A stretch of DNA of 64,000 bases, taken from NCBI GenBank assembly GCA_036785375.1, contig JAWMAR010000353.1:2418001-2482000 (forward strand). The letters run 5' to 3'. Made by a program: the position numbers and the translations under genes. The DNA is from Leucoraja ocellata (taxonomy: Eukaryota). Under the pieces are notes generated by a model, which worked only from the letters and a program-made list of their open reading frames with translations, made no database searches and was not told where the DNA came from. Positions 1-64,000 of the stretch are shown piece after piece (within the stretch, counting starts at the first letter, position 1; each line of letters opens with the position of its first letter).

Positions 1-3000
1 CTCTATGTCTCTATGTCTCTATGTGTCTATGTGTCTATGTGTCTATGTGTCTATGTGTCTATGTGTCTATGTCTCTATGTCTCTATGTGTCTATGTGTCT
101 CTATGTGTCTATGTCTCTATGTGTCTATGTGTCTATGTATCTATGTATCTATGTCTCTACGTCTCTATGTCTCTATGTGTCTCTATGTGTCTATGTGTCT
201 ATGTGTCTATGTCTCTATGTCTCTATGTCTCTATGTGTCTCTATGTCTCTATGTGTCTCTATGTCTCTATGTGTCTCTATGTCTCTATGTCTCTATGTGT
301 CTATGTGTCTATGTATCTATGTGTCTATGTGTCTATGTGTCTATGGGTCTATGTGTCTCTATGTCTCTATGTGTCTATGTGTCTATGTGTCTATGTGTCT
401 ATGTGTCTATGGGTCTATGTGTCTCTATGTCTCTATGTGTCTATGTGTCTATGTGTCTATGGGTCTATGTGTCTCTATGTCTCTATGTGTCTCTATGTCT
501 CTATGTGTCTATGTGTCTATGTGTCTATGTCTCTATGTGTCTATGTGTCTCTATGTTTCTATGTGTCTCTATGTCTCTATGTGTCTATGTGTCTATGTGT
601 CTATGGGTCTATGTGTCTATGTGTCTATGTCTCTATGTGTCTATGTGTCTCTATGTCTCTATGTGTCTCTATGTCTCTATGTGTCTATGTGTCTATGTGT
701 CTATGTGTCTATGGGTCTATGTGTCTCTATGTCTCTATGTGTCTCTATGTCTCTATGTGTCTATGTGTCTATGTGTCTATGGGTCTATGTGTCTCTATGT
801 CTCTATGTGTCTCTATGTCTCTATGTGTCTATGTGTCTATGTGTCTATGTGTCTATGTGTCTAGGTGTCTATGGGTCTATGTGTCTCTATGTCTCTATGT
901 CTCTATGTGTCTATGTGTCTATGTGTCTATTTGTCTGTGTCTCTATGTCTCTATGTGTCTATGTGTCTATGTGTCTATGTGTCTATGTGTCTATGTCTCT
1001 ATGTGTCTATGTGTCTATGTGTCTATGTGTCTATGTCTCTATGTGTCTCTATGTCTCTATGTCTCTATGTGTCTATGTCTCTATGTCTCTATATGTCTCC
1101 ATGTCTCTATGTCTCTATGTGTCTCTATGTGTCTGTCTCTATGTGTCTATGTGTCTATGGGTCTATGTGTCTATGTCTCTATGTGTCTATGTGTCTATGT
1201 GTCTATGGGTCTATGTGTCTCTATGTCTCTATGTGTCTATGTGTCTATGTCTCTATGTGTCTATGTCTCTATGTCTCTATGTGTCTATGTGTCTATGTGT
1301 CTATGTGTCTATGTGTCTATGGGTCTATGTGTCTCTATGTCTCTATGTGTCTATGTGTCTATGTGTCTATGGGTCTATGTGTCTCTATGTCTCTATGTGT
1401 CTCTATGTCTCTATGTGTCTATGTGTCTATGTGTCTATGGGTCTATGTGTCTCTATGTCTCTATGTGTCTATGTCTCTATGTCTCTATGTCTCTATGTCT
1501 CTATGTCTCTATGTCTCTATGTGTCTCTATGTCTCTATGTGTCTCTGTGTGTCTATGTGTCTATGTCTCTATGTGTCTATGTGTCTATGTGTCTCTATGT
1601 CTCTATGTGTCTATGTGTCTATGTCTCTATGTGTCTATGTGTATATGTGTCTATGTGTCTATGTCCCTATGTTTCTATGTCTCTATGTATCTATGCGTCT
1701 ATGTCTCTATGTGTCTATGTCTCTATGTCTATGTCTCTATGTGTATATGTGTCTATGTGTCTATGTCTCTATGTGTCTATGTATCTATGTCTCTATGTGT
1801 CTATGTGTCTATGTGTCTCTATGTCTCTATGTGTCTATGTGTCTATGTCTCTATGTGTCTATGTGTCTATGTCTCTATGTCTCTATGTGTCTATGTGTCT
1901 ATGTGTCTATGTCTCTATGTGTCTATGCGTCTATGTCTCTATGTGTCTATGTCTCTATGTCTCTATGTGTCTCTATGTGTCTATGTCTCTATGTGTCTAT
2001 GCGTCTATGTCTCTATGTGCCTATGTCTCTATGTCTCTATGTGTCTCTATGTGTCTATGTCTCTATGTGTCTATGTGTCTATGTCTCTATGTCTCTATGT
2101 CTCTATGTCTCTATGTGTCTATGTGTCTATGTGTCTATGTGTCTATGTGTCTATGTGTCTATGTCTCTATGTCTCTATGTGTCTATGTGTCTCTATGTGT
2201 CTATGTCTCTATGTGTCTATGTGTCTATGTATCTATGTCTCTATGTCTCTATGTCTCTATGTCTCTATGTGTCTCTATGTGTCTATGTGTCTATGTGTCT
2301 ATGTCTCTATGTCTCTATGTCTCTATGTCTCTATGTGTCTCTATGTCTCTATGTGTCTCTATGTCTCTATGTGTCTCTATGTCTCTATGTCTCTATGTGT
2401 CTATGTGTCTATGTATCTATGTGTCTATGTGTCTATGTGTCTATGGGTCTATGTGTCTCTATGTCTCTATGTGTCTATGTGTCTATGTGTCTATGTGTCT
2501 ATTTGTCTATGTGTCAATGTCTCTATGTCTATATGTGTTTCTATGTTTCTATGTGTCTATGTGTCTATGTGTCTATGTCTCTATGTCTCTATGTGTCTAT
2601 GTCTTTATGTGTATGTCTGTATGTCTCTATGTGTCTCTGTCTCTATGTCTCTATGTCTCTATGTGTCTATGTCTCTATGTGTCTATGTGTCTATGTGTCT
2701 ATGTGTCTATGTGTCTATGTGTCTCTATGTCTCTATGTGTCTCTGTCTATGTGTCTCTATGTGTCTATGTCTCTATGTGTCTATGTGTCTATGTATCTAT
2801 GTCTCTATGTCTCTATGTGTCTATGTGTCTATGTGTCTATGTGTCTATGTGTCTATGTCTCTATGTCTCTATGTGTCTATGTGTCTCTATGTGTCTATGT
2901 CTCTATGTGTCTATGTGTCTATGTATCTATGTCTCTATGTCTCTATGTCTCTATGTGTCTATGTGTATGTGTCTATGTGTCTATGTGTCTATGTCTCTAT

Positions 3001-6000
3001 GTCTCTATGTGTCTATGTGTCTCTATGTGTCTATGTCTCTATGTGTCTATGTGTCTATGTATCTATGTCTCTATGTCTCTATGTCTCTATGTCTCTATGT
3101 GTCTCTATGTGTCTATGTGTCTATGTGTCTATGTCTCTATGTCTCTATGTCTCTATGTCTCTATGTGTCTCTATGTCTCTATGTGTCTCTATGTCTCTAT
3201 GTGTCTCTATGTCTCTATGTCTCTATGTGTCTATGTGTCTATGTATCTATGTGTCTATGTGTCTATGTGTCTATGGGTCTATGTGTCTCTATGTCTCTAT
3301 GTGTCTATGTGTCTATGTGTCTATGTGTCTATGTGTCTATGTGTCAATGTCTCTATGTCTATATGTGTTTCTATGTTTCTATGTGTCTATGTGTCTATGT
3401 GTCTATGTCTCTATGTCTCTATGTGTCTATGTCTTTATGTGTATGTCTGTATGTCTCTATGTGTCTCTGTCTCTATGTCTCTATGTCTCTATGTGTCTAT
3501 GTCTCTATGTGTCTATGTGTCTATGTGTCTATGTGTCTATGTGTCTCTATGTCTCTATGTGTCTCTATGTCTATGTGTCTCTATGTGTCTATGTCTCTAT
3601 GTGTCTATGTGTCTATGTATCTATGTCTCTATGTCTCTATGTGTCTATGTGTCTATGTGTCTATGTGTCTATGTGTCTATGTCTCTATGTCTCTATGTGT
3701 CTATGTGTCTCTATGTGTCTATGTCTCTATGTGTCTATGTGTCTATGTATCTATGTCTCTATGTCTCTATGTCTCTATGTCTCTATGTGTCTCTATGTGT
3801 CTATGTGTCTATGTGTCTATGTCTCTATGTCTCTATGTCTCTATGTCTCTATGTGTCTCTATGTCTCTATGTGTCTCTATGTCTCTATGTGTCTCTATGT
3901 CTCTATGTCTCTATGTGTCTATGTGTCTATCTATCTATGTGTCTATGTGGCTATGTGTCTATGGGTCTATGTGTCTCTATGTCTCTATGTGTCTATGTGT
4001 CTATGTGTCTATGTGTCTATGTGTCTATGGGTCTATGTGTCTCTATGTGTCTATGTGTCTATGTGTCTATGTGTCTATGGGTCTATGTGTCTCTATGTCT
4101 CTATGTGTCTCCATGTCTCTATGTGTCTATGTGTCTATGTGTCTATGTCTCTATGTGTCTATGTGTCTCTATGTTTCCATGTGTCTCTATGTCTCTATGT
4201 GTCTATGTGTCTATGTGTCTATGGGTCTATGTGTCTATGTGTCTATGTCTCTATGTGTCTATGTGTCTCTATGTCTCTATGTGTCTCTATGTCTCTATGT
4301 GTCTATGTGTCTATGTGTCTATGTGTCTATGGGTCTATGTGTCTCTATGTCTCTATGTGTCTCTATGTGTCTATGTGTCTATGTCTCTATGTGTTTCTAT
4401 GTCTCTATGTGTCTATGTGTCTATGTGTCTATGTGTCTATGTCTCTATGTGTTTCTATGTCTCTATGTGTCTATGTGTCTATGTGTCTATGTGTCAATGT
4501 CTCTATGTGTCTATGTGTCTATGTCTCTATGTGTTTCTATGTCTCTATGTGTCTATGTGTCTATGTGTCTATGTGTCAATGTCTCTATGTCTCTATGTGT
4601 TTCTATGTGTCTATGTGTCTATGTGTCTATGTGTCTATGTGTCTATGTGTATATGTCTCTATGTGTATATGTCTCTATGTGTCTATGTGTCTATGTCTCT
4701 ATGTGTCTGTCTGTATGTCTCTATGTGTCTCTGTCTCTATGTCTCTATGTCTCTATGTGTCAATGTCTCTATGTCTCTATGTGTTTCTATGTGTCTATGT
4801 GTCTATGTCTCTATGTCTCTATGTGTCTATGTCTCTATGTGTCTGTCTGTATGTCTCTATGTGTCTCTGTCTCTATGTCTCTATGTCTCTATGTGTCTAT
4901 GTCTCTATGTGTCTATGTGTCTATGTGTCTATGTGTCTCTATGTCTCTATGTGTCTCTATGTCTCTATGTGTCTCTATGTGTCTATGTCTCTATGTGTCT
5001 ATGTGTCTATGTATCTATGTCTCTATGTCTCTATGTCTCTATGTGTCTATGTGTCTATGTGTCTATGTGTCTATGTCTCTATGTCTCTATGTGTCTATGT
5101 GTCTCTATGTGTCTATGTCTCTATGTGTCTATGTGTCTATGTATCTATGTCTCTATGTCTCTATGTCTCTATGTCTCTATGTCTCTATGTGTCTCTATGT
5201 CTCTATGTGTCTCTATGTCTCTATGTGTCTCTATGTCTCTATGTCTCTATGTGTCTATGTGTCTATGTGTCTATGTGTCAATGTCTCTATGTGTCTATGT
5301 GTCAATGTCTCTATGTCTCTATGTGTTTCTATGTGTCTATGTGTCTATGTGTCTATGTGTCTATGTGTCTATGTGTATATGTCTCTATGTGTATATGTCT
5401 CTATGTGTCTATGTGTCTATGTCTCTATGTGTTTCTATGTCTCTATGTGTCTATGTGTCTATGTGTCTATGTGTCAATGTCTCTATGTCTATATGTGTTT
5501 CTATGTTTCTATGTGTCTATGTGTCTATGTGTCTATGTCTCTATGTCTCTATGTGTCTATGTCTTTATGTGTATGTCTGTATGTCTCTATGTGTCTCTGT
5601 CTCTATGTCTCTATGTCTCTATGTGTCTATGTCTCTATGTGTCTATGTGTCTATGTGTCTATGTGTCTATGTGTCTCTATGTCTCTATGTGTCTCTATGT
5701 CTCTATGTGTCTCTATGTGTCTATGTCTCTATGTGTCTATGTGTCTATGTATCTATGTCTCTATGTCTCCATGTCTCTATGTGTCTATGTGTCTATGTGT
5801 CTATGTGTCTATGTGTCTATGTGTCTATGTCTCTATGTCTCTATGTGTCTATGTGTCTCTATGTGTCTATGTCTCTATGTGTCTATGTGTCTATGTATCT
5901 ATGTATCTATGTCTCTATGTCTCTATGTCTCTATGTGTCTCTATGTGTCTATGTGTCTATGTGTCTATGTCTCTATGTCTCTATGTCTCTATGTCTCTAT

Positions 6001-7528
6001 GTGTCTCTATGTCACTATGTGTCTCTATGTCTCTATGTGTCTCTATGTCTCTATGTCTCTATGTGTCTATGTGTCTATGTATCTATGTGCCTATGTGTCT
6101 ATGTGTCTATGGGTCTATGTGTCTCTATGTCTCTATGTGTCTATGTGTCTATGTGTCTATGTGTCTATGTGTCTATGGGTCTATGTGTCTCTATGTCTCT
6201 ATGTGTCTATGTGTCTATGTGTCTATGGGTCTATGTGTCTCTATGTCTCTATGTGTCTCTATGTCTCTATGTGTCTATGTGTCTATGTGTCTATGTCTCT
6301 ATGTGTCTATGTGTCTCTATGTTTCTATGTGTCTCTATGTCTCTATGTGTCTATGTGTCTATGTGTCTATGGGTCTATGTGTCTATGTGTCTATGTCTCT
6401 ATGTGTCTATGTGTCTCTATGTCTCTATGTGTCTCTATGTCTCTATGTGTCTATGTGTCTATGTGTCTATGTGTCTATGGGTCTATGTGTCTCTATGTCT
6501 CTATGTGTCTCTATGTCTCTATGTGTCTATGTGTCTATGTGTCTATGGGTCTATGTGTCTCTATGTCTCTATGTGTCTCTATGTGTCTATGTGTCTATGT
6601 GTCTATGTGTCTATGTGTCTATGTGTCTAGGTGTCTATGGGTCTATGTGTCTCTATGTCTCTATGTCTCTATGTGTCTATGTGTCTATGTGTCTATTTGT
6701 CTGTGTCTCTATGTCTCTATGTGTCTATGTGTCTATGTGTCTATGTGTCTATGTGTCTATGTCTCTATGTGTCTATGTGTCTATGTGTCTATGTCTCTAT
6801 GTGTCTCTATGTCTCTATGTCTCTATGTGTCTATGTCTCTATGTCTCTATATGTCTCCATGTCTCTATGTCTCTATGTGTCTCTATGTGTCTGTCTCTAT
6901 GTGTCTATGTGTCTATGGGTCTATGTGTCTATGTCTCTATGTGTCTATGTGTCTATGTGTCTATGGGTCTATGTGTCTCTATGTCTCTATGTGTCTATGT
7001 GTCTATGTCTCTATGTCTCTATGTCTCTATGTCTCTATGTCTCTATGTGTCTCTATGTCTCTATGTGTCTCTATGTGTCTATGTGTCTATGTCTCTATGT
7101 GTCTATGTGTCTATGTGTCTCTATATCTCTATGTGTCTATGTGTCTATGTGTCTATGTGTATATGTGTCTATGTGTCTATGTCCCTATGATTCTATGTCT
7201 CTATGTATCTATGCGTCTATGTCTCTATGTGTCTATGTCTCTATGTCTATGTCTCTATGTGTCTATGTGTCTATGTGTCTATGTCTCTATGTGTCTATGT
7301 CTCTATGTCTCTATGTGTCTATGTGTCTATGTGTCTCTATGTCTCTATGTGTCTATGTGTCTATGTCTCTATGTGTCTATGTGTCTATGTCTCTATGTGT
7401 CTATGTGTCTATGTGTCTATGTCTCTATGTGTCTATGCGTCTATGTCTCTATGTGTCTATGTCTCTATGTCTCTATGTGTCTCTATGTGTCTATGTCTCT
7501 ATGTGTCTATGCGTCTATGTCTCTATGT
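1..7528. repeat. Octamer satellite array CTATGT(G/C)T with 6- and 10-mer variants (left block)
   Basis: Continuous CTATGTGT/CTATGTCT units; starts before the window. Confidence 0.99.
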
Positions 7529-8392
7529 ACAATACAATACAAATTTATTATCATTTGAGCCCCAGTGAGACTCAAACGAAATGTTGTTTCCACAGCCATA
7601 CAAACAAAGACACTGTCTTACAGACATACACATAATTAAATCCACACAAACATCCATCACAGTGAAGCCACTGTGATGGAAGGCAAGTCTTTTCTCTCCC
7701 CTGTTCTCCGTGTCTCTCCCGATGTCCAAGCCCCAGGCGGGCGATGATGAGTCCCACGGCCATTTTAGGCCGCGCGGGGCGATTTACGGCCCCGCTCCCG
7801 GTCTGAAAGTCCAAGGTTGGAACCCCCACGGGCGATGGCGAGTCCCACGGCCATGAAGCCGCGCCGGGTGATGTACTGTCCCGGTCCGGGTTGTTCCAAC
7901 CCCGTGACACCGGCTGGAGAAGTCGCGTAGCGGGAGCTCCGGGAAGCGGTCTCTCTCTCTCCTCCCAGACCCGCGAGCTCCCGATGTCACAGTCCACCGG
8001 ACCTGCGGCTGCGTTGCTGGAGCCTCCGAGCCCCAGGAGTCGAGTCGCAGCAGCGAGTCACCGCCGCTCCCCACGCTCCGAGGCCGGCCACCCCCGACGA
8101 TGGTGAGTCCGCAGATCCGCAGTCTCCCGAGCCCCCGGGTCGTTCAGGCTGGAGGCCGCTCCACGGTGCTAGGCCCCAACGACAGCCGAGACCCGACAGG
8201 GAAAAAGTCGGGTCTCCCGGACAGGGAAGAGATTTAAACAGTTTCCCCCTCCCCCCCCCCCCCGCCCCCCACATTTACACATTTAAAAATACTATTAAAA
8301 AACACCAAACACTACATTTAACTAGACAAAAAAAATAAAAAAAAAGACAGACAGGCTGTAGGGGCCGCTGCAACGGGTGAGTCGCGCCGCCA
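7529..8392 (-). mobile_element. Non-coding retroposon-like element inserted in the satellite
   Basis: Interrupts the satellite. Minus strand ends AATAAATTT(GTATT)n. 11-bp hairpin at 7654-7679. Related sequence at ~15720-15935 and ~17460-17800. Confidence 0.7.
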
Positions 8393-11300
8393 ATGTGCCT
8401 ATGTCTCTATGTCTCTATGTGTCTCTATGTGTCTATGTCTCTATGTGTCTATGTGTCTATGTCTCTATGCGTCTATGTCTCTATGTGTCTATGTCTCTAT
8501 GTCTCTATGTGTCTCTATGTGTCTATGTCTCTATGTGTCTATGTCTCTATGTCTCTATGTGTCTATGCGTCTATGTCTCTATGTGTCTATGTTTCTATGT
8601 GTCTATGTGTCTATGTCTCTATGTCTCTATGTGTCTATGTGTCTATGTCTCTATGTCTCTATGTCTCTATGTTTCTATGTGTCTATGTCTCTATGTGTCT
8701 GTGTCTATGTGTCTATGTCTCTATGTGTCTATGTGTCTATGTGTCTATGGGTCTATGTGTCTATGTGTCTATGTCTCTATGTGTCTATGTGTCTCTATGT
8801 CTCTATGTGTCTCTATGTCTCTATGTGTCTATGTGCCTATGTGTCTATGTGTCTATGGGTCTATGTGTCTCTATGTCTCTATGTGTCTCTATGTCTCTAT
8901 GTGTCTATGTGTCTATGTGTCTATGGGTCTATGTGTCTCTATGTCTCTATGTGTCTCTATGTCTATGTGTCTATGTGTCTATGTGTCTATGTGTCTATGT
9001 GTCTAGGTGTCTATGGGTCTATGTGTCTCTATGTCTCTATGTCTCTATGTGTCTATGTGTCTATGTGTCTATTTGTCTGTGTCTCTATGTCTCTATGTGT
9101 CTATGTGTCTATGTGTCTATGTGTCTATGTGTCTATGTCTCTATGTGTCTATGTGTCTATGTGTCTATGTGTCTATGTCTCTATGTGTCTCTATGTCTCT
9201 ATGTCTCTATGTGTCTATGTCTCTATGTCTCTATATGTCTCCATGTCTCTATGTCTCTATGTGTCTCTATGTGTCTGTCTCTATGTGTCTATGTGTCTAT
9301 GTGTCTATGTGTCTATGGGTCTATGTGTCTATGTCTCTATGTGTCTATGTGTCTATGTGTCTATGGGTCTATGTGTCTCTATGTCTCTATGTGTCTATGT
9401 GTCTATGTCTCTATGTCTCTATGTCTCTATGTCTCTATGTCTCTATGTGTCTCTATGTGTCTATGTGTCTATGTCTCTATGTGTCTATGTGTCTATGTGT
9501 CTCTATGTCTCTATGTGTCTATGTGTCTCTATGTCTCTATGTGTCTATGTGTCTATGTGTCTATGGGTCTATGTGTCTCTATGTCTCTATGTGTCTCTAT
9601 GTCTCTATGTGTCTATGTGTCTATGTGTCTATGGGTCTATGTGTCTCTATGTCTCTATGTGTCTCTATGTCTCTATGTGTCTATGTGTCTATGTGTCTAT
9701 GTGTCTATGTGTCTAGGTGTCTATGGGTCTATGTGTCTCTATGTCTCTATGTCTCTATGTGTCTATGTGTCTATGTGTCTATTTGTCTGTGTCTCTATGT
9801 CTCTATGTGTCTATGTGTCTATGTGTCTATGTGTCTATGTGTCTATGTCTCTATGTGTCTATGTGTCTATGTGTCTATGTGTCTATGTCTCTATGTGTCT
9901 CTATGTCTCTATGTCTCTATGTGTCTATGTCTCTATGTCTCTATATGTCTCCATGTCTCTATGTCTCTATGTGTCTCTATGTGTCTGTCTCTATGTGTCT
10001 ATGTGTCTATGGGTCTATGTGTCTATGTCTCTATGTGTCTATGTGTCTATGTGTCTATGGGTCTATGTGTCTCTATGTCTCTATGTGTCTATGTGTCTAT
10101 GTCTCTATGTCTCTATGTCTCTATGTCTCTATGTCTCTATGTGTCTCTATGTCTCTATGTGTCTCTATGTGTCTATGTGTCTATGTCTCTATGTGTCTAT
10201 GTGTCTCTATGTCTCTATGTGTCTATGTGTCTATGTGTCTATGTGTATATGTGTCTATGTGTCTATGTCCCTATGTTTCTATGTCTCTATGTATCTATGC
10301 GTCTATGTCTCTATGTGTCTATGTCTCTATGTCTATGTCTCTATGTGTCTATGTGTCTATGTGTCTATGTCTCTATGTGTCTATGTCTCTATGTCTCTAT
10401 GTGTCTATGTGTCTATGTGTCTCTATGTCTCTATGTGTCTATGTGTCTATGTCTCTATGTGTCTATGTGTCTATGTCTCTATGTCTCTATGTGTCTATGT
10501 GTCTATGTGTCTATGTCTCTATGTGTCTATGCGTCTATGTCTCTATGTGTCTATGTCTCTATGTCTCTATGTGTCTCTATGTGTCTATGTCTCTATGTGT
10601 CTATGCGTCTATGTCTCTATGTGCCTATGTCTCTATGTCTCTATGTGTCTCTATGTGTCTATGTCTCTATGTGTCTATGTGTCTATGTCTCTATGCGTCT
10701 ATGTCTCTATGTGTCTATGTCTCTATGTCTCTATGTGTCTCTATGTGTCTATGTCTCTATGTGTCTATGTCTCTATGTCTCTATGTGTCTATGCGTCTAT
10801 GTCTCTATGTGTCTATGTCTCTATGTCTCTATGTGTCTATGTGTCTATGTGTCTATGTCTCTATGTCTATGTGTCTATGTGTCTATGTCTCTATGTCTCT
10901 ATGTGTCTATGTGTCTATGTCTCTATGTCTCTATGTCTCTATGTTTCTATGTGTCTATGTCTCTATGTGTCTGTGTCTATGTGTCTATGTCTCTATGTGT
11001 CTATGTGTCTATGTGTCTATGGGTCTATGTGTCTATGTGTCTATGTCTCTATGTGTCTATGTGTCTCTATGTCTCTATGTGTCTCTATGTCTCTATGTGT
11101 CTATGTGTCTATGTGTCTATGTGTCTATGGGTCTATGTGTCTCTATGTCTCTATGTGTCTCTATGTCTCTATGTGTCTATGTGTCTATGTGTCTATGGGT
11201 CTATGTGTCTCTATGTCTCTATGTGTCTCTATGTCTATGTGTCTATGTGTCTATGTGTCTATGTGTCTATGTGTCTAGGTGTCTATGGGTCTATGTGTCT

Positions 11301-13090
11301 CTATGTCTCTATGTCTCTATGTGTCTATGTGTCTATGTGTCTATTTGTCTGTGTCTCTATGTCTCTATGTGTCTATGTGTCTATGTGTCTATGTCTCTAT
11401 GTGTCTATGTGTCTATGTGTCTATGTGTCTATGTCTCTATGTGTCTCTATGTCTCTATGTCTCTATGTGTCTATGTCTCTATGTCTCTATATGTCTCCAT
11501 GTCTCTATGTCTCTATGTGTCTCTATGTGTCTGTCTCTATGTGTCTATGTGTCTATGTGTCTATGTGTCTATGGGTCTATGTGTCTATGTCTCTATGTGT
11601 CTATGTGTCTATGTGTCTATGGGTCTATGTGTCTCTATGTCTCTATGTGTCTATGTGTCTATGTCTCTATGTCTCTATGTCTCTATGTCTCTATGTCTCT
11701 ATATGTCTCTATGTGTCTATGTGTCTATGTCTCTATGTGTCTATGTGTCTATGTGTCTCTATGTCTCTATGTGTCTATGTGTCTATGTCTCTATGTGTCT
11801 ATGTGTCTATGTGTCTATGTGTCTATGTCCCTATGTTTCTATGTCTCTATGTATCTATGCGTCTATGTCTCTATGTGTCTATGTCTCTATGTCTATGTCT
11901 CTATGTGTCTATGTGTCTATGTGTCTATGTCTCTATGTGTCTATGTCTCTATGTCTCTATGTGTCTATGTGTCTATGTGTCTCTATGTCTCTATGTGTCT
12001 ATGTGTCTATGTCTCTATGTGTCTATGTGTCTATGTCTCTATGTCTCTATGTGTCTATGTGTCTATGTGTCTATGTCTCTATGTGTCTATGCGTCTATGT
12101 CTCTATGTGTCTATGTCTCTATGTCTCTATGTGTCTCTATGTGTCTATGTCTCTATGTGTCTATGCGTCTATGTCTCTATGTGCCTATGTCTCTATGTCT
12201 CTATGTGTCTTTATGTGTCTATGTCTCTATGTGTCTATGTGTCTATGTCTCTATGTGTCTATGCGTCTATGTCTCTATGTGTCTATGTCTCTATGTCTCT
12301 ATGTGTCTCTATGTGTCTATGTCTCTATGTGTCTATGTCTCTATGTCTCTATGTGTCTATGCGTCTATGTCTCTATGTGTCTATGTCTCTATGTGTCTAT
12401 GTGTCTATGTCTCTATGTCTCTATGTCTCTATGTTTCTATGTGTCTATGTGTCTGTGTCTATGTGTCTATGTCTCTATGTCTCTATGTGTCTATGTGTCT
12501 ATGTCTCTATGTCTCTATGTGTCTATGTCTCTATGTCTCTATGTGTCTATGTCTCTATGTCTCTATGTCTCCATGTGTCTATGTGTCTATGTCTCTATGT
12601 CTCTATGTCTCTATGTCTCTATGTCTCTATGTTTCTATGTGTCTATGTCTCTATGTGTCTATGTGTCTATGTGTCTATGTGTCTATGTGTCTACGTGTCT
12701 ATGTCTCTATGTCTCTATGTCTCTATGTGTCTATGGGTCTATGTGTCTATGTGTCTATGTGTCTACGTGTCTATGTCTCTATGTCTATGTGTCTATGTCT
12801 CTATGTCTCTATGTCTCTATGTGTCTATGTGTCTATGTGTCTATGTGTCTATGTCTCTATGTGTCTATGTGTCTATGTGTCTATGTGTCTATGTGTCTAT
12901 GTCTCTATGTCTCTATGTCTCTATGTCTCTATGTGTCTATGGGTCTATGTGTCTATGTGTCTATGTCTCTATGTGTCTATGTCTCTATGTCTATGTGTCT
13001 ATGTCTCTATGTCTCTATGTCTCTATGTGTCTATGTCTCTATGTGTCTATGTGTCTATGTGTCTATGTCTCTATGTTTCTATGCTTCTAT
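8393..13090. repeat. Octamer satellite array (right block)
   Basis: Same units and same diagnostic variants as the left block. Confidence 0.99.
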
Positions 13091-15130
13091 AGCCACCTGG
13101 TCGCTGGGGGGGGGGGGGGTGGTCTTCCTCGCCACCACGTCGTTCTGTGCATCAAACCGGGCGTAGAACATGTTCAGCGCATCAGGCAGAGAGGCATCGC
13201 TGTCACAGGCTGGTGTTGATGTCCTAAAGTTGGTGATGGCTTGGATGCCTTGCCACAGCTTCAGTGTGTCCCTGCTGTCACTGAAGTGGCCGTGGATTTT
13301 CCTTGCATGCGCTCGCTTTGCTTCCCTGATGGCCCGGGACAGTTTGGCCCTCGCTGTTCTCAGGGCCTCCTTATCGCCTGCTCTGAATGCCGTGTCTCGG
13401 GCTCTCAGCAGCGCACGTACCTCTGCAGTCATCCATGGTTTACTGTTAGGGACGTGTGGTGATGAGCTCAGTGACAGTAATGTCATCAATGTATTTACTG
13501 ATGTAACCAGTCACTGATGCCGTGTACTCCTCCAAGCCAGTGGTGCCGCCGGTGTTTGCTGCCTCCCTAAACATGTGCCAGTCAATGCAGTCCTGGAGAG
13601 CAGAGATGGCTCCTGCTGGCCAGGTCTTCACCTGTTTTTTAGCTGGTCTGGAGCATCTGACAAGCAGTGTGTATGCTGGGATCAGCATGACAGAGATGTG
13701 GTCTGAGTATCCGAGATGGGGGCGTGACTCCACCCTGTACGCGCTGGGTATATTGGTGTAAACAAGATCTAGCACATTCTCCCCTCTCGTTGCAAAGTCC
13801 ACATGTTGGTAACATTTAGGAAGCACAGTTTTGAGATTTGCACGGTTGAAATCTCCTACGGCAATAAACAGTCCTTCTGGGTGTGTGTTTTGTAGATTGC
13901 ATAAAGCTCCATACAGTACAGTACAGCTAGTGTTTCCTTAGCATTAGCACTGGGGGGGATGTGAACAGCAACAATGAGCACTGTGGTAAACTCCCGTGGC
14001 AAATAAAAAGGTCTACATCTCACAATCGCATTCTCCACCAGCAATGAACAGAACTCGGAGACTAAGACAGAGTTGTTGCACCAGTCAGTGTTGATGTAAA
14101 CACACAGGCCACCACCTCGAGTCTTACCGCGCAACTCCCTTGTCAATTCTTCCCTTCCCTCCCGCACCACCCCCTCCCCGGGCACTTTCCGTTGCAACCG
14201 CAAGAAATGCAACACCTGTCCCTTCACCTCCCCCCTCGACTCCATTCAAGGACCCAAGCAGTCGTTCCAGGTGCGACAAAGGTTCACCTGCATCTCCTCC
14301 AACCTCATCTACTGCATCCGCTGCTCTAGGTGACAGCTGATTTACATCGGGGAGACTAAGCGTAGGTTGGGCGATCGTTTCGCCGAACACCTCCGCTCAG
14401 TCCGCAATAACCAACCTGATCTCCCGGTGGCTCAGCACTTCAACTCCCCCTCCCATTCCCAATCCGACCTCTCTGTCCTGGGTCTCCTCCATTGCCAGAG
14501 TGAGCAACACCGGAAATTGGAGGAACAGCACCTCATATTCCGCCTGGGTTGCTTGCGTCCGGATGGCATGAACGTTGAATTCTCCCAGTTTTGCTAGCCC
14601 ATGCAGTCTCCTCCCCTTCCTTAACCCTCGAGCTGTCTCCTCCCATCCGCCCGCCCTCGAGCTCCTCCCCCTCCCCTTTTCCTTCCTTCTCCCCCCCACC
14701 CCCCATCAGTCTGAAGAAGGGTTTCAGCCTGAAACGTCGCCTATTTCCTTCGCTCCATAGATGCTGCTGCACCCGCTGAGTTTCTCCAGCATTTTTGTGT
14801 ACCTGTGATGGTTCTCTGTCGGCTCGGTGCGAGACTAGCCCGGCTAGCTGAATGGCCACGTCCGGGACTCGATCGTTGAGCCATGTCTCAGTAAAATACA
14901 GACACAGCAGTCCCTAGTCTCTCGCTGTTTACTCCTCTGTAGTTGGATGTTGTCCAGTTTGTTTTCCAGGAAGCGGACGTTGGAGAGTAGGATAGATGGG
15001 AGAGCTGGCCGGCCAGCTAGCATTATCTCTCAGCCTAGCACGGACACCCTCTCTCTTGCCCCGTTTCTGCCTCCTCTTTGCCTGCCCAACCTTGCCCTGA
15101 GCTCAGGCCCTTCGAATCCTTGTCGTTAAA
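13091..15130 (-). mobile_element. Rex1/Babar-type LINE, degenerate endonuclease region, split by a Penelope insertion
   Basis: [60 protein letters not shown] and SKPWMT motifs, with frameshifts. Confidence 0.85.
14130..14802 (+). mobile_element. Penelope-like element 3' fragment (GIY-YIG endonuclease plus terminal repeat)
   Basis: NLIYCIRC..YIGETKRRLGDRFAEHLRS...PVAQHFN...EEQHLIFRLG...GMN, followed by CTGAAGAAGGG..GAAACG tail. Confidence 0.85.
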
Positions 15131-16779
15131 AGTATGCTGTGAGATTAAGGGTGGGATGAAGATGGTGGGAGAATTTGAATCATTAGTGGTGTATTAATTT
15201 GAATTGTCTGACTTTGTCAATCTGTCAGGACCTGAACTGTATAGAGATGGGATGCAGGTAAGGACCTGTTTAGAACCACCTCTGGTTTCAGACCAATAAA
15301 TGTTTGGAGGAGAAAGTATTTCCTGATTATTCTTGGTTTAAAATACTAGAATTCACGGTGCTGGAATCTTGAGGGAGAAAAAAGTCTGCTGGAGGAAACC
15401 AGTGGGTCAGGCAACATCTGGAAGGAATGGACCAATGAAGTATCAGGTCAGAAGCCTTCAGCTTGATGGAGTAAAGGGAGAAAGCTGGAAATGTGAGGTG
15501 GGGCAATAGTCTAGCAAGTGATGGCTGGATGCAGGTGGGGGGGGGGAGAGGAAATTGCCAGATGGGTGGAACACCAAAACATCGTGTACTGCCCAGGTGA
15601 GGTCAGCCACGTGATTTTACCAGGTCGTATGGAAAACAAAGCATTTCATTGTTTCACATGGTACATGTGACAACAAAATAATTGAATCAGTAAGTGACAA
15701 AGGCTAAAGGTGTAAAAGTCAAAGTCAATTGTATTCGTTACATGCACCCAAAGGTGCAGTGAAATAAATTTGCCAGTAGCGATACACTTAAAAAGAACAC
15801 ACAATACACAATAGAATTTAACACAAAACATCCAGCACAGCATTCTTCACTGTGGCGAAAGGCAACAAGGTTCAGTCAGTCCTCCTCCTTTGTTTATCCG
15901 TGGTCGGGGCCATGAACCCTCTGTCGTCGCCGCTATGATTTATGAACATCTCAGAAGGAGAAAGCAAGGTGTGAACTGTAAACCTGGTAGAAGGAATATG
16001 AGTGCAATGGGATAGGATGGGGAAAAGGGATGAATGTACTGGGGACTCTCCCTTTCCCCGCATCACCCATTCACCCTGCACCTTCCCCTCTTTCCACACT
16101 CATCTCCCATTCCTGACATTCATCTTTGCCTCTTTACCCTTCGACCCATATCCCGCCCTCCAGCTTCACATCTCTCTCTCTCCTTATCTAAACCTTTTGT
16201 CACCTCTTCACCTCTCGCCTTTGTCATTGCTCCACCAAGTGCCAATTGCTTGTATTTATTGTCTGAAGGACAGCCTCTACCTGAAACATCACCCATTCCT
16301 TCTCTCCCATGATGCTGCCCGTCTCACTGAATTACTCCAGCATTTGTGTCTATCCACATCACTTGCCAGCTTTTGTCCTGCTCCCACATCTTTCCAGATG
16401 TCTCCACTACTCTCTCAGTCTGAAGGATCCCAACCTGAAACATCTGTCAGGCAGATGGTGCCTGACCAACTGAGTACATCCAGCATTCTTTGTAGACTTC
16501 TTTATATTCCCTAAAGTAATCCTAGTTGGTTCCTGTTGCAGTGAAAGTAGTTTAGTGTTCATGACACTTGTTTTAAGTGTCAATACAAATTAAGTAATCC
16601 TGCATTCCATTCACCATACTGTTTTTTTTGGAAGAGGTCTAAATCTATTTGGTTTAGTATGTTTGTGTCAGTGTTGCCAGAATACATCTCCTCTCCCCTC
16701 TGCTCTTTTCTGAAGGTGTGACCAAATTGTGTTCATTTCCACGAAGGATCTCCAAAGACTGGAATCTCTGCTTTTTATT

Positions 16780-17060
16780 TTAATATTTATTTTATTAGAA
16801 GCAATTGTACAAGGAGAAACTCATCGACATAACAATTATACAATGTTCATAAGCTTCAATTTTAACATTTTATGAACTAAAAACTAAATCGGAAAAAGAA
16901 AAATGAAAAGAAAGGAAAGGAAAAAGAAAAGAAAGAATTTTGTAAAAGACACGAAAGATAAAAAAGAAAAGCCTCTGAACCAACGAAAAAGTGAAAAAAG
17001 CGGAGATTTATCCCACTACCCTTCCCTACGCCCGATCACCCGACCCTAGCGTCGGTTTTG
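16780..17060 (-). mobile_element. Probable L1-type LINE 3' UTR remnant
   Basis: T-rich start TTTTATTAGAAGCA similar to 48005; A-rich body. Confidence 0.4.
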
Positions 17061-17974
17061 AATGGAAGGAGGTTTTCAGGTGTAAGGGGACGGGAGGGGA
17101 TAAAAGGAAATGAGATTTGGAGATGGGAATGAGCGTATTGATTAAGGCAAACCCCCTCTTTCCCTGCACTCCCCACCCTGGTGTGCACCTCACTCAACGG
17201 TCTCCCTACCCCTTCCCCTCCTCTGTATACTCATCCCTGTCCCACATTCCCCTCTTTCCCCGATCCTTTCCCCTGGCTTTGCATGACACCTCTCTTCCCC
17301 TTGTTTGACACTCGTCTCCTCTTCACCTCTAGCCTTTGTCAGTACTCCACAATCTGCTAATCAGCCCCCAACTGTATCGAGAATCACTCACCAAGCTCTG
17401 TCCTGCTCTCGTCTCTTTCCAGCTTTCTCCCAAATACATCAGTCTGAATCAGCATCAGAGAATCAGAATGCTGTTTATTGTCATTGAAACATAGGTTCAA
17501 ACAAAATTACTTTCCTGCAGTCATAACAACAAAAAAAAACAAAACACACAATTAACACAATTCCACACAAACATCCATCACAGGGAATTTCCAAATACCT
17601 CCTCACTGTGATGGAAGGCAAAAGTCTTATCTCTTGCCCACAGTCAAGCAGTCAAACTGCTGCATCGAGCTGGTCGAGGCTCTTGATGTTAGAGGCCCCG
17701 GTGGGTAATGGTAAGTCCTGCGGCTGTTTAAGCCGCGCCAGGTGATGTAAGGCCCCGCTCCAGGTTGATTTATACCCCTCGATTCGGGCGGTCAAAGTTT
17801 GCCGTTGTGGATGATTAGCCATGATCACAGTGAATGGCGGTGCTGGCTCGAAGGGCCGAATGGCCTACTCCTGCACCTATTGTCTATTGTCTCAGGATCT
17901 AGTCTTTATGGAGATGACGTTAAGGTAAGGCCGCTGTTTCAAACCCTCTCTTGGGTTTCAGTGTTTGTGGAAAG

Positions 17975-18150
17975 ATTGGGCAGCACAGTGGTAGAGTTGC
18001 TGCCTCACAGCACCAGATACCTGGGTTTGAAACTGACACCATGTATTGTCCGTACAGAGTTTGAATACTCTTCCTGTGACCAAGTGTGTTTTCCACATAT
18101 GTTCTGGGGTCCTCCCATACTCCAAAGATATCCAGATTTATAGTTTAATT
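17975..18150 (+). mobile_element. tRNA-derived SINE (degenerate)
   Basis: GGGCAGCACAGTGGTAGAGTTGCTGCCTCACAGC head, similar to copies at 51587 and 58670. Confidence 0.6.
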
Positions 18151-18237
18151 GGTATTTCCTAATTGGCATTAGATATTTCCTAACATATTTCATTCGAGAT
18201 TCTTTCAATTCAGGGTTCTGGAATCTTGTACAAAAAC

Positions 18238-19785
18238 AATAAACAATAGGTGCAGGAATCGACCATTCAGTCCGTCGAGCCAGCACCGCCATTCAATGTG
18301 ATCATGGCTGATCATCCCCAATCAGTACCCTGTTCCTGCCTTCTCCCCATATAACCTGACTCCTCTATTTTTAAGAGCCCTATCCTGCTCTCTCTTGAAA
18401 GCATCCAGAGAACCGGCCTCCACCGCTCTCTGAGGCAGAGAATTCCACAGACTCACAACTCTCTGTGAGAAAAAGTGTTTCCTCGTCTCCGTTCTAAATG
18501 GCTTACCCCTTATTCTTAAATTGTGGGCCCTGGTTCTGGACTCCCCCAACATCGGGAACATGTTTCCTGCCTCAAGCTTGTCCAAACCCTTAACAATCTT
18601 GCATGTTTCAATGAGATACCCTTTCATCCTTCTAAACTCCAGAGTGTACAAGCCCAGCTGCTCAATTCTTTCAGTATATGACAGCCCCGCCATCCTGGGA
18701 ATTAACCTTGTAAACCTCCGCTGCAAGTCCTCAATAGCAAGAAAGTCCCTCCTCAAAGTAGGGAACCAAAACTGCACACAATACTCCAGGTGTGGTCTCA
18801 CTAGGGCTCTGTACAACTGCAGAAGGACCTCTTTACTCCTCATTGTACTTCCCCTTTTCCCAACTTGACACCATTTAGATAGTTTGCCTTCCTGTTTTTG
18901 CTACCAAAGTGGATAACCTCACATTTATCCGCATTAAACTTCATCTGCCATGCATCTGCCCACTCCCCCAACCTTTCCAAGTCACCCTGCATTCTCATAG
19001 CATCCTCCTCACAGTTCACACTGCCACCCAGCTTTGTGTCATCTGCAAATTTGCTAATGTTGCTTTGAATCCCTTCATCCAAATCATTGATGTATATTGT
19101 AAATAGCTGTGGTCCCAGCACCGAGCCTTGCGGTATCCCACTAGTCACTGCCTGCCAACCTGCTAACCCTTACTCTTTGTTTCCTGTCTGCCAACCACTT
19201 CTCTATCCATGTCAGTACTCTACCCCCAATACCATGGGCCCTAATTTTGCCCACTAATCTCCTATGTTGGACCTTATCAAATGCTTTCTGAAAGTCCAGG
19301 TACACTACATCCACTGGCTCTCCCTTGTCCATTTTCCTAGTTACATCTTCAAAAATTTCCAGAAGATTAGTCAAGCATGATTTCCCCTTCGTAAATCCAT
19401 GCTGACTCGGACCGAGCCTGTTTCTGCTATCCAAATGTGCGGCTATTCCATCTTTTATAATTGACTCCAGCATCTTCCCCACCACTGATGTCAGGCTAAC
19501 TGGTCTATTATTCCCTGTTTTCTCTCTCCCGCCTTTCTTAAAAAGTGGGATAACATTAGCTACCCTCCAATCCACAGGAACTGATCCTGAGTCTATAGAA
19601 CATTGGAAAATTATCACCAATGCATCCACGATTTCTAGAGCCACTTCCTGGGATGCAGACCATCAGGCCCTGGGGATTTATCACCCTTCAGTCCCATCAG
19701 TCTATCCAACACCATTTCCTGCCTAATGTGGATTTTCTTCAGTTCCTCCGTCACCCCAGATCCTCTGACCACCACTATATCAGGA
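18238..19785 (-). mobile_element. CR1 LINE, 5'-truncated (RT domain and 3' UTR)
   Basis: DWRVANVIPLFKKG, YLDFQKAFDKV, SGIPQGSVLGP, KFADDTKL, LVRPHLEYCVQFW; frameshifted. Confidence 0.95.
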
Positions 19786-19837
19786 ACAACAGTGCTGGAG
19801 TAATTGGTGGGTCAGGCATCATGTGTGGAATAAATGG

Positions 19838-21310
19838 ATACAATAGACATTAGGTGCAGGAGTAGGCCATTCGGCCCTCAAGCCAGCACCGCTGTTCAAC
19901 GTGATCATGGCTGATCATCCCCAATCAGTTCCTGCCTTCTCCCCACATTACCCGACCACTATCTTTAAGAGCCCTATCAAGCTCTCTCTTAAAAACATCC
20001 AGATAATCGGCCTCCATTGCCCACTGAGGCAGAGAATTCCACAGACTCACAACTCTCTGTGTGAAAAAGTGTTTCCTCATCTCCGTTCTAAATGGCTTAC
20101 CCCTTATTCTTAAACTGTGGCCCCTGGTTCTGGACTCCCCCAACATCGGGAACATGTTTCCTGCCTCTCACGTGTCCAAACCTGTAATAATCTGATAAGA
20201 TTATTCAGGGTTTCAATAAGAGTCCCTCTCATCCTTCTAAATTCCAGAGTATACAAGCCCAGCTGCTCCATTCTCTCAGTATATCACAGCGCCATCCCGG
20301 GAATTAACCTTGTAAACCTATGCTGCACTCCCTCAATAGCAAGAATGTTCTTCCTCAAATTAGGGGACCAAAACATAGAAACATAGAAACATAGAAATTA
20401 GGTGCAGGAGTAGGCCATTCGCCCTTCGAGCCTGCACCGCCATTCAATATGATCATGGCTGATCATCCAACTCAGTACCCCGTACCTGCCTTCTCTCCAT
20501 ACCCTCTGATCCCCTTAGCCACAAGGGCCACATCTAACTCCCTCTTAAATATAGCCAATGAACTGGCCTCAACTATCCTCTGTGGCAGAGAGTTCCAGAG
20601 ATTCACCACTCTCTGTGTGAAAAAAGTTCTTCTCATCTCGGTTTTAAAGGATTTCCCCCTTATCCTTAAGCTGTGACTCCCTTGTCCTGGACTTCCCTAA
20701 CATCGGGAACAATCTTCCTGCATCTAGCCTGTCCAACCCCTTAAGAATTTTGTAAGTTTCTATAAGATCCCCTCTCAATCTCCTAAATTCTAGAGAGTAT
20801 AAACCAAGCCTATCCAGTCTTTCTTCATGAGACAGTCCTGACATCCCAGGAATCAGTCTGGTGAACCGTCTCTGCACTCCCTCTATGGCAATAATGTCCT
20901 TCCTCAGATTTGGAGACCAAAACTGTACGCAATACTCCAGGTGTTGTCTCACCAAGACCCAGTACAACTGCAGTAGAACCTCCCTGCTCCTAAACTCAAA
21001 TCCTTTTGCAATTAAAGCTAACATACCATTCACTTTCTTTACTGCCTGCTGCACCTGCATGCCTACCTTCAATGACTGGTGTACCATGACACCCAGGTCT
21101 CTCTGCATCTCCCCCTTTCCCAATCGGCCACCGTTTAGATAATATGCACACAATACTCCAGGTGTTGTCTCACCAAGACCCTGTACAACTGCAGTAGAAC
21201 CTCCCTGCTCCTATACTCAACTCCTCTTGTTATGAAGGCCAACATGCCATTCGCTTTCTTCACTGCCTGCTGTACCTGCATGCTTACTTTAATTAACTGA
21301 TGAACAAGGA
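19838..21310 (-). mobile_element. CR1 3' fragment with a second CR1 (20373-21163) nested in it
   Basis: Host is broken at GACCAAAAC|TGCACACAATACTCC; the inner copy carries a (CATAGAAA)n tail at 20373-20397. Confidence 0.9.
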
Positions 21311-22620
21311 TCCCCGGGTTCGCCTCCTCCTACGGGGAGTGTTGTCGGACGCCTTTCCCGAGTGGAGCATCTTATGGAGAAGATACTCCAACATGATATG
21401 CTCCTCGGTCATGAGACATATCACAGCGGATCTCGGGGGCCCACAGCAGCGCCTGGTGCAGGGCTGCATTATGTCTCCCCATCCAAGGATGGGAGTGTAG
21501 ACCACCAGTCCTGGGCGGACTCGCATTGCACTGAGATGCGGGGAGAACGTTCGATAAGGGACCCGCGAGATGTGCATGTGCCAACCATTGTCTCCAAGTT
21601 TGCAATGTCGTCGCTGGTTGGGGAGCCGCTGGATGAAGAGCTGGTGGCCAGCATTAATTACCTTGCTTGCCACCAGCTTCAAGAGCAGGTGATGATGGAG
21701 ACAGCCATGAGGTACCATGCGCCCTGCAACTGCGCCTCCCTCAAGGTACCGGCGGTGAACAGTTCCATCTGGAGCTACATTGGCCCAAGAGGTCAAATTA
21801 CAGAGAATCCTGAATCTGCTGGCATCGGGGTGGACAGCTGTGGCCAGGTCGGTGGACAGCTGTGGCCAGGTCGGTGGACAGCTGTGGCCAGGTCGGTGGA
21901 CAGCTGTGGCCAGGTCTGTGGACAGCAGTGGCCAGGTCGGTGGAGAGCTGTGGCCAGGTCGGTGGAGAGCTGTGCATTATCTGAGGCTCAACGGGACGCA
22001 ATGGCATTGTTGTGTAATGCACAATTTGAAATGAATTGCTTTCGCAAGAATGCCATTCGTCCTGTTCTCAACCCCAAGTTTGCAGGGTTGTACAAGTCCA
22101 GTAATGTGCAGCCGCCCTATTTACTGTTTGGAGAAGACCTATCCAGGCAGGTGAAGGATCAGGACGACGAGTCGAAGGCTGTGGGGCTACTTTGGACTCC
22201 ACCAGCAAACAGACAGTCATCGTTTCAACGCCAGCACCCGTATGCCTCGACCAGCACTAGACAGTCTGTGGGAACCACCTTCAGCTCGAGGACTGAAAGA
22301 ACCGGCAGGAAGTCTTTATTAGGACATGGCCCGAACCGGCCGACAGCCAAGATGCGCAGCTGGCGCATACCAGCACCTCAAATACCCAAACATCGTGGAA
22401 GGAAATAACGATCCAGAATCCAACTAACACGGAGGTAGGTGGGTCTGGTTCACTATGTAACATTTGGGTTGTGGGTCTAACGCATGTTGGTGGGAGGTTA
22501 CGTTTCTTTTTGCATGAGTGGTGGTGGGTAACATCTGACTTGTTTAGACTGCACAGTATAGATGGGTTCCAAATAGAATTTGCTGGCTCACTGCCACCCA
22601 TGCACCATGCCCCAAACCGT
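21311..22620 (+). mobile_element. DIRS1-like retrotransposon fragment (gag-like ORF and start of RT)
   Basis: ORF 21362-22408 resembles ORF 24505-24981 (SINYL, VPAVN..IW, RP.LNPKFAGL, LFGEDL); VGGRLRFF start of the RT region. Confidence 0.8.
21829..21972. repeat. 22-bp tandem repeat GGTGGACAGCTGTGGCCAGGTC (~6.5 copies) inside the DIRS gag
   Basis: Direct reading. Confidence 0.95.
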
Positions 22621-22679
22621 ACGGGAATAGTCCATCTGGAGCTACGGGAATAGTCCCCGAGGATTGGCGTACTGCTGAA

Positions 22680-25600
22680 CGTTCGTAGTGATTCCTTCTA
22701 ACGAGGTTTAATGTAACTAACAATATTGCTAGTCAGAGTCTATGATGCTCTTAGGGACCTTGACATACTGGTGTAGATGCATGATCACACGCAACCCAAG
22801 GTCCATGGGATATGCAACATCTAGTTTGGTCTGTGTCCCTGTCTACTCTGCTTGACTAATCATAACAAAACATGTTATTATAGCCCACAGATATGATCAT
22901 TCTATCCAGTGTAGCAATGACTGGACCCGTAGCAAATCGACAGGCATCGTGAACCAGTACACCGATTCACATCAACAAATTCACCCGCAAATTGTGCACC
23001 TCAAACGGCAGTACTTTTAAATCGACGGGCTTCGTGAACCAATACACTTAGTAATTAAAGATAATTTATGCCATGTGTCTCGAGCAAAGGTTCTTCCTCT
23101 GCATTCCATCTACCTCCACAGCTTGAGATGGCATCCGCAGCTCCCCATTCCAGTGCACTTGCATCTGTTTATAAAATGGTAGGGTGTGATTCATTCAGAA
23201 TTTTCCTGTAAGAGTAATCCACATTTTTAATCCACCATTTTATATCCTCAATTGCTGTGTTAGTTAGTTGTATAGGCCTATCGTAACGTCCAGCATGTCT
23301 TCCCAATACTGATATCTTTGCGCACTGCAGCTGTCTGATAATGCAGTGGTCCAAACTGAACAGCTGGAAATGAAGCAATTAACTTGCGAATTAGATTTGC
23401 TACTTGACTGATTGATGGTTGTTTGCCTGCAATTAACTCCTTACAACCCTTAATCACTTGCAACTTTTTGTCCTTGGGTAAGCTCACTGTCTTGTGTTCT
23501 GAATTAATAGTGAACCCCAAGTAATCAATAATTTTGGTAGTTATCAGTCTGGATATCTCTGAATGAATGACAAATCCCATTCTTTGAAATGTGAGGTTTA
23601 CTTTTTAAAACAGAAGCTGCTGTCATGGCTTCAGTATCTCCCACAATTAAAATGTCATCCAAAGAAGCCATTATCAAATGGCCTTGAGTTCTTAACAATG
23701 CTAAAATTGACTTCAACAGTTTAGTAAACAATCTGGGGCTTTAAACTGCCACATTTGAGACATCCAGACACATTTCAAATATCTGCGATGTTGCTCATGC
23801 ACCACAACAGAATTATGTGCATCTTGGAGATCAATGCTTGCCATATAGCATTCTGTTGAAATTAATTGCAAAAAATTAGTACAAGTCTCCATTTTGAAAT
23901 GTTTATACTGCACGAAAGAGTTAAGACTTGTGAGGTCCAAAATGATTCTAGTACCCCCAATCCTTTTTTGTTCTAGAGAAAATACTAGATACAAAGTGAT
24001 GGTTTTGATAAGTTGTTTTCTCTATTACCCCTTTTTTACTCCAAATCTCAATTTTTATTTTTATTCTTCTCATCTCTTCTTTAGAGCAGGAATATATTCT
24101 TTTTGTAATATGTTGTGTAGGTGGATTTTAATTCTGGTAAAATTAAATTCTAAACCCCATAATTCTGCACAGTATATATGCATCAGATGTTATTAGTTTC
24201 CATTCTTTTAAAAATAATTGTAACCTACCCCCAACTTGTAAGTATGATACATCTGATATGTTTCTTTCAGAACCAGAGCCACCTACCTCAGAGTTTACTG
24301 GTGTAACTTTTTGTACATTTCCCCTTGTGGAAATACCATGACCTCCATGTCCTGGGGTTGTATGTCCATATCTTGTATGTGAGTCCGAGCGACTTGTTCA
24401 ATCACCAGTTCCCCTTCGGTATGGATATTGCCTTCTAGCTGTGCTGCAAACATCGGTGGTTTCATCATCCCAATGGTTTTTTATTCTTCGTTGAGAACCT
24501 TTAGTTATTTGGCAAGCTCTTCTCCAATGAGTACATTTGGCAATTGTATATTAGATGGTTTACAGAGCCCTGCAAACTTAGGATGTATGTTAGGTCTTAA
24601 CGCAGTTTTACAAATACAGTTTATTTCAAAAAGTGCATTCCACATCATTCCCATTACATCCTGTTGTGCCATTGTCACATTTCCTTCTTCCAGATCTTTG
24701 ACAAATGCCGTAATATTTGACCCAATCAATCTTAATTCCCGCTGGAATCTCATTTCTTGAGCTCTTACTACAATGCCCATATACTTCCACACTTCTTTGT
24801 TAACAGCTGGCACTCCAAGCAGAGCACAGGTCTGCGGGATTTCATATTTGTTCATAACTTCATCCATTGTTGCATCTTGTGATTGATGGGAAAGCAGGTA
24901 ATTTATACTCTCTGCTATTTCCTCTGGAAGAGGTTGTCCCTTGTGTCTGGGACTATAGACCTTTTGGACCAGCACTGGCATTTTTCTTTTTTGCTTTGGG
25001 TTCTGGCCCTCAACTGGTTCATTATCAGAGTATTCTGGATATTCCTCCTCATAATGGGTTTCACTTGGATATTCATCATCAGGTATTTCATGCGATGGCT
25101 CTATTATAGGCCGACGCTTTTTTGTCCCTCTTTGGCTACATCAAGCTCTTCATTTGAGCTGTATATTGGCAGCCCACTTTTGGGTGCTGCTCCATATTCT
25201 AGATCTCCTGTAGACCAACGCCTGTATTGTCTTTCAGACATTTCTGGTGCTGCCTCCGTGTCAGGTCAGCCCATATATTTATCTTTATCATCAGGCATTT
25301 CGTTCGCTGGCTCAAATCTGGGCCAACATTTCCCAGAACCTCTTCTGGGTGTTCCATGTGGTTGCTCTTTAAGCCCGCGTCTTTTATACTCCTTCTGGAG
25401 TTAGTTTTACCCTTGAGGAATTCCAGTTTATAAATTCTATAGTTCAGACTCCTCATAGTCTTCCAGGTCTGTTATTTCTTTATGGCCTTGCTCCCTATGG
25501 AAGTTTCAACGGGACTTTTCCCCTCCCGTGTAAAATAGTTATTTCTTTACAATCGACTTTTTAGTCAGGCGCCTGCTACTCTCAGACACGTTGTCTTATT

Positions 25601-25864
25601 GAGTGCTTACTGCGATGCGCTTACTATTCTTCCTCCCACCTTTCTCCATACATAAGACTTGCCTGTGTCTCTGCACGCAGTCTCTGAAGAAAAGCAGCCT
25701 GAAAGTATAAGTAGAAAAGACTTACGTCCATGTTTTCCTTCACTCACCGCTTAGAGGTTCCACACCTCCTATCGCGGTGGCAGCGCAATGCGTCTGACGA
25801 GATGACCCGCATGCGCCTGGACGGCCATCTTCACGTGGTCACTCACGTGACTCCGAAGTAAAAT
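22680..25864 (-). mobile_element. DIRS1-like retrotransposon, degenerate: terminus, gag, RT, RNase H and tyrosine recombinase remnant
   Basis: RIILDLTSLNSFVQYKHFKME, MASIDLQDA, LDDILIV, YLGFTINS, DASALEWGA, IVSYIKP; terminus ATTTTACTTCGGAGTCACGTGAGTGAC shared with the element ending at 49146. Confidence 0.88.
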
Positions 25865-26350
25865 TCCTATTCTGTTCCATTGTGTAAATGATTTATCTAT
25901 AACAGAGGGTTTAAACGGTGTATTATTAACTATTGGAGATAACAGATATAGATTTCTTAATGTTAGGTTATGTTTTATTTGTTTCCAGGTTCTAATTGTA
26001 CTGTGTATAATTGGATTTTTATTATAATTAGTGTTATTCAAGTTGATTGGTGAGAGGAGAGTAGCTCCAATATTACAAGGGGAGCAGTCCTCTCACTCCA
26101 TTATAAACCAATCCACCTGCTGGGCAGAATTGTCCATCAGGTGGATCATATTTTTGACATTTACTGCCCAGTAATAGTACATACATTTAGGAAGTGTTAA
26201 ACCACCCAATTCTTTAGTTTTGCTCAAGTGAGTTATTAGTATTCTGTGGGATTTATAGTCCCATATAAAATGTTATAATATCCGAGTCCAGTTTAAAAAA
26301 AAAATGTTTTTGGTAGATATATAGGGATTGATTATATAGGGATATATTGG
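25865..26350 (-). mobile_element. L1-clade LINE ORF2 fragment
   Basis: ELGGLTLP..MYYYWAV and NPIIHSTIRTWKQIK motifs. Confidence 0.7.
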
Positions 26351-27352
26351 GGGTTCAGTATTGATGTGGATAGAGAACTGGCTGGCAAACAGGAAGCAAA
26401 GAGTAGGAGTAAACGGGTCCTTTTCACAATGGCAGGCAGTGACTAGTGGGGTACCCCAAGGCTCAGTACTGGGACCCCAGCTATTTACAATATATATTAA
26501 TGATCTGGATGAGGGAATTGAAGGCAATATCTCCAAGTTTGCGGATGACACTAAGCTGGGGGGCAGTGTTAGCTGTGAGGAGGATGCTAGGAGACTGCAG
26601 GGTGACTTGGATAGGCTGGGTGAGTGGGCAAATGTTTGGCAGATGCAGTATAATGTGGATAAATGTGAGGTTATCCATTTTGGTGGCAAAAACAAGAAAG
26701 CAGACTATTATCTAAATGGTGGCCGATTGGGAAAGGGGGAGATGCAGCGAGACCTGGGTGTCATGGTACACCAGTCATTGAAGGTAGGCATGCAGGTGCA
26801 GCAGGCAGTAAAGAAAGCGAATGGTATGTTAGCTTTCATTGCAAAAGGATTTGAGTATAGGAGCAGAGAGGTTCTACTGCAGTTGTACAGGGTCTTGGTG
26901 AGACCACACCTGGAGTATTGCGTGCAGTTTTGGTCTCCAAATCTGAGGAAGGACATTATTGCCATAGAGGGAGTGCAGAGACGGTTCACCAGACTGATTC
27001 CTGGGATGTCAGGACTGTCTTATGAAGAAAGACTGGATAGACTTGGTTTATACTCTCTAGAATTTAGAAGATTGAGAGGGGATCTTATAGAAACTTACAA
27101 AATTCTTAAGGGGTTGGACAGGCTAGATGCAGGAAGATTGTTCCCGATGTTAGGGAAGTCCAGGACAAGGGGTCACAGCTTAAGGATAAAGGGGAAATCC
27201 TTTAAAGCCGAGATGAGAAGAACTTTTTTCACGCAGAGAGTGGTGAATCTCTGGAACTCTCTGCCACAGAGGGTAGTTGAGGCCAGTTCATTGGCTATAT
27301 TTAAGAGGGAGTTAGATGTGGCCCTTGTGGCTAAGGGGATCAGGGGGTATGG
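26351..27352 (+). mobile_element. CR1 LINE ORF2 C-terminal part, open frame, runs into a gap
   Basis: Uninterrupted RT C-terminus from WIENWL to KGIRGY. Confidence 0.97.
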
Positions 27353-27552
27353 NNNNNNNNNNNNNNNNNNNNNNNNNNNNNNNNNNNNNNNNNNNNNNNN
27401 NNNNNNNNNNNNNNNNNNNNNNNNNNNNNNNNNNNNNNNNNNNNNNNNNNNNNNNNNNNNNNNNNNNNNNNNNNNNNNNNNNNNNNNNNNNNNNNNNNNN
27501 NNNNNNNNNNNNNNNNNNNNNNNNNNNNNNNNNNNNNNNNNNNNNNNNNNNN
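27353..27552. other. Assembly gap
   Basis: N run; other gaps at 30376-30618, 37569-37724, 57577-57732 and 57746-57928. Confidence 1.
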
Positions 27553-28312
27553 CCTGACCCGAGTGACCCCAACCCCCCCCCTGGACCCGAGTGACCCCAA
27601 CACCCCCTGACCCGAGTGACCCCCAACACCCCCTGACCCGAGTGACCCCCAACCCCCCTGGACCCGAGTGACCCCAACCCCCCTGGACCCCAGTGACCCC
27701 CAACCCCCCTGACCCGAGTGACCCCCAACCCCCCCTGGACCCGAGTGACCCCCAACCCCCCCCTGGACCCGAGTGACCCCCAACCCCCCCTGGACCCGAG
27801 TGACCCCCAACCCCCCCCTGGACCCGAGTGACCCCAACCCCCCCTGACCCGAGTGACCCCCAACCCCCCTGGACCCGAGTGACCCCCAACCCCCCCTGAC
27901 CCGAGTGACCCCCAACCCCCCTGGACCCCAGTGACCCCCAACCCCCCCTGACCCGAGTGACCCCCAACCCCCCTGGACCCGAGTGACCCCCAACCCCCCT
28001 GACCTGAGTGACCCCCAACCCCCCTGACCCGAGTGACCCCCAACCCCCCTGGACCCGAGTGACCCCCAACCCCCCCTGACCCGAGTGACCCCCAACCCCC
28101 CTGGACCCCAGTGACCCCCAACCCCCCTGACCCGAGTGACCCCCAACCCCCCTGGACCCGAGTGACCCCCAACCCCCCTGACCCGAGTGACCCCCAACCC
28201 CCCTGGACCCGAGTGACCCCCAACCCCCCTGGACCCCAGTGACCCCCAACCCCCCTGACCCGAGTGACCCCCAACACCCCTGGACCCGAGTGACCCCCAA
28301 CCCCCCCCTGGG
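27553..28312. repeat. C-rich minisatellite, ~27-29 bp unit CTG(G)ACCCGAGTGACCCCCAACCCCC
   Basis: Direct reading. Confidence 0.97.
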
Positions 28313-28344
28313 TCCAGACCTTCCTCTCCCCCCACAGGCCCCAC

Positions 28345-28430
28345 CCACCGTTGCCAGGCAGCCGGTAGCCCCGCCCACAAAGGGAGTGTGCCACGCCCAC
28401 TGACGTCACTCTGGTCAAGCCCCGCCTCTG
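28345..28430. promoter_or_regulatory. Promoter-like cluster: RFX X-box-like site, GC boxes and a perfect CRE
   Basis: GTTGCCAGGCAGC at 28350, CCCCGCCC at ~28369, CCACGCCC at 28391, TGACGTCA at 28401-28408. Confidence 0.4.
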
Positions 28431-28454
28431 CTGACCCAAGCCGGACATGTATCG

Positions 28455-29270
28455 GTCAGACTGGTCTGGGAGGTATTGGTCATTCACTGGTCTGGGACTG
28501 AGGGGGGTACCGGCCACTCTCTGGTCTGGTCTGTGCTGGTCACTCACTGGTCTGGGATGTACCCGTCACTCACTGGTCTGGGGGTATTGGTCACCCACTG
28601 GTCTGGGATGTACCCGTCACTCGCTGGTCTGGGGGTATTGGTCACTCACTGGTCTGGGATGTACCGGTCACTCACTGGTCTGGAATGTACCCGTCACTCA
28701 CTGGTCTGGGGGTATTGGTCACTCACTGGTCTGGGATGTACCCGTCACTCACTGGTCTGGGGGTATTGGTCACTCACTGTTCTGGGATGTACCCGTCACT
28801 CACTGGTCTGGGGGTATTGGTCACTCACTGGTCTGGGATGTACCCGTCACTCACTGGTCTGGTCTGTGCTGGTCACTCACTGGTCTGGGATGTACCCGTC
28901 ACTCACTGGTCTGGGGGTATTGGTCACTCACTGGTCTGGGATGTACCAGTCACTCACTGGTCTGGGGGTATTGGTCACTCACTGGTCTGGGATGTACCGG
29001 TCACTCACTGGTCTGGGGGTATTGGTCACTCACTGGTCTGGGATGTACTGGTCACTCACTGGTCTGGGGGTATTGGTCACTCACTGGTCTGGGATGTACC
29101 CGTCACTCACTGGTCTGGTCTGTGCTGGTCACTCACTGGTCTGGGATGTACCCGTCACTCACTGGTCTGGGGTATTGGTCACTCACTGGTCTGGGGTATT
29201 GGTCACTCACTGGTCTGGGGGTATTGGTCACTCACTGGTCTGGGAGGTACCGGTCACTCTCTGGTCTGGG
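28455..29270. repeat. Minisatellite, ~25 bp alternating units GTCACTCACTGGTCTGGG(ATGTACCC/GGTATTG)
   Basis: Direct reading. Confidence 0.97.
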
Positions 29271-29948
29271 AGCCAAGGAAATACCGGTCATTCATGGATC
29301 TGGGTTTAATCTCCAGTTCCCATCTCCTTCAGTGAGACCATAAGACATGGGACAGAATTAGGCCATTCGGTCCATCGCGCTGCTGCACCATTCGAACATG
29401 GCTGATCTACCTTTCCCTCTCAATCCCATTCTCTTCCCTTGGATGATACAGCACAGAAACAGGCCCTTCGGCCCAATTGTCGCATTCTGGTATTTTATTT
29501 AATTCACATGTTTAAACTACAATGATTCATTCATTAATTGTCACTGCATGTGGTGTTGTTACTGGCGAGCGGAGCACCAAGGCAAATTCCTTGTATGTGT
29601 ACATACTTGGCCAATAAATGTATTCATTCATTCATTCATCCACTTGCCCATGGAGGACCAAGATGCTCCATCTACACTAGTCCCTCCTGCCCACGTTCCG
29701 CCCCTTTCCCTTGACCATCCACCTATCAACCTCTGCTATAAACATACCCACTGACTTGTGGCCTCCACAGCCTTCTGTGGAAATTAATTCCACAGATTCA
29801 CCACTCTCTGACTAAAGAAATTCCCCTTCCGAAAAGATCATAATGTAATCTTGAGGCTGTGGCCTCTAGTCCTAGACTTTCCCACTGTTGGAGATATCCT
29901 CTCCACATCCACTCTATCCAGGCCTGTCACTGTTGGTGCAGTTTCAAT

Positions 29949-29981
29949 CAAAGATCCTAGAGGAGCAAGATAGACCACTCC
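29949..29981 (+). mobile_element. DNA transposon terminal inverted repeat (left-type end)
   Basis: CAAAGATCCTAGAGGAGCAAGATAGACCACTCC is the reverse complement (3 mismatches) of 33297-33329. Confidence 0.7.
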
Positions 29982-30077
29982 TTCGAAATCCAATGGACTG
30001 GCGTGTAGTACGTGACAGAACGTCACGGCCGCCATTTTTCAATGCGACACGCGACTTCCACCCGCTGTGATCCAAAG

Positions 30078-30108
30078 CAAAGATTATAGAGCTCCGCTAT
30101 AATCTTTG
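30078..30108. mobile_element. 31-bp TIR-tip hairpin with a perfect 8-bp TSD (ATCCAAAG)
   Basis: 12-bp arms CAAAGATTATAG/CTATAATCTTTG; TSD at 30070-30077 and 30109-30116. Confidence 0.85.
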
Positions 30109-30618
30109 ATCCAAAGCAAAGATCCTCGAGTATCTTGTAGCGGGAACAGCCCCCTCCTTTGCGTAGTTTCCCTTGCATTGTATTGCTTTAACACACACTG
30201 CACAAAATTAAATTTAACGTATACATATTATATATATTTATATGAATGTGTGTCTGTGTGTGAGAGGCAAGTTAGAGATAATTAAGTTTATTCTCATGGA
30301 TCAGAAGCAACTTTGATTTAAATAATCACTATTAATGTATTTGTCTTGTAAGATGATATACATAAACCATAAAGGNNNNNNNNNNNNNNNNNNNNNNNNN
30401 NNNNNNNNNNNNNNNNNNNNNNNNNNNNNNNNNNNNNNNNNNNNNNNNNNNNNNNNNNNNNNNNNNNNNNNNNNNNNNNNNNNNNNNNNNNNNNNNNNNN
30501 NNNNNNNNNNNNNNNNNNNNNNNNNNNNNNNNNNNNNNNNNNNNNNNNNNNNNNNNNNNNNNNNNNNNNNNNNNNNNNNNNNNNNNNNNNNNNNNNNNNN
30601 NNNNNNNNNNNNNNNNNN

Positions 30619-31790
30619 GTAGAGGAACCAACGAGAGAGCAGGCTATTTTAGACTGGGTATTGAGTAATGAGGAAGGGTTAGTTAGCAATCTTGTTGTAC
30701 GTGCCCCCTTGGGCAAGAGTGACCATAATATGGTTGAGTTCTTCATTAGGCAGGCAGTGACTAGTGGGGTACCTCAAGGCTCAGTGCTGGGACCCCAGCT
30801 ATTTACAATATATATTAATGATCTGGATGAGGGAATTGAAGGCAATATCTCCAAGTTTGCGGATGACACTAAGCTGGGGGGCAGTGTTAGCTGTGAGGAG
30901 GATGCTAGGAGACTGCAAGGTGACTTGGATAGGCTGGGTGAGTGGGCAAATGTTTGGCAGATGCAGTATAATGTGGATAAATGTGAGGTTATCCATTTTG
31001 GTGGCAAAAACAGGAAAGCAGACTATTATCTAAATGGCGGCCGACTAGGAAAAGGGGAGATGCAGCGAGACCTGGGTGTCATGGTACACCAGTCATTGAA
31101 AGTAGGCATGCAGGTGCAGCAGGCAGTGAAGAAAGCGAATGGTATGTTAGCTTTCATAGCGAAAGGATTTGAGTATAGGAGCAGGGAGTTTCTATTGCAG
31201 TTGTACAGGGTCTTGGTGAGACCACACCTGGAGTATTGCGTACAGTTTTGGTCACCAAATCTGAGGAAGGACATTATTGCCATAGAGGGAGTGCAGAGAA
31301 GGTTCACCAGACTGATTCCTGGGATGTCAGGACTGTCTTATGAAGAAAGACTGGATACACTTGGTTTATACTCTCTAGAATTTAGGAGATTGAGAGGGGA
31401 TCTTATAGAAACTTACAAAATTCTTAAGGGGTTGGACAGACTAGATGCAGGAAGATTGCTCCCGATGTTGGGGAAGTCCAGGACAAGGGGTCACAGCTTA
31501 AGGATAAGGGAGAAATCCTTTAAAACCGAGATGAGAAGAACCTTTTTCACATAGAGAGTGGTGAATCTCTGGAACTCTCTGCCGCAGAGGGTAGTCGAGG
31601 CCAGTTCATTGGCTATATTTAAGAGGGTTAGATGTGGCCCTTGTGGCTAAGGGGATCAGAGGGTATGGAGAGAAGGCAGGTACGGGATACTGAGTTGGAT
31701 GATCAGCCATGATCATATTGAATGGCGGTGCAGGCTCGAAGGGCCGAATGGCCTACTCCTGCACCTAATTTCTATGTTTCTATGTTTCTA
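30619..31790 (+). mobile_element. CR1 LINE with an internal deletion and (TTTCTATG)n tail
   Basis: Endonuclease end (KSDHNMVEF) fused to SGVPQGS of the RT; tail at 31769-31790. Confidence 0.95.
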
Positions 31791-32315
31791 TTATTTTCCA
31801 ACGATCAATAAATTTACGATCAGTTCCTGTGGATTGGAGGATAGCTAATGCTATCCCACTTTTCAAGAAAGGAGCGAGAGAGAAAACGGGGAATTACAGA
31901 CCAGTTAGCCTGACTTTGGTGGTGTGAAAGATGCTGGAGTCAATTATTAAAGATGTAATAATGGGGCATTTGGATAGCAGTAAAATGATTAGTCCAAGTC
32001 AACATGGATTTATGATTTTACAATGCATTTAAGCCTCTCCCATTTTTATGAGATGAATTCCTGGAATATGTAGGAAGTTTATTGTAACCTAGTGCTACTT
32101 GCCTGAACAATGGATGATATATCACTTAAATGCAATTGTTTTCAGTTGTGTGGAGAGACCTGTATATTGAAAATGCGTTTTGCCTCTAATATGTCAATTT
32201 ACCTTAAATGTAGAAGAGCTTATTAAAATCTTCTTACAAAGACCATTAAGTATTTTCTATCTATCCTCTTTTGGACCCAAGGCATGGCAGAGCTGCCAAC
32301 TCTCACGAAGAGGTA

Positions 32316-32590
32316 AGGGGGGGAGAGATGGAAGGGAGGGAGAGAGGAAAGGGAGGGAGATCGCGAAGAGAGGGGGGAGAGAGATCGAGAGAGATCGAGA
32401 GAAGAGAGGGGAGCGAGAGATCGAAAGGAGGGGAGAGAGAGATCGAGAGAAGAGAGGGAGAAGGGGGGAGAGAGAGAAGGGGGAGAGGGAGAAGGGGGGG
32501 GAGAAGGGGAAAGGGGGGGACAGGGAGAAGGGGGGAGGGAGAAGGGGGACAGGGACAAGGGGAAGAGGGAGAAGGGGGAGAGGGAGAGTG
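32316..32590. repeat. Polypurine (GA/G-rich) low-complexity tract
   Basis: Direct reading. Confidence 0.9.
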
Positions 32591-32631
32591 GAACGATAGC
32601 ACATTATAACGCACAGCCGTCCCATTCCGAC

Positions 32632-32743
32632 CAAAGATTATAGAGCAGAGCTCCACTAGTATCTTTGATTGCGGCCGCCGCCACCGAACCCCCCGACCCA
32701 CCATTGCACCCAAAGATGATAGAGCAGAGTTATATAATCTTTG
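32632..32743. mobile_element. Two TIR-tip hairpins (32632-32667 and 32711-32743) with 8-bp TSDs
   Basis: Flanks are ATTCCGAC/ATTGCGGC for the first and a perfect ATTGCACC/ATTGCACC for the second. Confidence 0.85.
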
Positions 32744-33296
32744 ATTGCACCCTTCTTCATGGCGGGCTTGTGATCTTTGCTTGTGATGTCTCGACAATTC
32801 GAGGGACATAACGGGTAACAGCCACCGCCTTCCTTCCCGGACACGAATCTGAGCTCGAAAAATCTCCTGGTCACTGGGCCTAATGTGTCCCGCGGGCCAT
32901 ATTGTGGAGACCAATCCCTTACAAGATCAAAACCAAAAACCCAAAGAAGTGTTAAAATTATTGTCTTTATTATTGTGATGAGTAAAGATATATTAAAAAT
33001 AAGTCTAATAACTTTCTAATGTACCAACAAACCCAGTTTCCCAATGGCCGTTGAGGGGAGAACAGAAAATAACATTTTCACCACAGAATAGCGACTGAAA
33101 ATAATAAAAATATTTTCTCACGTTTCTTTTTTATAGCGGGAACCTAAAGAATGACAGGTCGGGTTGTTTAGATTTACGATTAGAATACTTGATAGCAGAG
33201 CAGTGAGATGAAATTTAGATAAGGACGTCATGACAGTGTGGGGGAAGCCCAATAAATGCGTCGACGATCACACACGTGATACTACGCGTTTTTCCA

Positions 33297-33329
33297 GGAG
33301 TGGTCTATCTTGCTTCTCTATAATCTTTG
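33297..33329 (-). mobile_element. DNA transposon terminal inverted repeat (right-type end)
   Basis: Reverse complement of 29949-29981. Confidence 0.7.
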
Positions 33330-33755
33330 CTCCTGTGGGGAGGAGAGGAGAGGAGAGGGGAGCGGTCACTGGGAGAGTTGGTCCAGCGGCCAGTAACCCC
33401 AACCCGGCCCAGCACCCAGTGCCCAGCAACCTGAACCATCCCCTCCAATCCCAATCCCCCCCTTAACTCCCCCCCCCCCCCCCATCGCTCGCACCCCAAG
33501 GGAAGAAATGGGCGGGGAGAGGGGGTTTGTAGGGAGTGGGCCGGGAGGGGGGGAGGAAGAGAGAGGGGTGGGGGCTGGTCCGCGGGAGTTGGCGGGAAAG
33601 GGAGGGGGAGATGGTGAGAGGGGAGGAGGCGAGGTCAGGGTGGGGAGAGGGGAGAGTAAGGAGTGGGCCGGGCAGGGGGGAGGGAAGAGAGAGAGGGGAG
33701 CGGGAGGGGGGAGAAGGGAGGAGGGGAGTGGGAGACGGTGGGAGGGGGGACTCAC

Positions 33756-33869
33756 CTCGATGACCCGGTCCCGTTGGGCCTCGTTCACCTTCCCTGCCAG
33801 GCAGCAGTAGCGCGTTGTGCAGGATCAGCCGTTTGGACTTGGTGCTCGGCTCCTTGAACAGCTTTAGGC
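33756..33869 (-). pseudogene. CAMSAP: Orphan CAMSAP-family CKK-domain exon with a 5-nt deletion
   Basis: GLKLFKEPSTKSKRLILHNA/YCCLAGKVNEAQRDRVIE matches the CAMSAP GPKLxKEPSxKSN...HCCLAGKVNE motif; flanked by CAG and GTGAGT splice sites. Confidence 0.85.
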
Positions 33870-34394
33870 CTGGGCGGGGGGGGGGGGGGGGGGGGGCAAG
33901 GGGTCAAACAGCCGAACCCCCGCCCCCTCCTCCGACCCTTCCACTCAACACGCCCCCCCCCCCCCCCCCATATCCCCGCACGCCCCCGTATGTATATGTA
34001 TATTACGAGTAGAGTATTTTGCTGTACCCCTTCCCCTGTCTCTTTCTACGGAGGGAGCAGAGGGAAGCATGAGAACGAAGAAGTGTCCAGACCCTAGACG
34101 TGTTCTGTCATTTCCTTACACGTGTGTTGCCTGACCCACGGACTTCCTCCAGCAGTTTGTTTTTATTTCTCACCGTTTACCCGCTTCCCGTCCACTTCCA
34201 CCCCAATTAGGAAACTCCATGAAACATGTTTTAGTCCATGGGATGTTGGTGGGTGGGAAAACGCCGGGATATCGTCCAGTTATCCGCCCGCCTGTGCCTG
34301 AGGCTGAGCGGCCTCTCCCCCGGTCCCGGGGCCGCGCTGCCCGAGTCTCCCCCCGACCCCCGGGGACTCTCTGATTCTCTGCTTCTCCCCCCAG

Positions 34395-34927
34395 TCTCCG
34401 TCACCCTGGATGTGGAAACAGCGAATCCAGAGCTCGAGGTGTCTGAGGATCGGAAGAGGGTGAGACGGACCTGGACCGGGAGGAGTCTCCCTGACACCGG
34501 GAAGAGGTTTACAGTCTGGCCGTGTGTGCTGGGATCGGAGGGATTCACATCGGGGAGACATTACTGGGAGGTGGAGATGGCGGGGAGTCGGCGCTGGAGG
34601 CTGGGAGTCGCCGCAGAGTCTGTGGAGAGGAAGAGATGGGTCCCACTGACCCCGGAGACTGGAGTCTGGAGCATCGAGCAGTGGGGTGACGGGTTTCATG
34701 CATTCACCACCCCTCCATTCCCTCTCCCCGCCCGTCCCATCCCCGGGAGGGTGGGAGTTTATCTCAGTTACGAGTCTGGGACAGTTTCATTTTACAACGC
34801 GGACACCAAGTCCCATCTCCACACCTTCACTGGGAATAAATTCACAGAGAAACTTTATCCTTTCTTCAGGAATTGGGATTTAAACAAGTGGCTGAGAATC
34901 TGCTCAGGTTCCGCTCCGGGTGTGTAA
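34395..34927 (+). CDS. B30.2/PRY-SPRY terminal exon (TRIM- or butyrophilin-type)
   Basis: Pyrimidine tract and CAG acceptor; VTLDVETAN, CVLGSEGFTSGRHYWEV, RVGVYLSYESGTVSFYN, LYPFF; TAA stop; AATAAA near 35074. Confidence 0.93.
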
Positions 34928-35121
34928 AAGGGTCGGGTCCCGGGACCGGCGTCAGAAGCGGGGCTCAGGGGCTGTGGGGCAGAAACCCGGTGGACAACAG
35001 GTCGGCGCTGAACGAACGGCTCCCATTTAATTCCCAAATTCCGCGTCGTGAAACAAACCCCAGTGAGCGCGGAAATAAAACCAGGGGGAATGTAAATGTG
35101 GCCTTGCCGAGGCAGCATGAA

Positions 35122-35464
35122 GTGTAGATGTGTACAAAATCATGAGAGGAACAGATCGGGTAGATGCACAGAGTCTCTTGGCCAGAGTAGGGGAATCGAG
35201 GACCAGAGGACATAGGTTCAATGTGAAAGAGATAAGATATCTGAGGGGTAACTTTTTCACACAGAGGGTGGTGGGTGGATGGAACAGTAGTTGGGGCTGG
35301 GACTATCCAATCGTTTATGCAACATTTAGACAGGTACATGGATAGGACAGATTTGGAGGGATATGGACCAAGCGCAGGCAAGTGGGACTAGTGTAGATGG
35401 GACATGTTGGCCGGTGTAGGCAAGTTGGGCCGAAGGGCCTGTTTCCATACTGTATCACTCTATG
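35122..35464 (+). mobile_element. CR1 3' end fragment
   Basis: YKIMRGTDRVD..ESRTRGH..FFTQRVV followed by 3' UTR. Confidence 0.85.
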
Positions 35465-35663
35465 ACCAAGAGTCAATGGAAGGGGAGGTTGGTTTGCGCG
35501 ATGGTCTGGGCTGTGTGCACAGTTCTCAACTGTCGCTCATCCCTCCTCTCCATAGATGCTGCCTGTCCAGCTGAGTTACTCCAGCATTCTGTGTCCTTCT
35601 TCAATGTAAACCTGCATCTGCAGTTCCTTCCTACAGATAAAATGCTTTCTGCGGCGCAGTACT

Positions 35664-36126
35664 AGTGTGATACAGTGTGGAAACAGGCCCTTCGGCCCAA
35701 CTAGCCCATAGAAGCCAACATGCCCCATCTACCCTAGTCACAGAGTGTTATAGTGTGGAAACAGGCCCTTCGGCCCTACTTGCCCATACTAGCCAACATG
35801 CCCCAGCTACACTAGTCACAGAGTGATACAGAGTGGAAACAGGCCCTTCAGCCCAACTTGCCCATACTAGCCAACAATGTCCCAGCTACACTAATCAGAG
35901 TGATACAGAGTGGAAACAGGCCTTCGGCCCAACTTGCCCATACTAGCCAACAATGTCCCAGCTACACTAATCAGAGTGATACAGAGTGGAAACAGGCCCT
36001 TCGGCCCAACTTGCCCATACTAGCCAACAATGTTCCAGCTACACTAGTCACAGAGTGATACAGTGTGGAAACAGGCCCTTCAGCCCAACTTGCCCACACC
36101 AGCCAACATGTCCCATCTACACTAGT
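35664..36126 (-). repeat. Tandem array (~6 x 78 bp) of the CR1 3' terminus
   Basis: Unit is the reverse complement of 35385-35462. Confidence 0.9.
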
Positions 36127-36324
36127 CTCAACAAAGCTCTTGTGGCGACCCCTGGTGGTGAGCCACGCACTGTACATAACCTTCGGCTCTGGGTAGACAA
36201 TAGACAACAGGTGCAGGTCCAGGCCATTCGGCCCTTCATGTCCTGACCAGAGGTGGTGGTCACGGGTGCCCCTGGGGTTATTTAAGGTGGTAATCACGCG
36301 CGCGCACACGGGGTGGTGGGTTTT

Positions 36325-36517
36325 TATATATTTTTATTTTTTATTACACAAATACTTTTATTCAAAAACTACAAATAAAGATACAGTATTAACACAATCA
36401 AAGGCTGCCTATGTTGACAGTTCATCAAATTAATATGATGCCAACTTGATCAACAAACACACGACCTCCCGCGGCGACCAGCATTCACGGACGGTCTCCA
36501 GAGTCCCCGTGGACACC
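36325..36517 (-). mobile_element. Tx1/L1-like 3' end with A-rich tail
   Basis: VSTGTLETVRECWSPREVVC C-terminus resembling 43427-43490. Confidence 0.55.
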
Positions 36518-36677
36518 TCGTGTGTGTTCCCTCTCCACACACTGATGGTAACAACAGTGAGGTGAAACTGCATCCTTCACTCTGCAACTGTGCTCTCTGC
36601 CAGCTTCCATCCGTTGCTGTACCCTCAGCCACTGGTCCCCCTCCTAGACACACACTCACACACACACACATATATAG

Positions 36678-37555
36678 TCAAGTCAAGAGAGTTTATTGTC
36701 ATGTCTCCCAGATAGGACAATGAAATTCTTGCTTGCTGTAGCACAACAGAATATAGTAAGCATAAATACAGAACAGTTCAGTGTGCCTATATAGCATAGA
36801 CCATATATACACACATAAATAAACAGATAAAGTACAATAGGCTGTTATAGTTCAGAGTTTGTTTGAGTTGAGTTTAATAGCCTGATGGCAGTGGAGAGAT
36901 GAGTGTGTGGCCAGGATGGTGTGGGTCCTTGATGATGCTGCCAGCCTTTTTGAGGCAGCAACTGCGATAGATCCCTTCGATGGTGGGGAGGTCAGAGCCG
37001 ATGATGTACTGGGCAGTGGTCACAACTTTCTGCATTCTTTTCCGCTCCTGGACGTTGAAGTTGCCGAATCAAGCCACAATGCAACCGGTCAGCATGCTCT
37101 CTACTGTGCACCAGTAGAAGTTAGAGAGATTCCTCCTTGACAAACCAACTCTCCGTAATCTTCTCAGGAAGTAGAGGCGCTGATGTGCTTTCTTTACAAT
37201 TGCATCAATGTGCTGGGACCAGGAAAGATCTTCAGAAATATGCACACCCAGGAACTTCTTGACTCTTTCCACCATATAAACGGGATTGTGGTTCCCTATC
37301 CTACCCCTTCCAAAGCCCACAATCAGTTCCTTGGTGTTGCTGGTGTTGAGAGCCAGGTTATTGTGCTGGCACCATTTGGTCAATAGGTCGATCCCACTTC
37401 TATACTCTGACTCGTCCCCATCAGTGATTCGTCCCACAACAGTAGTGTCGTCGGCGAACTTGATGATGGAGTTCGCACTATGACTGTCTACACAGTCATG
37501 AGTATAGAGTGAGTACAGCAGGGGGCTGAGCACGCAGTCTTGAGGTGCTCCCGTG
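36678..37555 (-). mobile_element. Rex1/Babar LINE RT C-terminus and 3' tail
   Basis: [42 protein letters not shown]. Confidence 0.9.
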
Positions 37556-37782
37556 TGTGTATACACACNNNNNNNNNNNNNNNNNNNNNNNNNNNNNNNN
37601 NNNNNNNNNNNNNNNNNNNNNNNNNNNNNNNNNNNNNNNNNNNNNNNNNNNNNNNNNNNNNNNNNNNNNNNNNNNNNNNNNNNNNNNNNNNNNNNNNNNN
37701 NNNNNNNNNNNNNNNNNNNNNNNNNGAAACACAAGTAAATATATATGTATACGCACACACACAGTCGCACAAACACATATTT

Positions 37783-40700
37783 AAACTAATGTGGCAGGGG
37801 GATGGGTACAAGAGCAGAGAGGCAGGGGGGTGTAAAATGAGGGTAGAAGAAAGAGGTAGCAAGGTGCAAAGTAAAAGTGGCTGGCAGACAAAACCAGGGC
37901 AAAAATCAAAAAGGGCCACTTCTCAACATAATTGTATAAGGGGTAAGAGAGTTGTAAGCCTGAAGGCTTTGTGTCTCAATGCAAGGAGTATTCGTAATAA
38001 GGTGAATGAGTTGAACGTGCAGATAGCCATTAATGATTATGATATAGTTCGGATCACGGAGACATGGCTCCAGGGTGACCAAGGCTGGGAGCTGAACATC
38101 CAGGGATATTCAATATTCAGGAGGGATAGAGAGAAAGGAAAAGGAGATGGGGTAGCATTGCTGGTTAGAGAGGAGATTAACGCAATGGAAAGAAAGGACA
38201 TTAGTTTGGAGGATGTGGAATCGGTATGGGTAGAGCTGCGAAACACTCAGGGGCAGAAAACGCTGGTGGGTGTTGTGTACAGGCCACCTAACAGTAGTAG
38301 TGAAGTTGGAGATGGTATCAAACAGGAAATTAGAAATGCGTGCGACAAAGGCAAAACAGTTATAATGGGTGACTTCAATCTACATATAGATTGGGTGAAT
38401 CAAATTGACAGGGGTGCTGAGGAAGAGGATTTTTTGAAATGTATGCGGGATAGTTATCTAAATCAACATGTAGAGGAACCAACGCGAGAGCTGGCTATTT
38501 TAGACATAGTATTGAGTAATGAGGAAGGGTTAGTTAGCAATCTTGTTGTACGTGCCCCCTTGGGCAAGAGTGACCATAATATGGTTGAGTTCATCATTAG
38601 GATGGAGAGTAACATTGTTAATTCAGAAACAATGGTTTTGAACTTAAAGAAAGGTAACTTTGAGGGTATGAGACGTGAATTGGCCAAGATTGACTGGCAA
38701 TTAATTCTAAAAGGGTTGACGGTGGATATGCAATGGAAGACATTTAAATACTGCATGGATGAACTACAAAAATTGTTCATCCCAGTTTGGCAAACGAATA
38801 AATCAGGGAAGGTAGTGCATCCGTAGATAACAAGGGAAATCAGGGATAGTATCAAAGCGAAGGATGATGCGTACAAATTAGCCAGAAAAAGCAGCATATC
38901 GGAGGACTGGGAGAAATTCAAAGACCAGCAGAGGAGGACAAAGGGCTTAATTAGGAAAGGGAAAATAGATTATGAAAGAAAACTGGCAAGGAACATAAAA
39001 ACTGACTGCAAAAGCTTTTATAGATATGCGCAGAGAAAAAGATTAGATGTAGGTCCCTTGCAGTCAGAAACAGGTGAATTGATCATGGGGAAAAGGACAT
39101 GGCAGGCCAATTGAAAACTACTTTGGTTCTTTCTTCACGATGGAAGACATAAATAATCTGCCGGAAATAGCAGGGGACCGGGGGCCAAATGAGATGGAGG
39201 AACTCCAGGTTAGTCGGGAAGTGGTGTTGGGTAAATTGAATGGATTAAAGGCCAATAAATCCCCAGGGCCAGATAGGCTGCATCCCAGAGTGCTTAAGGA
39301 AGTAGCCCCAGAAATAGTGGATGCGTTAGTGATAATTTTTCAAAATTCTTTAGATGATGGAGCAGCTCCTGAGGATTGGAGGGTAGCTAATGTAACCCCA
39401 CTTTTTAAAAAGGGAGGGAGAGAGAAAACAGGGAATTACAGACCAGATAGTCTAACATCGGTAGTGGGGAAACTGCTAGTCAGTTAATAAAGATAGGATA
39501 GCAACACATTTGCAAAGTGGTGAAATCATTGGACAAAGTCAGCATGGATTTATGAAAGGTAAATCATGTCTGACGAGTCTTATAGAAGTTTTTGAGGATG
39601 TAACTAGTAGAGTGGACAAGGGAGAACCAGTGGATGTGTTATATCTGGACTTTCAGAAGGCTTTCGACAAGGTCCGACATAAGAGATTAGTATACAAACT
39701 TAAAGCACACGGCATTCAGGGTTCAGTATTGATGTGGATAGAGAACTGGCTAGCAGACAGGAAGCAAAGAGTAGGAGTAAACGGGTCCTTTTCAGAATGG
39801 CAGGCAGTGACTAGTGGGGTACCACAAGGCTCAGTGCTGGGACTCCAGCTATTTACAATATATATTAATGATTAGGACGAGGGAATTGAATGCAACATCT
39901 CCAAGTTTGCGGATGACACGAAGCTGGGGAGCAGTGTTAGCTGTGAGCAGGAGGCTAGGAGGCTGCTCGGTTACTTGGATAGGTTGAGTGAGTGGGCAAA
40001 TGCAGGGCAGATGCAGTATAATGTGGATAAATGTGAGGTTATCCACTTTGGTGGCAAAAACAGGAAAGCAGACTATTATCTGAATGGTGGCCGATTAGGA
40101 AAAGGGGGAATGCAACGAGACTTGGGTGTCATGGTACATCAGTCATTGAAAGTAGTACTTTCCTGAAGCAGAAAGTCCAGCATCTGCACTTCCTTCTTGA
40201 ACACATTGAAAGTAGGCATGCATGTGCAGCAGACAGTGAAGAAAGCAAATGGCATGTTAGCATTCATAGCAAAAGGATTTGAGTATAGGAGTAGGGAGGT
40301 TCTACTGCAGTTGTACAGGGCCTTGGTGAGACCACACCCGGAGTATTGTGTACAGTTTTGGTCTCCTAATCTAAGGCATAGAGGGAGTACAGAGAACGTT
40401 CACCAGACTGATTCCTCGGATGGCAGGACTTAAATATGCTGAAAGACTGGATAGACTCAGCTTGTACTCGCTTAGAAGATTGAGGGGGGATCTTATAGAA
40501 ACTTACAAAATTCTTAAGGGGTTGGACAGGCTAGATGCAAGAAGATTGTTCCCGATGTTGGGGAAGTCCAGAACAAGGGGTCACAGTTTAAGGATAAGGG
40601 GGAAGTTTTTTAGGTCCGAGATGACAAAAAAGATTTTCACACAGAGAGTGGTGAATCTGTGGAATTCTCTGCCACAGAAACTAGTTGAGGCCAGTTAATT

Positions 40701-40876
40701 GGCTATATTTAAGAGGGAGTTAGATGTGGCCCTTGTGGCTGGAGGGATCAGGGGATATAGAGAGAAGGCAGGTACAGGATACCGAGTTGGATGATCAGCC
40801 GTGATCATATTGAATGGCGGTGCAGGCTCGAAGGGCTGAATGGCCTACTCCTGCACCTATTTTCTATGTTTCTATG
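37783..40876 (+). mobile_element. Near full-length CR1 ORF2 (APE endonuclease and RT), with stops and frameshifts
   Basis: LNARSIRNK, ITETWL, GDFN, SDHN and RT motifs; TTTCTATG tail at 40861. Confidence 0.96.
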
Positions 40877-41606
40877 ATTCCTATTAAATCGTTTCCCCTT
40901 CACCTTAAAACTGTCCTCTGTTCCTCGATTCACCTACTCGGGGCATTGAAATTGATATATCTAATGCATTTTAGATTTCTCAAAAGTGTTACTTTAAAAA
41001 AAGTAACGTTTCTACAAACATATACCCCTTTATTAATGTCATGGTTTGATGATTCTCAATTCAAATCAAAATGAAATATACGTCAAAATGAGAATGCATA
41101 CTTTCAAAATACTCAGATTCCGTGCAACACATAATTTGTATAACTTTGCAAAGTCAGGAAATGTTATGATTATTTCTTCTCCCTTTTTACAACTACAAAC
41201 AAAAAAAAAGCACTTGAAATTATAACACAATTAAAAGTCAAATTGTCTGTACCGTGGAAGGCACTGGCGTCGATCTGGGGGAGCGGAGGGGGGGGGGGGG
41301 GATATATCCCCCACACTTTTTGAGGTGGGGAATGGCCTGTATTATTATTACCCAGTTTTTGGAGGTCGAGCAATAACAAAAATAATAATCACCTCCTCCT
41401 ATCTCTTGAGGGCTCTGCATTTTCTTAAATATACTTCAAACAAAAACCATTGAAATCATACTTCACAATGCACTAAAACATGATTTTAATACATCAAATT
41501 TCAAAAAGTCCCAACCGTGGGATGGGGGGCTCCCTCGTCCTACAACCTCCCCCCCAATGCTTCAAAATCAAGTGGTCGAGTTTTATTGCCATATATTCTC
41601 AAGAAT

Positions 41607-41900
41607 AGAAATATAGGAAATAGGTGCAGGAATAGGCCTTACGCCCTATCGAGCCAGCACTGCCATTCAATATGATCATGGCTATTCATCTAAAATCAGT
41701 ACCCCTTTCCTGTTTTTTCCCCATATCCCCTGCTTTTGCTAGCTGCAACAGCTAAATGTAACTCTCTCTGGAAAACATCCAGTGAATTGGCCTCCACTGC
41801 CTTCTGTGGCAGAGAATTCCACAGATTCACAACTCTCTGGGTGAAGAAAGTTTGTCCTCATCTCTGAACTCCCCCAACACCGGGAACACTTTTCCTGCAG
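41607..41900 (-). mobile_element. CR1 3' end fragment
   Basis: 3' UTR similar to the other CR1 copies. Confidence 0.8.
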
Positions 41901-42000
41901 ATAGTGTGAAAATCCTGCAGACAAGCAGGATGCCTTCTCCATCCATCCCCATTTGAAGTCCACTATATTCCACCGCTTCTATCCAGTGTTTGGTACCTAC

Positions 42001-42147
42001 TTCCAGCAGCCACTGGTTGTCCTCCAGGATGAACCGAGCCGCAGCCTGTTCTATGCCGGTCACCAGGGTGAATTGGGCGCAGAGACTGTCACGGCAGCGG
42101 CACAATGCCTCAGACGGCCCGGGACTCTTGCACTGAGACTGCTCCAT
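42001..42147 (-). pseudogene. TDP2: TDP2 exon-1-like segment (N-terminal UBA-like domain); no downstream exons seen
   Basis: RDSLCAQFTLVTGIEQAAARFILEDNQWLLE followed by a GTAGGT donor, resembling TDP2 LCVEFASVASCDAAVAQCFLAENDWEME. Confidence 0.7.
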
Positions 42148-42536
42148 GGCCGGAGCTGCAGCGAGCGACTCGCCAGCCCGGCAAACACTCGCCAGCCCCG
42201 GCTCCCCGTCCGCATCTGCCCCCCTCCGCTGCTTCTGCTTCCATCCATCCCTCCCTCATCCTCGGCTCTCCAACACCCACGACCAGGTTGTTCAGAGCAC
42301 AGCAGCTGCAGCCCCCGGTTCCGCGGCCCGTGTCCATTTCTCTGGACTCCATCTGCCATGATTCTCAGTCTGAAAATGGATCTCGACCCGAATCATCACT
42401 CTGTAGCGGGACCTATTGGTTAAACTGTGTATTAGAGAAATTAGTGTCTGAAGAAGGGTTTCGGCCTGAAACGTTGCCTTTTTCCTTCGCTCCATAGATG
42501 CTGCTGCACCCGCTGAGTTTCTCCAGCACTTTTGTA

Positions 42537-42558
42537 CAAAGATCCTCTAGGATCTTTG
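42537..42558. mobile_element. 22-bp TIR-tip hairpin with 8-bp TSD inside a Penelope tail
   Basis: CAAAGATCCT-CT-AGGATCTTTG flanked by CTTTTGTA/CTTTTGTT. Confidence 0.8.
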
Positions 42559-42603
42559 CTTTTGTTTACCTGTGTATTAGAAAACCCTCGTCAGAGGCCG
42601 GGT

Positions 42604-42617
42604 CTGTCACGTGACAG
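42604..42617. promoter_or_regulatory. Palindromic E-box CTGTCACGTGACAG upstream of the TDP2-like exon
   Basis: 14-bp perfect palindrome with a GTCACGTGAC (USF/MiT-type) core in CpG-rich DNA. Confidence 0.4.
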
Positions 42618-42869
42618 GGTTGGCGCGCGGGCTTTTGGCAGTTGGTGTTTGACGGTTGGCAGTTGACGGTTGGTGATTGACAGTTGACGGTTGGTGTTTG
42701 AAGGTTGACAGTTGGTCCTCTACGCGTTAACAAGAGCTCAGAAACGGTTTTCCCTCGACCAGATACCCGTGCAGTTTAAATGTTGTTTTTACAATAAAAC
42801 TATTTGACTCTACCCGTGTGGTATCGCTACAACCTATTCCTTCTCTCCAACACATGCTGCCTGTCCCGC

Positions 42870-43395
42870 TACATTGGTCACCCCGTCGGCCCTAACGTTT
42901 TCGGACCCGCTGTTATGGACGCAGCCGGTGACCTCGACGCCAACCCGGCCCAGCTAAACGTCAAGGCCTCAAGCATGGTTCCTGCAAATCCAGCCCAGTT
43001 GCAGGTCGGACACAGTTACATTGCCGCCGGTTTAACCAGGTATTTCTACATGGATCAAGGAACCTCTCCTTACCTCTAACAAGCGCCGGCCGAAGGCAAG
43101 TACGAGGGCCTCCAGGATCCTGCACATGGACGGCCTCGGTGTGAACTGATGAACGAAATGTTGTCGCTGATGGACGGTGACCGGCCTCGTCTTGTCTTTG
43201 ACCAGGCGTTCGGCAGCGACCCCCTTCACCGGCCCCCCTGCAAGTCGCCGAGGGAGAGGACGAGCTGTGACAAGACAAGCAGCAACATAGCGACGCTTCC
43301 ATCAGCCGGGTATCTGCGGCTCCACCATTCATTCCACCGACAACACAACGATGCAACCGGCAGCAGCGGATACCGGTAAGTGTCTGACAGTCTTG
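42870..43395 (+). mobile_element. Gypsy-type LTR retrotransposon, PBS plus degenerate gag fragment
   Basis: CA-TTGGTCACCCCG PBS-like site; PQAWF, LTRYFY, LHMDGLG, MNEMLSL motifs. Confidence 0.65.
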
Positions 43396-43426
43396 GTCCT
43401 CATTCCTACCAAAGATTAGGAATGTT

Positions 43427-43625
43427 CACCCTGAGGGAGTTTCCGCGACCGCTGGGCACCGAGTGGGGGTTGAATGTATCCTGGACAAGGATTGTAATAT
43501 ACTTGTTTAGTAGCTGCTTAGCATATTTGTTTGTCTTGTATTATGGTGGTGTTTTGTTTTACTGTATTGGAAATACTATTTTCATATTTGAATAAATATT
43601 TTTGATTAAAAAATATATTAAAAAA
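43427..43625 (+). mobile_element. Tx1/L1-like 3' end with a 12-bp TSD (ATTAGGAATGTT)
   Basis: TSD at 43415-43426 and 43626-43637; AATAAA and A-rich tail. Confidence 0.8.
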
Positions 43626-44640
43626 ATTAGGAATGTTACAACATTTTAAGATTTAAACAAACCAAGCCTGTCATTTATTCCATCATATAAAGTTGAAAAA
43701 GGACTTTAATTTGACACCTAATTCACTTTCATATTTTAAGTATTAAAACAGTTATGGCCATTTGCATACTGGGAAATTAGCATCTTGTCCCCTATTGCTT
43801 TTCCATTCACTTAACACAAAAGCTGTGATCGAGGACAGTCAAAAGCCCATAACTTTATTAAAAATTAACAGAACTGTGAAATGTTCAGTTATTATAGATT
43901 GAAGCATTCTGGAAACAAGCATCCTTACTTGGATGGCCTGAAATTAAAGTATATAATTAGTTAATTACCTAATTAAGTAGCATGATTCGGGAGGGGCTGC
44001 TCGTTTTGTGCGGTTTTTCACTTGCACGCGTTAGTTCAGTGCTGACCACCGCTGTGGGCAGATGTGTCTGGAGAACCTGTATACTGGATATCAAACTTTT
44101 GTATAAAGATCTGTTGAAAACTCCAGTAGTCGTTTCTCAGACCACTAAAAGCTAATTACAAAATTACCCGTTGTGACGGAAATAGTAATAAACGCCCAGA
44201 CTGTCTTGAAAATTGAAAAATGTAATATTCTCAAGATCAGAACTTTAATATTATTGTAACATTAACACGAATAGTAAATACCCAACAAAAAATTCATATT
44301 CATCAGTCATCAAATCAATTAAATTCATCTAAATTAAATTACTAGATCTAAACATCTATCCCATTCTTAAGAAAAGGCTACAAATAATTTTTAAATAGCC
44401 AAAGTGTCCAAACAACAAACTAATCCCATTCACACAGGAATTCACAATATAAACTGATTTTTAAATCTCACTTTGTCATGAATTTCTATGCCAAATGTAA
44501 GGAATTGAATGTTTAATTACCATAAATTTTACTCTTTCTCACTGCAGCGGGCAGGGGCCGTTTTATACAGACATTTGTTCAAAATCCAGAAACATCCACT
44601 CTCGAGATAATCAAAATAATTATTTTTTGCACATGTCGGA
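43626..44640. repeat. Unclassified AT-rich interspersed-repeat-like segment
   Basis: Non-coding, AT-rich, hosts other insertions; family not determined. Confidence 0.35.
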
Positions 44641-44684
44641 GGATTATTTGTTGTATGTGACGGATGGTAGGGTGGAAGGTGAGG

Positions 44685-45485
44685 ACAAATAATCCTCCAA
44701 CATTTTCGCCACCACCAACAGGATCCCACCACTGGCCACATCTTCCCATCTCCTCCCCTGTCTGCTTTTCGCAAAGACCGCTCCCTCCCGAACTCCCTGG
44801 TCAATTCGTCCCTTCCCACCCGAACCACAGCCTCTCCTGGCACTTTCCCTTGCAACTGCAAGAAATGCTACACTTATCACTTTACCTCTCCCCTTCACTC
44901 CATTCAAGGACCCAAGCAGTCTTTCCAGGTTGGACAGAGGTTCACCTGCACCTCCTCCAACCTCATCTGTTGCACCCTCTGCTATAGATGTCAGCTGCTC
45001 TACATCGGTGAGACCAACTGTAGGCTTGGCGATCGCTTTGCCCAATACCTCCGCTCGGTTCGCAATAACGAAACCTGATGTCCTGGTGGCTCAGCACTTC
45101 AACTCCCCCTCCCATTCCCAATCCCTGACCTTAGTGTCCTGGGCCTCCTCCATGGCCAGAGTGAGGCCCGCCATAAATTGGAGGAGCAGCACCTCATATT
45201 TCGCTTGGGCAGTTTACACCCCAGCGGTATGAACATTGACTTCTCCAATTTCAGGTAGTCCCTGCTTTCTCCTCCTCTTCCCAGCTCTCCCTCAGCCCAC
45301 TGTCCCCGCCTCTTCCTTTCTTCTTCCCCCCCCCCTCCCCACCCTCACATCAATCTGCGGAAGGGTCTCGACCCGAAACGTTGCCTGTTTCCTTAGCTCC
45401 ATAGATGCTGCTGCCTCACCCGCTAAGTTTCTCCAGCATTTTTGTCTACCTTTGATTTTCCAGCATCTGCAGTTCCTTCTTAAAC
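44685..45485 (+). mobile_element. Penelope-like element 3' fragment (GIY-YIG)
   Basis: Highly similar to 14130-14802. Confidence 0.88.
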
Positions 45486-45775
45486 GTGTGGTTTAAATGT
45501 TGTTTTTACAATAACTATTTTACTCTACCCATTTGAACTCGCTACAACCCATTCCTTCTCTCTACACATGCTGCCTGTCCCGCTGAGTTACTCCAGCATT
45601 TTGTGTCTACATTCGGTGTAAACCTATATCCGCAGTTCCTTCCTGCACACAACCTCGCCGTTGCCATTCCGTTCCAGACATTGTCAATCCTTGAACTTCC
45701 CAGTAAAATGCTAGTGTGAGGTGCTGCTTACTGACATTCCCGGTGTAAACCTTGATGTAAACCACAGGGACTCAC

Positions 45776-47880
45776 CTACAACCTGCAGCTGCAGCGCCTC
45801 CTGCTGACGCTACGTGGGGGTGCTGATGGAACGCGTGTCAAGTCAAGTCAACTCAAGTCAAGTCAAGTTTATTTGTCACATACACATACGAGATGTGCAG
45901 TGAAATGAAAGTGGCAATGCTCGCGGACAAAAGACAAACAACCAAACAAACTATAAACACAATCATAACACACATATTCTTTTACATAATAAATAATGGA
46001 AGGTAAAACGTTCAGTAGAGTTAGTCCCTGGTGAGATAGGCGTTTTCAGTCCGAATGGCCTCTGGGAAAAAACTCCTTCTCAACCTCTCCGTTCTCACCG
46101 CATGGCAACGGAGGCGTTTGCCTGACCGTAGCAGCTGGAACAGTCCGTTGCAGGGGTGGAAGGGGTCTCTCATGATATTGTTGGCTCTGGAATTGCACCT
46201 CCTAATGTATAGTTCCTGCAGGGGGGCAAGTGAAGTTCCCATAGTGCGTTCGGCCGAACGCACTACTCTCTGCAGAGCCTTCTTGTCCTTGGCAGAGCAA
46301 TTCCCAAACCAGATGGTAATGTTCCCGGACAAGATGCTTTCCACAGCCACTGAGTAGAAGCACTGGAGGATCCTCGGAGACACTCTGAATTTCCTCAATT
46401 GCCTGAGGTGGTAAAGGCGCTGCCTTGCCTTACTCACGAGTGCTGAGGCGTGTGATGCTTCTATTATTTATTATGTAAAATAATATGTGTGTTATGGTTG
46501 TGTTTATAATTTGTTTGGTTGTTTTGTTGTTCCGCGAGCATTGCCACTTTCATTTCACTGCACATCTCGTTTGTGTATGTGACAAATAAACTTGACTTGA
46601 CTTGACTTGACTTGATGCGCATGTCATATCCTCAGAGATGTGGACTCCCAGATATTTAAAAAGTTCACCTTATCCACAGGATCCCCATTTATCCTCAATG
46701 GAGTGTACGTCCTCGGATGATGTGCCCTCCTAAATTCCATGATCAGCTCCTTCGTTTTTTTGATGTTCAAGAGGAGGCTGCTATCCTGGCACCAGAGTGC
46801 TAGATCAGCCACCTCCTCCCGGTCGTCGTTGTCTGAGATCAGGCCCACCACCATAGTGTCATCAGCAAACTTAATTATTGAGTTGGAGCTGAACCTAGCC
46901 ACACAGTCGTGTGTACAGGGAGTACAATAGGGGGCTGAGGACGCAACCCTGGGGCGATCCTGTGCTCAGGGTGAGGGACTTCGATGTATTCCCTCCCATC
47001 TTGACTACCTGGGGCCTGGCGGTGAGAAAGTCCAGGACCCAGGCACACAGGGAGGTGCTGAGCCCCAATTCCATTAGCTTCCCGGCCAGTCTGGTGGGGA
47101 CTATCGTGTTGAATGCTGAACTGTAGTCTATGAACAGCATCCTCACGTAGCCCCCCCCTTCTGGCTGTCCAGATGGGAGAGAGCGGTGTGCAAGACCTGG
47201 GAGACCGCATCGTCCGTGGATCTGTACATTCCAGCATCTGATACTTTGACCCTCTTCAGTTTAAGCGAGGCATTTCCATGGGGAAACTCTTCCCGAAAGT
47301 GTTCCATCCTCCCTCGATAAGCCTCGTCCTGCACCTCAGCTCCGTCCTGGCCGCTGGTGTATAAATGTACCAGTGATCCCGGGCTCGATGTAAACTATCG
47401 GACCTCCAGAGCGTCCAGTGATGTATCCGGTACCTTCTGACATTCCAATAGGGCATCTTCACCCACCATGGCCACCACCGGATGGTCCGGCACAATCACA
47501 GAGAACTCCTCTGGAACTTCAGCTTTTTACGTTGGCGCCTTGTGTAACTTTTCGAGGGTAGAGTGGTAGTTAAGCAAAAGCAGGTACATTTCCATTTTAC
47601 AGTTGCCAATTCTTCCAAAAATCATATTAGAATAAAGTCACAATCTCTGTCGCTCGAATGCTCCAAATGGGGGATTTGAACCCACGACCATCTGACCCAG
47701 GACTTTGTTAACAGCGACTCTACTGACAATCGGAACTCATCCCATACATCGACTGAGGCAGTGAAGTAGCACAATATTCACGGGAAGGTGTATGTGATGG
47801 TCGCGTAGATGGTGCCATTACGTACCCATGGTCTCCGCATGAACAAGCAACAGCACAAAGATGCAGCCTGCTCCCTTCAT
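45776..47880 (-). pseudogene. Butyrophilin-like pseudogene: leader exon (47826-47880 coding) and an IgV exon split into 47222-47510 and 45776-45838
   Basis: MKGAGCIFVLLLVHAETM|GT; [54 protein letters not shown]; remainder TRSISTPT*RQQEALQLQVV|GTGAGT. Confidence 0.9.
45838..47224 (-). mobile_element. Rex1/Babar LINE, 5'-truncated, with (CTTGA)n tail
   Basis: [48 protein letters not shown]. Confidence 0.93.
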
Positions 47881-48049
47881 CGTTGAAAGAATTCGTTCCT
47901 TGGTTTCACCTGGAAACTGAACATCGAGATAATGTTTAAATGGGTAGCACTACCGCACTGAAATTAAGTCCATGAACTAACTCTATGCATTCTATGTTTA
48001 ATATATTTTTATTAGAAGCATGTATACAAATAGCTGTAAGCGACAATAT

Positions 48050-49146
48050 AATAGTAAGATTAAACGAGAACTTACCAGTTTGAAGTTTGATCTGTATTTT
48101 ATGAGGAGTTACGATGAGGGATTACGTGAAGAACCCGCCTCAGGACGCATGTGCGGCATACTTCAAAGCAGCGGTGTGGAATCACAGATAGACACAAGTA
48201 TTTGAAGTAACATAGTAAAGAAAATAGAGACATCAATTTATCAGTTTGATCCATATAATGAGGGTGGGAGCGGAGGGCACGTAATCCCTCATCGTAACTC
48301 CTCATAAAATACAGATCAAACTTCAAACTGGTAAGTTCTCGTTTAATCTTACTATTTTACTTCGGAGTCACGTGAGTGACTACGTGAAGATTTCAAAGCT
48401 CTGTGATTTCAAACCGTGTAACAGCTATTACTACACCACTGCCGAAGTCTTTGAGGGAGGAAGTGTGTTATCGTAATCAGCCAATGAATCTGTTTATAGA
48501 AAAACACAATGGTATTTTTACAATAACAATGAAGAAATTTAAATGCTCCCCTGGACTAATTTAAATATTTGCAGATTGGAATCTTTCCTGCAAATAAAAA
48601 ACAAGTTTTGTCAACAGTTTATAATAAATTCTTTCTCTGAACGTTTTACCCCCACCATTCTGCTGTAGCCAGGATGTGGTTTATAGGCACGTCCATTCTT
48701 TTGCTGTTGACGTGGAAGCTTGTCCTGTGGAATGAAAAACTTTGTACATCTACTCGAGGGGCGAGCGAGGACTGAGGGGAACCTCCAACGAGTGCAAGCT
48801 CCGTCTTCCCATTGTCGCCCCTGTGGAGTGGTACCGGCACCGGCACAGCTCCCAGTCCATGGTCCACCGTGTGTGCGGTCCTGGTGGCGTCTTTCCCCCC
48901 CCCCCTCCCGCGAACGGAACACTCCTTCCCCGGAGTCCAAGGGGGCCGCTTGCATGCCCTGCGGGGAACAAGCAGACGCGAGGGGCTGTTAAAATAAAGG
49001 TAAGTACTTACCTAAAGCTTAGTTTTTCTGGTTGTTGCGGGAGCCCTGTCTCCCGCCTGCCGCTGTTGCCTGCTGAAACGTAATGCCGCACATGCGTCCT
49101 GAGGCGGGTTCTTCACGTAGTCATTCACGTGACTCCGAAGTAAAAT
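48050..49146 (-). mobile_element. Miniature non-autonomous DIRS1-like element with inverted termini and ICR
   Basis: Inverted repeat 48123-48159/49083-49119; ICR 48278-48390 complementary to both ends; recombinase C-terminal remnant KRMDVPINHILATAEW. Confidence 0.92.
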
Positions 49147-49450
49147 TACAGATTTCTTACATAGCTTCACTTTTAATTTGTTTTTAAAGAATAAAGATAA
49201 AGGGATAAAAAGATAAGAGAAACTATAAACTAATAGACAGAAAAAGAAAACGAAAAAGGAATTGCAATAACAAGTTGTTGAGTATAACTATTCATCCAAT
49301 CCCAAACTCATGTTTATATCCTGATTTTGTGTAAACCAATTCACTTTATTAAAAATTCAATAAATGGAGACCATATTCTAACAAATAATTCTGGTTTGTC
49401 AATTAAGAGAAATCTTATTTTTTCCAAATGCAAGGTCTCAGACTATAAAT
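49147..49450 (-). mobile_element. L1-type LINE 3' end (continues at ~48000-48050 across the DIRS insertion)
   Basis: TLHLEKIRFLLIDKPELFVRIWSPFIEF C-terminus. Confidence 0.7.
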
Positions 49451-49895
49451 TCTGTTTTATCAGGTAATATAAAATAAATTATTGGCAAAACGCCACAGGG
49501 TACAACTTCAGACAAATACAGAAGGCGTGTGTCCAACAATATGCATACGTTTGAGGCTGATCGTTTTTTACCAGAGTTTTCTCCTTAGTGTTTTATGTTT
49601 GTTTTTGCAAAATACTATCATTAAACGCTAGTGTAGTTTGCAAACTGCTCTTGAGTTTCAGAACATTCAGAACATTACACAACGTTAATGCAGGGAGTGG
49701 AGGGTGGTGGATTGTGTGACAATAATTAAGCATTGGTCTCTGCATCGTGTTTGGCACAGACATTGTGGGCCGAGGGTCACGTTCCTCTGTTGTTCTGTGT
49801 TCTATGATCTATTGTGCATTGAGCCTACGTTTACAGTTCCAGTAGAGAAACGGAGGCGAGGAGAGAGGCAGGAAGATTGCTGTGGTCAACGCCTC

Positions 49896-50109
49896 CGTCA
49901 CCCCAGATCCCCTGGCCACTGTTATATCAGGAAGATTGTTTGTGTCCTCCTTGGTGAAGACAGATCCAAAGTACCTGTTCAACTCATCTGCCATTTCCTT
50001 GTTCCCCATAATAAATTCACCTTTTTCGATCTGCAAGGGTCCAACTTTGGTCTTAACTAATGTTTTCCTCTTCACATACCTAAAGAAGCTTTTACTATCC
50101 TCCTTTAGG
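49896..50109 (-). mobile_element. Internal CR1 fragment between 33-bp direct repeats
   Basis: KTKVGPLQ..MADELNRYFGSVFT; repeats at 49863-49895 and 50110-50142. Confidence 0.85.
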
Positions 50110-51059
50110 GAGAGGCAAGAAGATTGCTGTGGTCAACGCCTCGAGATAAGCATTATGCAGGGCGACAGTGAGAAGTCAAGATACAGCGTCCATTTTCACA
50201 AGGGGACATGATATAAACCACGCGAGGCTATCCCAGACCGTGGAGTAAGATGCACCCCACTAACCGGAATATACAGAATAAATTGTTGTCCTTTAGAAGA
50301 AACAGAAAAACAAAACAACATTGTTAAAATTTCTCACAGCAAAAATGTCCAAGTTGCTTGTCTTTAAAAATGGTGGCGTTGCTTTAATTTAACATTCCAA
50401 GATTTGGAAGGAAAATTATTTGACAAACAACATCCAGACAATTTGGTCAATGTTGGTAAAAGTTGGGATATTGAGATGCACAGAATAAACGGCTGAAGAA
50501 AAAAACGATTTGCCTGTTACAGAAAAGGTTTGTGGGTGAGGTACCGGATGGATTGCTGTTTGAGACAGCCTGCGTTGGGCAACTGGTTCAGTACCGTCCT
50601 GAGTTTCTGGTCAACGTGACTCCTTTCACTGGCTGCTCTAACCTGACATCTGCTCCCATGAAACACGCCTTCCTTTGAGTTTGAAACCAGATAAATGTTC
50701 CACACTAATACTCTTCGCAAATATGCAACCTCTCAACAGCAAAAACAACACGTCGCACCTTTTCTGGGCAGTGATGGTCCAAAGTCTGGCTTGTTCCTTT
50801 TATTAAAGAGAACTGATAAAGATTCAGGCTGAAATCATAAAGGAATCCAAAGGAGTCCAAAGGGCTTTTACTGCACATTATCAATCACAGGACTGTGGGG
50901 AGGCAGTGAGACGATGAACAACCAAAGTTGGGAATAAGGTAGGGACATTTCTATACTTTTAACTTGTTTCCTATAATTGTGGCCATACTGACCAATGTGG
51001 ACATTAGAACCATCTGAAGTTATGTGCAACTCTGTATTAATGCCATTAAACTGTCTCAT

Positions 51060-51490
51060 GGTGTGTCGTTAAAGAATCACCAAAACAGGAGAGTCGACAA
51101 AGAAGTCAGTGGATGTTATTTACTTGGATTATCAGAAGGATTTTGATAATGTGCCACACGCGAGGCTGCTAAACAGGATTGGAGCTCCTAGTATTTGAAG
51201 CAAGGTTCCAGCATGGATAGTAGATTGGTTGACGGGCAGATTCAACGAGTGAGAATAAAGGGGGGACATTTCTGGTTGGCTGCTGGTGAATAGTGGTGTT
51301 CCATGGGGGTTGGTGTAGGGGCTTCATGTGTTAATGGTCTGGATGGGAGAATTGGTGACTTTGTGGACAAATTTGCAGACGGGATGAAAAGAGGTGGAGG
51401 GGGCAGTTGTGTAGAGGAAGCATGGAGGCTGCAGAATGACGTGGACAGGTTGGGAGAGTGGGCAAAGAAGTGGAAAATGGAATACAGCGG
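51060..51490 (+). mobile_element. Old CR1 RT fragment
   Basis: VDVIYLDYQKDFDNVPH, KFADGMK, LQNDVDRLGEWA. Confidence 0.8.
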
Positions 51491-51643
51491 GTTGTTGTGT
51501 TTGACTGAGAGTTCACAATCTAAAATATTCGTTCCCCGCCACTCCCTGGTACTGATAAGGACAAGCGCAGTGAACTGGGCGGCACGGTGGCGCAACGGCA
51601 AAGCTGCTGCCTTCTTCTTCTTGCGAATGGCATGCACAGCCTA

Positions 51644-51871
51644 ATGTCCCTGTCCCACTTAGGAAACCTGAACGGAAACCTCTGGAGACTTTGCGCCCCA
51701 CCCAAGGTTTCCGTGCGGTTCCCGGGGGGTTTTGTCAGTCACCCTACCTGCTTCCACTACCTGCAACCTCCGGCAGCCAACTGCAACCTCCGGGAACCGC
51801 ACGGAAACCTTGAGTGGGGCGCAAAGTCTCCAGAGGTTTCCGTTCAGATCTCCTAAGTGGGACAGGGGCAT
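51644..51871. mobile_element. Palindromic MITE, ~80-bp inverted arms, TA target duplication
   Basis: TA-ATGTCCCTGTCCCACTTAGG...CCTAAGTGGGACAGGGGCAT-TA. Confidence 0.9.
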
Positions 51872-51928
51872 TAAAGTTGTAGGACAACTAGTTCTATTTG
51901 ATCTTATTTGATTGTGCACGCCGGAGTC

Positions 51929-51981
51929 ATTGCATTGGTCGAAACAGGGCGGACCACGTGAAGATTGCAATCTCCCACCCC
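51929..51981 (-). ncRNA. HDV-like self-cleaving ribozyme fold (minimal)
   Basis: P1 GGGGUGG/CCGCCCU with G1.U wobble, P2 AUUGCA/UGCAAU, P3 AUC/GGU, L3 UUCACGU, short UUCG P4, J4/2 CCAA. Confidence 0.8.
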
Positions 51982-53517
51982 AGTTGCTGCCTCACAGAGA
52001 CCCGGGTTCGATCCTGACTACGGGTGTTGTTTGTACGAAGTTTGTACGTTCTCCCCGCGACCGCGTGTGGTTTCTCCGAGTGCTCCGGTATTTTCCCACA
52101 ATCCAAAGACGTGCAGGTTTGTAGATAATTGGCATCATGAAAATGTGTAAATTCTCCCTAGTCTGCAGGGTCGTGCTGGTGTACACGGTGATCTCTGGTC
52201 GTCGCGGACATGGTGGGCTGAAGGGGCCGTTTCCATGCTGTATCTCGAAAGTACAATCTAAAGTCTCTCCATTGGGCACGTGGTGTATGGAAGTAACTGA
52301 ATTATTTTATTTTCATATTAATGATATTTGGAAACTCTCCGGGAATATTCTTTATGCCCTATAACATCACAGTGTCAAACAATGTAAATGCCCCCATTCG
52401 CTGTGGAAAGTATTCCCCGGACACTGTGGGAGCAACGTTCATGATTGCAACAACCACTTCAGTCCACGTACAGATCTTGTGTATGAGAGATATTACATAA
52501 TCTTGTGTTAGAAAGTTCCTCTACTAGTCCTACTGTTCCCGCCTACATTCTATCTGTGTCCCATCCCCTCCCTCGACATCAGTCTGAAGAAAGGTCTCGA
52601 CCATAAACGTCACCTATTCCTTCTCTCCATAGATGCTACCTGTCCCGCTGAGTTACTCCAGCATTTTGTGTCTATCTTCCACTGACCGATCTTCCCCACA
52701 CATTGACCGTCACCTTCCCCTCAGCTCCCCTGCTGTACCACCTGAAGCCACTCTGGGAATGTCCTCACTCGGCTTCTGTCAACAAGAATCCACAGTGTCC
52801 AGGCCGTGCCCTTGTCTCACTGCTAACGTCGGGTAGGACGTGTAGAAGACTGAATTCCCACACCGTCAGGTTCAAATACAGCTTCAACCCCACAACTATC
52901 AGGTTCTTGAACCGACCCGCACACCCATAGTCCCACCTCAGTATTTACAGAACCATATCACCAGAGGACTATGGTCCAATATAAATACTGAGGAAGCGCA
53001 TCGAACAAATTAACGATTGGACGTGCCGAAACTTTCTTCAATGAAACGAAGACAAAAGGGTGGAAATTGTTTGTATAAAGCACTGAATGATCTAGGGCCA
53101 AAATACATCTCTGATTTTCTGCTACAAGGTTGACGAGTTCCCGCTCAGACTCTCCTGTGCTGGGGATGAGTGGGAAATAGAGGCCAAAAATGTCGGGTCC
53201 ACATCGGATAAAACAGGGGGAGAGAGAAACAGGAGCTAATGAGAGAGCAGAGACCCGGGAGATATTGTTCACTCTTTATTCCTCTGGACAATATCATCTC
53301 ACCCCGTGAATATTTTTTATTGTCCCGGCATCTTTTGACTTCAGAAATATTTTCTGTCCTTTGACAGGTTTGATGATGGGTGACTGAAGAAATTCCCGGG
53401 AGAAGATTTGTCCCAGACCTGGCCCCCTTGACGGGAGACTCAAGGAGCAGATTGTAAAGGGAGCCGGGATCCCGGTGCGGAGCCTGGAGTCCTTTGGCCA
53501 CCGGTTGCCCTTGGCCA

Positions 53518-53616
53518 CCCCGCACAAGGTGTGACCTTTCACCACGCACAAGGTGTGACCTTTCACCCCGCACAAGGTGTGACCTTTCACCCCGCACAAG
53601 GTGTGACCTTTCACCC
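53518..53616. repeat. 24-bp tandem repeat x4 (CCCCGCACAAGGTGTGACCTTTCA)
   Basis: Direct reading. Confidence 0.95.
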
Positions 53617-53716
53617 CCTGGTCAACAGTGAGTGGGGGTGGTGAACATCGGCAGCGGGGACGGGGGGGGGGGGGGAGGGGGTTGACAGGTTCGTGCCCAT
53701 CACGGGTCAGTCTAAC

Positions 53717-53752
<36 letters not shown>

Positions 53753-53773
53753 GGCACTGACCCCTCCACTGGG

Positions 53774-53831
53774 ATGGGAGTGGTTCACTGCGCTGTGTTG
53801 TTACTGAACTGGATCCTCAGCTCAGCCCACG
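53774..53831 (+). CDS. Butyrophilin-like gene, signal-peptide exon
   Basis: MGVVHCAVLLLNWILSSAH with phase-1 GTAATG donor; (CT)n CAG acceptor at 53753. Confidence 0.8.
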
Positions 53832-54314
53832 GTAATGACCACAACATCTGGTCTATTTCTATTTATTTATCTCATGGAGGGGGCTTCATGGAGTCAGAAG
53901 ATTCATATTTTAAAATCATTCATTTTAATGCAGTTGTCCACATCACTTAATACGATCAGGTAGGAGGTTCTTCCTCCCTCTGTGAGCGATGATGGGAACT
54001 GCAGGAGTAGGAGGCAACTTCATTTTCGTGGATAATCAGGATAGCAGGAAGCAGAGAGTGGATGCTGATCATTTTTCTCTCTGGGTGGCAAGATGGAAGG
54101 AGTGGTGTCCCACGGGGATTGGTGTCGAGGCCCCAATGTTATGTAAACAAATAATCGTGGACAAGCAGTGAAAATGTTCATATCCTGGCTTCATCCCTGG
54201 ATTATAAGGTTATTGGTGATAGGAGCAGATTAAGGCCATTCCACCCAAGTCTACTCCGCCATTCAATCATGGCTGATCTATCTCTCCCTCCCTAACACCA
54301 TTAGAGACATGGTC

Positions 54315-55370
54315 TTAGAGTGATACAGCATGGAAACAGGTCCTTCGGCCCAACATGCCCACACCGGCCAACAATGTCCCATCTACACTAGTCATAGAGT
54401 TATACAGCATGGAAACAGGCCCTTCGGCCCAACTTGCCCACACCGGCTAACAATATCCCATCTACACTAGTCACAGAGTGATACAGCATGGAAACAGGCC
54501 CTTCGGCCCAACTTGCCCACACTGGCCAACAAAGTCATAGTGCACTTGTCACAGAGTGATACAGTGTGGAAACAGGCCCTTCAGCCCAACTTGCCCACAC
54601 CGGCCACCAATGTCCCATCTACACTAGTCACAGAGTGATACAGCATGGAAGCAGGCCCTTCGGCCCAACTTGCCCACACCGGCCAACAAAGTCTCTGTAC
54701 ACTAGTCACAGAGTGATACAGTGTGGAAACAGGCCCTTCGGCCCAACTTGCCCACACCGGCCAACAATGTCCCAGCTACACTAGTCCCACCTGCCCGCGC
54801 TTGGTCCATATCCCTCTAAACCTATCCTGTCCTATCCATGTACCTGTCCAACTGTTTCTTTAAAGATTGGATAGTCCCAGCCTCAACTACCGCCTCCAGC
54901 AGCTTGTTCCCTACATCCACCATGGTGTGTGAAAATGTTACCCCTCGAATTCCTATTAAATGTTTTCCCCTTCACTTTGAACCTATGTCCTCTGGTCCTC
55001 GATGCCCCTACTCTGGGTAAAAGACTCTGTGCATCTACCCGATCTATTCCTCTCATGATTTTGTACACCTCTATAAGATCTCCCCTCATCCTCCTGCGCT
55101 CCATGGAATAAAGACCCAGTCTACTCAACCTCTCCCTGTAGCTCACACCCTCTAGTCCTGGCAACATCCTCGTAAATCTTTTCTGAAGATTCTCAAGCTT
55201 GACAATATATTTCCTATAACCTGGTGACCAGAACTGAACACAATATTCTAAATGCGGTTTCACCAACGTCTTATACAACTGCAAGTTCTGTACTCAATAC
55301 TCTGACTGATGAAGGCCAAAGAGCCAAAAGCCTTTTTGACCACCTTATGTACCTGCGACTCGACCTTCAA
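54315..55370 (-). mobile_element. Intronic CR1 3' fragment whose terminal ~79 bp is tandemly repeated ~6 times (54315-54785)
   Basis: LYKTLVKPHLEYCVQFWSP ORF; repeated AGAGTGATACAG..CCCTTCGGCCC unit. Confidence 0.9.
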
Positions 55371-55434
55371 TAAGGGATTATCCTTATTGATTCCTTAAAT
55401 AAGTATATTTCCAATTATTTGAATTGACCCGCAG

Positions 55435-55782
55435 GTGAATTTCTCGTTATTGGACCGGGCGATGGTTTTGTGGCCACTGTAGGTGGAGATGTGGTGTTGG
55501 AATGTCAGCTTGTACCAGATATATTGACCAGCAACATGGTCGTGCAGTGGAGGAAGACAGGTCTCATCTCGCCAGTCCTTGTGTACAGACATGGACACAA
55601 TGACACCCTCGCTCAACACCAGGATTACAGAGCAAGGGCCAAACTGTTTAAAGATGAAGTGACCAAAGGGAACATTTCCCTCAGAATAAAGAACGTAACA
55701 AGGTTTGATGAAGGGGAATATACATGTTCATTTACAGAGGGAACCGAGTATGAAGATTCTCCAGCTCAACTACAAGTTCGAG
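55435..55782 (+). CDS. Butyrophilin-like gene, IgV exon (348 nt, phase 1-1)
   Basis: EFLVIGP..VGGDVVLEC..VQW..QHQDYRARAKLF..GNISLRIKNV..DEGEYTC; CAG/GTGAGT splice sites. Confidence 0.93.
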
Positions 55783-56234
55783 GTGAGTAAGTAAAACATC
55801 GATGATTGACGATAAATGTAAAACGAACAGATTGTAAAGAGCGTTCACTCAACAATGTAGATTTATAATTACATAATTAACAACTTGCTGCTGTTGTAAT
55901 GTTTATATTGAGAAGTAACTTGAGTAAATGGAGAAAGGGTTTCATCCCGAAACCTTGCCTGTTTCCTTCGCTCCATAGATGCTGCCTCACCCGCTGTTTC
56001 TCCAGCATTTTTGTCTACCTTTGAGTAAATGAAGGGCAGCCATGGGAATGTATTTAACTGGAGTTCCATCACATCTGTCCCAGTGTTTTTCATTGAGGGG
56101 AATGGAGAATGGATGTAGGGAAGGTGCATCACAGTTGTACAGGATGTTGTTGAGATCTCACCTGGGACACAGTGTACAGTCTTTGTCTCCTTACTGAAGG
56201 AAAAATGTACTTGCCATGTGCAGCATATATGTAC

Positions 56235-56266
<32 letters not shown>

Positions 56267-56802
56267 TCTCCCTTTGAATCTCCACCTCGTTGCGCTCATT
56301 TCCCAAATCAAGGTCAAGTATAATCCCACCGAGCGATGTATTAACTGCCTAGTGTGTCAGGAAACCCTTCTAGATGTATCAAACAAATGCTGCCACATCT
56401 AAGTCCTTGCCCCAGAGGCATTCAAGGTGAATATTGGTTGGTTGTGGAATATGACTTCAAATTTCCCAATATTGACCATGAGTGCTACTTCCAGGTGGCC
56501 AGATACTTGGATCCCCAGATACCTCCGTTCCACCTCACTATACAGGTTCCAGCCATTTACCCTGTCACTTCAGCCTGGATTTAATTACCGAAATGATGAA
56601 AACATTCTGCAGGTCAGGCAGCATCTGGGGAGAGAGAAGCAGAGTTGACATTTCTGCTCAATGACTTTCCATTGGAACTAGAAATAATTAGAAATTATAT
56701 AAGTATTGTTGCAAGAGGTTTGAATACTTGAACAAAATGCTGTATGGTCCAAGTTGCTATTCTTCCTGACTATTGTTATTTCTACATCTGTCACTGATGC
56801 AG

Positions 56803-57083
56803 CTTTGGGGAGTTTGATCCGGATTCGGTTGCAGGGATACCAGGGAGATGGAATCCAGCTTGTGTGTAAGTCCAGTGGATGGTATCCTGGACCAGAGATG
56901 CTGTGGATCAGTGAGGATGGACAGGTTTTACCACAAGCTGAAACAATGTACCATGAAGATACAGAAGGTCTTGTAAATGTGGAGAGCAACGTGACAGTAA
57001 TGAGGCAATTAACAACAAGTTCAAGTGTGTTGTTCAGTACCGATGGTTAAATATACAACGTGAGGCAATTGTTAAAATATCAG
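56803..57083 (+). CDS. Butyrophilin-like gene, IgC exon (281 nt; 1-nt frameshift near 57015)
   Basis: ALGS..GIQLVCKSSGWYPGPEMLW; the second Cys (KFKCVVQ..AIVKIS) lies in a shifted frame. Confidence 0.9.
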
Positions 57084-57283
57084 GTTTGTAAATGTTGCTG
57101 TTTGATCATTGAAGTATAAAGGTGATTTACATTCCATTGAAACCCCGACTGTCCAGAATGTTCACTGAGGTGCTCACATGTTTCACAGTGATGATTTATC
57201 CACATCTCACTTCTGTGGGGAAATGATCACTGATTTTTAAAGACAGTTTACTATATGCGCCGTTCACTGTCTTCACTCTGCAG

Positions 57284-57406
57284 ATGATATCTTTCCTGCT
57301 GGAATTCCTGACTGGGTCCTGCCGCTGGTCCTCACCATTTGTCTTCTCATTGCCGCCCACGGTGCTGTGTTTTACTGGAACGTGAAACAAAACAGACGCA
57401 TTAAAG
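57284..57406 (+). CDS. Butyrophilin-like gene, transmembrane exon
   Basis: DDIFPAGIPDWVLPLVLTICLLIAAHGAVFYWNVKQNRRIK; CAG/GTACGT, phase 1-1. Confidence 0.88.
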
Positions 57407-58596
57407 GTACGTTAAACAACAGCGTAAGATGCAGGTCAGGAAATCCGGGCAGGATTCTCCCAGATTCCCACTGTAACTTCAGTGGAAAACCAGAGCACTC
57501 TCCGCGGGGCTTCCACCTTCCAGCAGTAACTGTCGCCCCTGGACAGAATATCAGTGTCCCGGGAGGTGGGGGTAATNNNNNNNNNNNNNNNNNNNNNNNN
57601 NNNNNNNNNNNNNNNNNNNNNNNNNNNNNNNNNNNNNNNNNNNNNNNNNNNNNNNNNNNNNNNNNNNNNNNNNNNNNNNNNNNNNNNNNNNNNNNNNNNN
57701 NNNNNNNNNNNNNNNNNNNNNNNNNNNNNNNNTTGGTGTGCGTGTNNNNNNNNNNNNNNNNNNNNNNNNNNNNNNNNNNNNNNNNNNNNNNNNNNNNNNN
57801 NNNNNNNNNNNNNNNNNNNNNNNNNNNNNNNNNNNNNNNNNNNNNNNNNNNNNNNNNNNNNNNNNNNNNNNNNNNNNNNNNNNNNNNNNNNNNNNNNNNN
57901 NNNNNNNNNNNNNNNNNNNNNNNNNNNNGAGAAGATTTAACCGGACACAGAATCACTTGGGCTTGTCTCTGTTTCCTGTATTTGATCTCCACTGTGGAGA
58001 GACGGATCACAGATGAGGTGATCATTTGGATCAACATCTCTGTTCACTTCCCCGTTGTCAACCTGAGCTTTCACTCACTAGTCACTTTCATTGTGTGTCC
58101 CGTACCAGTGTGAGCTCTCCCTCACTCCTACACTGATCTAATGAGGCTGAGCAGAGGCTGGGGGACCGCCTGCCTTTGAAGCCGGCATCTCGCAGCTTCC
58201 CCATTCAACATTGTCCACAATAATCACCGTGTTGACATTTACCTACAACAACTGTTGGTCGTGGGTGAATGATTGAAACGTCCCCAGATCCACAGTGTAT
58301 TTATTCACCTGATCCGTTCCTCATCATTCCCCTCTCCTGCCCTTCACATCTTACACAACATTTGTTTCCCCGCTACACTTGTGTCACACCTGTCACCATC
58401 TGACATTGTCCAGGCCTGATGAGACCCTGTCAATGTGAACCAGGAATTCTGTTCCTCACTGTAGCTGCCTGACCCGCGCGGAACTTCCCTCATTGTCCTG
58501 CACTTATTTCCAGCCTTGTTTGGATTGACCTGTGACTCTGATAGTCATTGTCTCTGATGCTCATTGTTCAAATGTAACACTGGTTTCTCCTTCCAG

Positions 58597-58629
58597 AGCT
58601 GGAACGGCGCAAATACATCATAGAAAATG
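58597..58629 (+). CDS. Butyrophilin-like gene, short cytoplasmic coiled-coil exon
   Basis: TTCTCCTTCCAG acceptor, ELERRKYIIEN, GTAAGA donor; 33 nt, phase 1-1. Confidence 0.7.
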
Positions 58630-58669
58630 GTAAGAATTTACTATAGAAATATTCACAAATGAGAAGGAA

Positions 58670-58830
58670 TGGTGACACAGTGGCGCTGCTGGGAGAATTG
58701 ATATCTCACAGTGCCAGAGACGAGGGTTCGATGCTGACCTTGGGTGCTGTCTGTGTGGAGTTTGCATGTTCTCCCTGTGACGGGTTTCCTCCGGGTGCTC
58801 CGGTTTCCTCCCACATACTGAAGGCGTGCG
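58670..58830 (+). mobile_element. tRNA-derived SINE (degenerate)
   Basis: GGTTCGATGC B-box and TGTGTGGAGTTTGCATGTTCTCC core. Confidence 0.65.
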
Positions 58831-58839
58831 TGTCTGTGT

Positions 58840-60013
58840 GTTAATTTCAGGAATGCTGATGGTGTACAAGCCCCAATCAGCATCAATGGTGTCGAAGTAC
58901 AAGTGGGTGAGAGCCTCATGTATCTCGGTGTTAATATTCACAGTGATCTGTTGTGGACCAAGATCAGAGAATCAACAGCCAATATGTCACCCAATGTCTC
59001 CACTTGCTTAGGAGACTGAGGAGATTCAGCCTGTCTAGACGAGATCGTAATTACTGAAAGATGTAGATGTAGCCCAGTCCCACACACACCACACTCCCCA
59101 CCATTGTAGATGTAGCCCAGTCCCACACACACCACACTCCCCACCATTGTAGATGTAGCCCAGTCCCACACACACCACACTCCCCACCATTGTAGATGTA
59201 TCCCAGTCCCACACACACCACACTCCCCACCATTGTAAATGTATCCCAGTCCCACACACACCACACTCCCCACCATTCTAGATGTAGCCCAGTCCCACAC
59301 ACACCACACTCCCCACCATTGTAGATGTATCCCAGTCCCACACACACCACACTCCCCACCATTGTAGATGTAGCCCAGTCCCACACACACCACACTCCCC
59401 ACCATTGTAGATGTAGCCCAGTCCCACACACACCACACTCCCCACCATTGTAGATGTAGCCCAGTCCCACACACACCACACTCCCCACCATTGTAGATGT
59501 AGCCCAGTCCCACACACACCACACTCCCCACCATTGTAGATGTAGCCCAGTCCCACACAGACCACACTCCCCACCATTGTAGATGTATCCCAGTCCCACA
59601 CACGCCACACTCCCCACCATTGTAGATGTAGCCCAGTCCCACACACACCACACTCCCCACCATTGTAGATGTAGCCCAGTCCCACACACACACCACACTC
59701 CCCACCATTGTAGATGTAGCCCAGTCCCACACACACCACACTCCCCACCATTGTAGTAGCCCAGTCCCACACACACCACACACCCCACCATTGTAGATGT
59801 AGCCCAGTCCCACACACACCACACTCCCCACCATTGTAGATGTAGCCCAGTCCCACACACACCACACTCCCCACCATTGTAGATGTAGCCCAGTCCCTCA
59901 CACACCACATTCCCCACCATTGTAGATGTAGCTCAGTCCCACAAGCATTTCACTTCACTACACCTCGGTGTGTGTGAATGTGACTAATAAAATACATTTG
60001 ACTTTGACTTTGA
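58840..60013 (+). mobile_element. Degenerate Rex1-type LINE fragment containing a minisatellite, ending in a (TTTGAC)n tail
   Basis: YLGVNIHSDLLW..LRRLRRF motifs; tail at 59985-60013. Confidence 0.65.
59062..59943. repeat. 43-bp minisatellite (~20 copies)
   Basis: Unit GTAGATGTAGCCCAGTCCCACACACACCACACTCCCCACCATT. Confidence 0.97.
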
Positions 60014-60369
60014 CATCCTGCCCAAGAATCGAATGGTCTGATGTTTTACTCCAGACTGGGTTTATTCCGCTCCCCTGTGAGTTTATAACATAATTTATTT
60101 CAGTTTTACCCCAGAGTGGGTTTATTCAAGATTCAATAGAGTTTATTGTCATGTGTCCCAGATAGGACAATGAAATTCTTGCCATGCTTCAGCACAACAG
60201 AATATAAACGGCATGAATACAGAACAGATCAGTGTGTCCATATACCATTGTATATATATATATATACACACATGAATAAATAAAACGGATAAAGTGCAAA
60301 TAAACTGATAATGGGCTGTTAATGTTCAAAGTTTTGTTTGAGTTGAGTTAATTATCCTGACGACTATGG

Positions 60370-61190
60370 GGCTGTTTGTATTGTGTTCCCCTGTGTGTTT
60401 ATAACATTATTTACCTCAGTTTTCCCACAGAGAGGGTTTATTCAGTTCCCCTGTGTGTTTATAACATTATTTACTTCAATTTTACCCCCAGACAAGGTAT
60501 AATTTAGCTCCCCTGTGTGTTTATAACATTATTTACTGTATTATACTGTATTATAACATTATTTACTGTCACTGTATGTCATGTGTTACTTGTGGGAGGA
60601 GTAGCAAGGCAGATTTTTTGTATGTGAATACTTGGACAATAAACTTACTAACTCACCCCAGTTTTACCCCAGACCGGGTTTATTCCGTTCCCCTGTGTGT
60701 TTATAACATTATTTACCCCAGACCGGGTTTATTCCATTCCCCTGTGTGTTTATAACATTATTTACCCCAGACCGGGTTTATTCTGTTCCCGTGTGTTTAT
60801 AACATTATTTACCCCAGACCGGGTTTATTCCGTTCCCCTGTGTGTTTATAACATTATTTACCCCAGACCGGGTTTATTCCATTCCCCTGTGTGTTTAAAA
60901 CATTATTTACCCCAGACCGGGTTTATTCCGTTCCCCTGTGTGTTTATAACATTATTTACCCCAGACCGGGTTTATTCTGTTCCCCTGTGTGTTTATAACA
61001 TTATTTACCCCAGACCGGGTTTATTCCATTCCCCTGTGTGTTTATAACATTATTTACCCCAGACCGGGTTTATTCCATTCCCCTGTGTGTTTATAACATT
61101 ATTTACCCCAGACCGGGTTTATTCCGTTCCCCTGTGTGTTTATAACATTATTTACCCCAGTTTTACCCCAGACCGGGTTTATTTCCCCAG
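60370..61190. repeat. 49-bp minisatellite
   Basis: Unit CCCCAGACCGGGTTTATTCCGTTCCCCTGTGTGTTTATAACATTATTTA; homogeneous from 60660. Confidence 0.95.
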
Positions 61191-61271
61191 ACGTGTAGTT
61201 TATTTGGTGATTTATTGATTATTTACAGAGAGCCAGAGAGAGGGAGATGTTTATAACGTGTTTTATCTCAG

Positions 61272-61287
61272 GACGCTGTTCCAGACG
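61272..61287 (+). other. Possible micro-exon
   Basis: TTTTATCTCAG acceptor, 16 nt, GTGAGT donor; phase does not fit the preceding exon directly. Confidence 0.3.
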
Positions 61288-61614
61288 GTGAGTTTATATT
61301 ATTGACCCCAGTTTTATTCCCCCAGACGTGTAGTTTATGTGGAGATTGACCTCAGCTCTCTCTTTCCCCCAGATTTACTGGGTTTATTTATTTTGCTGAT
61401 TCCGCTGCTGATTTGTTTATTTATTTATAACCTCAGTTATTGACCTGAGTGAATAAGAGGGAGAGGCTGGTTTATGTATAACAGTCTGACCACACACACA
61501 CACACACAAATGTGTACTGTACTGTAGATGATGTATCATTGACCTCACTCACTTAATCACTTCTACCACATATTGACCACACACACACATAATGTGTACT
61601 GTACTGTACTGTGG

Positions 61615-62490
61615 ATAGAAACATAGACATTAGGTGCAGGAGTAGGCCATTCGGCCCTTCGAGCCTGCACCACCATTCAATATGATCATGGCTGATCATC
61701 CAACTCAGTATCCCGTACCTGCCTTCTCTCCATACCCTCTGATCCCCTTAGCTACAGGGGCCACATCTAACTCCCTCTTAAATATAGCCAATGAACTTGC
61801 CTCAACTACCCTCTGTGGCAGAGAGTTCCACAGATTCACCACTCTCTGTGTGAAAAACGTTTTTCTCATCTCGGTTTTAAAGGATTTCCCCCTTATCCTT
61901 AAGCTGTGACCCCTTGTCCTGGACTTCCCCAACATCAGGAACAATCTTCCTGTATCTAGCCTCTCCAACCACTTAAGAATTTTGTAAGTTTCTATAAGAT
62001 CCCCTCTCAATCTCCTAAATTCTAGAGAGTATAAACCAAGTCTACCCAGTCTTTCTTCATAAGACAGTCCTGACATCCCAGGAATCAGTCTGGTGAACCT
62101 TCTCTGCACTCCATCTATGGCAATAATTTCCTTCCTCAGATTTGGAGAACAAAACTGAACCCAATACTCCAGGTGTGGTCTCACCAAGACCCTGTACAAC
62201 TGCAGTAGAACCTCCCTGCTCCTATACTCAAATCCTTTTGCTATGAATTTTAAAGACCTCTATCAAGTCCCCCCCTTAACCTTCTGCGTTCCAAAGAATA
62301 AATACCTAACTTGTTCAACCTTTCTCTGTAACTTAGTTGCTGAAACACAGTCAACATTCTAGTAAATCTCCTCTGTACTCTCTCTATTTTGTTGATGTCC
62401 TTCCTATAATTAGGCGACCAAAATTGTACATCATACTGCAGAATTGGCCTCACCAATGCCTTGTACAATTTTAACATTACATCCCAACTT
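61615..62490 (-). mobile_element. Two abutting CR1 3' fragments
   Basis: ORFs 61705-62199 and 62250-62477. Confidence 0.9.
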
Positions 62491-64000
62491 TAAAGGGGAA
62501 ATTTTAAGAGTACAGAATCTTTATGTTCCTGGTCGGTTGAAAGGAAACAGTAAAAATTGGAAAGAGCCCTGGTTTTCAAGGGAAATTGGACATCTTGTTC
62601 AGAAAAAGAGGGAGATCTACAATAATTATAGGCAGCATGAAGTAAATGAGGTGCTTGAGGAGTATAAGGAATGCAAAAAGGAGCTTAAGAAAGAAATTAG
62701 AAAAGCTAAAAGAAGATATGAGGTTGCTTTGGCAAGTAAGGTGAAAGTAAATCCAAAGGGTTTCTACAGCTATATTAATAGCAAAAGGATAACGAGGGAT
62801 AAAATTGGTCCATTGGAGAGACAGAGTAGACAGTTATCTGCAGAGCCAAAAGAGATGGGGGAGATATTGAACAATTTTTTTTCTTCGGTATTCACCAAGG
62901 AGAAGGATATTGCATTATGTGAGGTAAGGGAAACTAGTAGAGTAGCTATGGATACTATGAGGTTCAAAGTAAAAGAAGTACTGACACTTTTGAAAAATAT
63001 AAAAGTGGATAAGTCTCCAGGTACTGACAGGATATTCCCTAGGACATTGAGGGAAGTTAGTGTAGAAATAGCCGGGGCTATGACAGAAATATTTCAAATG
63101 TCATTAGAAACGGGAATAGTCCCCGAGGATTGGCGTACTGCACATGTTGTTCCATTGTTTGAAAAGGGTTCTAAGAGTAAACCTAGCAATTATAGACCTG
63201 TTAGTTTGACTTCAGTGGTGGGCAAATTAATGGAAAAGATACTTAGAGATAATATATATAAGCATCTGGATAAACAGGGTCTGATTAGGAACAGTCAACA
63301 TGGATTTGTGCCTGGAAGGTCATGTTTGACTAATCTTCTTGAATTTTTTGAAGAGGTTACTAGGGAAATTGACGAGGGTAAAGCAGTGGATGTTGTATAT
63401 ATCGACTTCAGTAAGGCCTTTGACAAGGTTCCTCATGGAAGGTTGGTTAAGAAGGTTCAACTGTTGGGTATAAATGCAGGAATAGCAAGATGGATTCAAC
63501 AGTGGCTGAATGGGAGAAGCCAGAGGGTAATGGTGGATGGCTGTTTATCGGGTTGGAGGCAGGTGACTAGTGGGGTGCCTCAGGGATCTGTGTTGGCTCC
63601 TTTGTTATTTGTCATGTACATCAATGATCTGGATGAAGGTGTGGTAAATTGGATTAGTAAGTATGCAGATGATACCAAGATAGGGGGTGTTGTGGATAAT
63701 GTAGATGATTTCCAAAGTCTACAGGGTGGTTTAGGCCATTTGGAAAAATGGGCTGAAAGATGGCAGATGGAGTTTAATGCTGATAAATGTGAGGTGCTAC
63801 ACCTTGGCAGGACAAATCAAAATAGAACGTACATGGTAAATGGTAGGGAATTGAAGAATACAGTTGAACAGAGGGATCTGGGTATAACCGTGCATAGTTC
63901 CTAGAAGGTGGAATCTCGTATAGATAGGGTGGTAAAGAAAGCTTTTGTTGTGCTAGCCTTTATAAATCAGAGCATTGAGTATAGAAGCTGGGATGTAATG
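62491..64000 (+). mobile_element. CR1 LINE ORF2 (RT), long open frame with a stop at 63904
   Basis: DWRTAHVVPLF, YIDFSKAFDKVPH, SGVPQGSVL, KYADDTKI. Confidence 0.96.

What the first reader, a model, noticed from the sequence alone, without database searches (positions are those of the whole stretch)
30070..42566. Family of 22-36 bp TIR-tip hairpins with 8-bp TSDs: probable P-element-type excision footprints
Seen: five tiny CAAAGAT..ATCTT(T)G inserts. They are 30078-30108 (perfect TSD ATCCAAAG), 30117-30137 (degenerate, no clear TSD), 32632-32667 (TSD 6/8), 32711-32743 (perfect TSD ATTGCACC) and 42537-42558 (TSD 7/8). Each consists only of the outer ~10-18 nt of the longer terminal repeat seen at 29949 and 33329. 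Established: Drosophila P transposase makes 8-bp TSDs and cuts 17 nt into each end, so repaired donor sites keep about 15-18 nt of both TIRs, whereas hAT excision leaves flank-derived rather than TIR-derived palindromes. Inference: these are fossil footprints of a once highly active P/THAP9-like transposon in a jawed vertebrate. Their clustering near CpG-rich, promoter-like DNA fits P-like targeting and local hopping.
Basis: partly seen in the sequence, partly recalled or inferred. Interest (0 to 1): 0.85.

Follow-up and report, generated by a model that had tools for sequence, protein, structure and literature searches.

The report
Tiny transposon-end relics resembling P-element footprints
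Five 21-36 bp inserts made only of the two tips of a DNA transposon, mostly flanked by 8-bp target duplications, look just like the scars that P elements leave on excision, but four of them lie inside a high-copy repeat and were copied along with it.

Summary
Four exact CAAAGAT..ATCTTTG mini-palindromes (expected 0.02) and one degenerate one lie at the stated places. Their 8-bp flanks match 8/8, 8/8, 7/8 and 6/8. A 34-nt terminal repeat sits at 29949 and 33329. An unbiased scan for short inverted inserts with 8-bp duplications finds only this family. The 42537 insert is a proven insertion: 4 of 4 in-window paralogs of its host repeat run through the site.

Each insert is a left tip of 6-14 nt, 0-5 filler letters and a right tip of up to 17-18 nt. 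That is the architecture and size range of published Drosophila P-element excision junctions, and it does not fit hAT or MULE excision.

Public contigs show that all of 29949-30375 and 32006-33329 is high-copy repeat. Copies run collinearly through inserts 1-4, so these were inherited with a repeat. They are not independent hits in promoter DNA. The junctions fall into two recurrent classes.

No transposase is in the window, so P-superfamily membership is inferred, and the tip also fits the hAT motif.

First-stage notes list similar inserts on four other pieces of this genome, plus candidate THAP-bearing P elements; I could not check these.

Verdict: probable P-type excision relics, moderate interest.

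The parts
29949..29982 (+). Long terminal inverted repeat, left-type end (34 nt). It is the start of a high-copy repeat.
   Evidence: A contig (X19 record 17, depth 1847) begins exactly at 29949.
33296..33329 (-). Long terminal inverted repeat, right-type end (34 nt, 91% complementary to 29949-29982).
   Evidence: Beyond nt 34 the two ends do not align, so they are different end types.
29983..30375 (+). Internal part of the high-copy non-autonomous repeat that carries inserts 1 and 2. It runs into the N gap.
   Evidence: summed word depth is 1e5-4e5 in all bins. Collinear contigs cover 30063-30179, 30121-30236, 30163-30260, 30199-30308 and 30255-30357.
30070..30116 (+). Insert 1: TSD ATCCAAAG, a 31-bp TIR-tip palindrome (30078-30108; left 14 nt + right 17 nt) and TSD ATCCAAAG.
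30117..30137 (+). Insert 2: a degenerate 21-bp relic directly after insert 1's right TSD, with no TSD of its own. It is the same junction type as insert 5, with 3 changes.
   Evidence: One search gives 90% identity over 20 nt to 42537-42556.
32624..32675 (+). Insert 3: TSD 6/8 and a 36-bp relic (32632-32667; left 14 + CAGAG + right 17).
32703..32751 (+). Insert 4: TSD ATTGCACC 8/8 and a 33-bp relic (32711-32743; left 14 + CAGAG + right about 13-14). It shares filler and flank similarity with insert 3.
   Evidence: (family D5).
42529..42566 (+). Insert 5: TSD 7/8 and a 22-bp relic (42537-42558), inserted into a copy of a roughly 90-bp interspersed repeat.
   Evidence: (4 of 4 paralogs are uninterrupted at the site).
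32006..33295 (+). Right-hand internal part of the high-copy repeat. It contains a GA-rich microsatellite (32300-32600) and inserts 3 and 4.
   Evidence: multi-contig coverage and many places where nearly all other copies carry another letter. One search shows the GA-rich families.
30619..32005 (+). LINE fragment (RT ORF 30661-31554) lying between the two parts. It is not part of the family.
   Evidence: RVT_1, E 8e-12. One search shows depth in the millions.
32767..32787 (+). Doubtful sixth relic: CTTGTGAT + CTTTG + CTTGTGAT. It may be only a 13-bp tandem duplication.
   Evidence: With 2577 such 8-bp repeat pairs outside the satellite, chance is not excluded. One X1 contig skips 32760-32791 (table 5).

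Best explanation
The five inserts are immobile relics left where copies of one cut-and-paste transposon family (34-nt TIRs, 8-bp TSDs) once sat and were excised. The transposase cuts with a long 3' stagger, about 17 nt as in P elements. Each donor flank therefore keeps its TSD plus up to about 17 nt of TIR as a single-stranded tail. End joining of the two tails, blunt, at short microhomology or with a few templated filler letters, gives TSD + tip + filler + tip + TSD. Shown here: the anatomy, the 8-bp TSDs, the arm limit of 17-18 nt, and one proven insertion site. Inferred: the staggered cut and the P-superfamily identity. Four of the relics formed inside a non-autonomous copy of the same or a related family and were then multiplied with it to roughly thousands of copies. 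Inserts 3 and 4 are in addition a local duplicate pair. Only insert 5 is a separate event in this window.
For: The motif pairs are far above chance (4 against 0.02; the only family found by an unbiased scan). The 8-bp TSDs are 8/8 twice, 7/8 and 6/8. Insert 5 interrupts a repeat whose 4 of 4 in-window paralogs read straight through, with 7-8 bp duplicated. Arms measured against the two long TIRs are 14+17 for insert 1, 14+CAGAG+17 for insert 3 and 14+CAGAG+13/14 for insert 4. Insert 5 equals the product of pairing TIR positions 7-10 (TCCT) with positions 13-16 (AGGA) of two identical tails, which needs at least 16 nt of single strand on both sides. No arm exceeds 18 nt. Published P{wa} excision junctions (PMC2895639 section 9; 48 isolates in two tables) have the same layout: intact 8-bp TSDs, 4-17 nt per arm and 0-49 filler letters. 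By my hand count from those tables, most are 20-46 bp. They include recurrent junctions (one type in 5 of 23 and 7 of 25 isolates) and imperfectly templated fillers, compare CAGAG next to TAGAG here. The 17-nt stagger, 31-bp TIR and 8-bp TSD of P are stated in PMC7776569. hAT, MULE and Transib form hairpins on flanking DNA and release whole ends (PMC5499845). Mobility of 22-36 bp units is unlikely, since Drosophila P needs 138 bp and 216 bp of its ends (PMC1562414 passage). High copy number and collinear copies through inserts 1-4 are shown. Unchecked leads from first-stage notes on other pieces of this genome report more 29-40 bp TIR-only inserts and a P element with 34-bp TIRs, 8-bp TSD and a THAP transposase.
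Against: No transposase is linked to these TIRs by any of my calls. The tip CAAAG fits the hAT terminal motif YARNG, and all four TSDs have T at position 2 as in the hAT target consensus; both motifs are recalled, not tested. The junctions are not freely variable. Inserts 2 and 5 are one 22-mer type, and inserts 1, 3 and 4 share the left-14/right-17 layout. Inserts 3 and 4 share the same 5-nt filler and similar flanks, so the number of independent events in the window is about 3, not 5. Position 13 of the right arm departs from the TIR in both insert 1 and insert 3. At 30096 nearly all depth in run X1 carries the window's variant, while run X19 carries the canonical letter. This shows inheritance within an amplified unit rather than repeated fresh events. 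The two long ends have no common TSD (1/8). With only 64 kb I cannot show that longer arms are absent genome-wide.
Confidence: 0.55

Rival explanations
1. The family is a hAT (or another 8-bp-TSD superfamily with unknown chemistry, such as Merlin or Zisupton). The minis are extreme internal-deletion derivatives made in place by aborted gap repair from the sister copy followed by end joining, not by a staggered transposase cut.
For: The tip CAAAG fits YARNG, and T sits at TSD position 2 in 4 of 4 cases (motifs recalled; TSDs). hAT is among the most widespread superfamilies in fish genomes, whereas few DNA transposons were found in elephant shark (PMC6817897 passages). Synthesis-dependent repair plus end joining is the stated source of internally deleted P copies (PMC2895639 passage) and could act on any family.
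Against: All ten arms are 18 nt or less. Aborted synthesis should give a broad spread of arm lengths, yet the unbiased scan up to 60 bp found no insert longer than 33 bp with a TSD of at least 7/8. The relaxed scan up to 400 bp added only a rejected 367-bp pair. A 34-nt TIR is long for hAT (recalled). hAT excision hairpins usually damage the TSD-proximal flank, whereas two TSD pairs here are perfect.
Confidence: 0.2
2. The minis are themselves mobile micro-MITEs (a 22-bp class and a 31-36-bp class) that a transposase moves and amplifies.
For: There are two recurrent sequence classes at sites with different TSDs. Sequences like insert 1 have very high summed depth in four runs.
Against: Neighbouring bins have equal or higher depth, and contigs are collinear across the insert borders. 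The copy number therefore belongs to the larger repeat. No large pile of loose ends at the insert borders appears among the rows shown, although 4804 further rows were not shown. A 22-36 bp duplex cannot plausibly present two separate ends to a transpososome (inference). Drosophila P needs 138 and 216 bp of its ends. Recurrent junctions also arise from independent excisions.
Confidence: 0.12
3. The palindromes are built-in modules of the repeat, such as subterminal pseudo-ends or transposase-binding or enhancer sites. Their TSD-like flanks would come from local duplication.
For: Inserts 1-4 are internal to a high-copy unit and conserved in length in other copies. Inserts 1 and 2 lie about 130-190 nt from the left end. 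[quoted passage not shown]
Against: Insert 5 is an independent insertion in unrelated DNA with empty paralogous sites. Two perfect 8/8 flanking repeats are not expected for built-in modules. In most other copies the right tip of insert 4 is mutated (32739 C>A in 44160 of 66216 depth in X1), so there is no sign of constraint.
Confidence: 0.08

Closest known systems
Drosophila P-element excision footprints (end-joined donor sites after the 17-nt staggered cut)
   Same: The layout is TSD(8) + up to 17 nt of TIR + 0-n filler + up to 17 nt of TIR + TSD(8). The size range is the same, and both show recurrent microhomology junctions and imperfect templated fillers.
   Different: These relics are fixed in a vertebrate genome and old (arms and TSDs carry substitutions). 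Four of five were propagated inside a repeat. The transposase is not identified and the TIR sequence is unrelated to the fly TIR.
Vertebrate P-like elements (zebrafish Pdre2 / THAP9)
   Same: The host is a vertebrate and TSDs are 8 bp (PMC10983969 passages).
   Different: Pdre2 has 13-bp TIRs with a different sequence and 12-bp subterminal repeats about 400 bp inside. In the passages I read, excision by zfTHAP9 gave larger deletions than the fly enzyme. No natural footprint class was described there.
P-MITEs of Anopheles and BuT5 of Drosophila
   Same: They are non-autonomous, high-copy derivatives with P-type ends and 8-bp TSDs, like the repeat that hosts inserts 1-4 (listing only for BuT5).
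   Different: Those are hundreds of bp to about 1 kb long and mobile. The 21-36 bp inserts here are far below any known mobile size.
hAT elements and hAT-derived MITEs
   Same: TSDs are 8 bp and the terminal motif is YARNG-like (recalled).
   Different: hAT excision leaves flank-derived footprints without TIR tips. A 34-nt TIR is long for hAT (recalled).

Membership tests
P superfamily transposon | 8-bp target site duplication | tested here: met
   Flanks match 8/8, 8/8, 7/8 and 6/8. The insert 5 duplication is confirmed against 4 of 4 paralogous empty sites.
P superfamily transposon | Transposase with an N-terminal THAP domain and the P-type RNase H catalytic domain with GTP-binding insertion | tested here: inconclusive
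   No such ORF is in the window. Pfam was run on 10 of the 57 ORFs of at least 130 aa and gave only RVT_1 and PRY/SPRY. Short ORFs in 32600-33330 show nothing obvious.
P superfamily transposon | Long (about 17 nt) 3'-staggered donor cleavage, read from the footprints | tested here: met
   The longest arm is 17-18 nt in inserts 1, 3 and 5, and none is longer. This is indirect, since it rests on relics and not on biochemistry.
P superfamily transposon | About 30-bp TIRs with internal transposase sites at unequal distance from the two ends (9 and 21 bp in Drosophila) | tested here: inconclusive
   The TIR is 34 nt. By eye's sequences, a shared motif CGYGTAGTA lies 19 nt inside the left TIR and 7 nt inside the right TIR, an offset of 12 nt. 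MAFFT aligned the ends differently, and a 9-mer with one mismatch is near chance expectation.
hAT superfamily transposon | 8-bp TSD and terminal YARNG motif (motif recalled) | tested here: met
   CAAAG at both tips.
hAT superfamily transposon | Excision through hairpins on flanking DNA, so donor-site footprints lack TIR sequence | tested here: not met
   The relics consist of TIR tips between intact TSDs. The chemistry is from PMC5499845.
MITE (mobile miniature element) | A homogeneous family at many unrelated loci, each with its own TSD, and long enough to be mobilised | tested here: inconclusive
   There are two recurrent classes, but only 3 independent sites in 64 kb. The high depth is shared with the surrounding repeat. 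A size of 21-36 bp is far below the known requirements.

The most novel reading that the evidence does not exclude
The 22-bp and 31-36-bp palindromes are not dead scars. They are either the smallest mobile DNA elements known in a eukaryote, moved by a vertebrate P-like transposase, or pseudo-end modules that the high-copy repeat keeps because they recruit or titrate transposase.
Probability: 0.08. Interest if true: 0.8.

Novelty: new member of a known kind. Interest (0 to 1): 0.42.

Why it matters
If the family is P-like, these relics are a natural record that the unusual 17-nt staggered cut, known from fly biochemistry, also operated in a vertebrate P family. They would also show that such a family was once abundant and excising in the germ line. 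That would make the cleavage geometry of vertebrate THAP9-type transposases testable from genome sequence alone. It also has a practical side. Scars of 20-40 bp with TSDs are invisible to repeat maskers and can be mistaken for MITEs. Here they are also carried along inside other repeats, which inflates apparent event counts.

Tried and rejected
I looked for a transposase in the window. Pfam on 10 of the 57 ORFs of at least 130 aa and a reading of short ORFs in 32600-33330 found none.

I looked for other copies of the internal parts within the window and found none beyond the TIRs. I tested whether 29949 and 33329 bound one insertion. The flanks match 1/8. The left flank is an inverted LINE 3' fragment and the right flank is GA-rich, so there is no shared interrupted repeat. 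This stays unresolved because of the N gap.

A candidate 367-bp element at 29949-30315 (TSD 6/8) was rejected. Its right end matches the TIR only at the tip, and a depth-313 contig runs through 30315.

The pair CTTGTGAT-CTTTG-CTTGTGAT is kept only as doubtful. The match of 43396-43418 to insert 3's left flank plus tip (E 0.04) is treated as chance.

The link to CpG islands or promoters was tested and not supported.

Pattern scans of metagenome and viral contig collections for the inner TIR were blank, as expected for vertebrate DNA.

Paper searches found no report of fixed P-type footprints in a vertebrate genome. This covers only the held open-access library, and supplements were not seen. 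PMC1592238 passages held nothing relevant.

The search of earlier findings by sequence was blank. One search timed out and was rewritten.

Full report
OBSERVATION. CAAAGAT-N(5-30)-ATCTTTG occurs 4 times (30078-30108, 32632-32667, 32711-32743, 42537-42558). The mean in 100 dinucleotide shuffles is 0.02, and none of them reaches 4. A fifth, degenerate unit lies at 30117-30137. The long repeat is real: 29949-29982 and 33296-33329 are 34-nt inverted arms, 91% complementary.

A scan that does not presuppose the motif gave 4 hits, 3 after removing low complexity. It looked for any 7-nt inverted arms, total length 16-60, with 8-bp flanks matching at least 7/8. All 3 belong to this family, and 20 Markov controls gave 2 hits in total. 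A relaxed family scan gave 5 hits against a mean of 0.3. One of those, a 367-bp pair, I reject.

GAPS. No insert touches a gap. The gap at 30376-30618 sits between the left long end and a LINE fragment (RT ORF 30661-31554). Whether 29949 and 33329 bound one element therefore cannot be decided. Their flanks match at only 1/8. I filled no gap and do not repeat the letters that one search listed at a gap edge.

ONE INSERT IS A PROVEN INSERTION. The left flank of insert 5 is a copy of a roughly 90-bp interspersed repeat that has four other copies in the window. In the alignment, 4 of 4 paralogs read straight through the site. The window copy carries the 22-bp insert, with 7-8 bp (CTTTTGTn) present on both sides.

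ANATOMY. I measured each insert against the two long TIRs.
- Insert 1 is left 14 nt + right 17 nt, or 13 + 18 with one shared G.
- Insert 3 is left 14 + CAGAG + right 17.
- Insert 4 is left 14 + CAGAG + right 13-14.
- Insert 5 is the exact product expected if two identical single-stranded tips pair through TIR positions 7-10 (TCCT) and 13-16 (AGGA). This leaves 6+10+6 = 22 nt and needs at least 16 nt of single strand on each side.
- Insert 2 is the same 22-mer type with three changes.

No arm exceeds 18 nt. The filler CAGAG is an imperfect copy of the adjacent TAGAG.

COMPARISON WITH EXPERIMENT. P transposase makes an unusually long 17-nt staggered cut. P has 31-bp TIRs and 8-bp TSDs (PMC7776569 passages; PMC10983969 passages). 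After excision each donor end keeps a 17-nt non-complementary 3' tail (PMC2895639 passage).

I read section 9 of that paper in full. It lists 48 sequenced junctions with both 8-bp TSDs intact, 4-17 nt of each TIR and 0-49 inserted letters. One junction type recurs in 5 of 23 and 7 of 25 isolates. Fillers are often imperfect copies of neighbouring letters. By my hand count most lengths are 20-46 bp. The inserts here are 21, 22, 31, 33 and 36 bp.

hAT, MULE, Transib and RAG instead form hairpins on the flanking DNA and release the whole transposon end (PMC5499845 passages). Their scars therefore carry no TIR tips. Drosophila P needs 138 bp and 216 bp of its ends to move (PMC1562414 passage), so 21-36 bp units are unlikely to be mobile.

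I laid Logan contigs of four runs from three coded organisms on 29900-33400 at 90% likeness. The whole stretch is repeat, not only the LINE.
- Summed word depth is 5e4-4e5 in every bin of 29900-30375 and 32006-33400. Single long pieces have depths of about 4-50. This suggests on the order of thousands of copies, but the tool warns that depth is not a copy number.
- One contig (X19 record 17, depth 1847) begins exactly at 29949, so the TIR tip is the family border.
- Other copies are collinear through the inserts. X15 record 9 covers 30063-30179 (inserts 1 and 2) with 8 mismatches and no gaps. X15 record 14 covers 32618-32731 (insert 3 and the start of insert 4) with 6 mismatches. X1 record 7 (32688-32791) and X15 record 15 (32688-32809) cover insert 4.
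- Table 4 lists no indel at any insert, so no empty allele was seen. With contigs this does not prove absence.
- At 30096, inside insert 1, nearly all depth in X1 carries the window's non-canonical letter. In X19, 85263 of 85294 carries the canonical TIR letter.
- At 32739 most other copies have a mutated right tip of insert 4.

Inserts 1-4 are therefore old internal features of an amplified non-autonomous repeat. In addition, inserts 3 and 4 share the 5-nt filler and similar flanks (family D5; 51 nt at 78%), so they are a duplicate pair. The window holds about three independent events, not five.

PROMOTER CLAIM. CpG o/e in 500 bp around the inserts is 0.57-0.83. That is the 71st-95th percentile of the window, and none meets island criteria. 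The CpG-rich flanks of inserts 1-4 are the repeat's own subterminal sequence. Targeting of promoters and local hopping are not supported.

WHICH SUPERFAMILY. No transposase is in the window.

For P: the 8-bp TSD, the 34-nt TIR and the scar architecture with its 17-18 nt limit. There is also a weak hint of unequal spacing of a shared subterminal motif, 19 nt against 7 nt inside the TIR. I read this by eye from the sequences, and MAFFT aligned them otherwise. Drosophila P has 9 and 21 bp.

For hAT: the tip fits YARNG, and all four TSDs have T at position 2. Both motifs are recalled, not tested.

First-stage notes on other pieces of this genome list more TIR-only inserts: one of 33 bp with an empty sister site, one of 40 bp, three of 31-36 bp and four of 29-36 bp. 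They also list a P element with 34-bp TIRs, 8-bp TSD and a spliced THAP transposase. I saw titles only and could not test them, so they are leads. The clusters of 3-4 inserts within about 3 kb in those notes would fit the same host repeat.

MECHANISM. Shown: the inserts are TIR tips between 8-bp duplications, one of them at a demonstrably once-empty site. Inferred: a long copy sat at each site and the transposase cut with a stagger of about 17 nt. The tails were then joined blunt (insert 1), with templated filler (inserts 3 and 4) or at a 4-nt self-complementary stretch (inserts 5 and 2). Later the host repeat carrying four scars amplified. I put this at 0.55. The rivals are aborted gap repair in a hAT or other family (0.20), mobile micro-MITEs (0.12) and built-in modules (0.08).

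NOVELTY AND SCORE. P-type scars and P-derived MITEs are known, and P-like elements are known in fish. My seven paper searches found no report of fixed scars of this type in a vertebrate genome. That covers only the held library, without supplements. I class the finding as a new member of a known kind and score interest at 0.42. The anatomy is neat and testable. However, the superfamily is unproven, the events are fewer and older than proposed, and the promoter story fails.

Noticed in passing
window 1-13200: A satellite-like block, nearly free of CpG (o/e 0.0-0.16 in most 1-kb bins). Several reading frames stay open for up to 2517 codons.
   Followed up: no
window 34238-34927 (+): An ORF with PRY (E 4e-19) and SPRY (E 6e-22) domains, that is, a B30.2 exon about 0.9 kb downstream of the right long TIR. 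This agrees with first-stage note s1-885603.
   Followed up: partly
window 14709-14798, 42446-42535, 45354-45445, 52582-52669, 55935-56014: Five copies (81-96% alike) of a roughly 90-bp interspersed repeat, probably a SINE or LINE tail. Its tail contains a chance look-alike of the TIR tip (2 mismatches in 14).
   Followed up: partly
window 30058/30059: Other genomic copies of the left-hand repeat carry a few extra letters here (loose ends in runs X1 and X15). This shows that the repeat continues past this point towards insert 1.
   Followed up: partly
window 30002-30018 and 33280-33288 (-): A shared subterminal motif CGYGTAGTA followed by (C)ACGTG lies 19 nt inside the left TIR and 7 nt inside the right TIR. 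The 12-nt offset recalls the 9/21-bp asymmetry of Drosophila P ends. Statistically weak.
   Followed up: partly
window 32767-32787: An 8-bp direct repeat CTTGTGAT flanks CTTTG, the last 5 letters of the TIR tip, 24 nt after insert 4. One contig of run X1 skips 32760-32791. It could be a sixth, heavily trimmed scar or a plain 13-bp tandem duplication.
   Followed up: partly
window 43396-43418: A 23-nt match (91%, E 0.04) to the left flank plus tip of insert 3, including CCAAAGATTA. It is either a solo tip or chance.
   Followed up: no
window 37540-40700 and 62444-63904: Further LINE copies: an endonuclease/RT ORF of 428 aa that crosses the N gap at 37569-37725, and an RVT_1 ORF of 486 aa (E 2e-34).
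   Followed up: no
window 42000-44000: This is among the most CpG-rich parts of the window (o/e 0.78 in both 1-kb bins; only 48001-49000 is higher, at 0.83). It contains a perfect 14-nt palindrome at 42604-42617. It is possibly a promoter, and insert 5 lies at its edge.
   Followed up: no

Follow-up and report, generated by a model that had tools for sequence, protein, structure and literature searches.

DIRS1-like retrotransposons most commonly end in the trinucleotide ATT, according to the description in PMC3266345. For the DIRS-1 element of Dictyostelium, reverse transcriptase (RT) acts in trans on coding-deficient RNA and the internal complementary region (ICR) is required for retrotransposition, but with the trDIRS-1 helper/donor construct the full trans cycle of a truncated element could not be scored (PMC7192593). 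TOC1 of Chlamydomonas has been called an active non-autonomous DIRS retrotransposon (10.1101/2022.06.16.496473). Our literature search on non-autonomous or miniature DIRS elements gave one relevant passage, on TOC1, and named families of this kind may exist in Repbase or Dfam; a search on DIRS in skate, shark and elasmobranchs found no paper centred on these elements. TOC1 carries split direct repeats and not the ITR/ICR arrangement, while TRIM- and MITE-like miniature derivatives are small and coding-free with both ends kept.

Presented here is a 1.1-kb DIRS1-like copy from a 64,000-nucleotide stretch of the Leucoraja ocellata genome (the window, to which all positions refer unless a contig is named). 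The initial annotation had proposed a miniature parasite mobilised in trans. It is a real DIRS1-like remnant with intact end signals, which most likely arose by a one-off deletion and not as a miniature parasite.

Anatomy and insertion site of the 1.1-kb element

The internally deleted element (48050-49146, 1,097 bp) is assigned to the minus strand, with its 5' end at 49146, because the ICR lies near 48050. It consists of 397 bp from the 5' end and 700 bp from the 3' end of a 4.6-kb parent. As annotated, AAT is found on the plus strand at both ends, corresponding to terminal ATT trinucleotides at 49144-49146 (5') and 48050-48052 (3'), and the conserved parts of the ITRs match perfectly over 37 bp (49083-49119 at the 5' side and 48123-48159 at the 3' side, both minus strand); a second comparison gives an inverted repeat of 45 bp at 93%. 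The ICR is located at 48278-48390 on the same strand. One half (48278-48356) is the exact reverse complement of the 3' terminus with its right extension (48050-48128, 79/79), the other (48354-48390) is complementary to the 5' terminus (49110-49146) at 36 of 37 positions with a mismatch at 49124 that is private to this copy, and both overlap on the circle-junction ATT at 48354-48356. Reverse-complemented, the ICR reads as the right end joined to the left end via one AAT at 112 of 113 bases, which bears out its reading as the complement of the two joined termini.

The recombinase scrap described as the only coding remnant was recovered at about 48564-48750 (minus strand) as a frameshifted C-terminal piece of the tyrosine recombinase (YR), equivalent to about residues 949-1012 of the polyprotein of an intact relative. 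Its protein alignment is weak (E-values = 6e-4 and 0.09), and at the DNA level longer copies match this position with the last part of their coding region at 98-99% identity. At 48750-49082 (minus strand) the element has kept 5' untranslated sequence of the parent, whose gag-like region begins further in and is absent here. A 16-bp palindrome within the untranslated part (48998-49013) matches the splice-donor consensus on either strand.

Compared with the DIRS1-like elements with ATT ends described in PMC3266345, the copy shows the same ITRs with conserved and divergent parts and a right extension, two ICRs complementary to the termini and overlapping on a 3-bp junction, and no target-site duplication. 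It differs in having no gag, RT, RNase H (RH) or methyltransferase (MT) and merely a broken recombinase tail, so that the intact RT and recombinase frames of an autonomous element are both absent; homology to gag, RT-RH-MT and YR is evident through the parent and the intact relatives. The latter encode RT-RH-MT-YR in one frame of ~1,015 aa, in contrast with the separate YR frame of DIRS1 (PMC3266345).

The insertion target is an L1-like 3' UTR, with its distal part at 47997-48049 and its proximal part at 49147-49441 (both minus strand). This agrees with the annotated position inside an L1 3' UTR, as related copies of 49147-49441 continue into the C-terminal part of a LINE ORF2, where a Cx2Cx7Hx4C motif is found. 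Pfam zf-RVT reached an E-value of 0.032, which falls short of its cut-off, and the L1-clade label is partly our assumption from motif knowledge. The flank is present in seven paralogues at ≥98% identity, which form a star tree at distances of 0.8-2%. Five of them are empty and read through a single AAT, and two are filled, with AAT at both ends and nothing further duplicated, the same trinucleotide at both ends and once in the empty site being the arrangement of DIRS1-like elements. This is the arrangement that a crossover between the circle junction and a genomic trinucleotide predicts. The empty-site joint was also seen in contigs of the public runs X1, X2 and X5.

The other filled paralogue (L062, C666:819336-825991) has the left and right flanks of the window together with the full internal region, and belongs to a block that is collinear with positions 41588-59943 of the window (about 94-99% identity). 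Its element differs from the 1.1-kb element at 12 of 1,094 bases, and the two share subfamily-diagnostic positions and no private substitution. The paralogue tree was tried as a means to show the two filled units as sisters and gave a star. A single insertion followed by duplication is therefore deduced from the shared site and subfamily and not from a clade. The simplest history would be one insertion near the duplication burst and a later deletion in one unit; against it, the two filled paralogues share no exclusive substitution in either the flank or the element comparison.

On the minus strand beside the element (~47146-47470) there is an Ig V-set exon (Pfam V-set E-value = 0.0011, below the cut-off), presumably butyrophilin-like, with paralogues on C666 and C4311. 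In the four paralogues read, LINE sequence interrupts this exon ahead of the second cysteine, and the window copy has an extra stop; the duplicated unit looks like a pseudogene array. The window starts with a long, strongly T-skewed tandem array (1-13000) and also contains a 43-bp satellite (~59060-59943), which is much longer in the C666 paralogue.

A tabulation of target trinucleotides over the fetched loci gave ATT at 89 of 93 distinct 3' ends and at 66 of 69 5' ends, with a purine before it in 88% and A or T after it in 88%. Together with the five empty paralogues, these counts uphold the DIRS1-like identity and the ATT crossover. Three insertions (L065/L067 on C130, L070 on C2155 and L148 on C3) occupy one position in diverged copies of a LINE that was labelled CR1-like by eye, the flanks of L065 and L070 being 81-84% identical; this shared position is a sign of target preference beyond ATT. 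Loci L249, L259, L260 and L196 contain head-to-tail DIRS tandems joined via a single ATT, that is, insertions into the end of another element.

A separate and distantly related DIRS1-like fragment is located at 23040-25864 (minus strand), where remnants of gag, RT and RNase H show about 33-56% amino-acid identity to relatives. Its end (25828-25864) matches the 5' terminus of the element at 35 of 37 positions and carries AAT at 25862-25864, just as had been annotated. A second remnant, of a DIRS gag and pol start, faces this fragment on the plus strand at ~21587-22608.

The 4.6-kb RT-less parent lineage and its candidate helpers

In the intact relative L225 there are a gag-like frame of 428 aa and a second frame of 1,012 aa, the latter of which contains the Pfam domains RVT_1 (residues 158-319, E-value = 1.5e-20) and Phage_integrase (residues 832-993, E-value = 7.8e-8). 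A Pfam scan of 12 frames of the parent copy L061 and three frames of the 1.1-kb element yielded no family, and their domains were placed by tblastn against the intact relative. L061 has no tblastn counterpart to residues 63-308 and about 411-462 of the L225 polyprotein, so that most of the RT domain (about 740 bp) is missing together with part of RNase H; we take the first RNase H motif to lie within the missing part. The only protein match of a parent fragment is from Leucoraja erinacea, which points to a host that is probably a skate-like cartilaginous fish; the matches of that protein in the genome reach 91% identity.

A 28-base motif across the RT deletion has 1,211 matches in the genome. 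Among 47 loci chosen by similarity and not at random, 31 carry the RT-deletion junction, at 24 distinct flank pairs (L154, with a variant junction, was left out of the 31). All 31 share one in-frame RNase H stop; 29 end in ATT on both sides, one has ATT/AGT and one runs off its locus. With the RT core deleted and the frames broken, the 4.6-kb parent is not autonomous, and the same disabling lesions recur at independent sites, which means that the coding capacity of these copies was already lost at the time of their transposition. Two DIRS lineages meet in the parent at the RT deletion, making it a mosaic. On the gag side, identity to L225 is 93-94% and identity to the broken RT-bearing lineage L146 is 71-77%; just past the RT junction the values are 77% and 94-96%, respectively. 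A template switch between the two lineages that dropped the RT is its likely origin. The RT deletion was also considered as a splice product, and its borders showed no splice sites.

Of the 18 candidate helpers fetched, 12 contain an RT-RH-MT-YR frame that is open over 1,012-1,052 aa, and their termini and ICR are near-identical to those of the parent, the last 353 bp of L061 being 97% identical to L225. Coding-intact partners with compatible cis sequences thus exist in the same genome, among them the intact families L225-L233 and L240-L242, which have RT, RNase H, methyltransferase and recombinase in one frame and an overlapping gag-like frame. Judged from these shared termini, the intact elements are likely helpers of the 4.6-kb parent, and the idea of mobilisation in trans, when transferred to the parent family, would fit. 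In contrast with the trDIRS-1 assay as described in PMC7192593, the RT-less genomic copies at many ATT sites imply completed cycles.

Two groups of sequences were rejected in this part of the analysis. The 6.6-kb loci L062 and L064, considered as an autonomous form, are 4.6-kb copies with different 2-kb nested inserts, and the RT-bearing relatives closest to the 3' half of the parent (L145, L146, L161, L163, L164 and L195-L204), considered as helpers, have no long DIRS coding frame. Nested inserts were noted inside family copies at L064 (C505), L062 (C666) and L151 (C192), that of L064 containing an open 596-aa RT-like frame. Seven RT-less copies (L068, L069 and L072-L076) have identical flanks on seven contigs, as passengers of a larger unit that was amplified. 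Other internal deletions of the parent, of 937 bp and 729 bp, were observed in L121 and L122 (C282) and in L140, L141 and L154 (C3), each at two places on one contig.

Copy number and origin of the deletion

The deletion junction (48749|48750) is unique in the genome and has no exact microhomology. Both a 25-base pattern across it, allowing at most one mismatch, and a gapped, looser pattern matched once in the 3.44-Gb genome, and no daughter copies were found by these genome-wide patterns, whose counts miss diverged daughters with at least two changes in the 25 bases. In a DNA search of the same genome, in which the best 40 of 7,141 candidates were scored, the 39 besides the window copy match bases 1-700 only and end at query positions 698-700; with the right-hand part as query, 39 of 40 scored matches start at the breakpoint. 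Among 17 loci with both ends, 15 measure 4,538-4,646 bp and two reach 6.6 kb through different nested inserts. The count of copies with the same internal deletion, which had been proposed as the decisive check, therefore returned the one-off outcome, and the several copies at independent sites that would define a miniature family are not seen.

That the 1.1-kb form belongs to a miniature non-autonomous family and transposes as a unit with helper proteins is, accordingly, very improbable. All cis elements are intact in it, helpers with matching termini exist and the parent lineage probably moved in trans; moreover, DIRS elements reuse homologous repeat sites, as the three insertions at one LINE position illustrate, and an independent insertion into the paralogue is conceivable. 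Nevertheless, the assembly holds a single copy, the paralogue at this site, a member of the same small subfamily, retains its full internal region, and in a set of 30 ICR loci, sampled by their order in the genome and including one at a contig end, no 5' terminus was located within 1.5 kb upstream of the ICR. The claim of a trans-mobilised parasite is abandoned for the 1.1-kb form on account of the single-copy junction and the undeleted paralogue.

The near-perfect ICR match had also been regarded as a mark of recent activity, which does not hold. An ICR 30-mer occurs within one mismatch at 20,750 genome sites, spanning families whose coding regions are about 65-94% alike, and the 17 longer copies show 0-7 ICR differences, mostly 1-3. 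The single ICR mismatch of the 1.1-kb copy is the private change at 49124, and the differences from its undeleted paralogue also oppose recent activity. The ICR match is reset at each transposition; it dates the insertion of the parent, at roughly 0.7% private divergence, and says nothing on the activity of the stub.

We consider that the middle of the single-copy element was probably lost after insertion, by plain DNA deletion from a 4.6-kb RT-less parent. About 3.5 kb is missing relative to the 4.6-kb copies and 5,562 bp relative to the paralogue with the nested insert. Against a plain deletion, the borders resemble splice sites, which random DNA deletion would rarely produce. Read on the plus strand, which is antisense to the element, the missing DNA begins at CAT|GTTAGT and has a pyrimidine-rich CAG at its other border, so a GT-AG-bounded piece in a splice-like context is missing on the antisense strand. 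Ranked by a simple consensus score, the donor falls among the best 9 of the 294 GT sites on that strand and the acceptor among the best 14 of its 236 AG sites; simulated random deletions gave GT..AG in about 1%, GT..YAG in 0.5% and GT..YAG with a donor-like hexamer in about 0.05% of cases, and GT-AG borders were seen in none of seven other distinct internal deletions of family copies. These features favour a minority reading, which we hold to be unlikely overall, in which cryptic GT-AG sites were used to splice an antisense RNA of the resident 4.6-kb element, whose cDNA, synthesised in trans, re-entered this paralogue by recombination, in a manner similar to cDNA-mediated intron loss; the insertion history would be the same and only the mechanism of deletion would differ. 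The pattern, however, was noticed post hoc, a 2-bp microhomology (CA) with one later substitution also fits the junction, and there is one such product among >1,000 copies. The cryptic sites are found across the non-autonomous lineage and are not kept in most intact families, and the neighbouring Ig V-set exon is on the opposite strand to them, so that a host transcript would not use them. Furthermore, cDNA-mediated intron loss is rare in vertebrates.

It is highly unlikely that the deletion is an assembly error. The deletion of ~3.5 kb is seen in the assembly alone, in a region of near-identical duplications. Among the contig pieces listed for runs X1-X5, which can show presence only, none bridges 48749|48750, and the loose contig ends at this position belong to the undeleted form, which weighs neither for nor against the deletion. 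Against an error, the copy has eight substitutions of its own relative to the family majority, on both sides of the junction, seven of which occur in none of the 17 compared copies; its flanks differ no less than those of the other paralogues do, and the clean join offers no homology at which a misjoin could have begun.

With plain deletion as the preferred mechanism, the locus would have developed as follows. The 4.6-kb lineage lacks the RT core and part of RNase H, has stop codons in common among its copies and is a two-lineage mosaic; RT and recombinase would have come in trans from intact elements with the same termini. A circle joined at ATT then recombined, presumably through the tyrosine recombinase, with a genomic ATT in the L1-like 3' UTR, leaving one trinucleotide per end. 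The site lies in the segmentally duplicated unit. Finally, a DNA-level deletion in the window paralogue probably removed the region from gag to most of the recombinase and left a stub with its cis signals.

Significance for DIRS1-like mobility in the skate genome

Known derivatives help to place this element. TOC1 is likewise a non-autonomous member of the DIRS order, as described in 10.1101/2022.06.16.496473, but the 1.1-kb element has not spread; it also differs from TRIM- and MITE-like derivatives in being a single, unamplified copy. Our search found no literature joining splicing and gene conversion for such elements. SpIREs, the spliced integrated copies of L1, derive from sense RNA and are inserted at new sites. 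If the splice reading holds, the element is alike in missing a GT-AG-bounded piece, with the differences that its borders are antisense and that it shares its site with an unspliced paralogue (compare PMC5860796).

The 1.1-kb stub itself is an ordinary dead copy, and the filled and empty paralogues show conservative ATT crossover within one genome. On the basis of sequence comparison, the RT-less parent, with about 1,200 copies, provides genomic evidence that would indicate DIRS1-like retrotransposition in trans at scale, completion in trans being the point that the Dictyostelium truncated-element assay, as described in PMC7192593, could not score. Across several families, about 20,000 elements have these ends in common, so that defective ones could be mobilised by any intact family. 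As for the tentative alternative, splicing of an antisense RNA of a resident RT-less DIRS may have joined the recombinase tail to the 5' UTR, and a helper DIRS may have copied the product into cDNA that returned to the chromosome, giving a complete mini-DIRS in a single step. If so, antisense splicing with cDNA conversion would be an added route to mini-elements, and we would be observing the birth of a miniature tyrosine-recombinase retrotransposon, caught before amplification.

What the first reader, a model, noticed from the sequence alone, without database searches (positions are those of the whole stretch)
51613..51981. Ribozyme-headed mini-retroposon: a ~139-nt element starting exactly at a minimal HDV-like ribozyme
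Seen: once the nested MITE is removed, a ~139-nt minus-strand insert remains, with an (AAG)n tail and an 11-bp TSD (one mismatch). Its first 53 nt read GGGGUGG GAG AUUGCA AUC UUCACGU GGU CCGCCCU GU UUCGA CCAA UGCAAU. This gives the HDV nested double pseudoknot: a 7-bp P1 opened by a G1.U wobble, 6-bp P2, 3-bp P3, L3 matching UYCNCGY, a single-pair P1.1 as in the CPEB3 ribozyme, a vestigial P4 and a C-N-A-A J4/2. The predicted cleavage site (5' of G1, position 51981) coincides to the base with the TSD boundary. Established: R2, RTE and L1Tc/Ingi-type non-LTR elements use 5' HDV-like ribozymes. Inference: this is a SINE-like family with no Pol III head that frees its 5' end by self-cleavage from host transcripts and is mobilised by an Ingi/Vingi- or RTE-type LINE. 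If abundant, it would scatter ribozymes across a cartilaginous-fish genome.
Basis: partly seen in the sequence, partly recalled or inferred. Interest (0 to 1): 0.92.

Follow-up and report, generated by a model that had tools for sequence, protein, structure and literature searches.

The report
Mini-retroposon headed by HDV-like ribozyme
A 139-base jumping element, present in very many copies in this genome and in runs under two other organism labels, begins exactly with a 53-base sequence that fits the hepatitis-delta-type self-cutting RNA fold, and RNAs in a public library start at that same base, so it probably cuts itself free from host transcripts, though cutting has not been shown.

Summary
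A 369-bp insert (51613-51981, element on the minus strand) with an 11-bp target duplication interrupts a tRNA-type SINE. A nested 230-bp MITE splits a 139-nt element that ends in (AAG)n.

Its first 53 nt fit the HDV double pseudoknot. A broad descriptor hits only this base in the whole window, against about 1.75e-6 hits per position by chance. Rfam support is far below threshold (11.1 bits, cut-off 44).

Public runs show a high-copy family under three organism labels:
- MITE-less copies exist.
- All 12 listed contig pieces end at 51980-51982.
- The head is as deep as the body.
- In one oligo-dT RNA library, 499 reads stop at 51981 and continue into the template-switch primer, so RNAs begin at G1.

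The family majority improves the fold: P3 becomes fully Watson-Crick and J4/2 becomes C-G-A-A. The one hypervariable head site is the N of C-N-A-A.

The same core occurs in LINE heads and in tRNA-adjacent theta-type ribozymes from metagenome contigs.

Self-cleavage itself, family-wide covariation and the LINE partner remain untested. The scan noted this family before on other DNA of this genome (128 notes, one follow-up).

Verdict: a probable ribozyme-headed non-autonomous retroposon, a new variant of a known kind.

The parts
51982..51992 (.). Target-site duplication, copy at the element's 5' side (AGTTGCTGCCT on the + strand)
   Evidence: Direct repeat D3. Other copies of the host SINE have it once.
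51929..51981 (-). 53-nt head that can be drawn as a minimal, P4-less HDV-like ribozyme. Predicted cleavage is 5' of G1 (51981).
   Evidence: Only descriptor hit in the window. Weak full-length alignment to Rfam RF02682 in the same register (11.1 bits, E=4). Template-switch primer joined at 51981 in 499 RNA reads.
51975..51981 (-). P1 5' strand (nt 1-7, GGGGUGG)
   Evidence: Pairs with 51946-51952. Duplex energy -11.3 kcal/mol. Present in the MFE fold.
51972..51974 (-). J1/2 (nt 8-10). nt 8 is polymorphic in the family: G>A in 15% of DNA depth and about 43-46% of RNA reads.
   Evidence: table 3, place 51974.
51966..51971 (-). P2 5' strand (nt 11-16, AUUGCA)
   Evidence: Six Watson-Crick pairs with 51929-51934, -4.5 kcal/mol.
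51963..51965 (-). P3 5' strand (nt 17-19, AUC here; ACC in about 98% of family depth)
   Evidence: table 3, place 51964. The majority form makes P3 fully Watson-Crick with GGU.
51956..51962 (-). L3 (nt 20-26, UUCACGU), with U20, C22, A23 and G25 at the same numbered positions as reported for the CPEB3 ribozyme
   Evidence: Passages of PMC4836649. The same heptamer is in 121 core occurrences in metagenome loci.
51953..51955 (-). P3 3' strand (nt 27-29, GGU)
51946..51952 (-). P1 3' strand (nt 30-36, CCGCCCU)
51939..51945 (-). G37-U38 (P1.1 partner of C22; U38 opposite U21), then the 5-nt linker UUCGA that stands in place of P4
   Evidence: tRNA-adjacent comparators L027 and L045 have a 6-nt U-rich linker at the same place.
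51935..51938 (-). J4/2 (nt 44-47, CCAA here). C44 is the predicted catalytic cytosine. nt 45 is hypervariable in the family: G 52%, U 31%, A 15%, C under 1% of X1 depth.
   Evidence: table 3, place 51937.
51929..51934 (-). P2 3' strand (nt 48-53, UGCAAU)
51872..51928 (-). Linker and 5' half of the body. The linker (nt 54-61) is variable, with small indels in the family.
   Evidence: tables 3 and 4 (places 51921-51928, 51906, 51910).
51642..51871 (.). Nested MITE (230 bp counted with one copy of its duplicated TA). It is a later insertion, absent from other copies of the family.
   Evidence: Inverted repeat I1. Joint 51641>51872 in reads and contigs.
51613..51641 (-). 3' end of the element. It holds the 3' strand of a long body hairpin and the (AAG)n tail (51613-51622).
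   Evidence: body fold, GGCGUGCACA pairs with UGUGCAUGCC. loose-end consensus before 51872 in X1, X3 and X24.
51602..51612 (.). Target-site duplication, copy at the element's 3' side (AGCTGCTGCCT on the + strand)
51577..52245 (+). Host tRNA-type SINE copy that the element interrupted. The 3' limit is approximate.
   Evidence: Depth jumps at 51577. Similarity to two other copies in the window.

Best explanation
This is one old copy, later hit by a MITE, of a high-copy non-autonomous non-LTR retroposon of about 139 nt. The element has three parts: a 53-nt minimal HDV-like ribozyme, a body that folds into one long hairpin, and a short 3' end with an (AAG)n tail.

Proposed cycle. A copy lying in any Pol II transcript is transcribed passively. 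The head folds into the nested double pseudoknot (P1, P2, P3, one-pair P1.1, no P4) and cuts the RNA 5' of G1. The released RNA starts exactly at the element's first base. A LINE reverse transcriptase that recognises the 3' hairpin and tail copies it by target-primed reverse transcription, which gives full-length copies with target duplications of about 11 bp.

Shown here: the insert and its duplication; the family; the shared 5' end in listed copies; RNAs that start at G1; the fit to the fold.

Inferred: the cleavage itself, passive transcription, and the LINE partner.
For: 1. The insert with its TSD starts exactly at G1.

2. A broad HDV-like descriptor hits only 51981 (minus) in 128,000 positions. 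The null rate is 35 per 20 million positions with a loose L3 rule and 0 with the strict rule.

3. The Rfam HDV-F-prausnitzii model aligns end to end from G1 in the same P1/P3 register, though at only 11.1 bits.

4. Family evidence. Summed word depth in the head is 0.6-2.0 million in X1, against 754 in the flank bin 51560-51576. The family is present in X3 and X12, which carry other organism labels. Head depth is at least equal to body depth, so there is no 5' truncation gradient. All 12 of 12 listed element pieces end at 51980-51982. The MITE-less joint is seen in 256 RNA reads and 22 contigs.

5. RNA 5' ends. 499 reads of X24 fit up to 51981 and then carry loose letters with median length 25. 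The first 22 letters of their consensus are the reverse complement of the SMART template-switch primer, ending in its GGG. That primer string occurs in 104 papers together with 'template switching' (listing only). Mean depth in that bin is 601+680.

6. Variants shown in the head fall where the model allows them. nt 8 lies in J1/2. nt 45 is the N of C-N-A-A. nt 18 is C in 98% of family depth, which turns the U.G of P3 into C-G.

7. The same core (C-UUCACGU-GG, then P1 strand ending CCCU, then G) marks real ribozymes elsewhere. In 83 of 100 distinct metagenome contexts all three unconstrained P1 pairs form, with 14 P1 types, against about 6% by chance. These include a LINE family with an RT ORF and three matches that directly abut tRNA genes.

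8. P4-less HDV-like ribozymes of 56 nt cleave in vitro, and C-to-U at the catalytic site kills them (PMC10879173, section 8 passages).
Against: - No cleavage has been shown.
- Rfam gives nothing at E<=10 in the 1-kb scan. In the 81-nt scan it gives only 11.1 bits against a cut-off of 44. The CPEB3 and HDV models do not appear at all.
- The nested MFE of the head is ordinary: -12.4 kcal/mol, z +0.58, and 148 of 200 shuffles fold at least as well.
- P3 in this copy is weak (+1.7 kcal/mol as a bare duplex). P1.1 has one canonical pair and there is no P4.
- I wrote my descriptor after seeing the sequence. The published descriptors sit in figures and supplements I could not read.
- Only 40 of 161 variant rows were printed, so conservation of the other head positions, including C44, is not established.
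- Table 6 lists no place where many molecules begin.
- Agreement of the loose-end consensus is 0.43, so only part of the 499 reads carry the primer.
- The library is unstranded and is a single run.
- A 5' end at G1 is also what a transcription start would give.
- No partner LINE was found.
Confidence: 0.72

Rival explanations
1. The head is an internal promoter (Pol III or Pol II) and G1 is a transcription start. On this reading the HDV-like drawing is incidental, or serves only as RNA structure.
For: RNAs starting at G1 fit a start site as well as a cut. Weak box-like matches exist: A-box-like 6 of 9 specified bases at nt 5, and B-box-like 6 of 9 at nt 37 (consensus strings recalled). The L1Tc Pr77 head is both promoter and ribozyme (PMC3383444, abstract), so the two roles need not exclude each other.
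Against: No tRNA, 5S, 7SL or snRNA similarity: Rfam at E<=10 and ARAGORN. Matches of 6 of 9 are what chance gives in 139 nt, and the B-like box lies too close to the 5' end for a tRNA-type promoter (established knowledge). The reads come from an oligo-dT library, while the element ends in (AAG)n and not in poly(A). That fits 3' cleavage products of polyadenylated host transcripts better than short Pol III RNAs (inference). The rival also does not explain the descriptor fit at 1.75e-6 per position.
Confidence: 0.13
2. The head is a relic or a purely structural module. It descends from a LINE's 5' ribozyme, or folds like one, but no longer cleaves. It would be kept for binding the LINE protein or for protecting the 5' end, and the defined 5' end would come from another processing step.
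For: In R2 the protein binds a pseudoknot within the 5' ribozyme region independently of cleavage (PMC6765202, section 11 passage). P3 and P1.1 are weak and P4 is missing here. Rfam scores are far below threshold.
Against: The family majority keeps C at the catalytic position's neighbour context as C-G-A-A, and keeps a fully paired P3. P4-less ribozymes of this size are active. An exact RNA end at the predicted scissile bond is most simply explained by cleavage.
Confidence: 0.1
3. This is a 5'-truncated tail of a LINE that happens to start where a chance HDV-like drawing is possible.
For: Most short retroposed inserts are 5'-truncated LINE or SINE copies (established knowledge). The descriptor was written after the fact.
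Against: 12 of 12 listed pieces from three runs end at 51980-51982. Head depth is not lower than body depth. RNA ends lie at G1. The chance rate of the descriptor at a given base is about 1.75e-6.
Confidence: 0.03

Closest known systems
5' HDV-like ribozymes of non-LTR retrotransposons (R2, RTE, L1Tc/ingi, R1, R4, LOA)
   Same: The ribozyme is the first nucleotides of the element. Cleavage 5' of G1 frees the element RNA from a co-transcript. The P3-L3-P3' core is of the same kind: R2's conserved CCUCCUCGUGG (PMC5035012 passage) against CC-UUCACGU-GG in this family's majority form. A LINE family with this very core and an RT ORF was fetched here (L091 and many others).
   Different: Those heads carry a P4 and often large insertions (about 184 nt in R2, 77 nt in L1Tc; PMC6765202 passages). 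This one is 53 nt with no P4, and the element has no ORF.
Non-autonomous derivatives that keep the LINE's ribozyme end: R2 SIDEs, NARTc, 'bipartite nonautonomous LINEs' of RTE, Ingi and R2
   Same: A short element made of a LINE-type 5' end with a ribozyme plus a LINE-type 3' end, mobilised in trans (PMC3414825 abstract; PMC5786205 passage).
   Different: The parent LINE is not identified here, so derivation by internal deletion is not shown. The element is much shorter (139 nt) and very abundant. Those described in the papers I read are from insects and trypanosomatids, and from RTE families that the quoted passage does not name.
Minimal HDV-like and theta ribozymes of gut phages (Riccitelli 2014, recalled; PMC10879173)
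   Same: About 50-56 nt, P4 replaced by a short linker, same L3 core. Three such matches directly after tRNA genes were fetched here: L027, L038 and L045.
   Different: Those sit at tRNA 3' ends in phage genomes. The authors report about 99% of them in Caudoviricetes, and the eukaryote genomes they searched were human, mouse and protists (section 7). This one heads a retroposon in an animal genome.
Mammalian CPEB3 ribozyme
   Same: Same numbered core positions (U20, C22, A23, G25). P1.1 is made of one G-C plus a U-U. J4/2 is 4 nt beginning C-G in the family majority (PMC4836649 passages).
   Different: CPEB3 has a P4 hairpin and is a single intronic locus. The Rfam CPEB3 model gives no match here even at E<=10.
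Hammerhead-bearing SINE-like elements of Schistosoma, and retrozymes
   Same: Short non-autonomous retroelements that carry a self-cleaving ribozyme (PMC6765202 passages).
   Different: A different ribozyme class. Those have a Pol III promoter ahead of the ribozyme, or LTRs and a circular RNA stage.

Membership tests
HDV-like (delta-like) self-cleaving ribozymes | Nested double pseudoknot: 7-bp P1 starting at the cleavage site with a G1.U wobble, P2 crossing it, and 3-bp P3 inside P1 | tested here: met
   All pairs form as drawn. It is the only descriptor hit in the window.
HDV-like (delta-like) self-cleaving ribozymes | Catalytic cytosine opening a C-N-R-A type J4/2, and a P1.1 pair between L3 and the base after P1 | tested here: met
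   C44-C45-A46-A47 in this copy; C-G-A-A in the family majority. C22 pairs with G37. Conservation of C44 across copies was not visible in the printed rows.
HDV-like (delta-like) self-cleaving ribozymes | L3 with U and G placed for the reverse wobble that holds the catalytic metal | tested here: met
   U20 and G25 are present. Their role is taken from PMC4836649 passages.
HDV-like (delta-like) self-cleaving ribozymes | Score at or above the gathering threshold of an Rfam HDV-type model | tested here: not met
   Best is RF02682 at 11.1 bits against 44, E=4 in an 81-nt scan. Nothing at E<=10 in the 1-kb scan. These models include a P4 and cannot score P2.
HDV-like (delta-like) self-cleaving ribozymes | Covariation that keeps P1, P2 and P3 across homologues | tested here: inconclusive
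   No copy sequences of this family could be fetched. Only per-site variant rows were available, 40 of 161 printed. One change, nt 18 U/C, keeps its pair. In unrelated lineages that share the core, P1 covaries: 14 types, 83 of 100 contexts.
HDV-like (delta-like) self-cleaving ribozymes | Mg-dependent self-scission 5' of G1, lost on C-to-U at the catalytic site | not testable with these tools
   Indirect only: RNAs with a 5' end at G1.
CPEB3 ribozyme (Rfam RF00622) | Match to the family model, a P4 hairpin, and location in the CPEB3 intron | tested here: not met
   No match at E<=10. No P4. The element is dispersed and high-copy.
Theta ribozymes | Minimal P4-less HDV-like fold | tested here: met
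   5-nt linker between G37-U38 and C44. Comparable with L027 and L045.
Theta ribozymes | Cleavage site within a few nt of a tRNA 3' end in a phage genome | tested here: not met
   No tRNA in 51400-52300. The upstream sequence is the target site inside a SINE.
SINE in the strict sense | Head derived from tRNA, 5S, 7SL or snRNA, with an internal Pol III promoter | tested here: not met
   Rfam and ARAGORN are negative. A and B box matches are 6 of 9 each.
Bipartite non-autonomous LINE / SIDE-like element | 5' end and 3' end shared with an autonomous LINE of the same genome | not testable with these tools
   There is no such LINE in the window, and the genome is not searchable here. An earlier-notes query found none.
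Non-LTR retroposon (target-primed reverse transcription) | Target-site duplication, a simple-repeat or A-rich 3' tail, and many dispersed copies with different flanks | tested here: met
   11-bp TSD. The (AAG)n tail is present here and in the family consensus, and the flanks differ between copies: share that runs on unlike is 0.98 in X24, and contigs continue unlike beyond 51982.

The most novel reading that the evidence does not exclude
A vertebrate genome may carry thousands of catalytically competent 53-nt P4-less HDV-like ribozymes, spread by a head-only retroposon that needs no promoter of its own. Every copy in an intron or UTR would then be a potential self-cutting site in a host transcript. 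Its CPEB3-like core would make retroposon capture a testable origin for the mammalian CPEB3 ribozyme. It would also extend minimal delta-like ribozymes, so far reported almost only from phages, to animals.
Probability: 0.4. Interest if true: 0.9.

Novelty: new variant of a known kind. Interest (0 to 1): 0.74.

Why it matters
Ribozyme-headed LINEs and their short derivatives are known from insects, trypanosomes and a few other groups. Minimal P4-less HDV-like ribozymes are known from phages and metagenomes. Here the two come together in an animal genome, as a very abundant 139-nt element that consists of little more than the ribozyme and a reverse-transcriptase handle.

If the head cuts, three things follow:
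- It is a simple solution to the promoter problem of retroposons: use any host transcript and cut yourself out.
- It seeds host genes with many cleavage sites.
- Its many natural variants form a large mutational data set on the smallest HDV-like fold.

It also makes the origin of the CPEB3 ribozyme directly testable by comparison.

Tried and rejected
1. Rfam at the curated level and at E<=10 gave only hairpin-type chance matches to the MITE in the 1-kb scan. In the 81-nt scan it gave one sub-threshold HDV model match. I do not count this as support for membership, only for the register.

2. Plain MFE folding of the head is uninformative: z +0.58. Pseudoknots are not modelled.

3. BLAST of the insert against the window found no second copy of the element and no LINE sharing head or tail.

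4. An exact scan of metagenome contigs for the family's own core found 0 matches. I used them only as comparators. I did not build a covariance model from them, because they were selected with letters of this very sequence and the test would be circular.

5. My stricter parser recovered the full descriptor in only 43 of 121 core occurrences. I therefore report the simpler P1 test instead.

6. Five GC-rich loci (L030, L064, L066, L084, L085) are chance matches in what looks like coding sequence. L030 shares 21 further letters with the head, which I judge to be coincidence.

7. Words searches of the scan's earlier notes for a LINE partner or for covariation returned nothing.

8. Literature. Searches found no paper in the held library that describes an HDV-like ribozyme-headed retroposon in cartilaginous fishes. 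One search ('HDV-like' plus 'shark') gave 2 papers, and neither is on this (passages read). Webb & Luptak 2011 and Ruminski 2011 are not held. Their content is cited only through other papers' passages. Supplements are closed, so the published RNArobo and theta descriptors were not seen.

9. I did not try to date this insertion. No listed contig spans the stretch.

10. Organism labels were coded and I did not pursue them.
Full report
**What is there.** The stretch 51613-51981 is an insertion into a tRNA-type SINE that lies on the plus strand from about 51577. The 11-nt strings at 51602-51612 and 51982-51992 differ by one letter. Two other copies of that SINE in the window carry the string once, at the matching place. 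On the minus strand the 5' duplicate is followed at once by GGGG, while the uninterrupted SINE copies continue differently. The insert therefore starts exactly at 51981.

Inside the insert lies a hairpin-type MITE with 87-nt arms, 94% complementary. Reads and contigs from other copies of the outer element skip it, joining 51641 to 51872: 113+143 RNA reads, and 8, 10 and 4 contigs in three runs.

**The fold.** Numbering from G1 = 51981:
- P1 is nt 1-7 with 30-36, 7 bp, with G1.U36 and U5.G32 wobbles.
- J1/2 is nt 8-10.
- P2 is nt 11-16 with 48-53, 6 Watson-Crick pairs.
- P3 is nt 17-19 with 27-29.
- L3 is nt 20-26, UUCACGU.
- G37 can pair with C22 (P1.1), with U38 opposite U21.
- Five nt (39-43) stand where P4 would be.
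- J4/2 is C44-C45-A46-A47.

Bare duplex energies are -11.3 (P1), -4.5 (P2) and +1.7 (P3) kcal/mol. The nested MFE contains P1 but is not better than shuffles: z +0.58, and 148 of 200 shuffles fold at least as well. That says little, because the program cannot model the pseudoknots.

**Chance.** I wrote a deliberately broad descriptor:
- P1 7 bp
- J1/2 0-12 nt
- P2 5-8 bp
- P3 3 bp
- L3 7-8 nt
- G after P1
- 3-60 nt in place of P4
- C-N-R-A, then the P2 partner

It hits one start position on the two strands of the window, 51981 on the minus strand. This holds whether L3 must read U-Y-C-N(1-2)-C-G-Y or must only have C at its third place. In 20 million positions of first-order Markov sequence with the window's composition, the loose form hit 35 times (1.75e-6 per position, about 0.2 expected per window) and the strict form hit 0 times.

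The descriptor was written after I had seen the sequence, which weakens the figure. The published descriptors are in figures and supplements I could not read. As outside calibration, the RNArobo paper's table reports 7 hits of an HDV descriptor with loose P4 in about 98 Mb scanned, and it states that only five nucleotides of about 50 are conserved in this fold (PMC4870747, passages).

**Rfam.** In a 1-kb scan at E<=10 only the MITE gave matches: hairpin-like and below threshold. The score was only 11.1 bits (gathering 44, E=4). The HDV and CPEB3 models did not appear. By Rfam's standard this is not a member. The models expect a P4 and cannot score P2.

**It is a family.** I laid two DNA-type contig sets, one contig set of unrecorded type, and one raw RNA run on 51560-52060 at 80% likeness (runs; results).
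- Summed word depth over the head and body is 0.6-2.0 million in X1, 0.3-1.0 million in X3 and 0.3-1.5 million in X12. It is 754, 362 and 336 in the flank bin 51560-51576. The tool warns that this is not a copy number.
- X3 and X12 carry other organism labels than X1.
- Depth over the head is not lower than over the body, and in X12 it is higher. There is therefore no 5' truncation gradient.
- All 12 listed pieces that lie on the element's 5' part end at 51980-51982. Several contigs run on beyond that with unlike sequence. The list keeps the longest pieces, so shorter truncated copies cannot be excluded.
- Letters that other copies carry before 51872 give a consensus in X1, X3 and X24 (agreement about 0.8) that matches 51613-51641, including the tail. 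The (AAG)n end is therefore a family feature.

**RNA ends.** In X24 (oligo-dT, paired, raw reads, about 5% of the run read) mean depth over the element is about 600-980 per mate direction, against 6-8 in the flank bin. At 51981, 499 reads fit up to that base and then carry loose letters of median length 25. Other loose ends in the same run have medians of 53-65.

The first 22 letters of their consensus are the reverse complement of the 3' part of the SMART template-switch primer, including its terminal GGG. I recalled the primer, then found the string in 104 papers together with 'template switching' (search listing only). On the minus strand this reads primer-GGG followed by the element's GGGG.

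A switch at a true RNA end adds the primer's three G to the four of the element, as seen. Premature 'strand invasion' at the G run would share them and leave no extra C in the loose part (inference from how template switching works). RNAs whose first base is G1 therefore exist in vivo.

Limits of this evidence:
- Agreement of the consensus is 0.43, so only part of the 499 reads carry the primer.
- It is one run.
- The library is unstranded.
- Table 6 of the same call lists no place where many molecules simply begin.
- I could not compare with other positions, because 1514 loose-end rows were not printed.

**Variation.** Of 161 variant rows, 40 were printed. In the head these are:
- 51974 (nt 8, J1/2): G>A, 15% of X1 depth and 43-46% of RNA reads.
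- 51964 (nt 18, P3): this copy has U and 98% of the family has C. The majority P3 is A-U, C-G, C-G, and this copy keeps the pair as a wobble.
- 51937 (nt 45): G 52%, U 31%, A 15%, and this copy's C under 1% in X1. The majority J4/2 is C-G-A-A, and the one hypervariable site is the N of C-N-A-A.

Just 3' of the head (nt 54-61) the family shows several substitutions and small indels. No indel row falls inside the head among those printed. This is compatible with conservation but does not prove it.

**Comparators.** An exact scan of metagenome contigs for the family's own 22-nt core found nothing. None is this family. They do show what this core usually is:
- Most belong to one repeat family whose copies have unrelated upstream flanks up to the first G. 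After that comes a canonical HDV-like ribozyme with a P4 hairpin.
- One long locus, L091, has an RVT_1 ORF 2 kb downstream (E 3.5e-24). Its nearest solved relative is L1 ORF2p (2e-15).
- Three matches begin at or within 2 nt of the 3' end of a tRNA gene: L027, L038 and L045. That is the definition of theta ribozymes. L027 and L045 have a 6-nt U-rich linker instead of P4, much like the one here.
- Across 100 distinct contexts, the three P1 pairs that the motif leaves free all form in 83, with 14 different P1 types. Chance would give about 6%.
- The contexts that fail include five GC-rich chance matches. This head passes the test.

The theta paper shows Mg-dependent self-scission of four such RNAs (one product is 56 nt) and loss of activity on C-to-U (PMC10879173, section 8 passages). 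It reports that about 99% of minimal delta-like ribozymes were in Caudoviricetes, and that the eukaryote genomes searched were human, mouse and protists (section 7, read whole).

**Likeness to CPEB3.** Passages of PMC4836649 give the following for CPEB3: U20, C22 (P1.1), A23, a G25.U20 wobble, P1.1 made of one G-C and a U-U, and a 4-nt J4/2 with C57 followed by G58. The head here has U20, C22, A23 and G25 at the same numbers. It has G37-C22 with U38 opposite U21, and C-G-A-A in the family majority. This is a resemblance of the core, not membership: there is no P4, no Rfam match, and the element is dispersed.

**Rest of the element.** Without the MITE, nt 60-69 pair with a stretch near the 3' end to close a long hairpin of about 60 nt, followed by a short single strand and (AAG)n. 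The family's majority letter at 51632 turns a G.U of that stem in this copy into G-C. I take this as the likely handle for a LINE reverse transcriptase (inference by analogy with stringent LINE/SINE pairs).

**Mechanism and rivals.**
- Best reading (0.72): a promoter-less, non-autonomous retroposon that is transcribed within host RNAs, cuts itself out 5' of G1 with a minimal HDV-like ribozyme, and is copied by a LINE enzyme.
- Rival 1 (0.13): G1 is a transcription start. There is no small-RNA similarity and only 6-of-9 box matches. The reads alone cannot exclude it.
- Rival 2 (0.10): a structural relic that no longer cuts.
- Rival 3 (0.03): a truncated LINE tail with a chance fold. This is contradicted by the shared ends, the flat depth and the RNA ends.

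**Known or new.** Six LINE clades are reported to carry 5' ribozymes, and RTE, Ingi and R2 give short 'bipartite' derivatives that keep the LINE's 5' end (PMC5786205 passage). SIDEs and NARTc are worked examples (abstracts; review passages). The kind is therefore known.

The combination appears to be new: a P4-less 53-nt head, a 139-nt element, very high copy number, and an animal genome. My searches of the held library found no description of it. These were; the two papers holding both 'HDV-like' and 'shark' are unrelated. Subscription papers and supplements were not searchable.

The scan itself has noted this family on other DNA of the same genome: 128 notes hold the words, and one follow-up (s1-884617) reached a similar but more cautious verdict.

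**This copy.** It is an old, dead copy for transposition, because it is split by a MITE. Its head differs from the majority at nt 18 and nt 45, plus the linker, so it is not the best template for an assay. The majority form is.

Noticed in passing
window 51642-51871: The nested MITE is itself a very high-copy family, with summed word depth up to 7.3 million in X1. It has a low RNA share compared with the retroposon and the SINE. It gives sub-threshold hairpin matches to miRNA models (MIR820, 95.9 bits against 196).
   Followed up: partly
window 51577-52245: The host is a tRNA-type SINE and the deepest repeat in the stretch. At 51994 this copy lacks 4-6 letters that other copies carry: four listed inserts there (CAGCGC in 289 of 659 RNA reads), and most loose ends at 51995 continue with the SINE consensus.
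   Followed up: partly
L001-L119 (for example L091 505-3589, L003, L009, L036): A LINE family in a few metagenome data sets starts with a canonical HDV-like ribozyme: P1 GGGGAGG, a P4 hairpin, and C-U/C-A-A. Upstream flanks are unrelated from copy to copy. L091 has an RVT_1 ORF, with L1 ORF2p as its nearest solved relative. The host organism is unknown.
   Followed up: partly
L004 637-714 (-), L099 140-220 (+): Two ribozyme heads lie in tandem, the first cut short after P1. Several other loci (L013, L069, L089, L116) have a partial head just upstream of a full one. This looks like template jumps or incomplete cleavage products that were reverse transcribed.
   Followed up: no
L027 751-787 (+), L038 483-520 (-), L045 1335-1373 (-): P4-less HDV-like matches begin at or next to the 3' end of tRNA genes (Thr, Leu, Pro) inside tRNA clusters. 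This is the arrangement described for theta ribozymes of phages.
   Followed up: partly
L018, L025, L035, L049, L050, L054, L068, L076, L095, L105, L118: A further group shares the same core with P1 GGGGCCA or GGGGGCA. It is preceded by long G-rich runs and followed by GU(U/G)AGUAG-like letters and AT-rich sequence. What these elements are is unexplained.
   Followed up: no
L030 60-110 (-): A GC-rich contig, apparently bacterial coding sequence, shares 21 letters with the retroposon head beyond the search motif. Only 1 of the 3 free P1 pairs forms. I judge it a coincidence.
   Followed up: partly
window 51974 (nt 8 of the head): The A variant makes up 15% of DNA depth but 43-46% of RNA reads. 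One subfamily may therefore be transcribed, or survive as RNA, more than the others.
   Followed up: no
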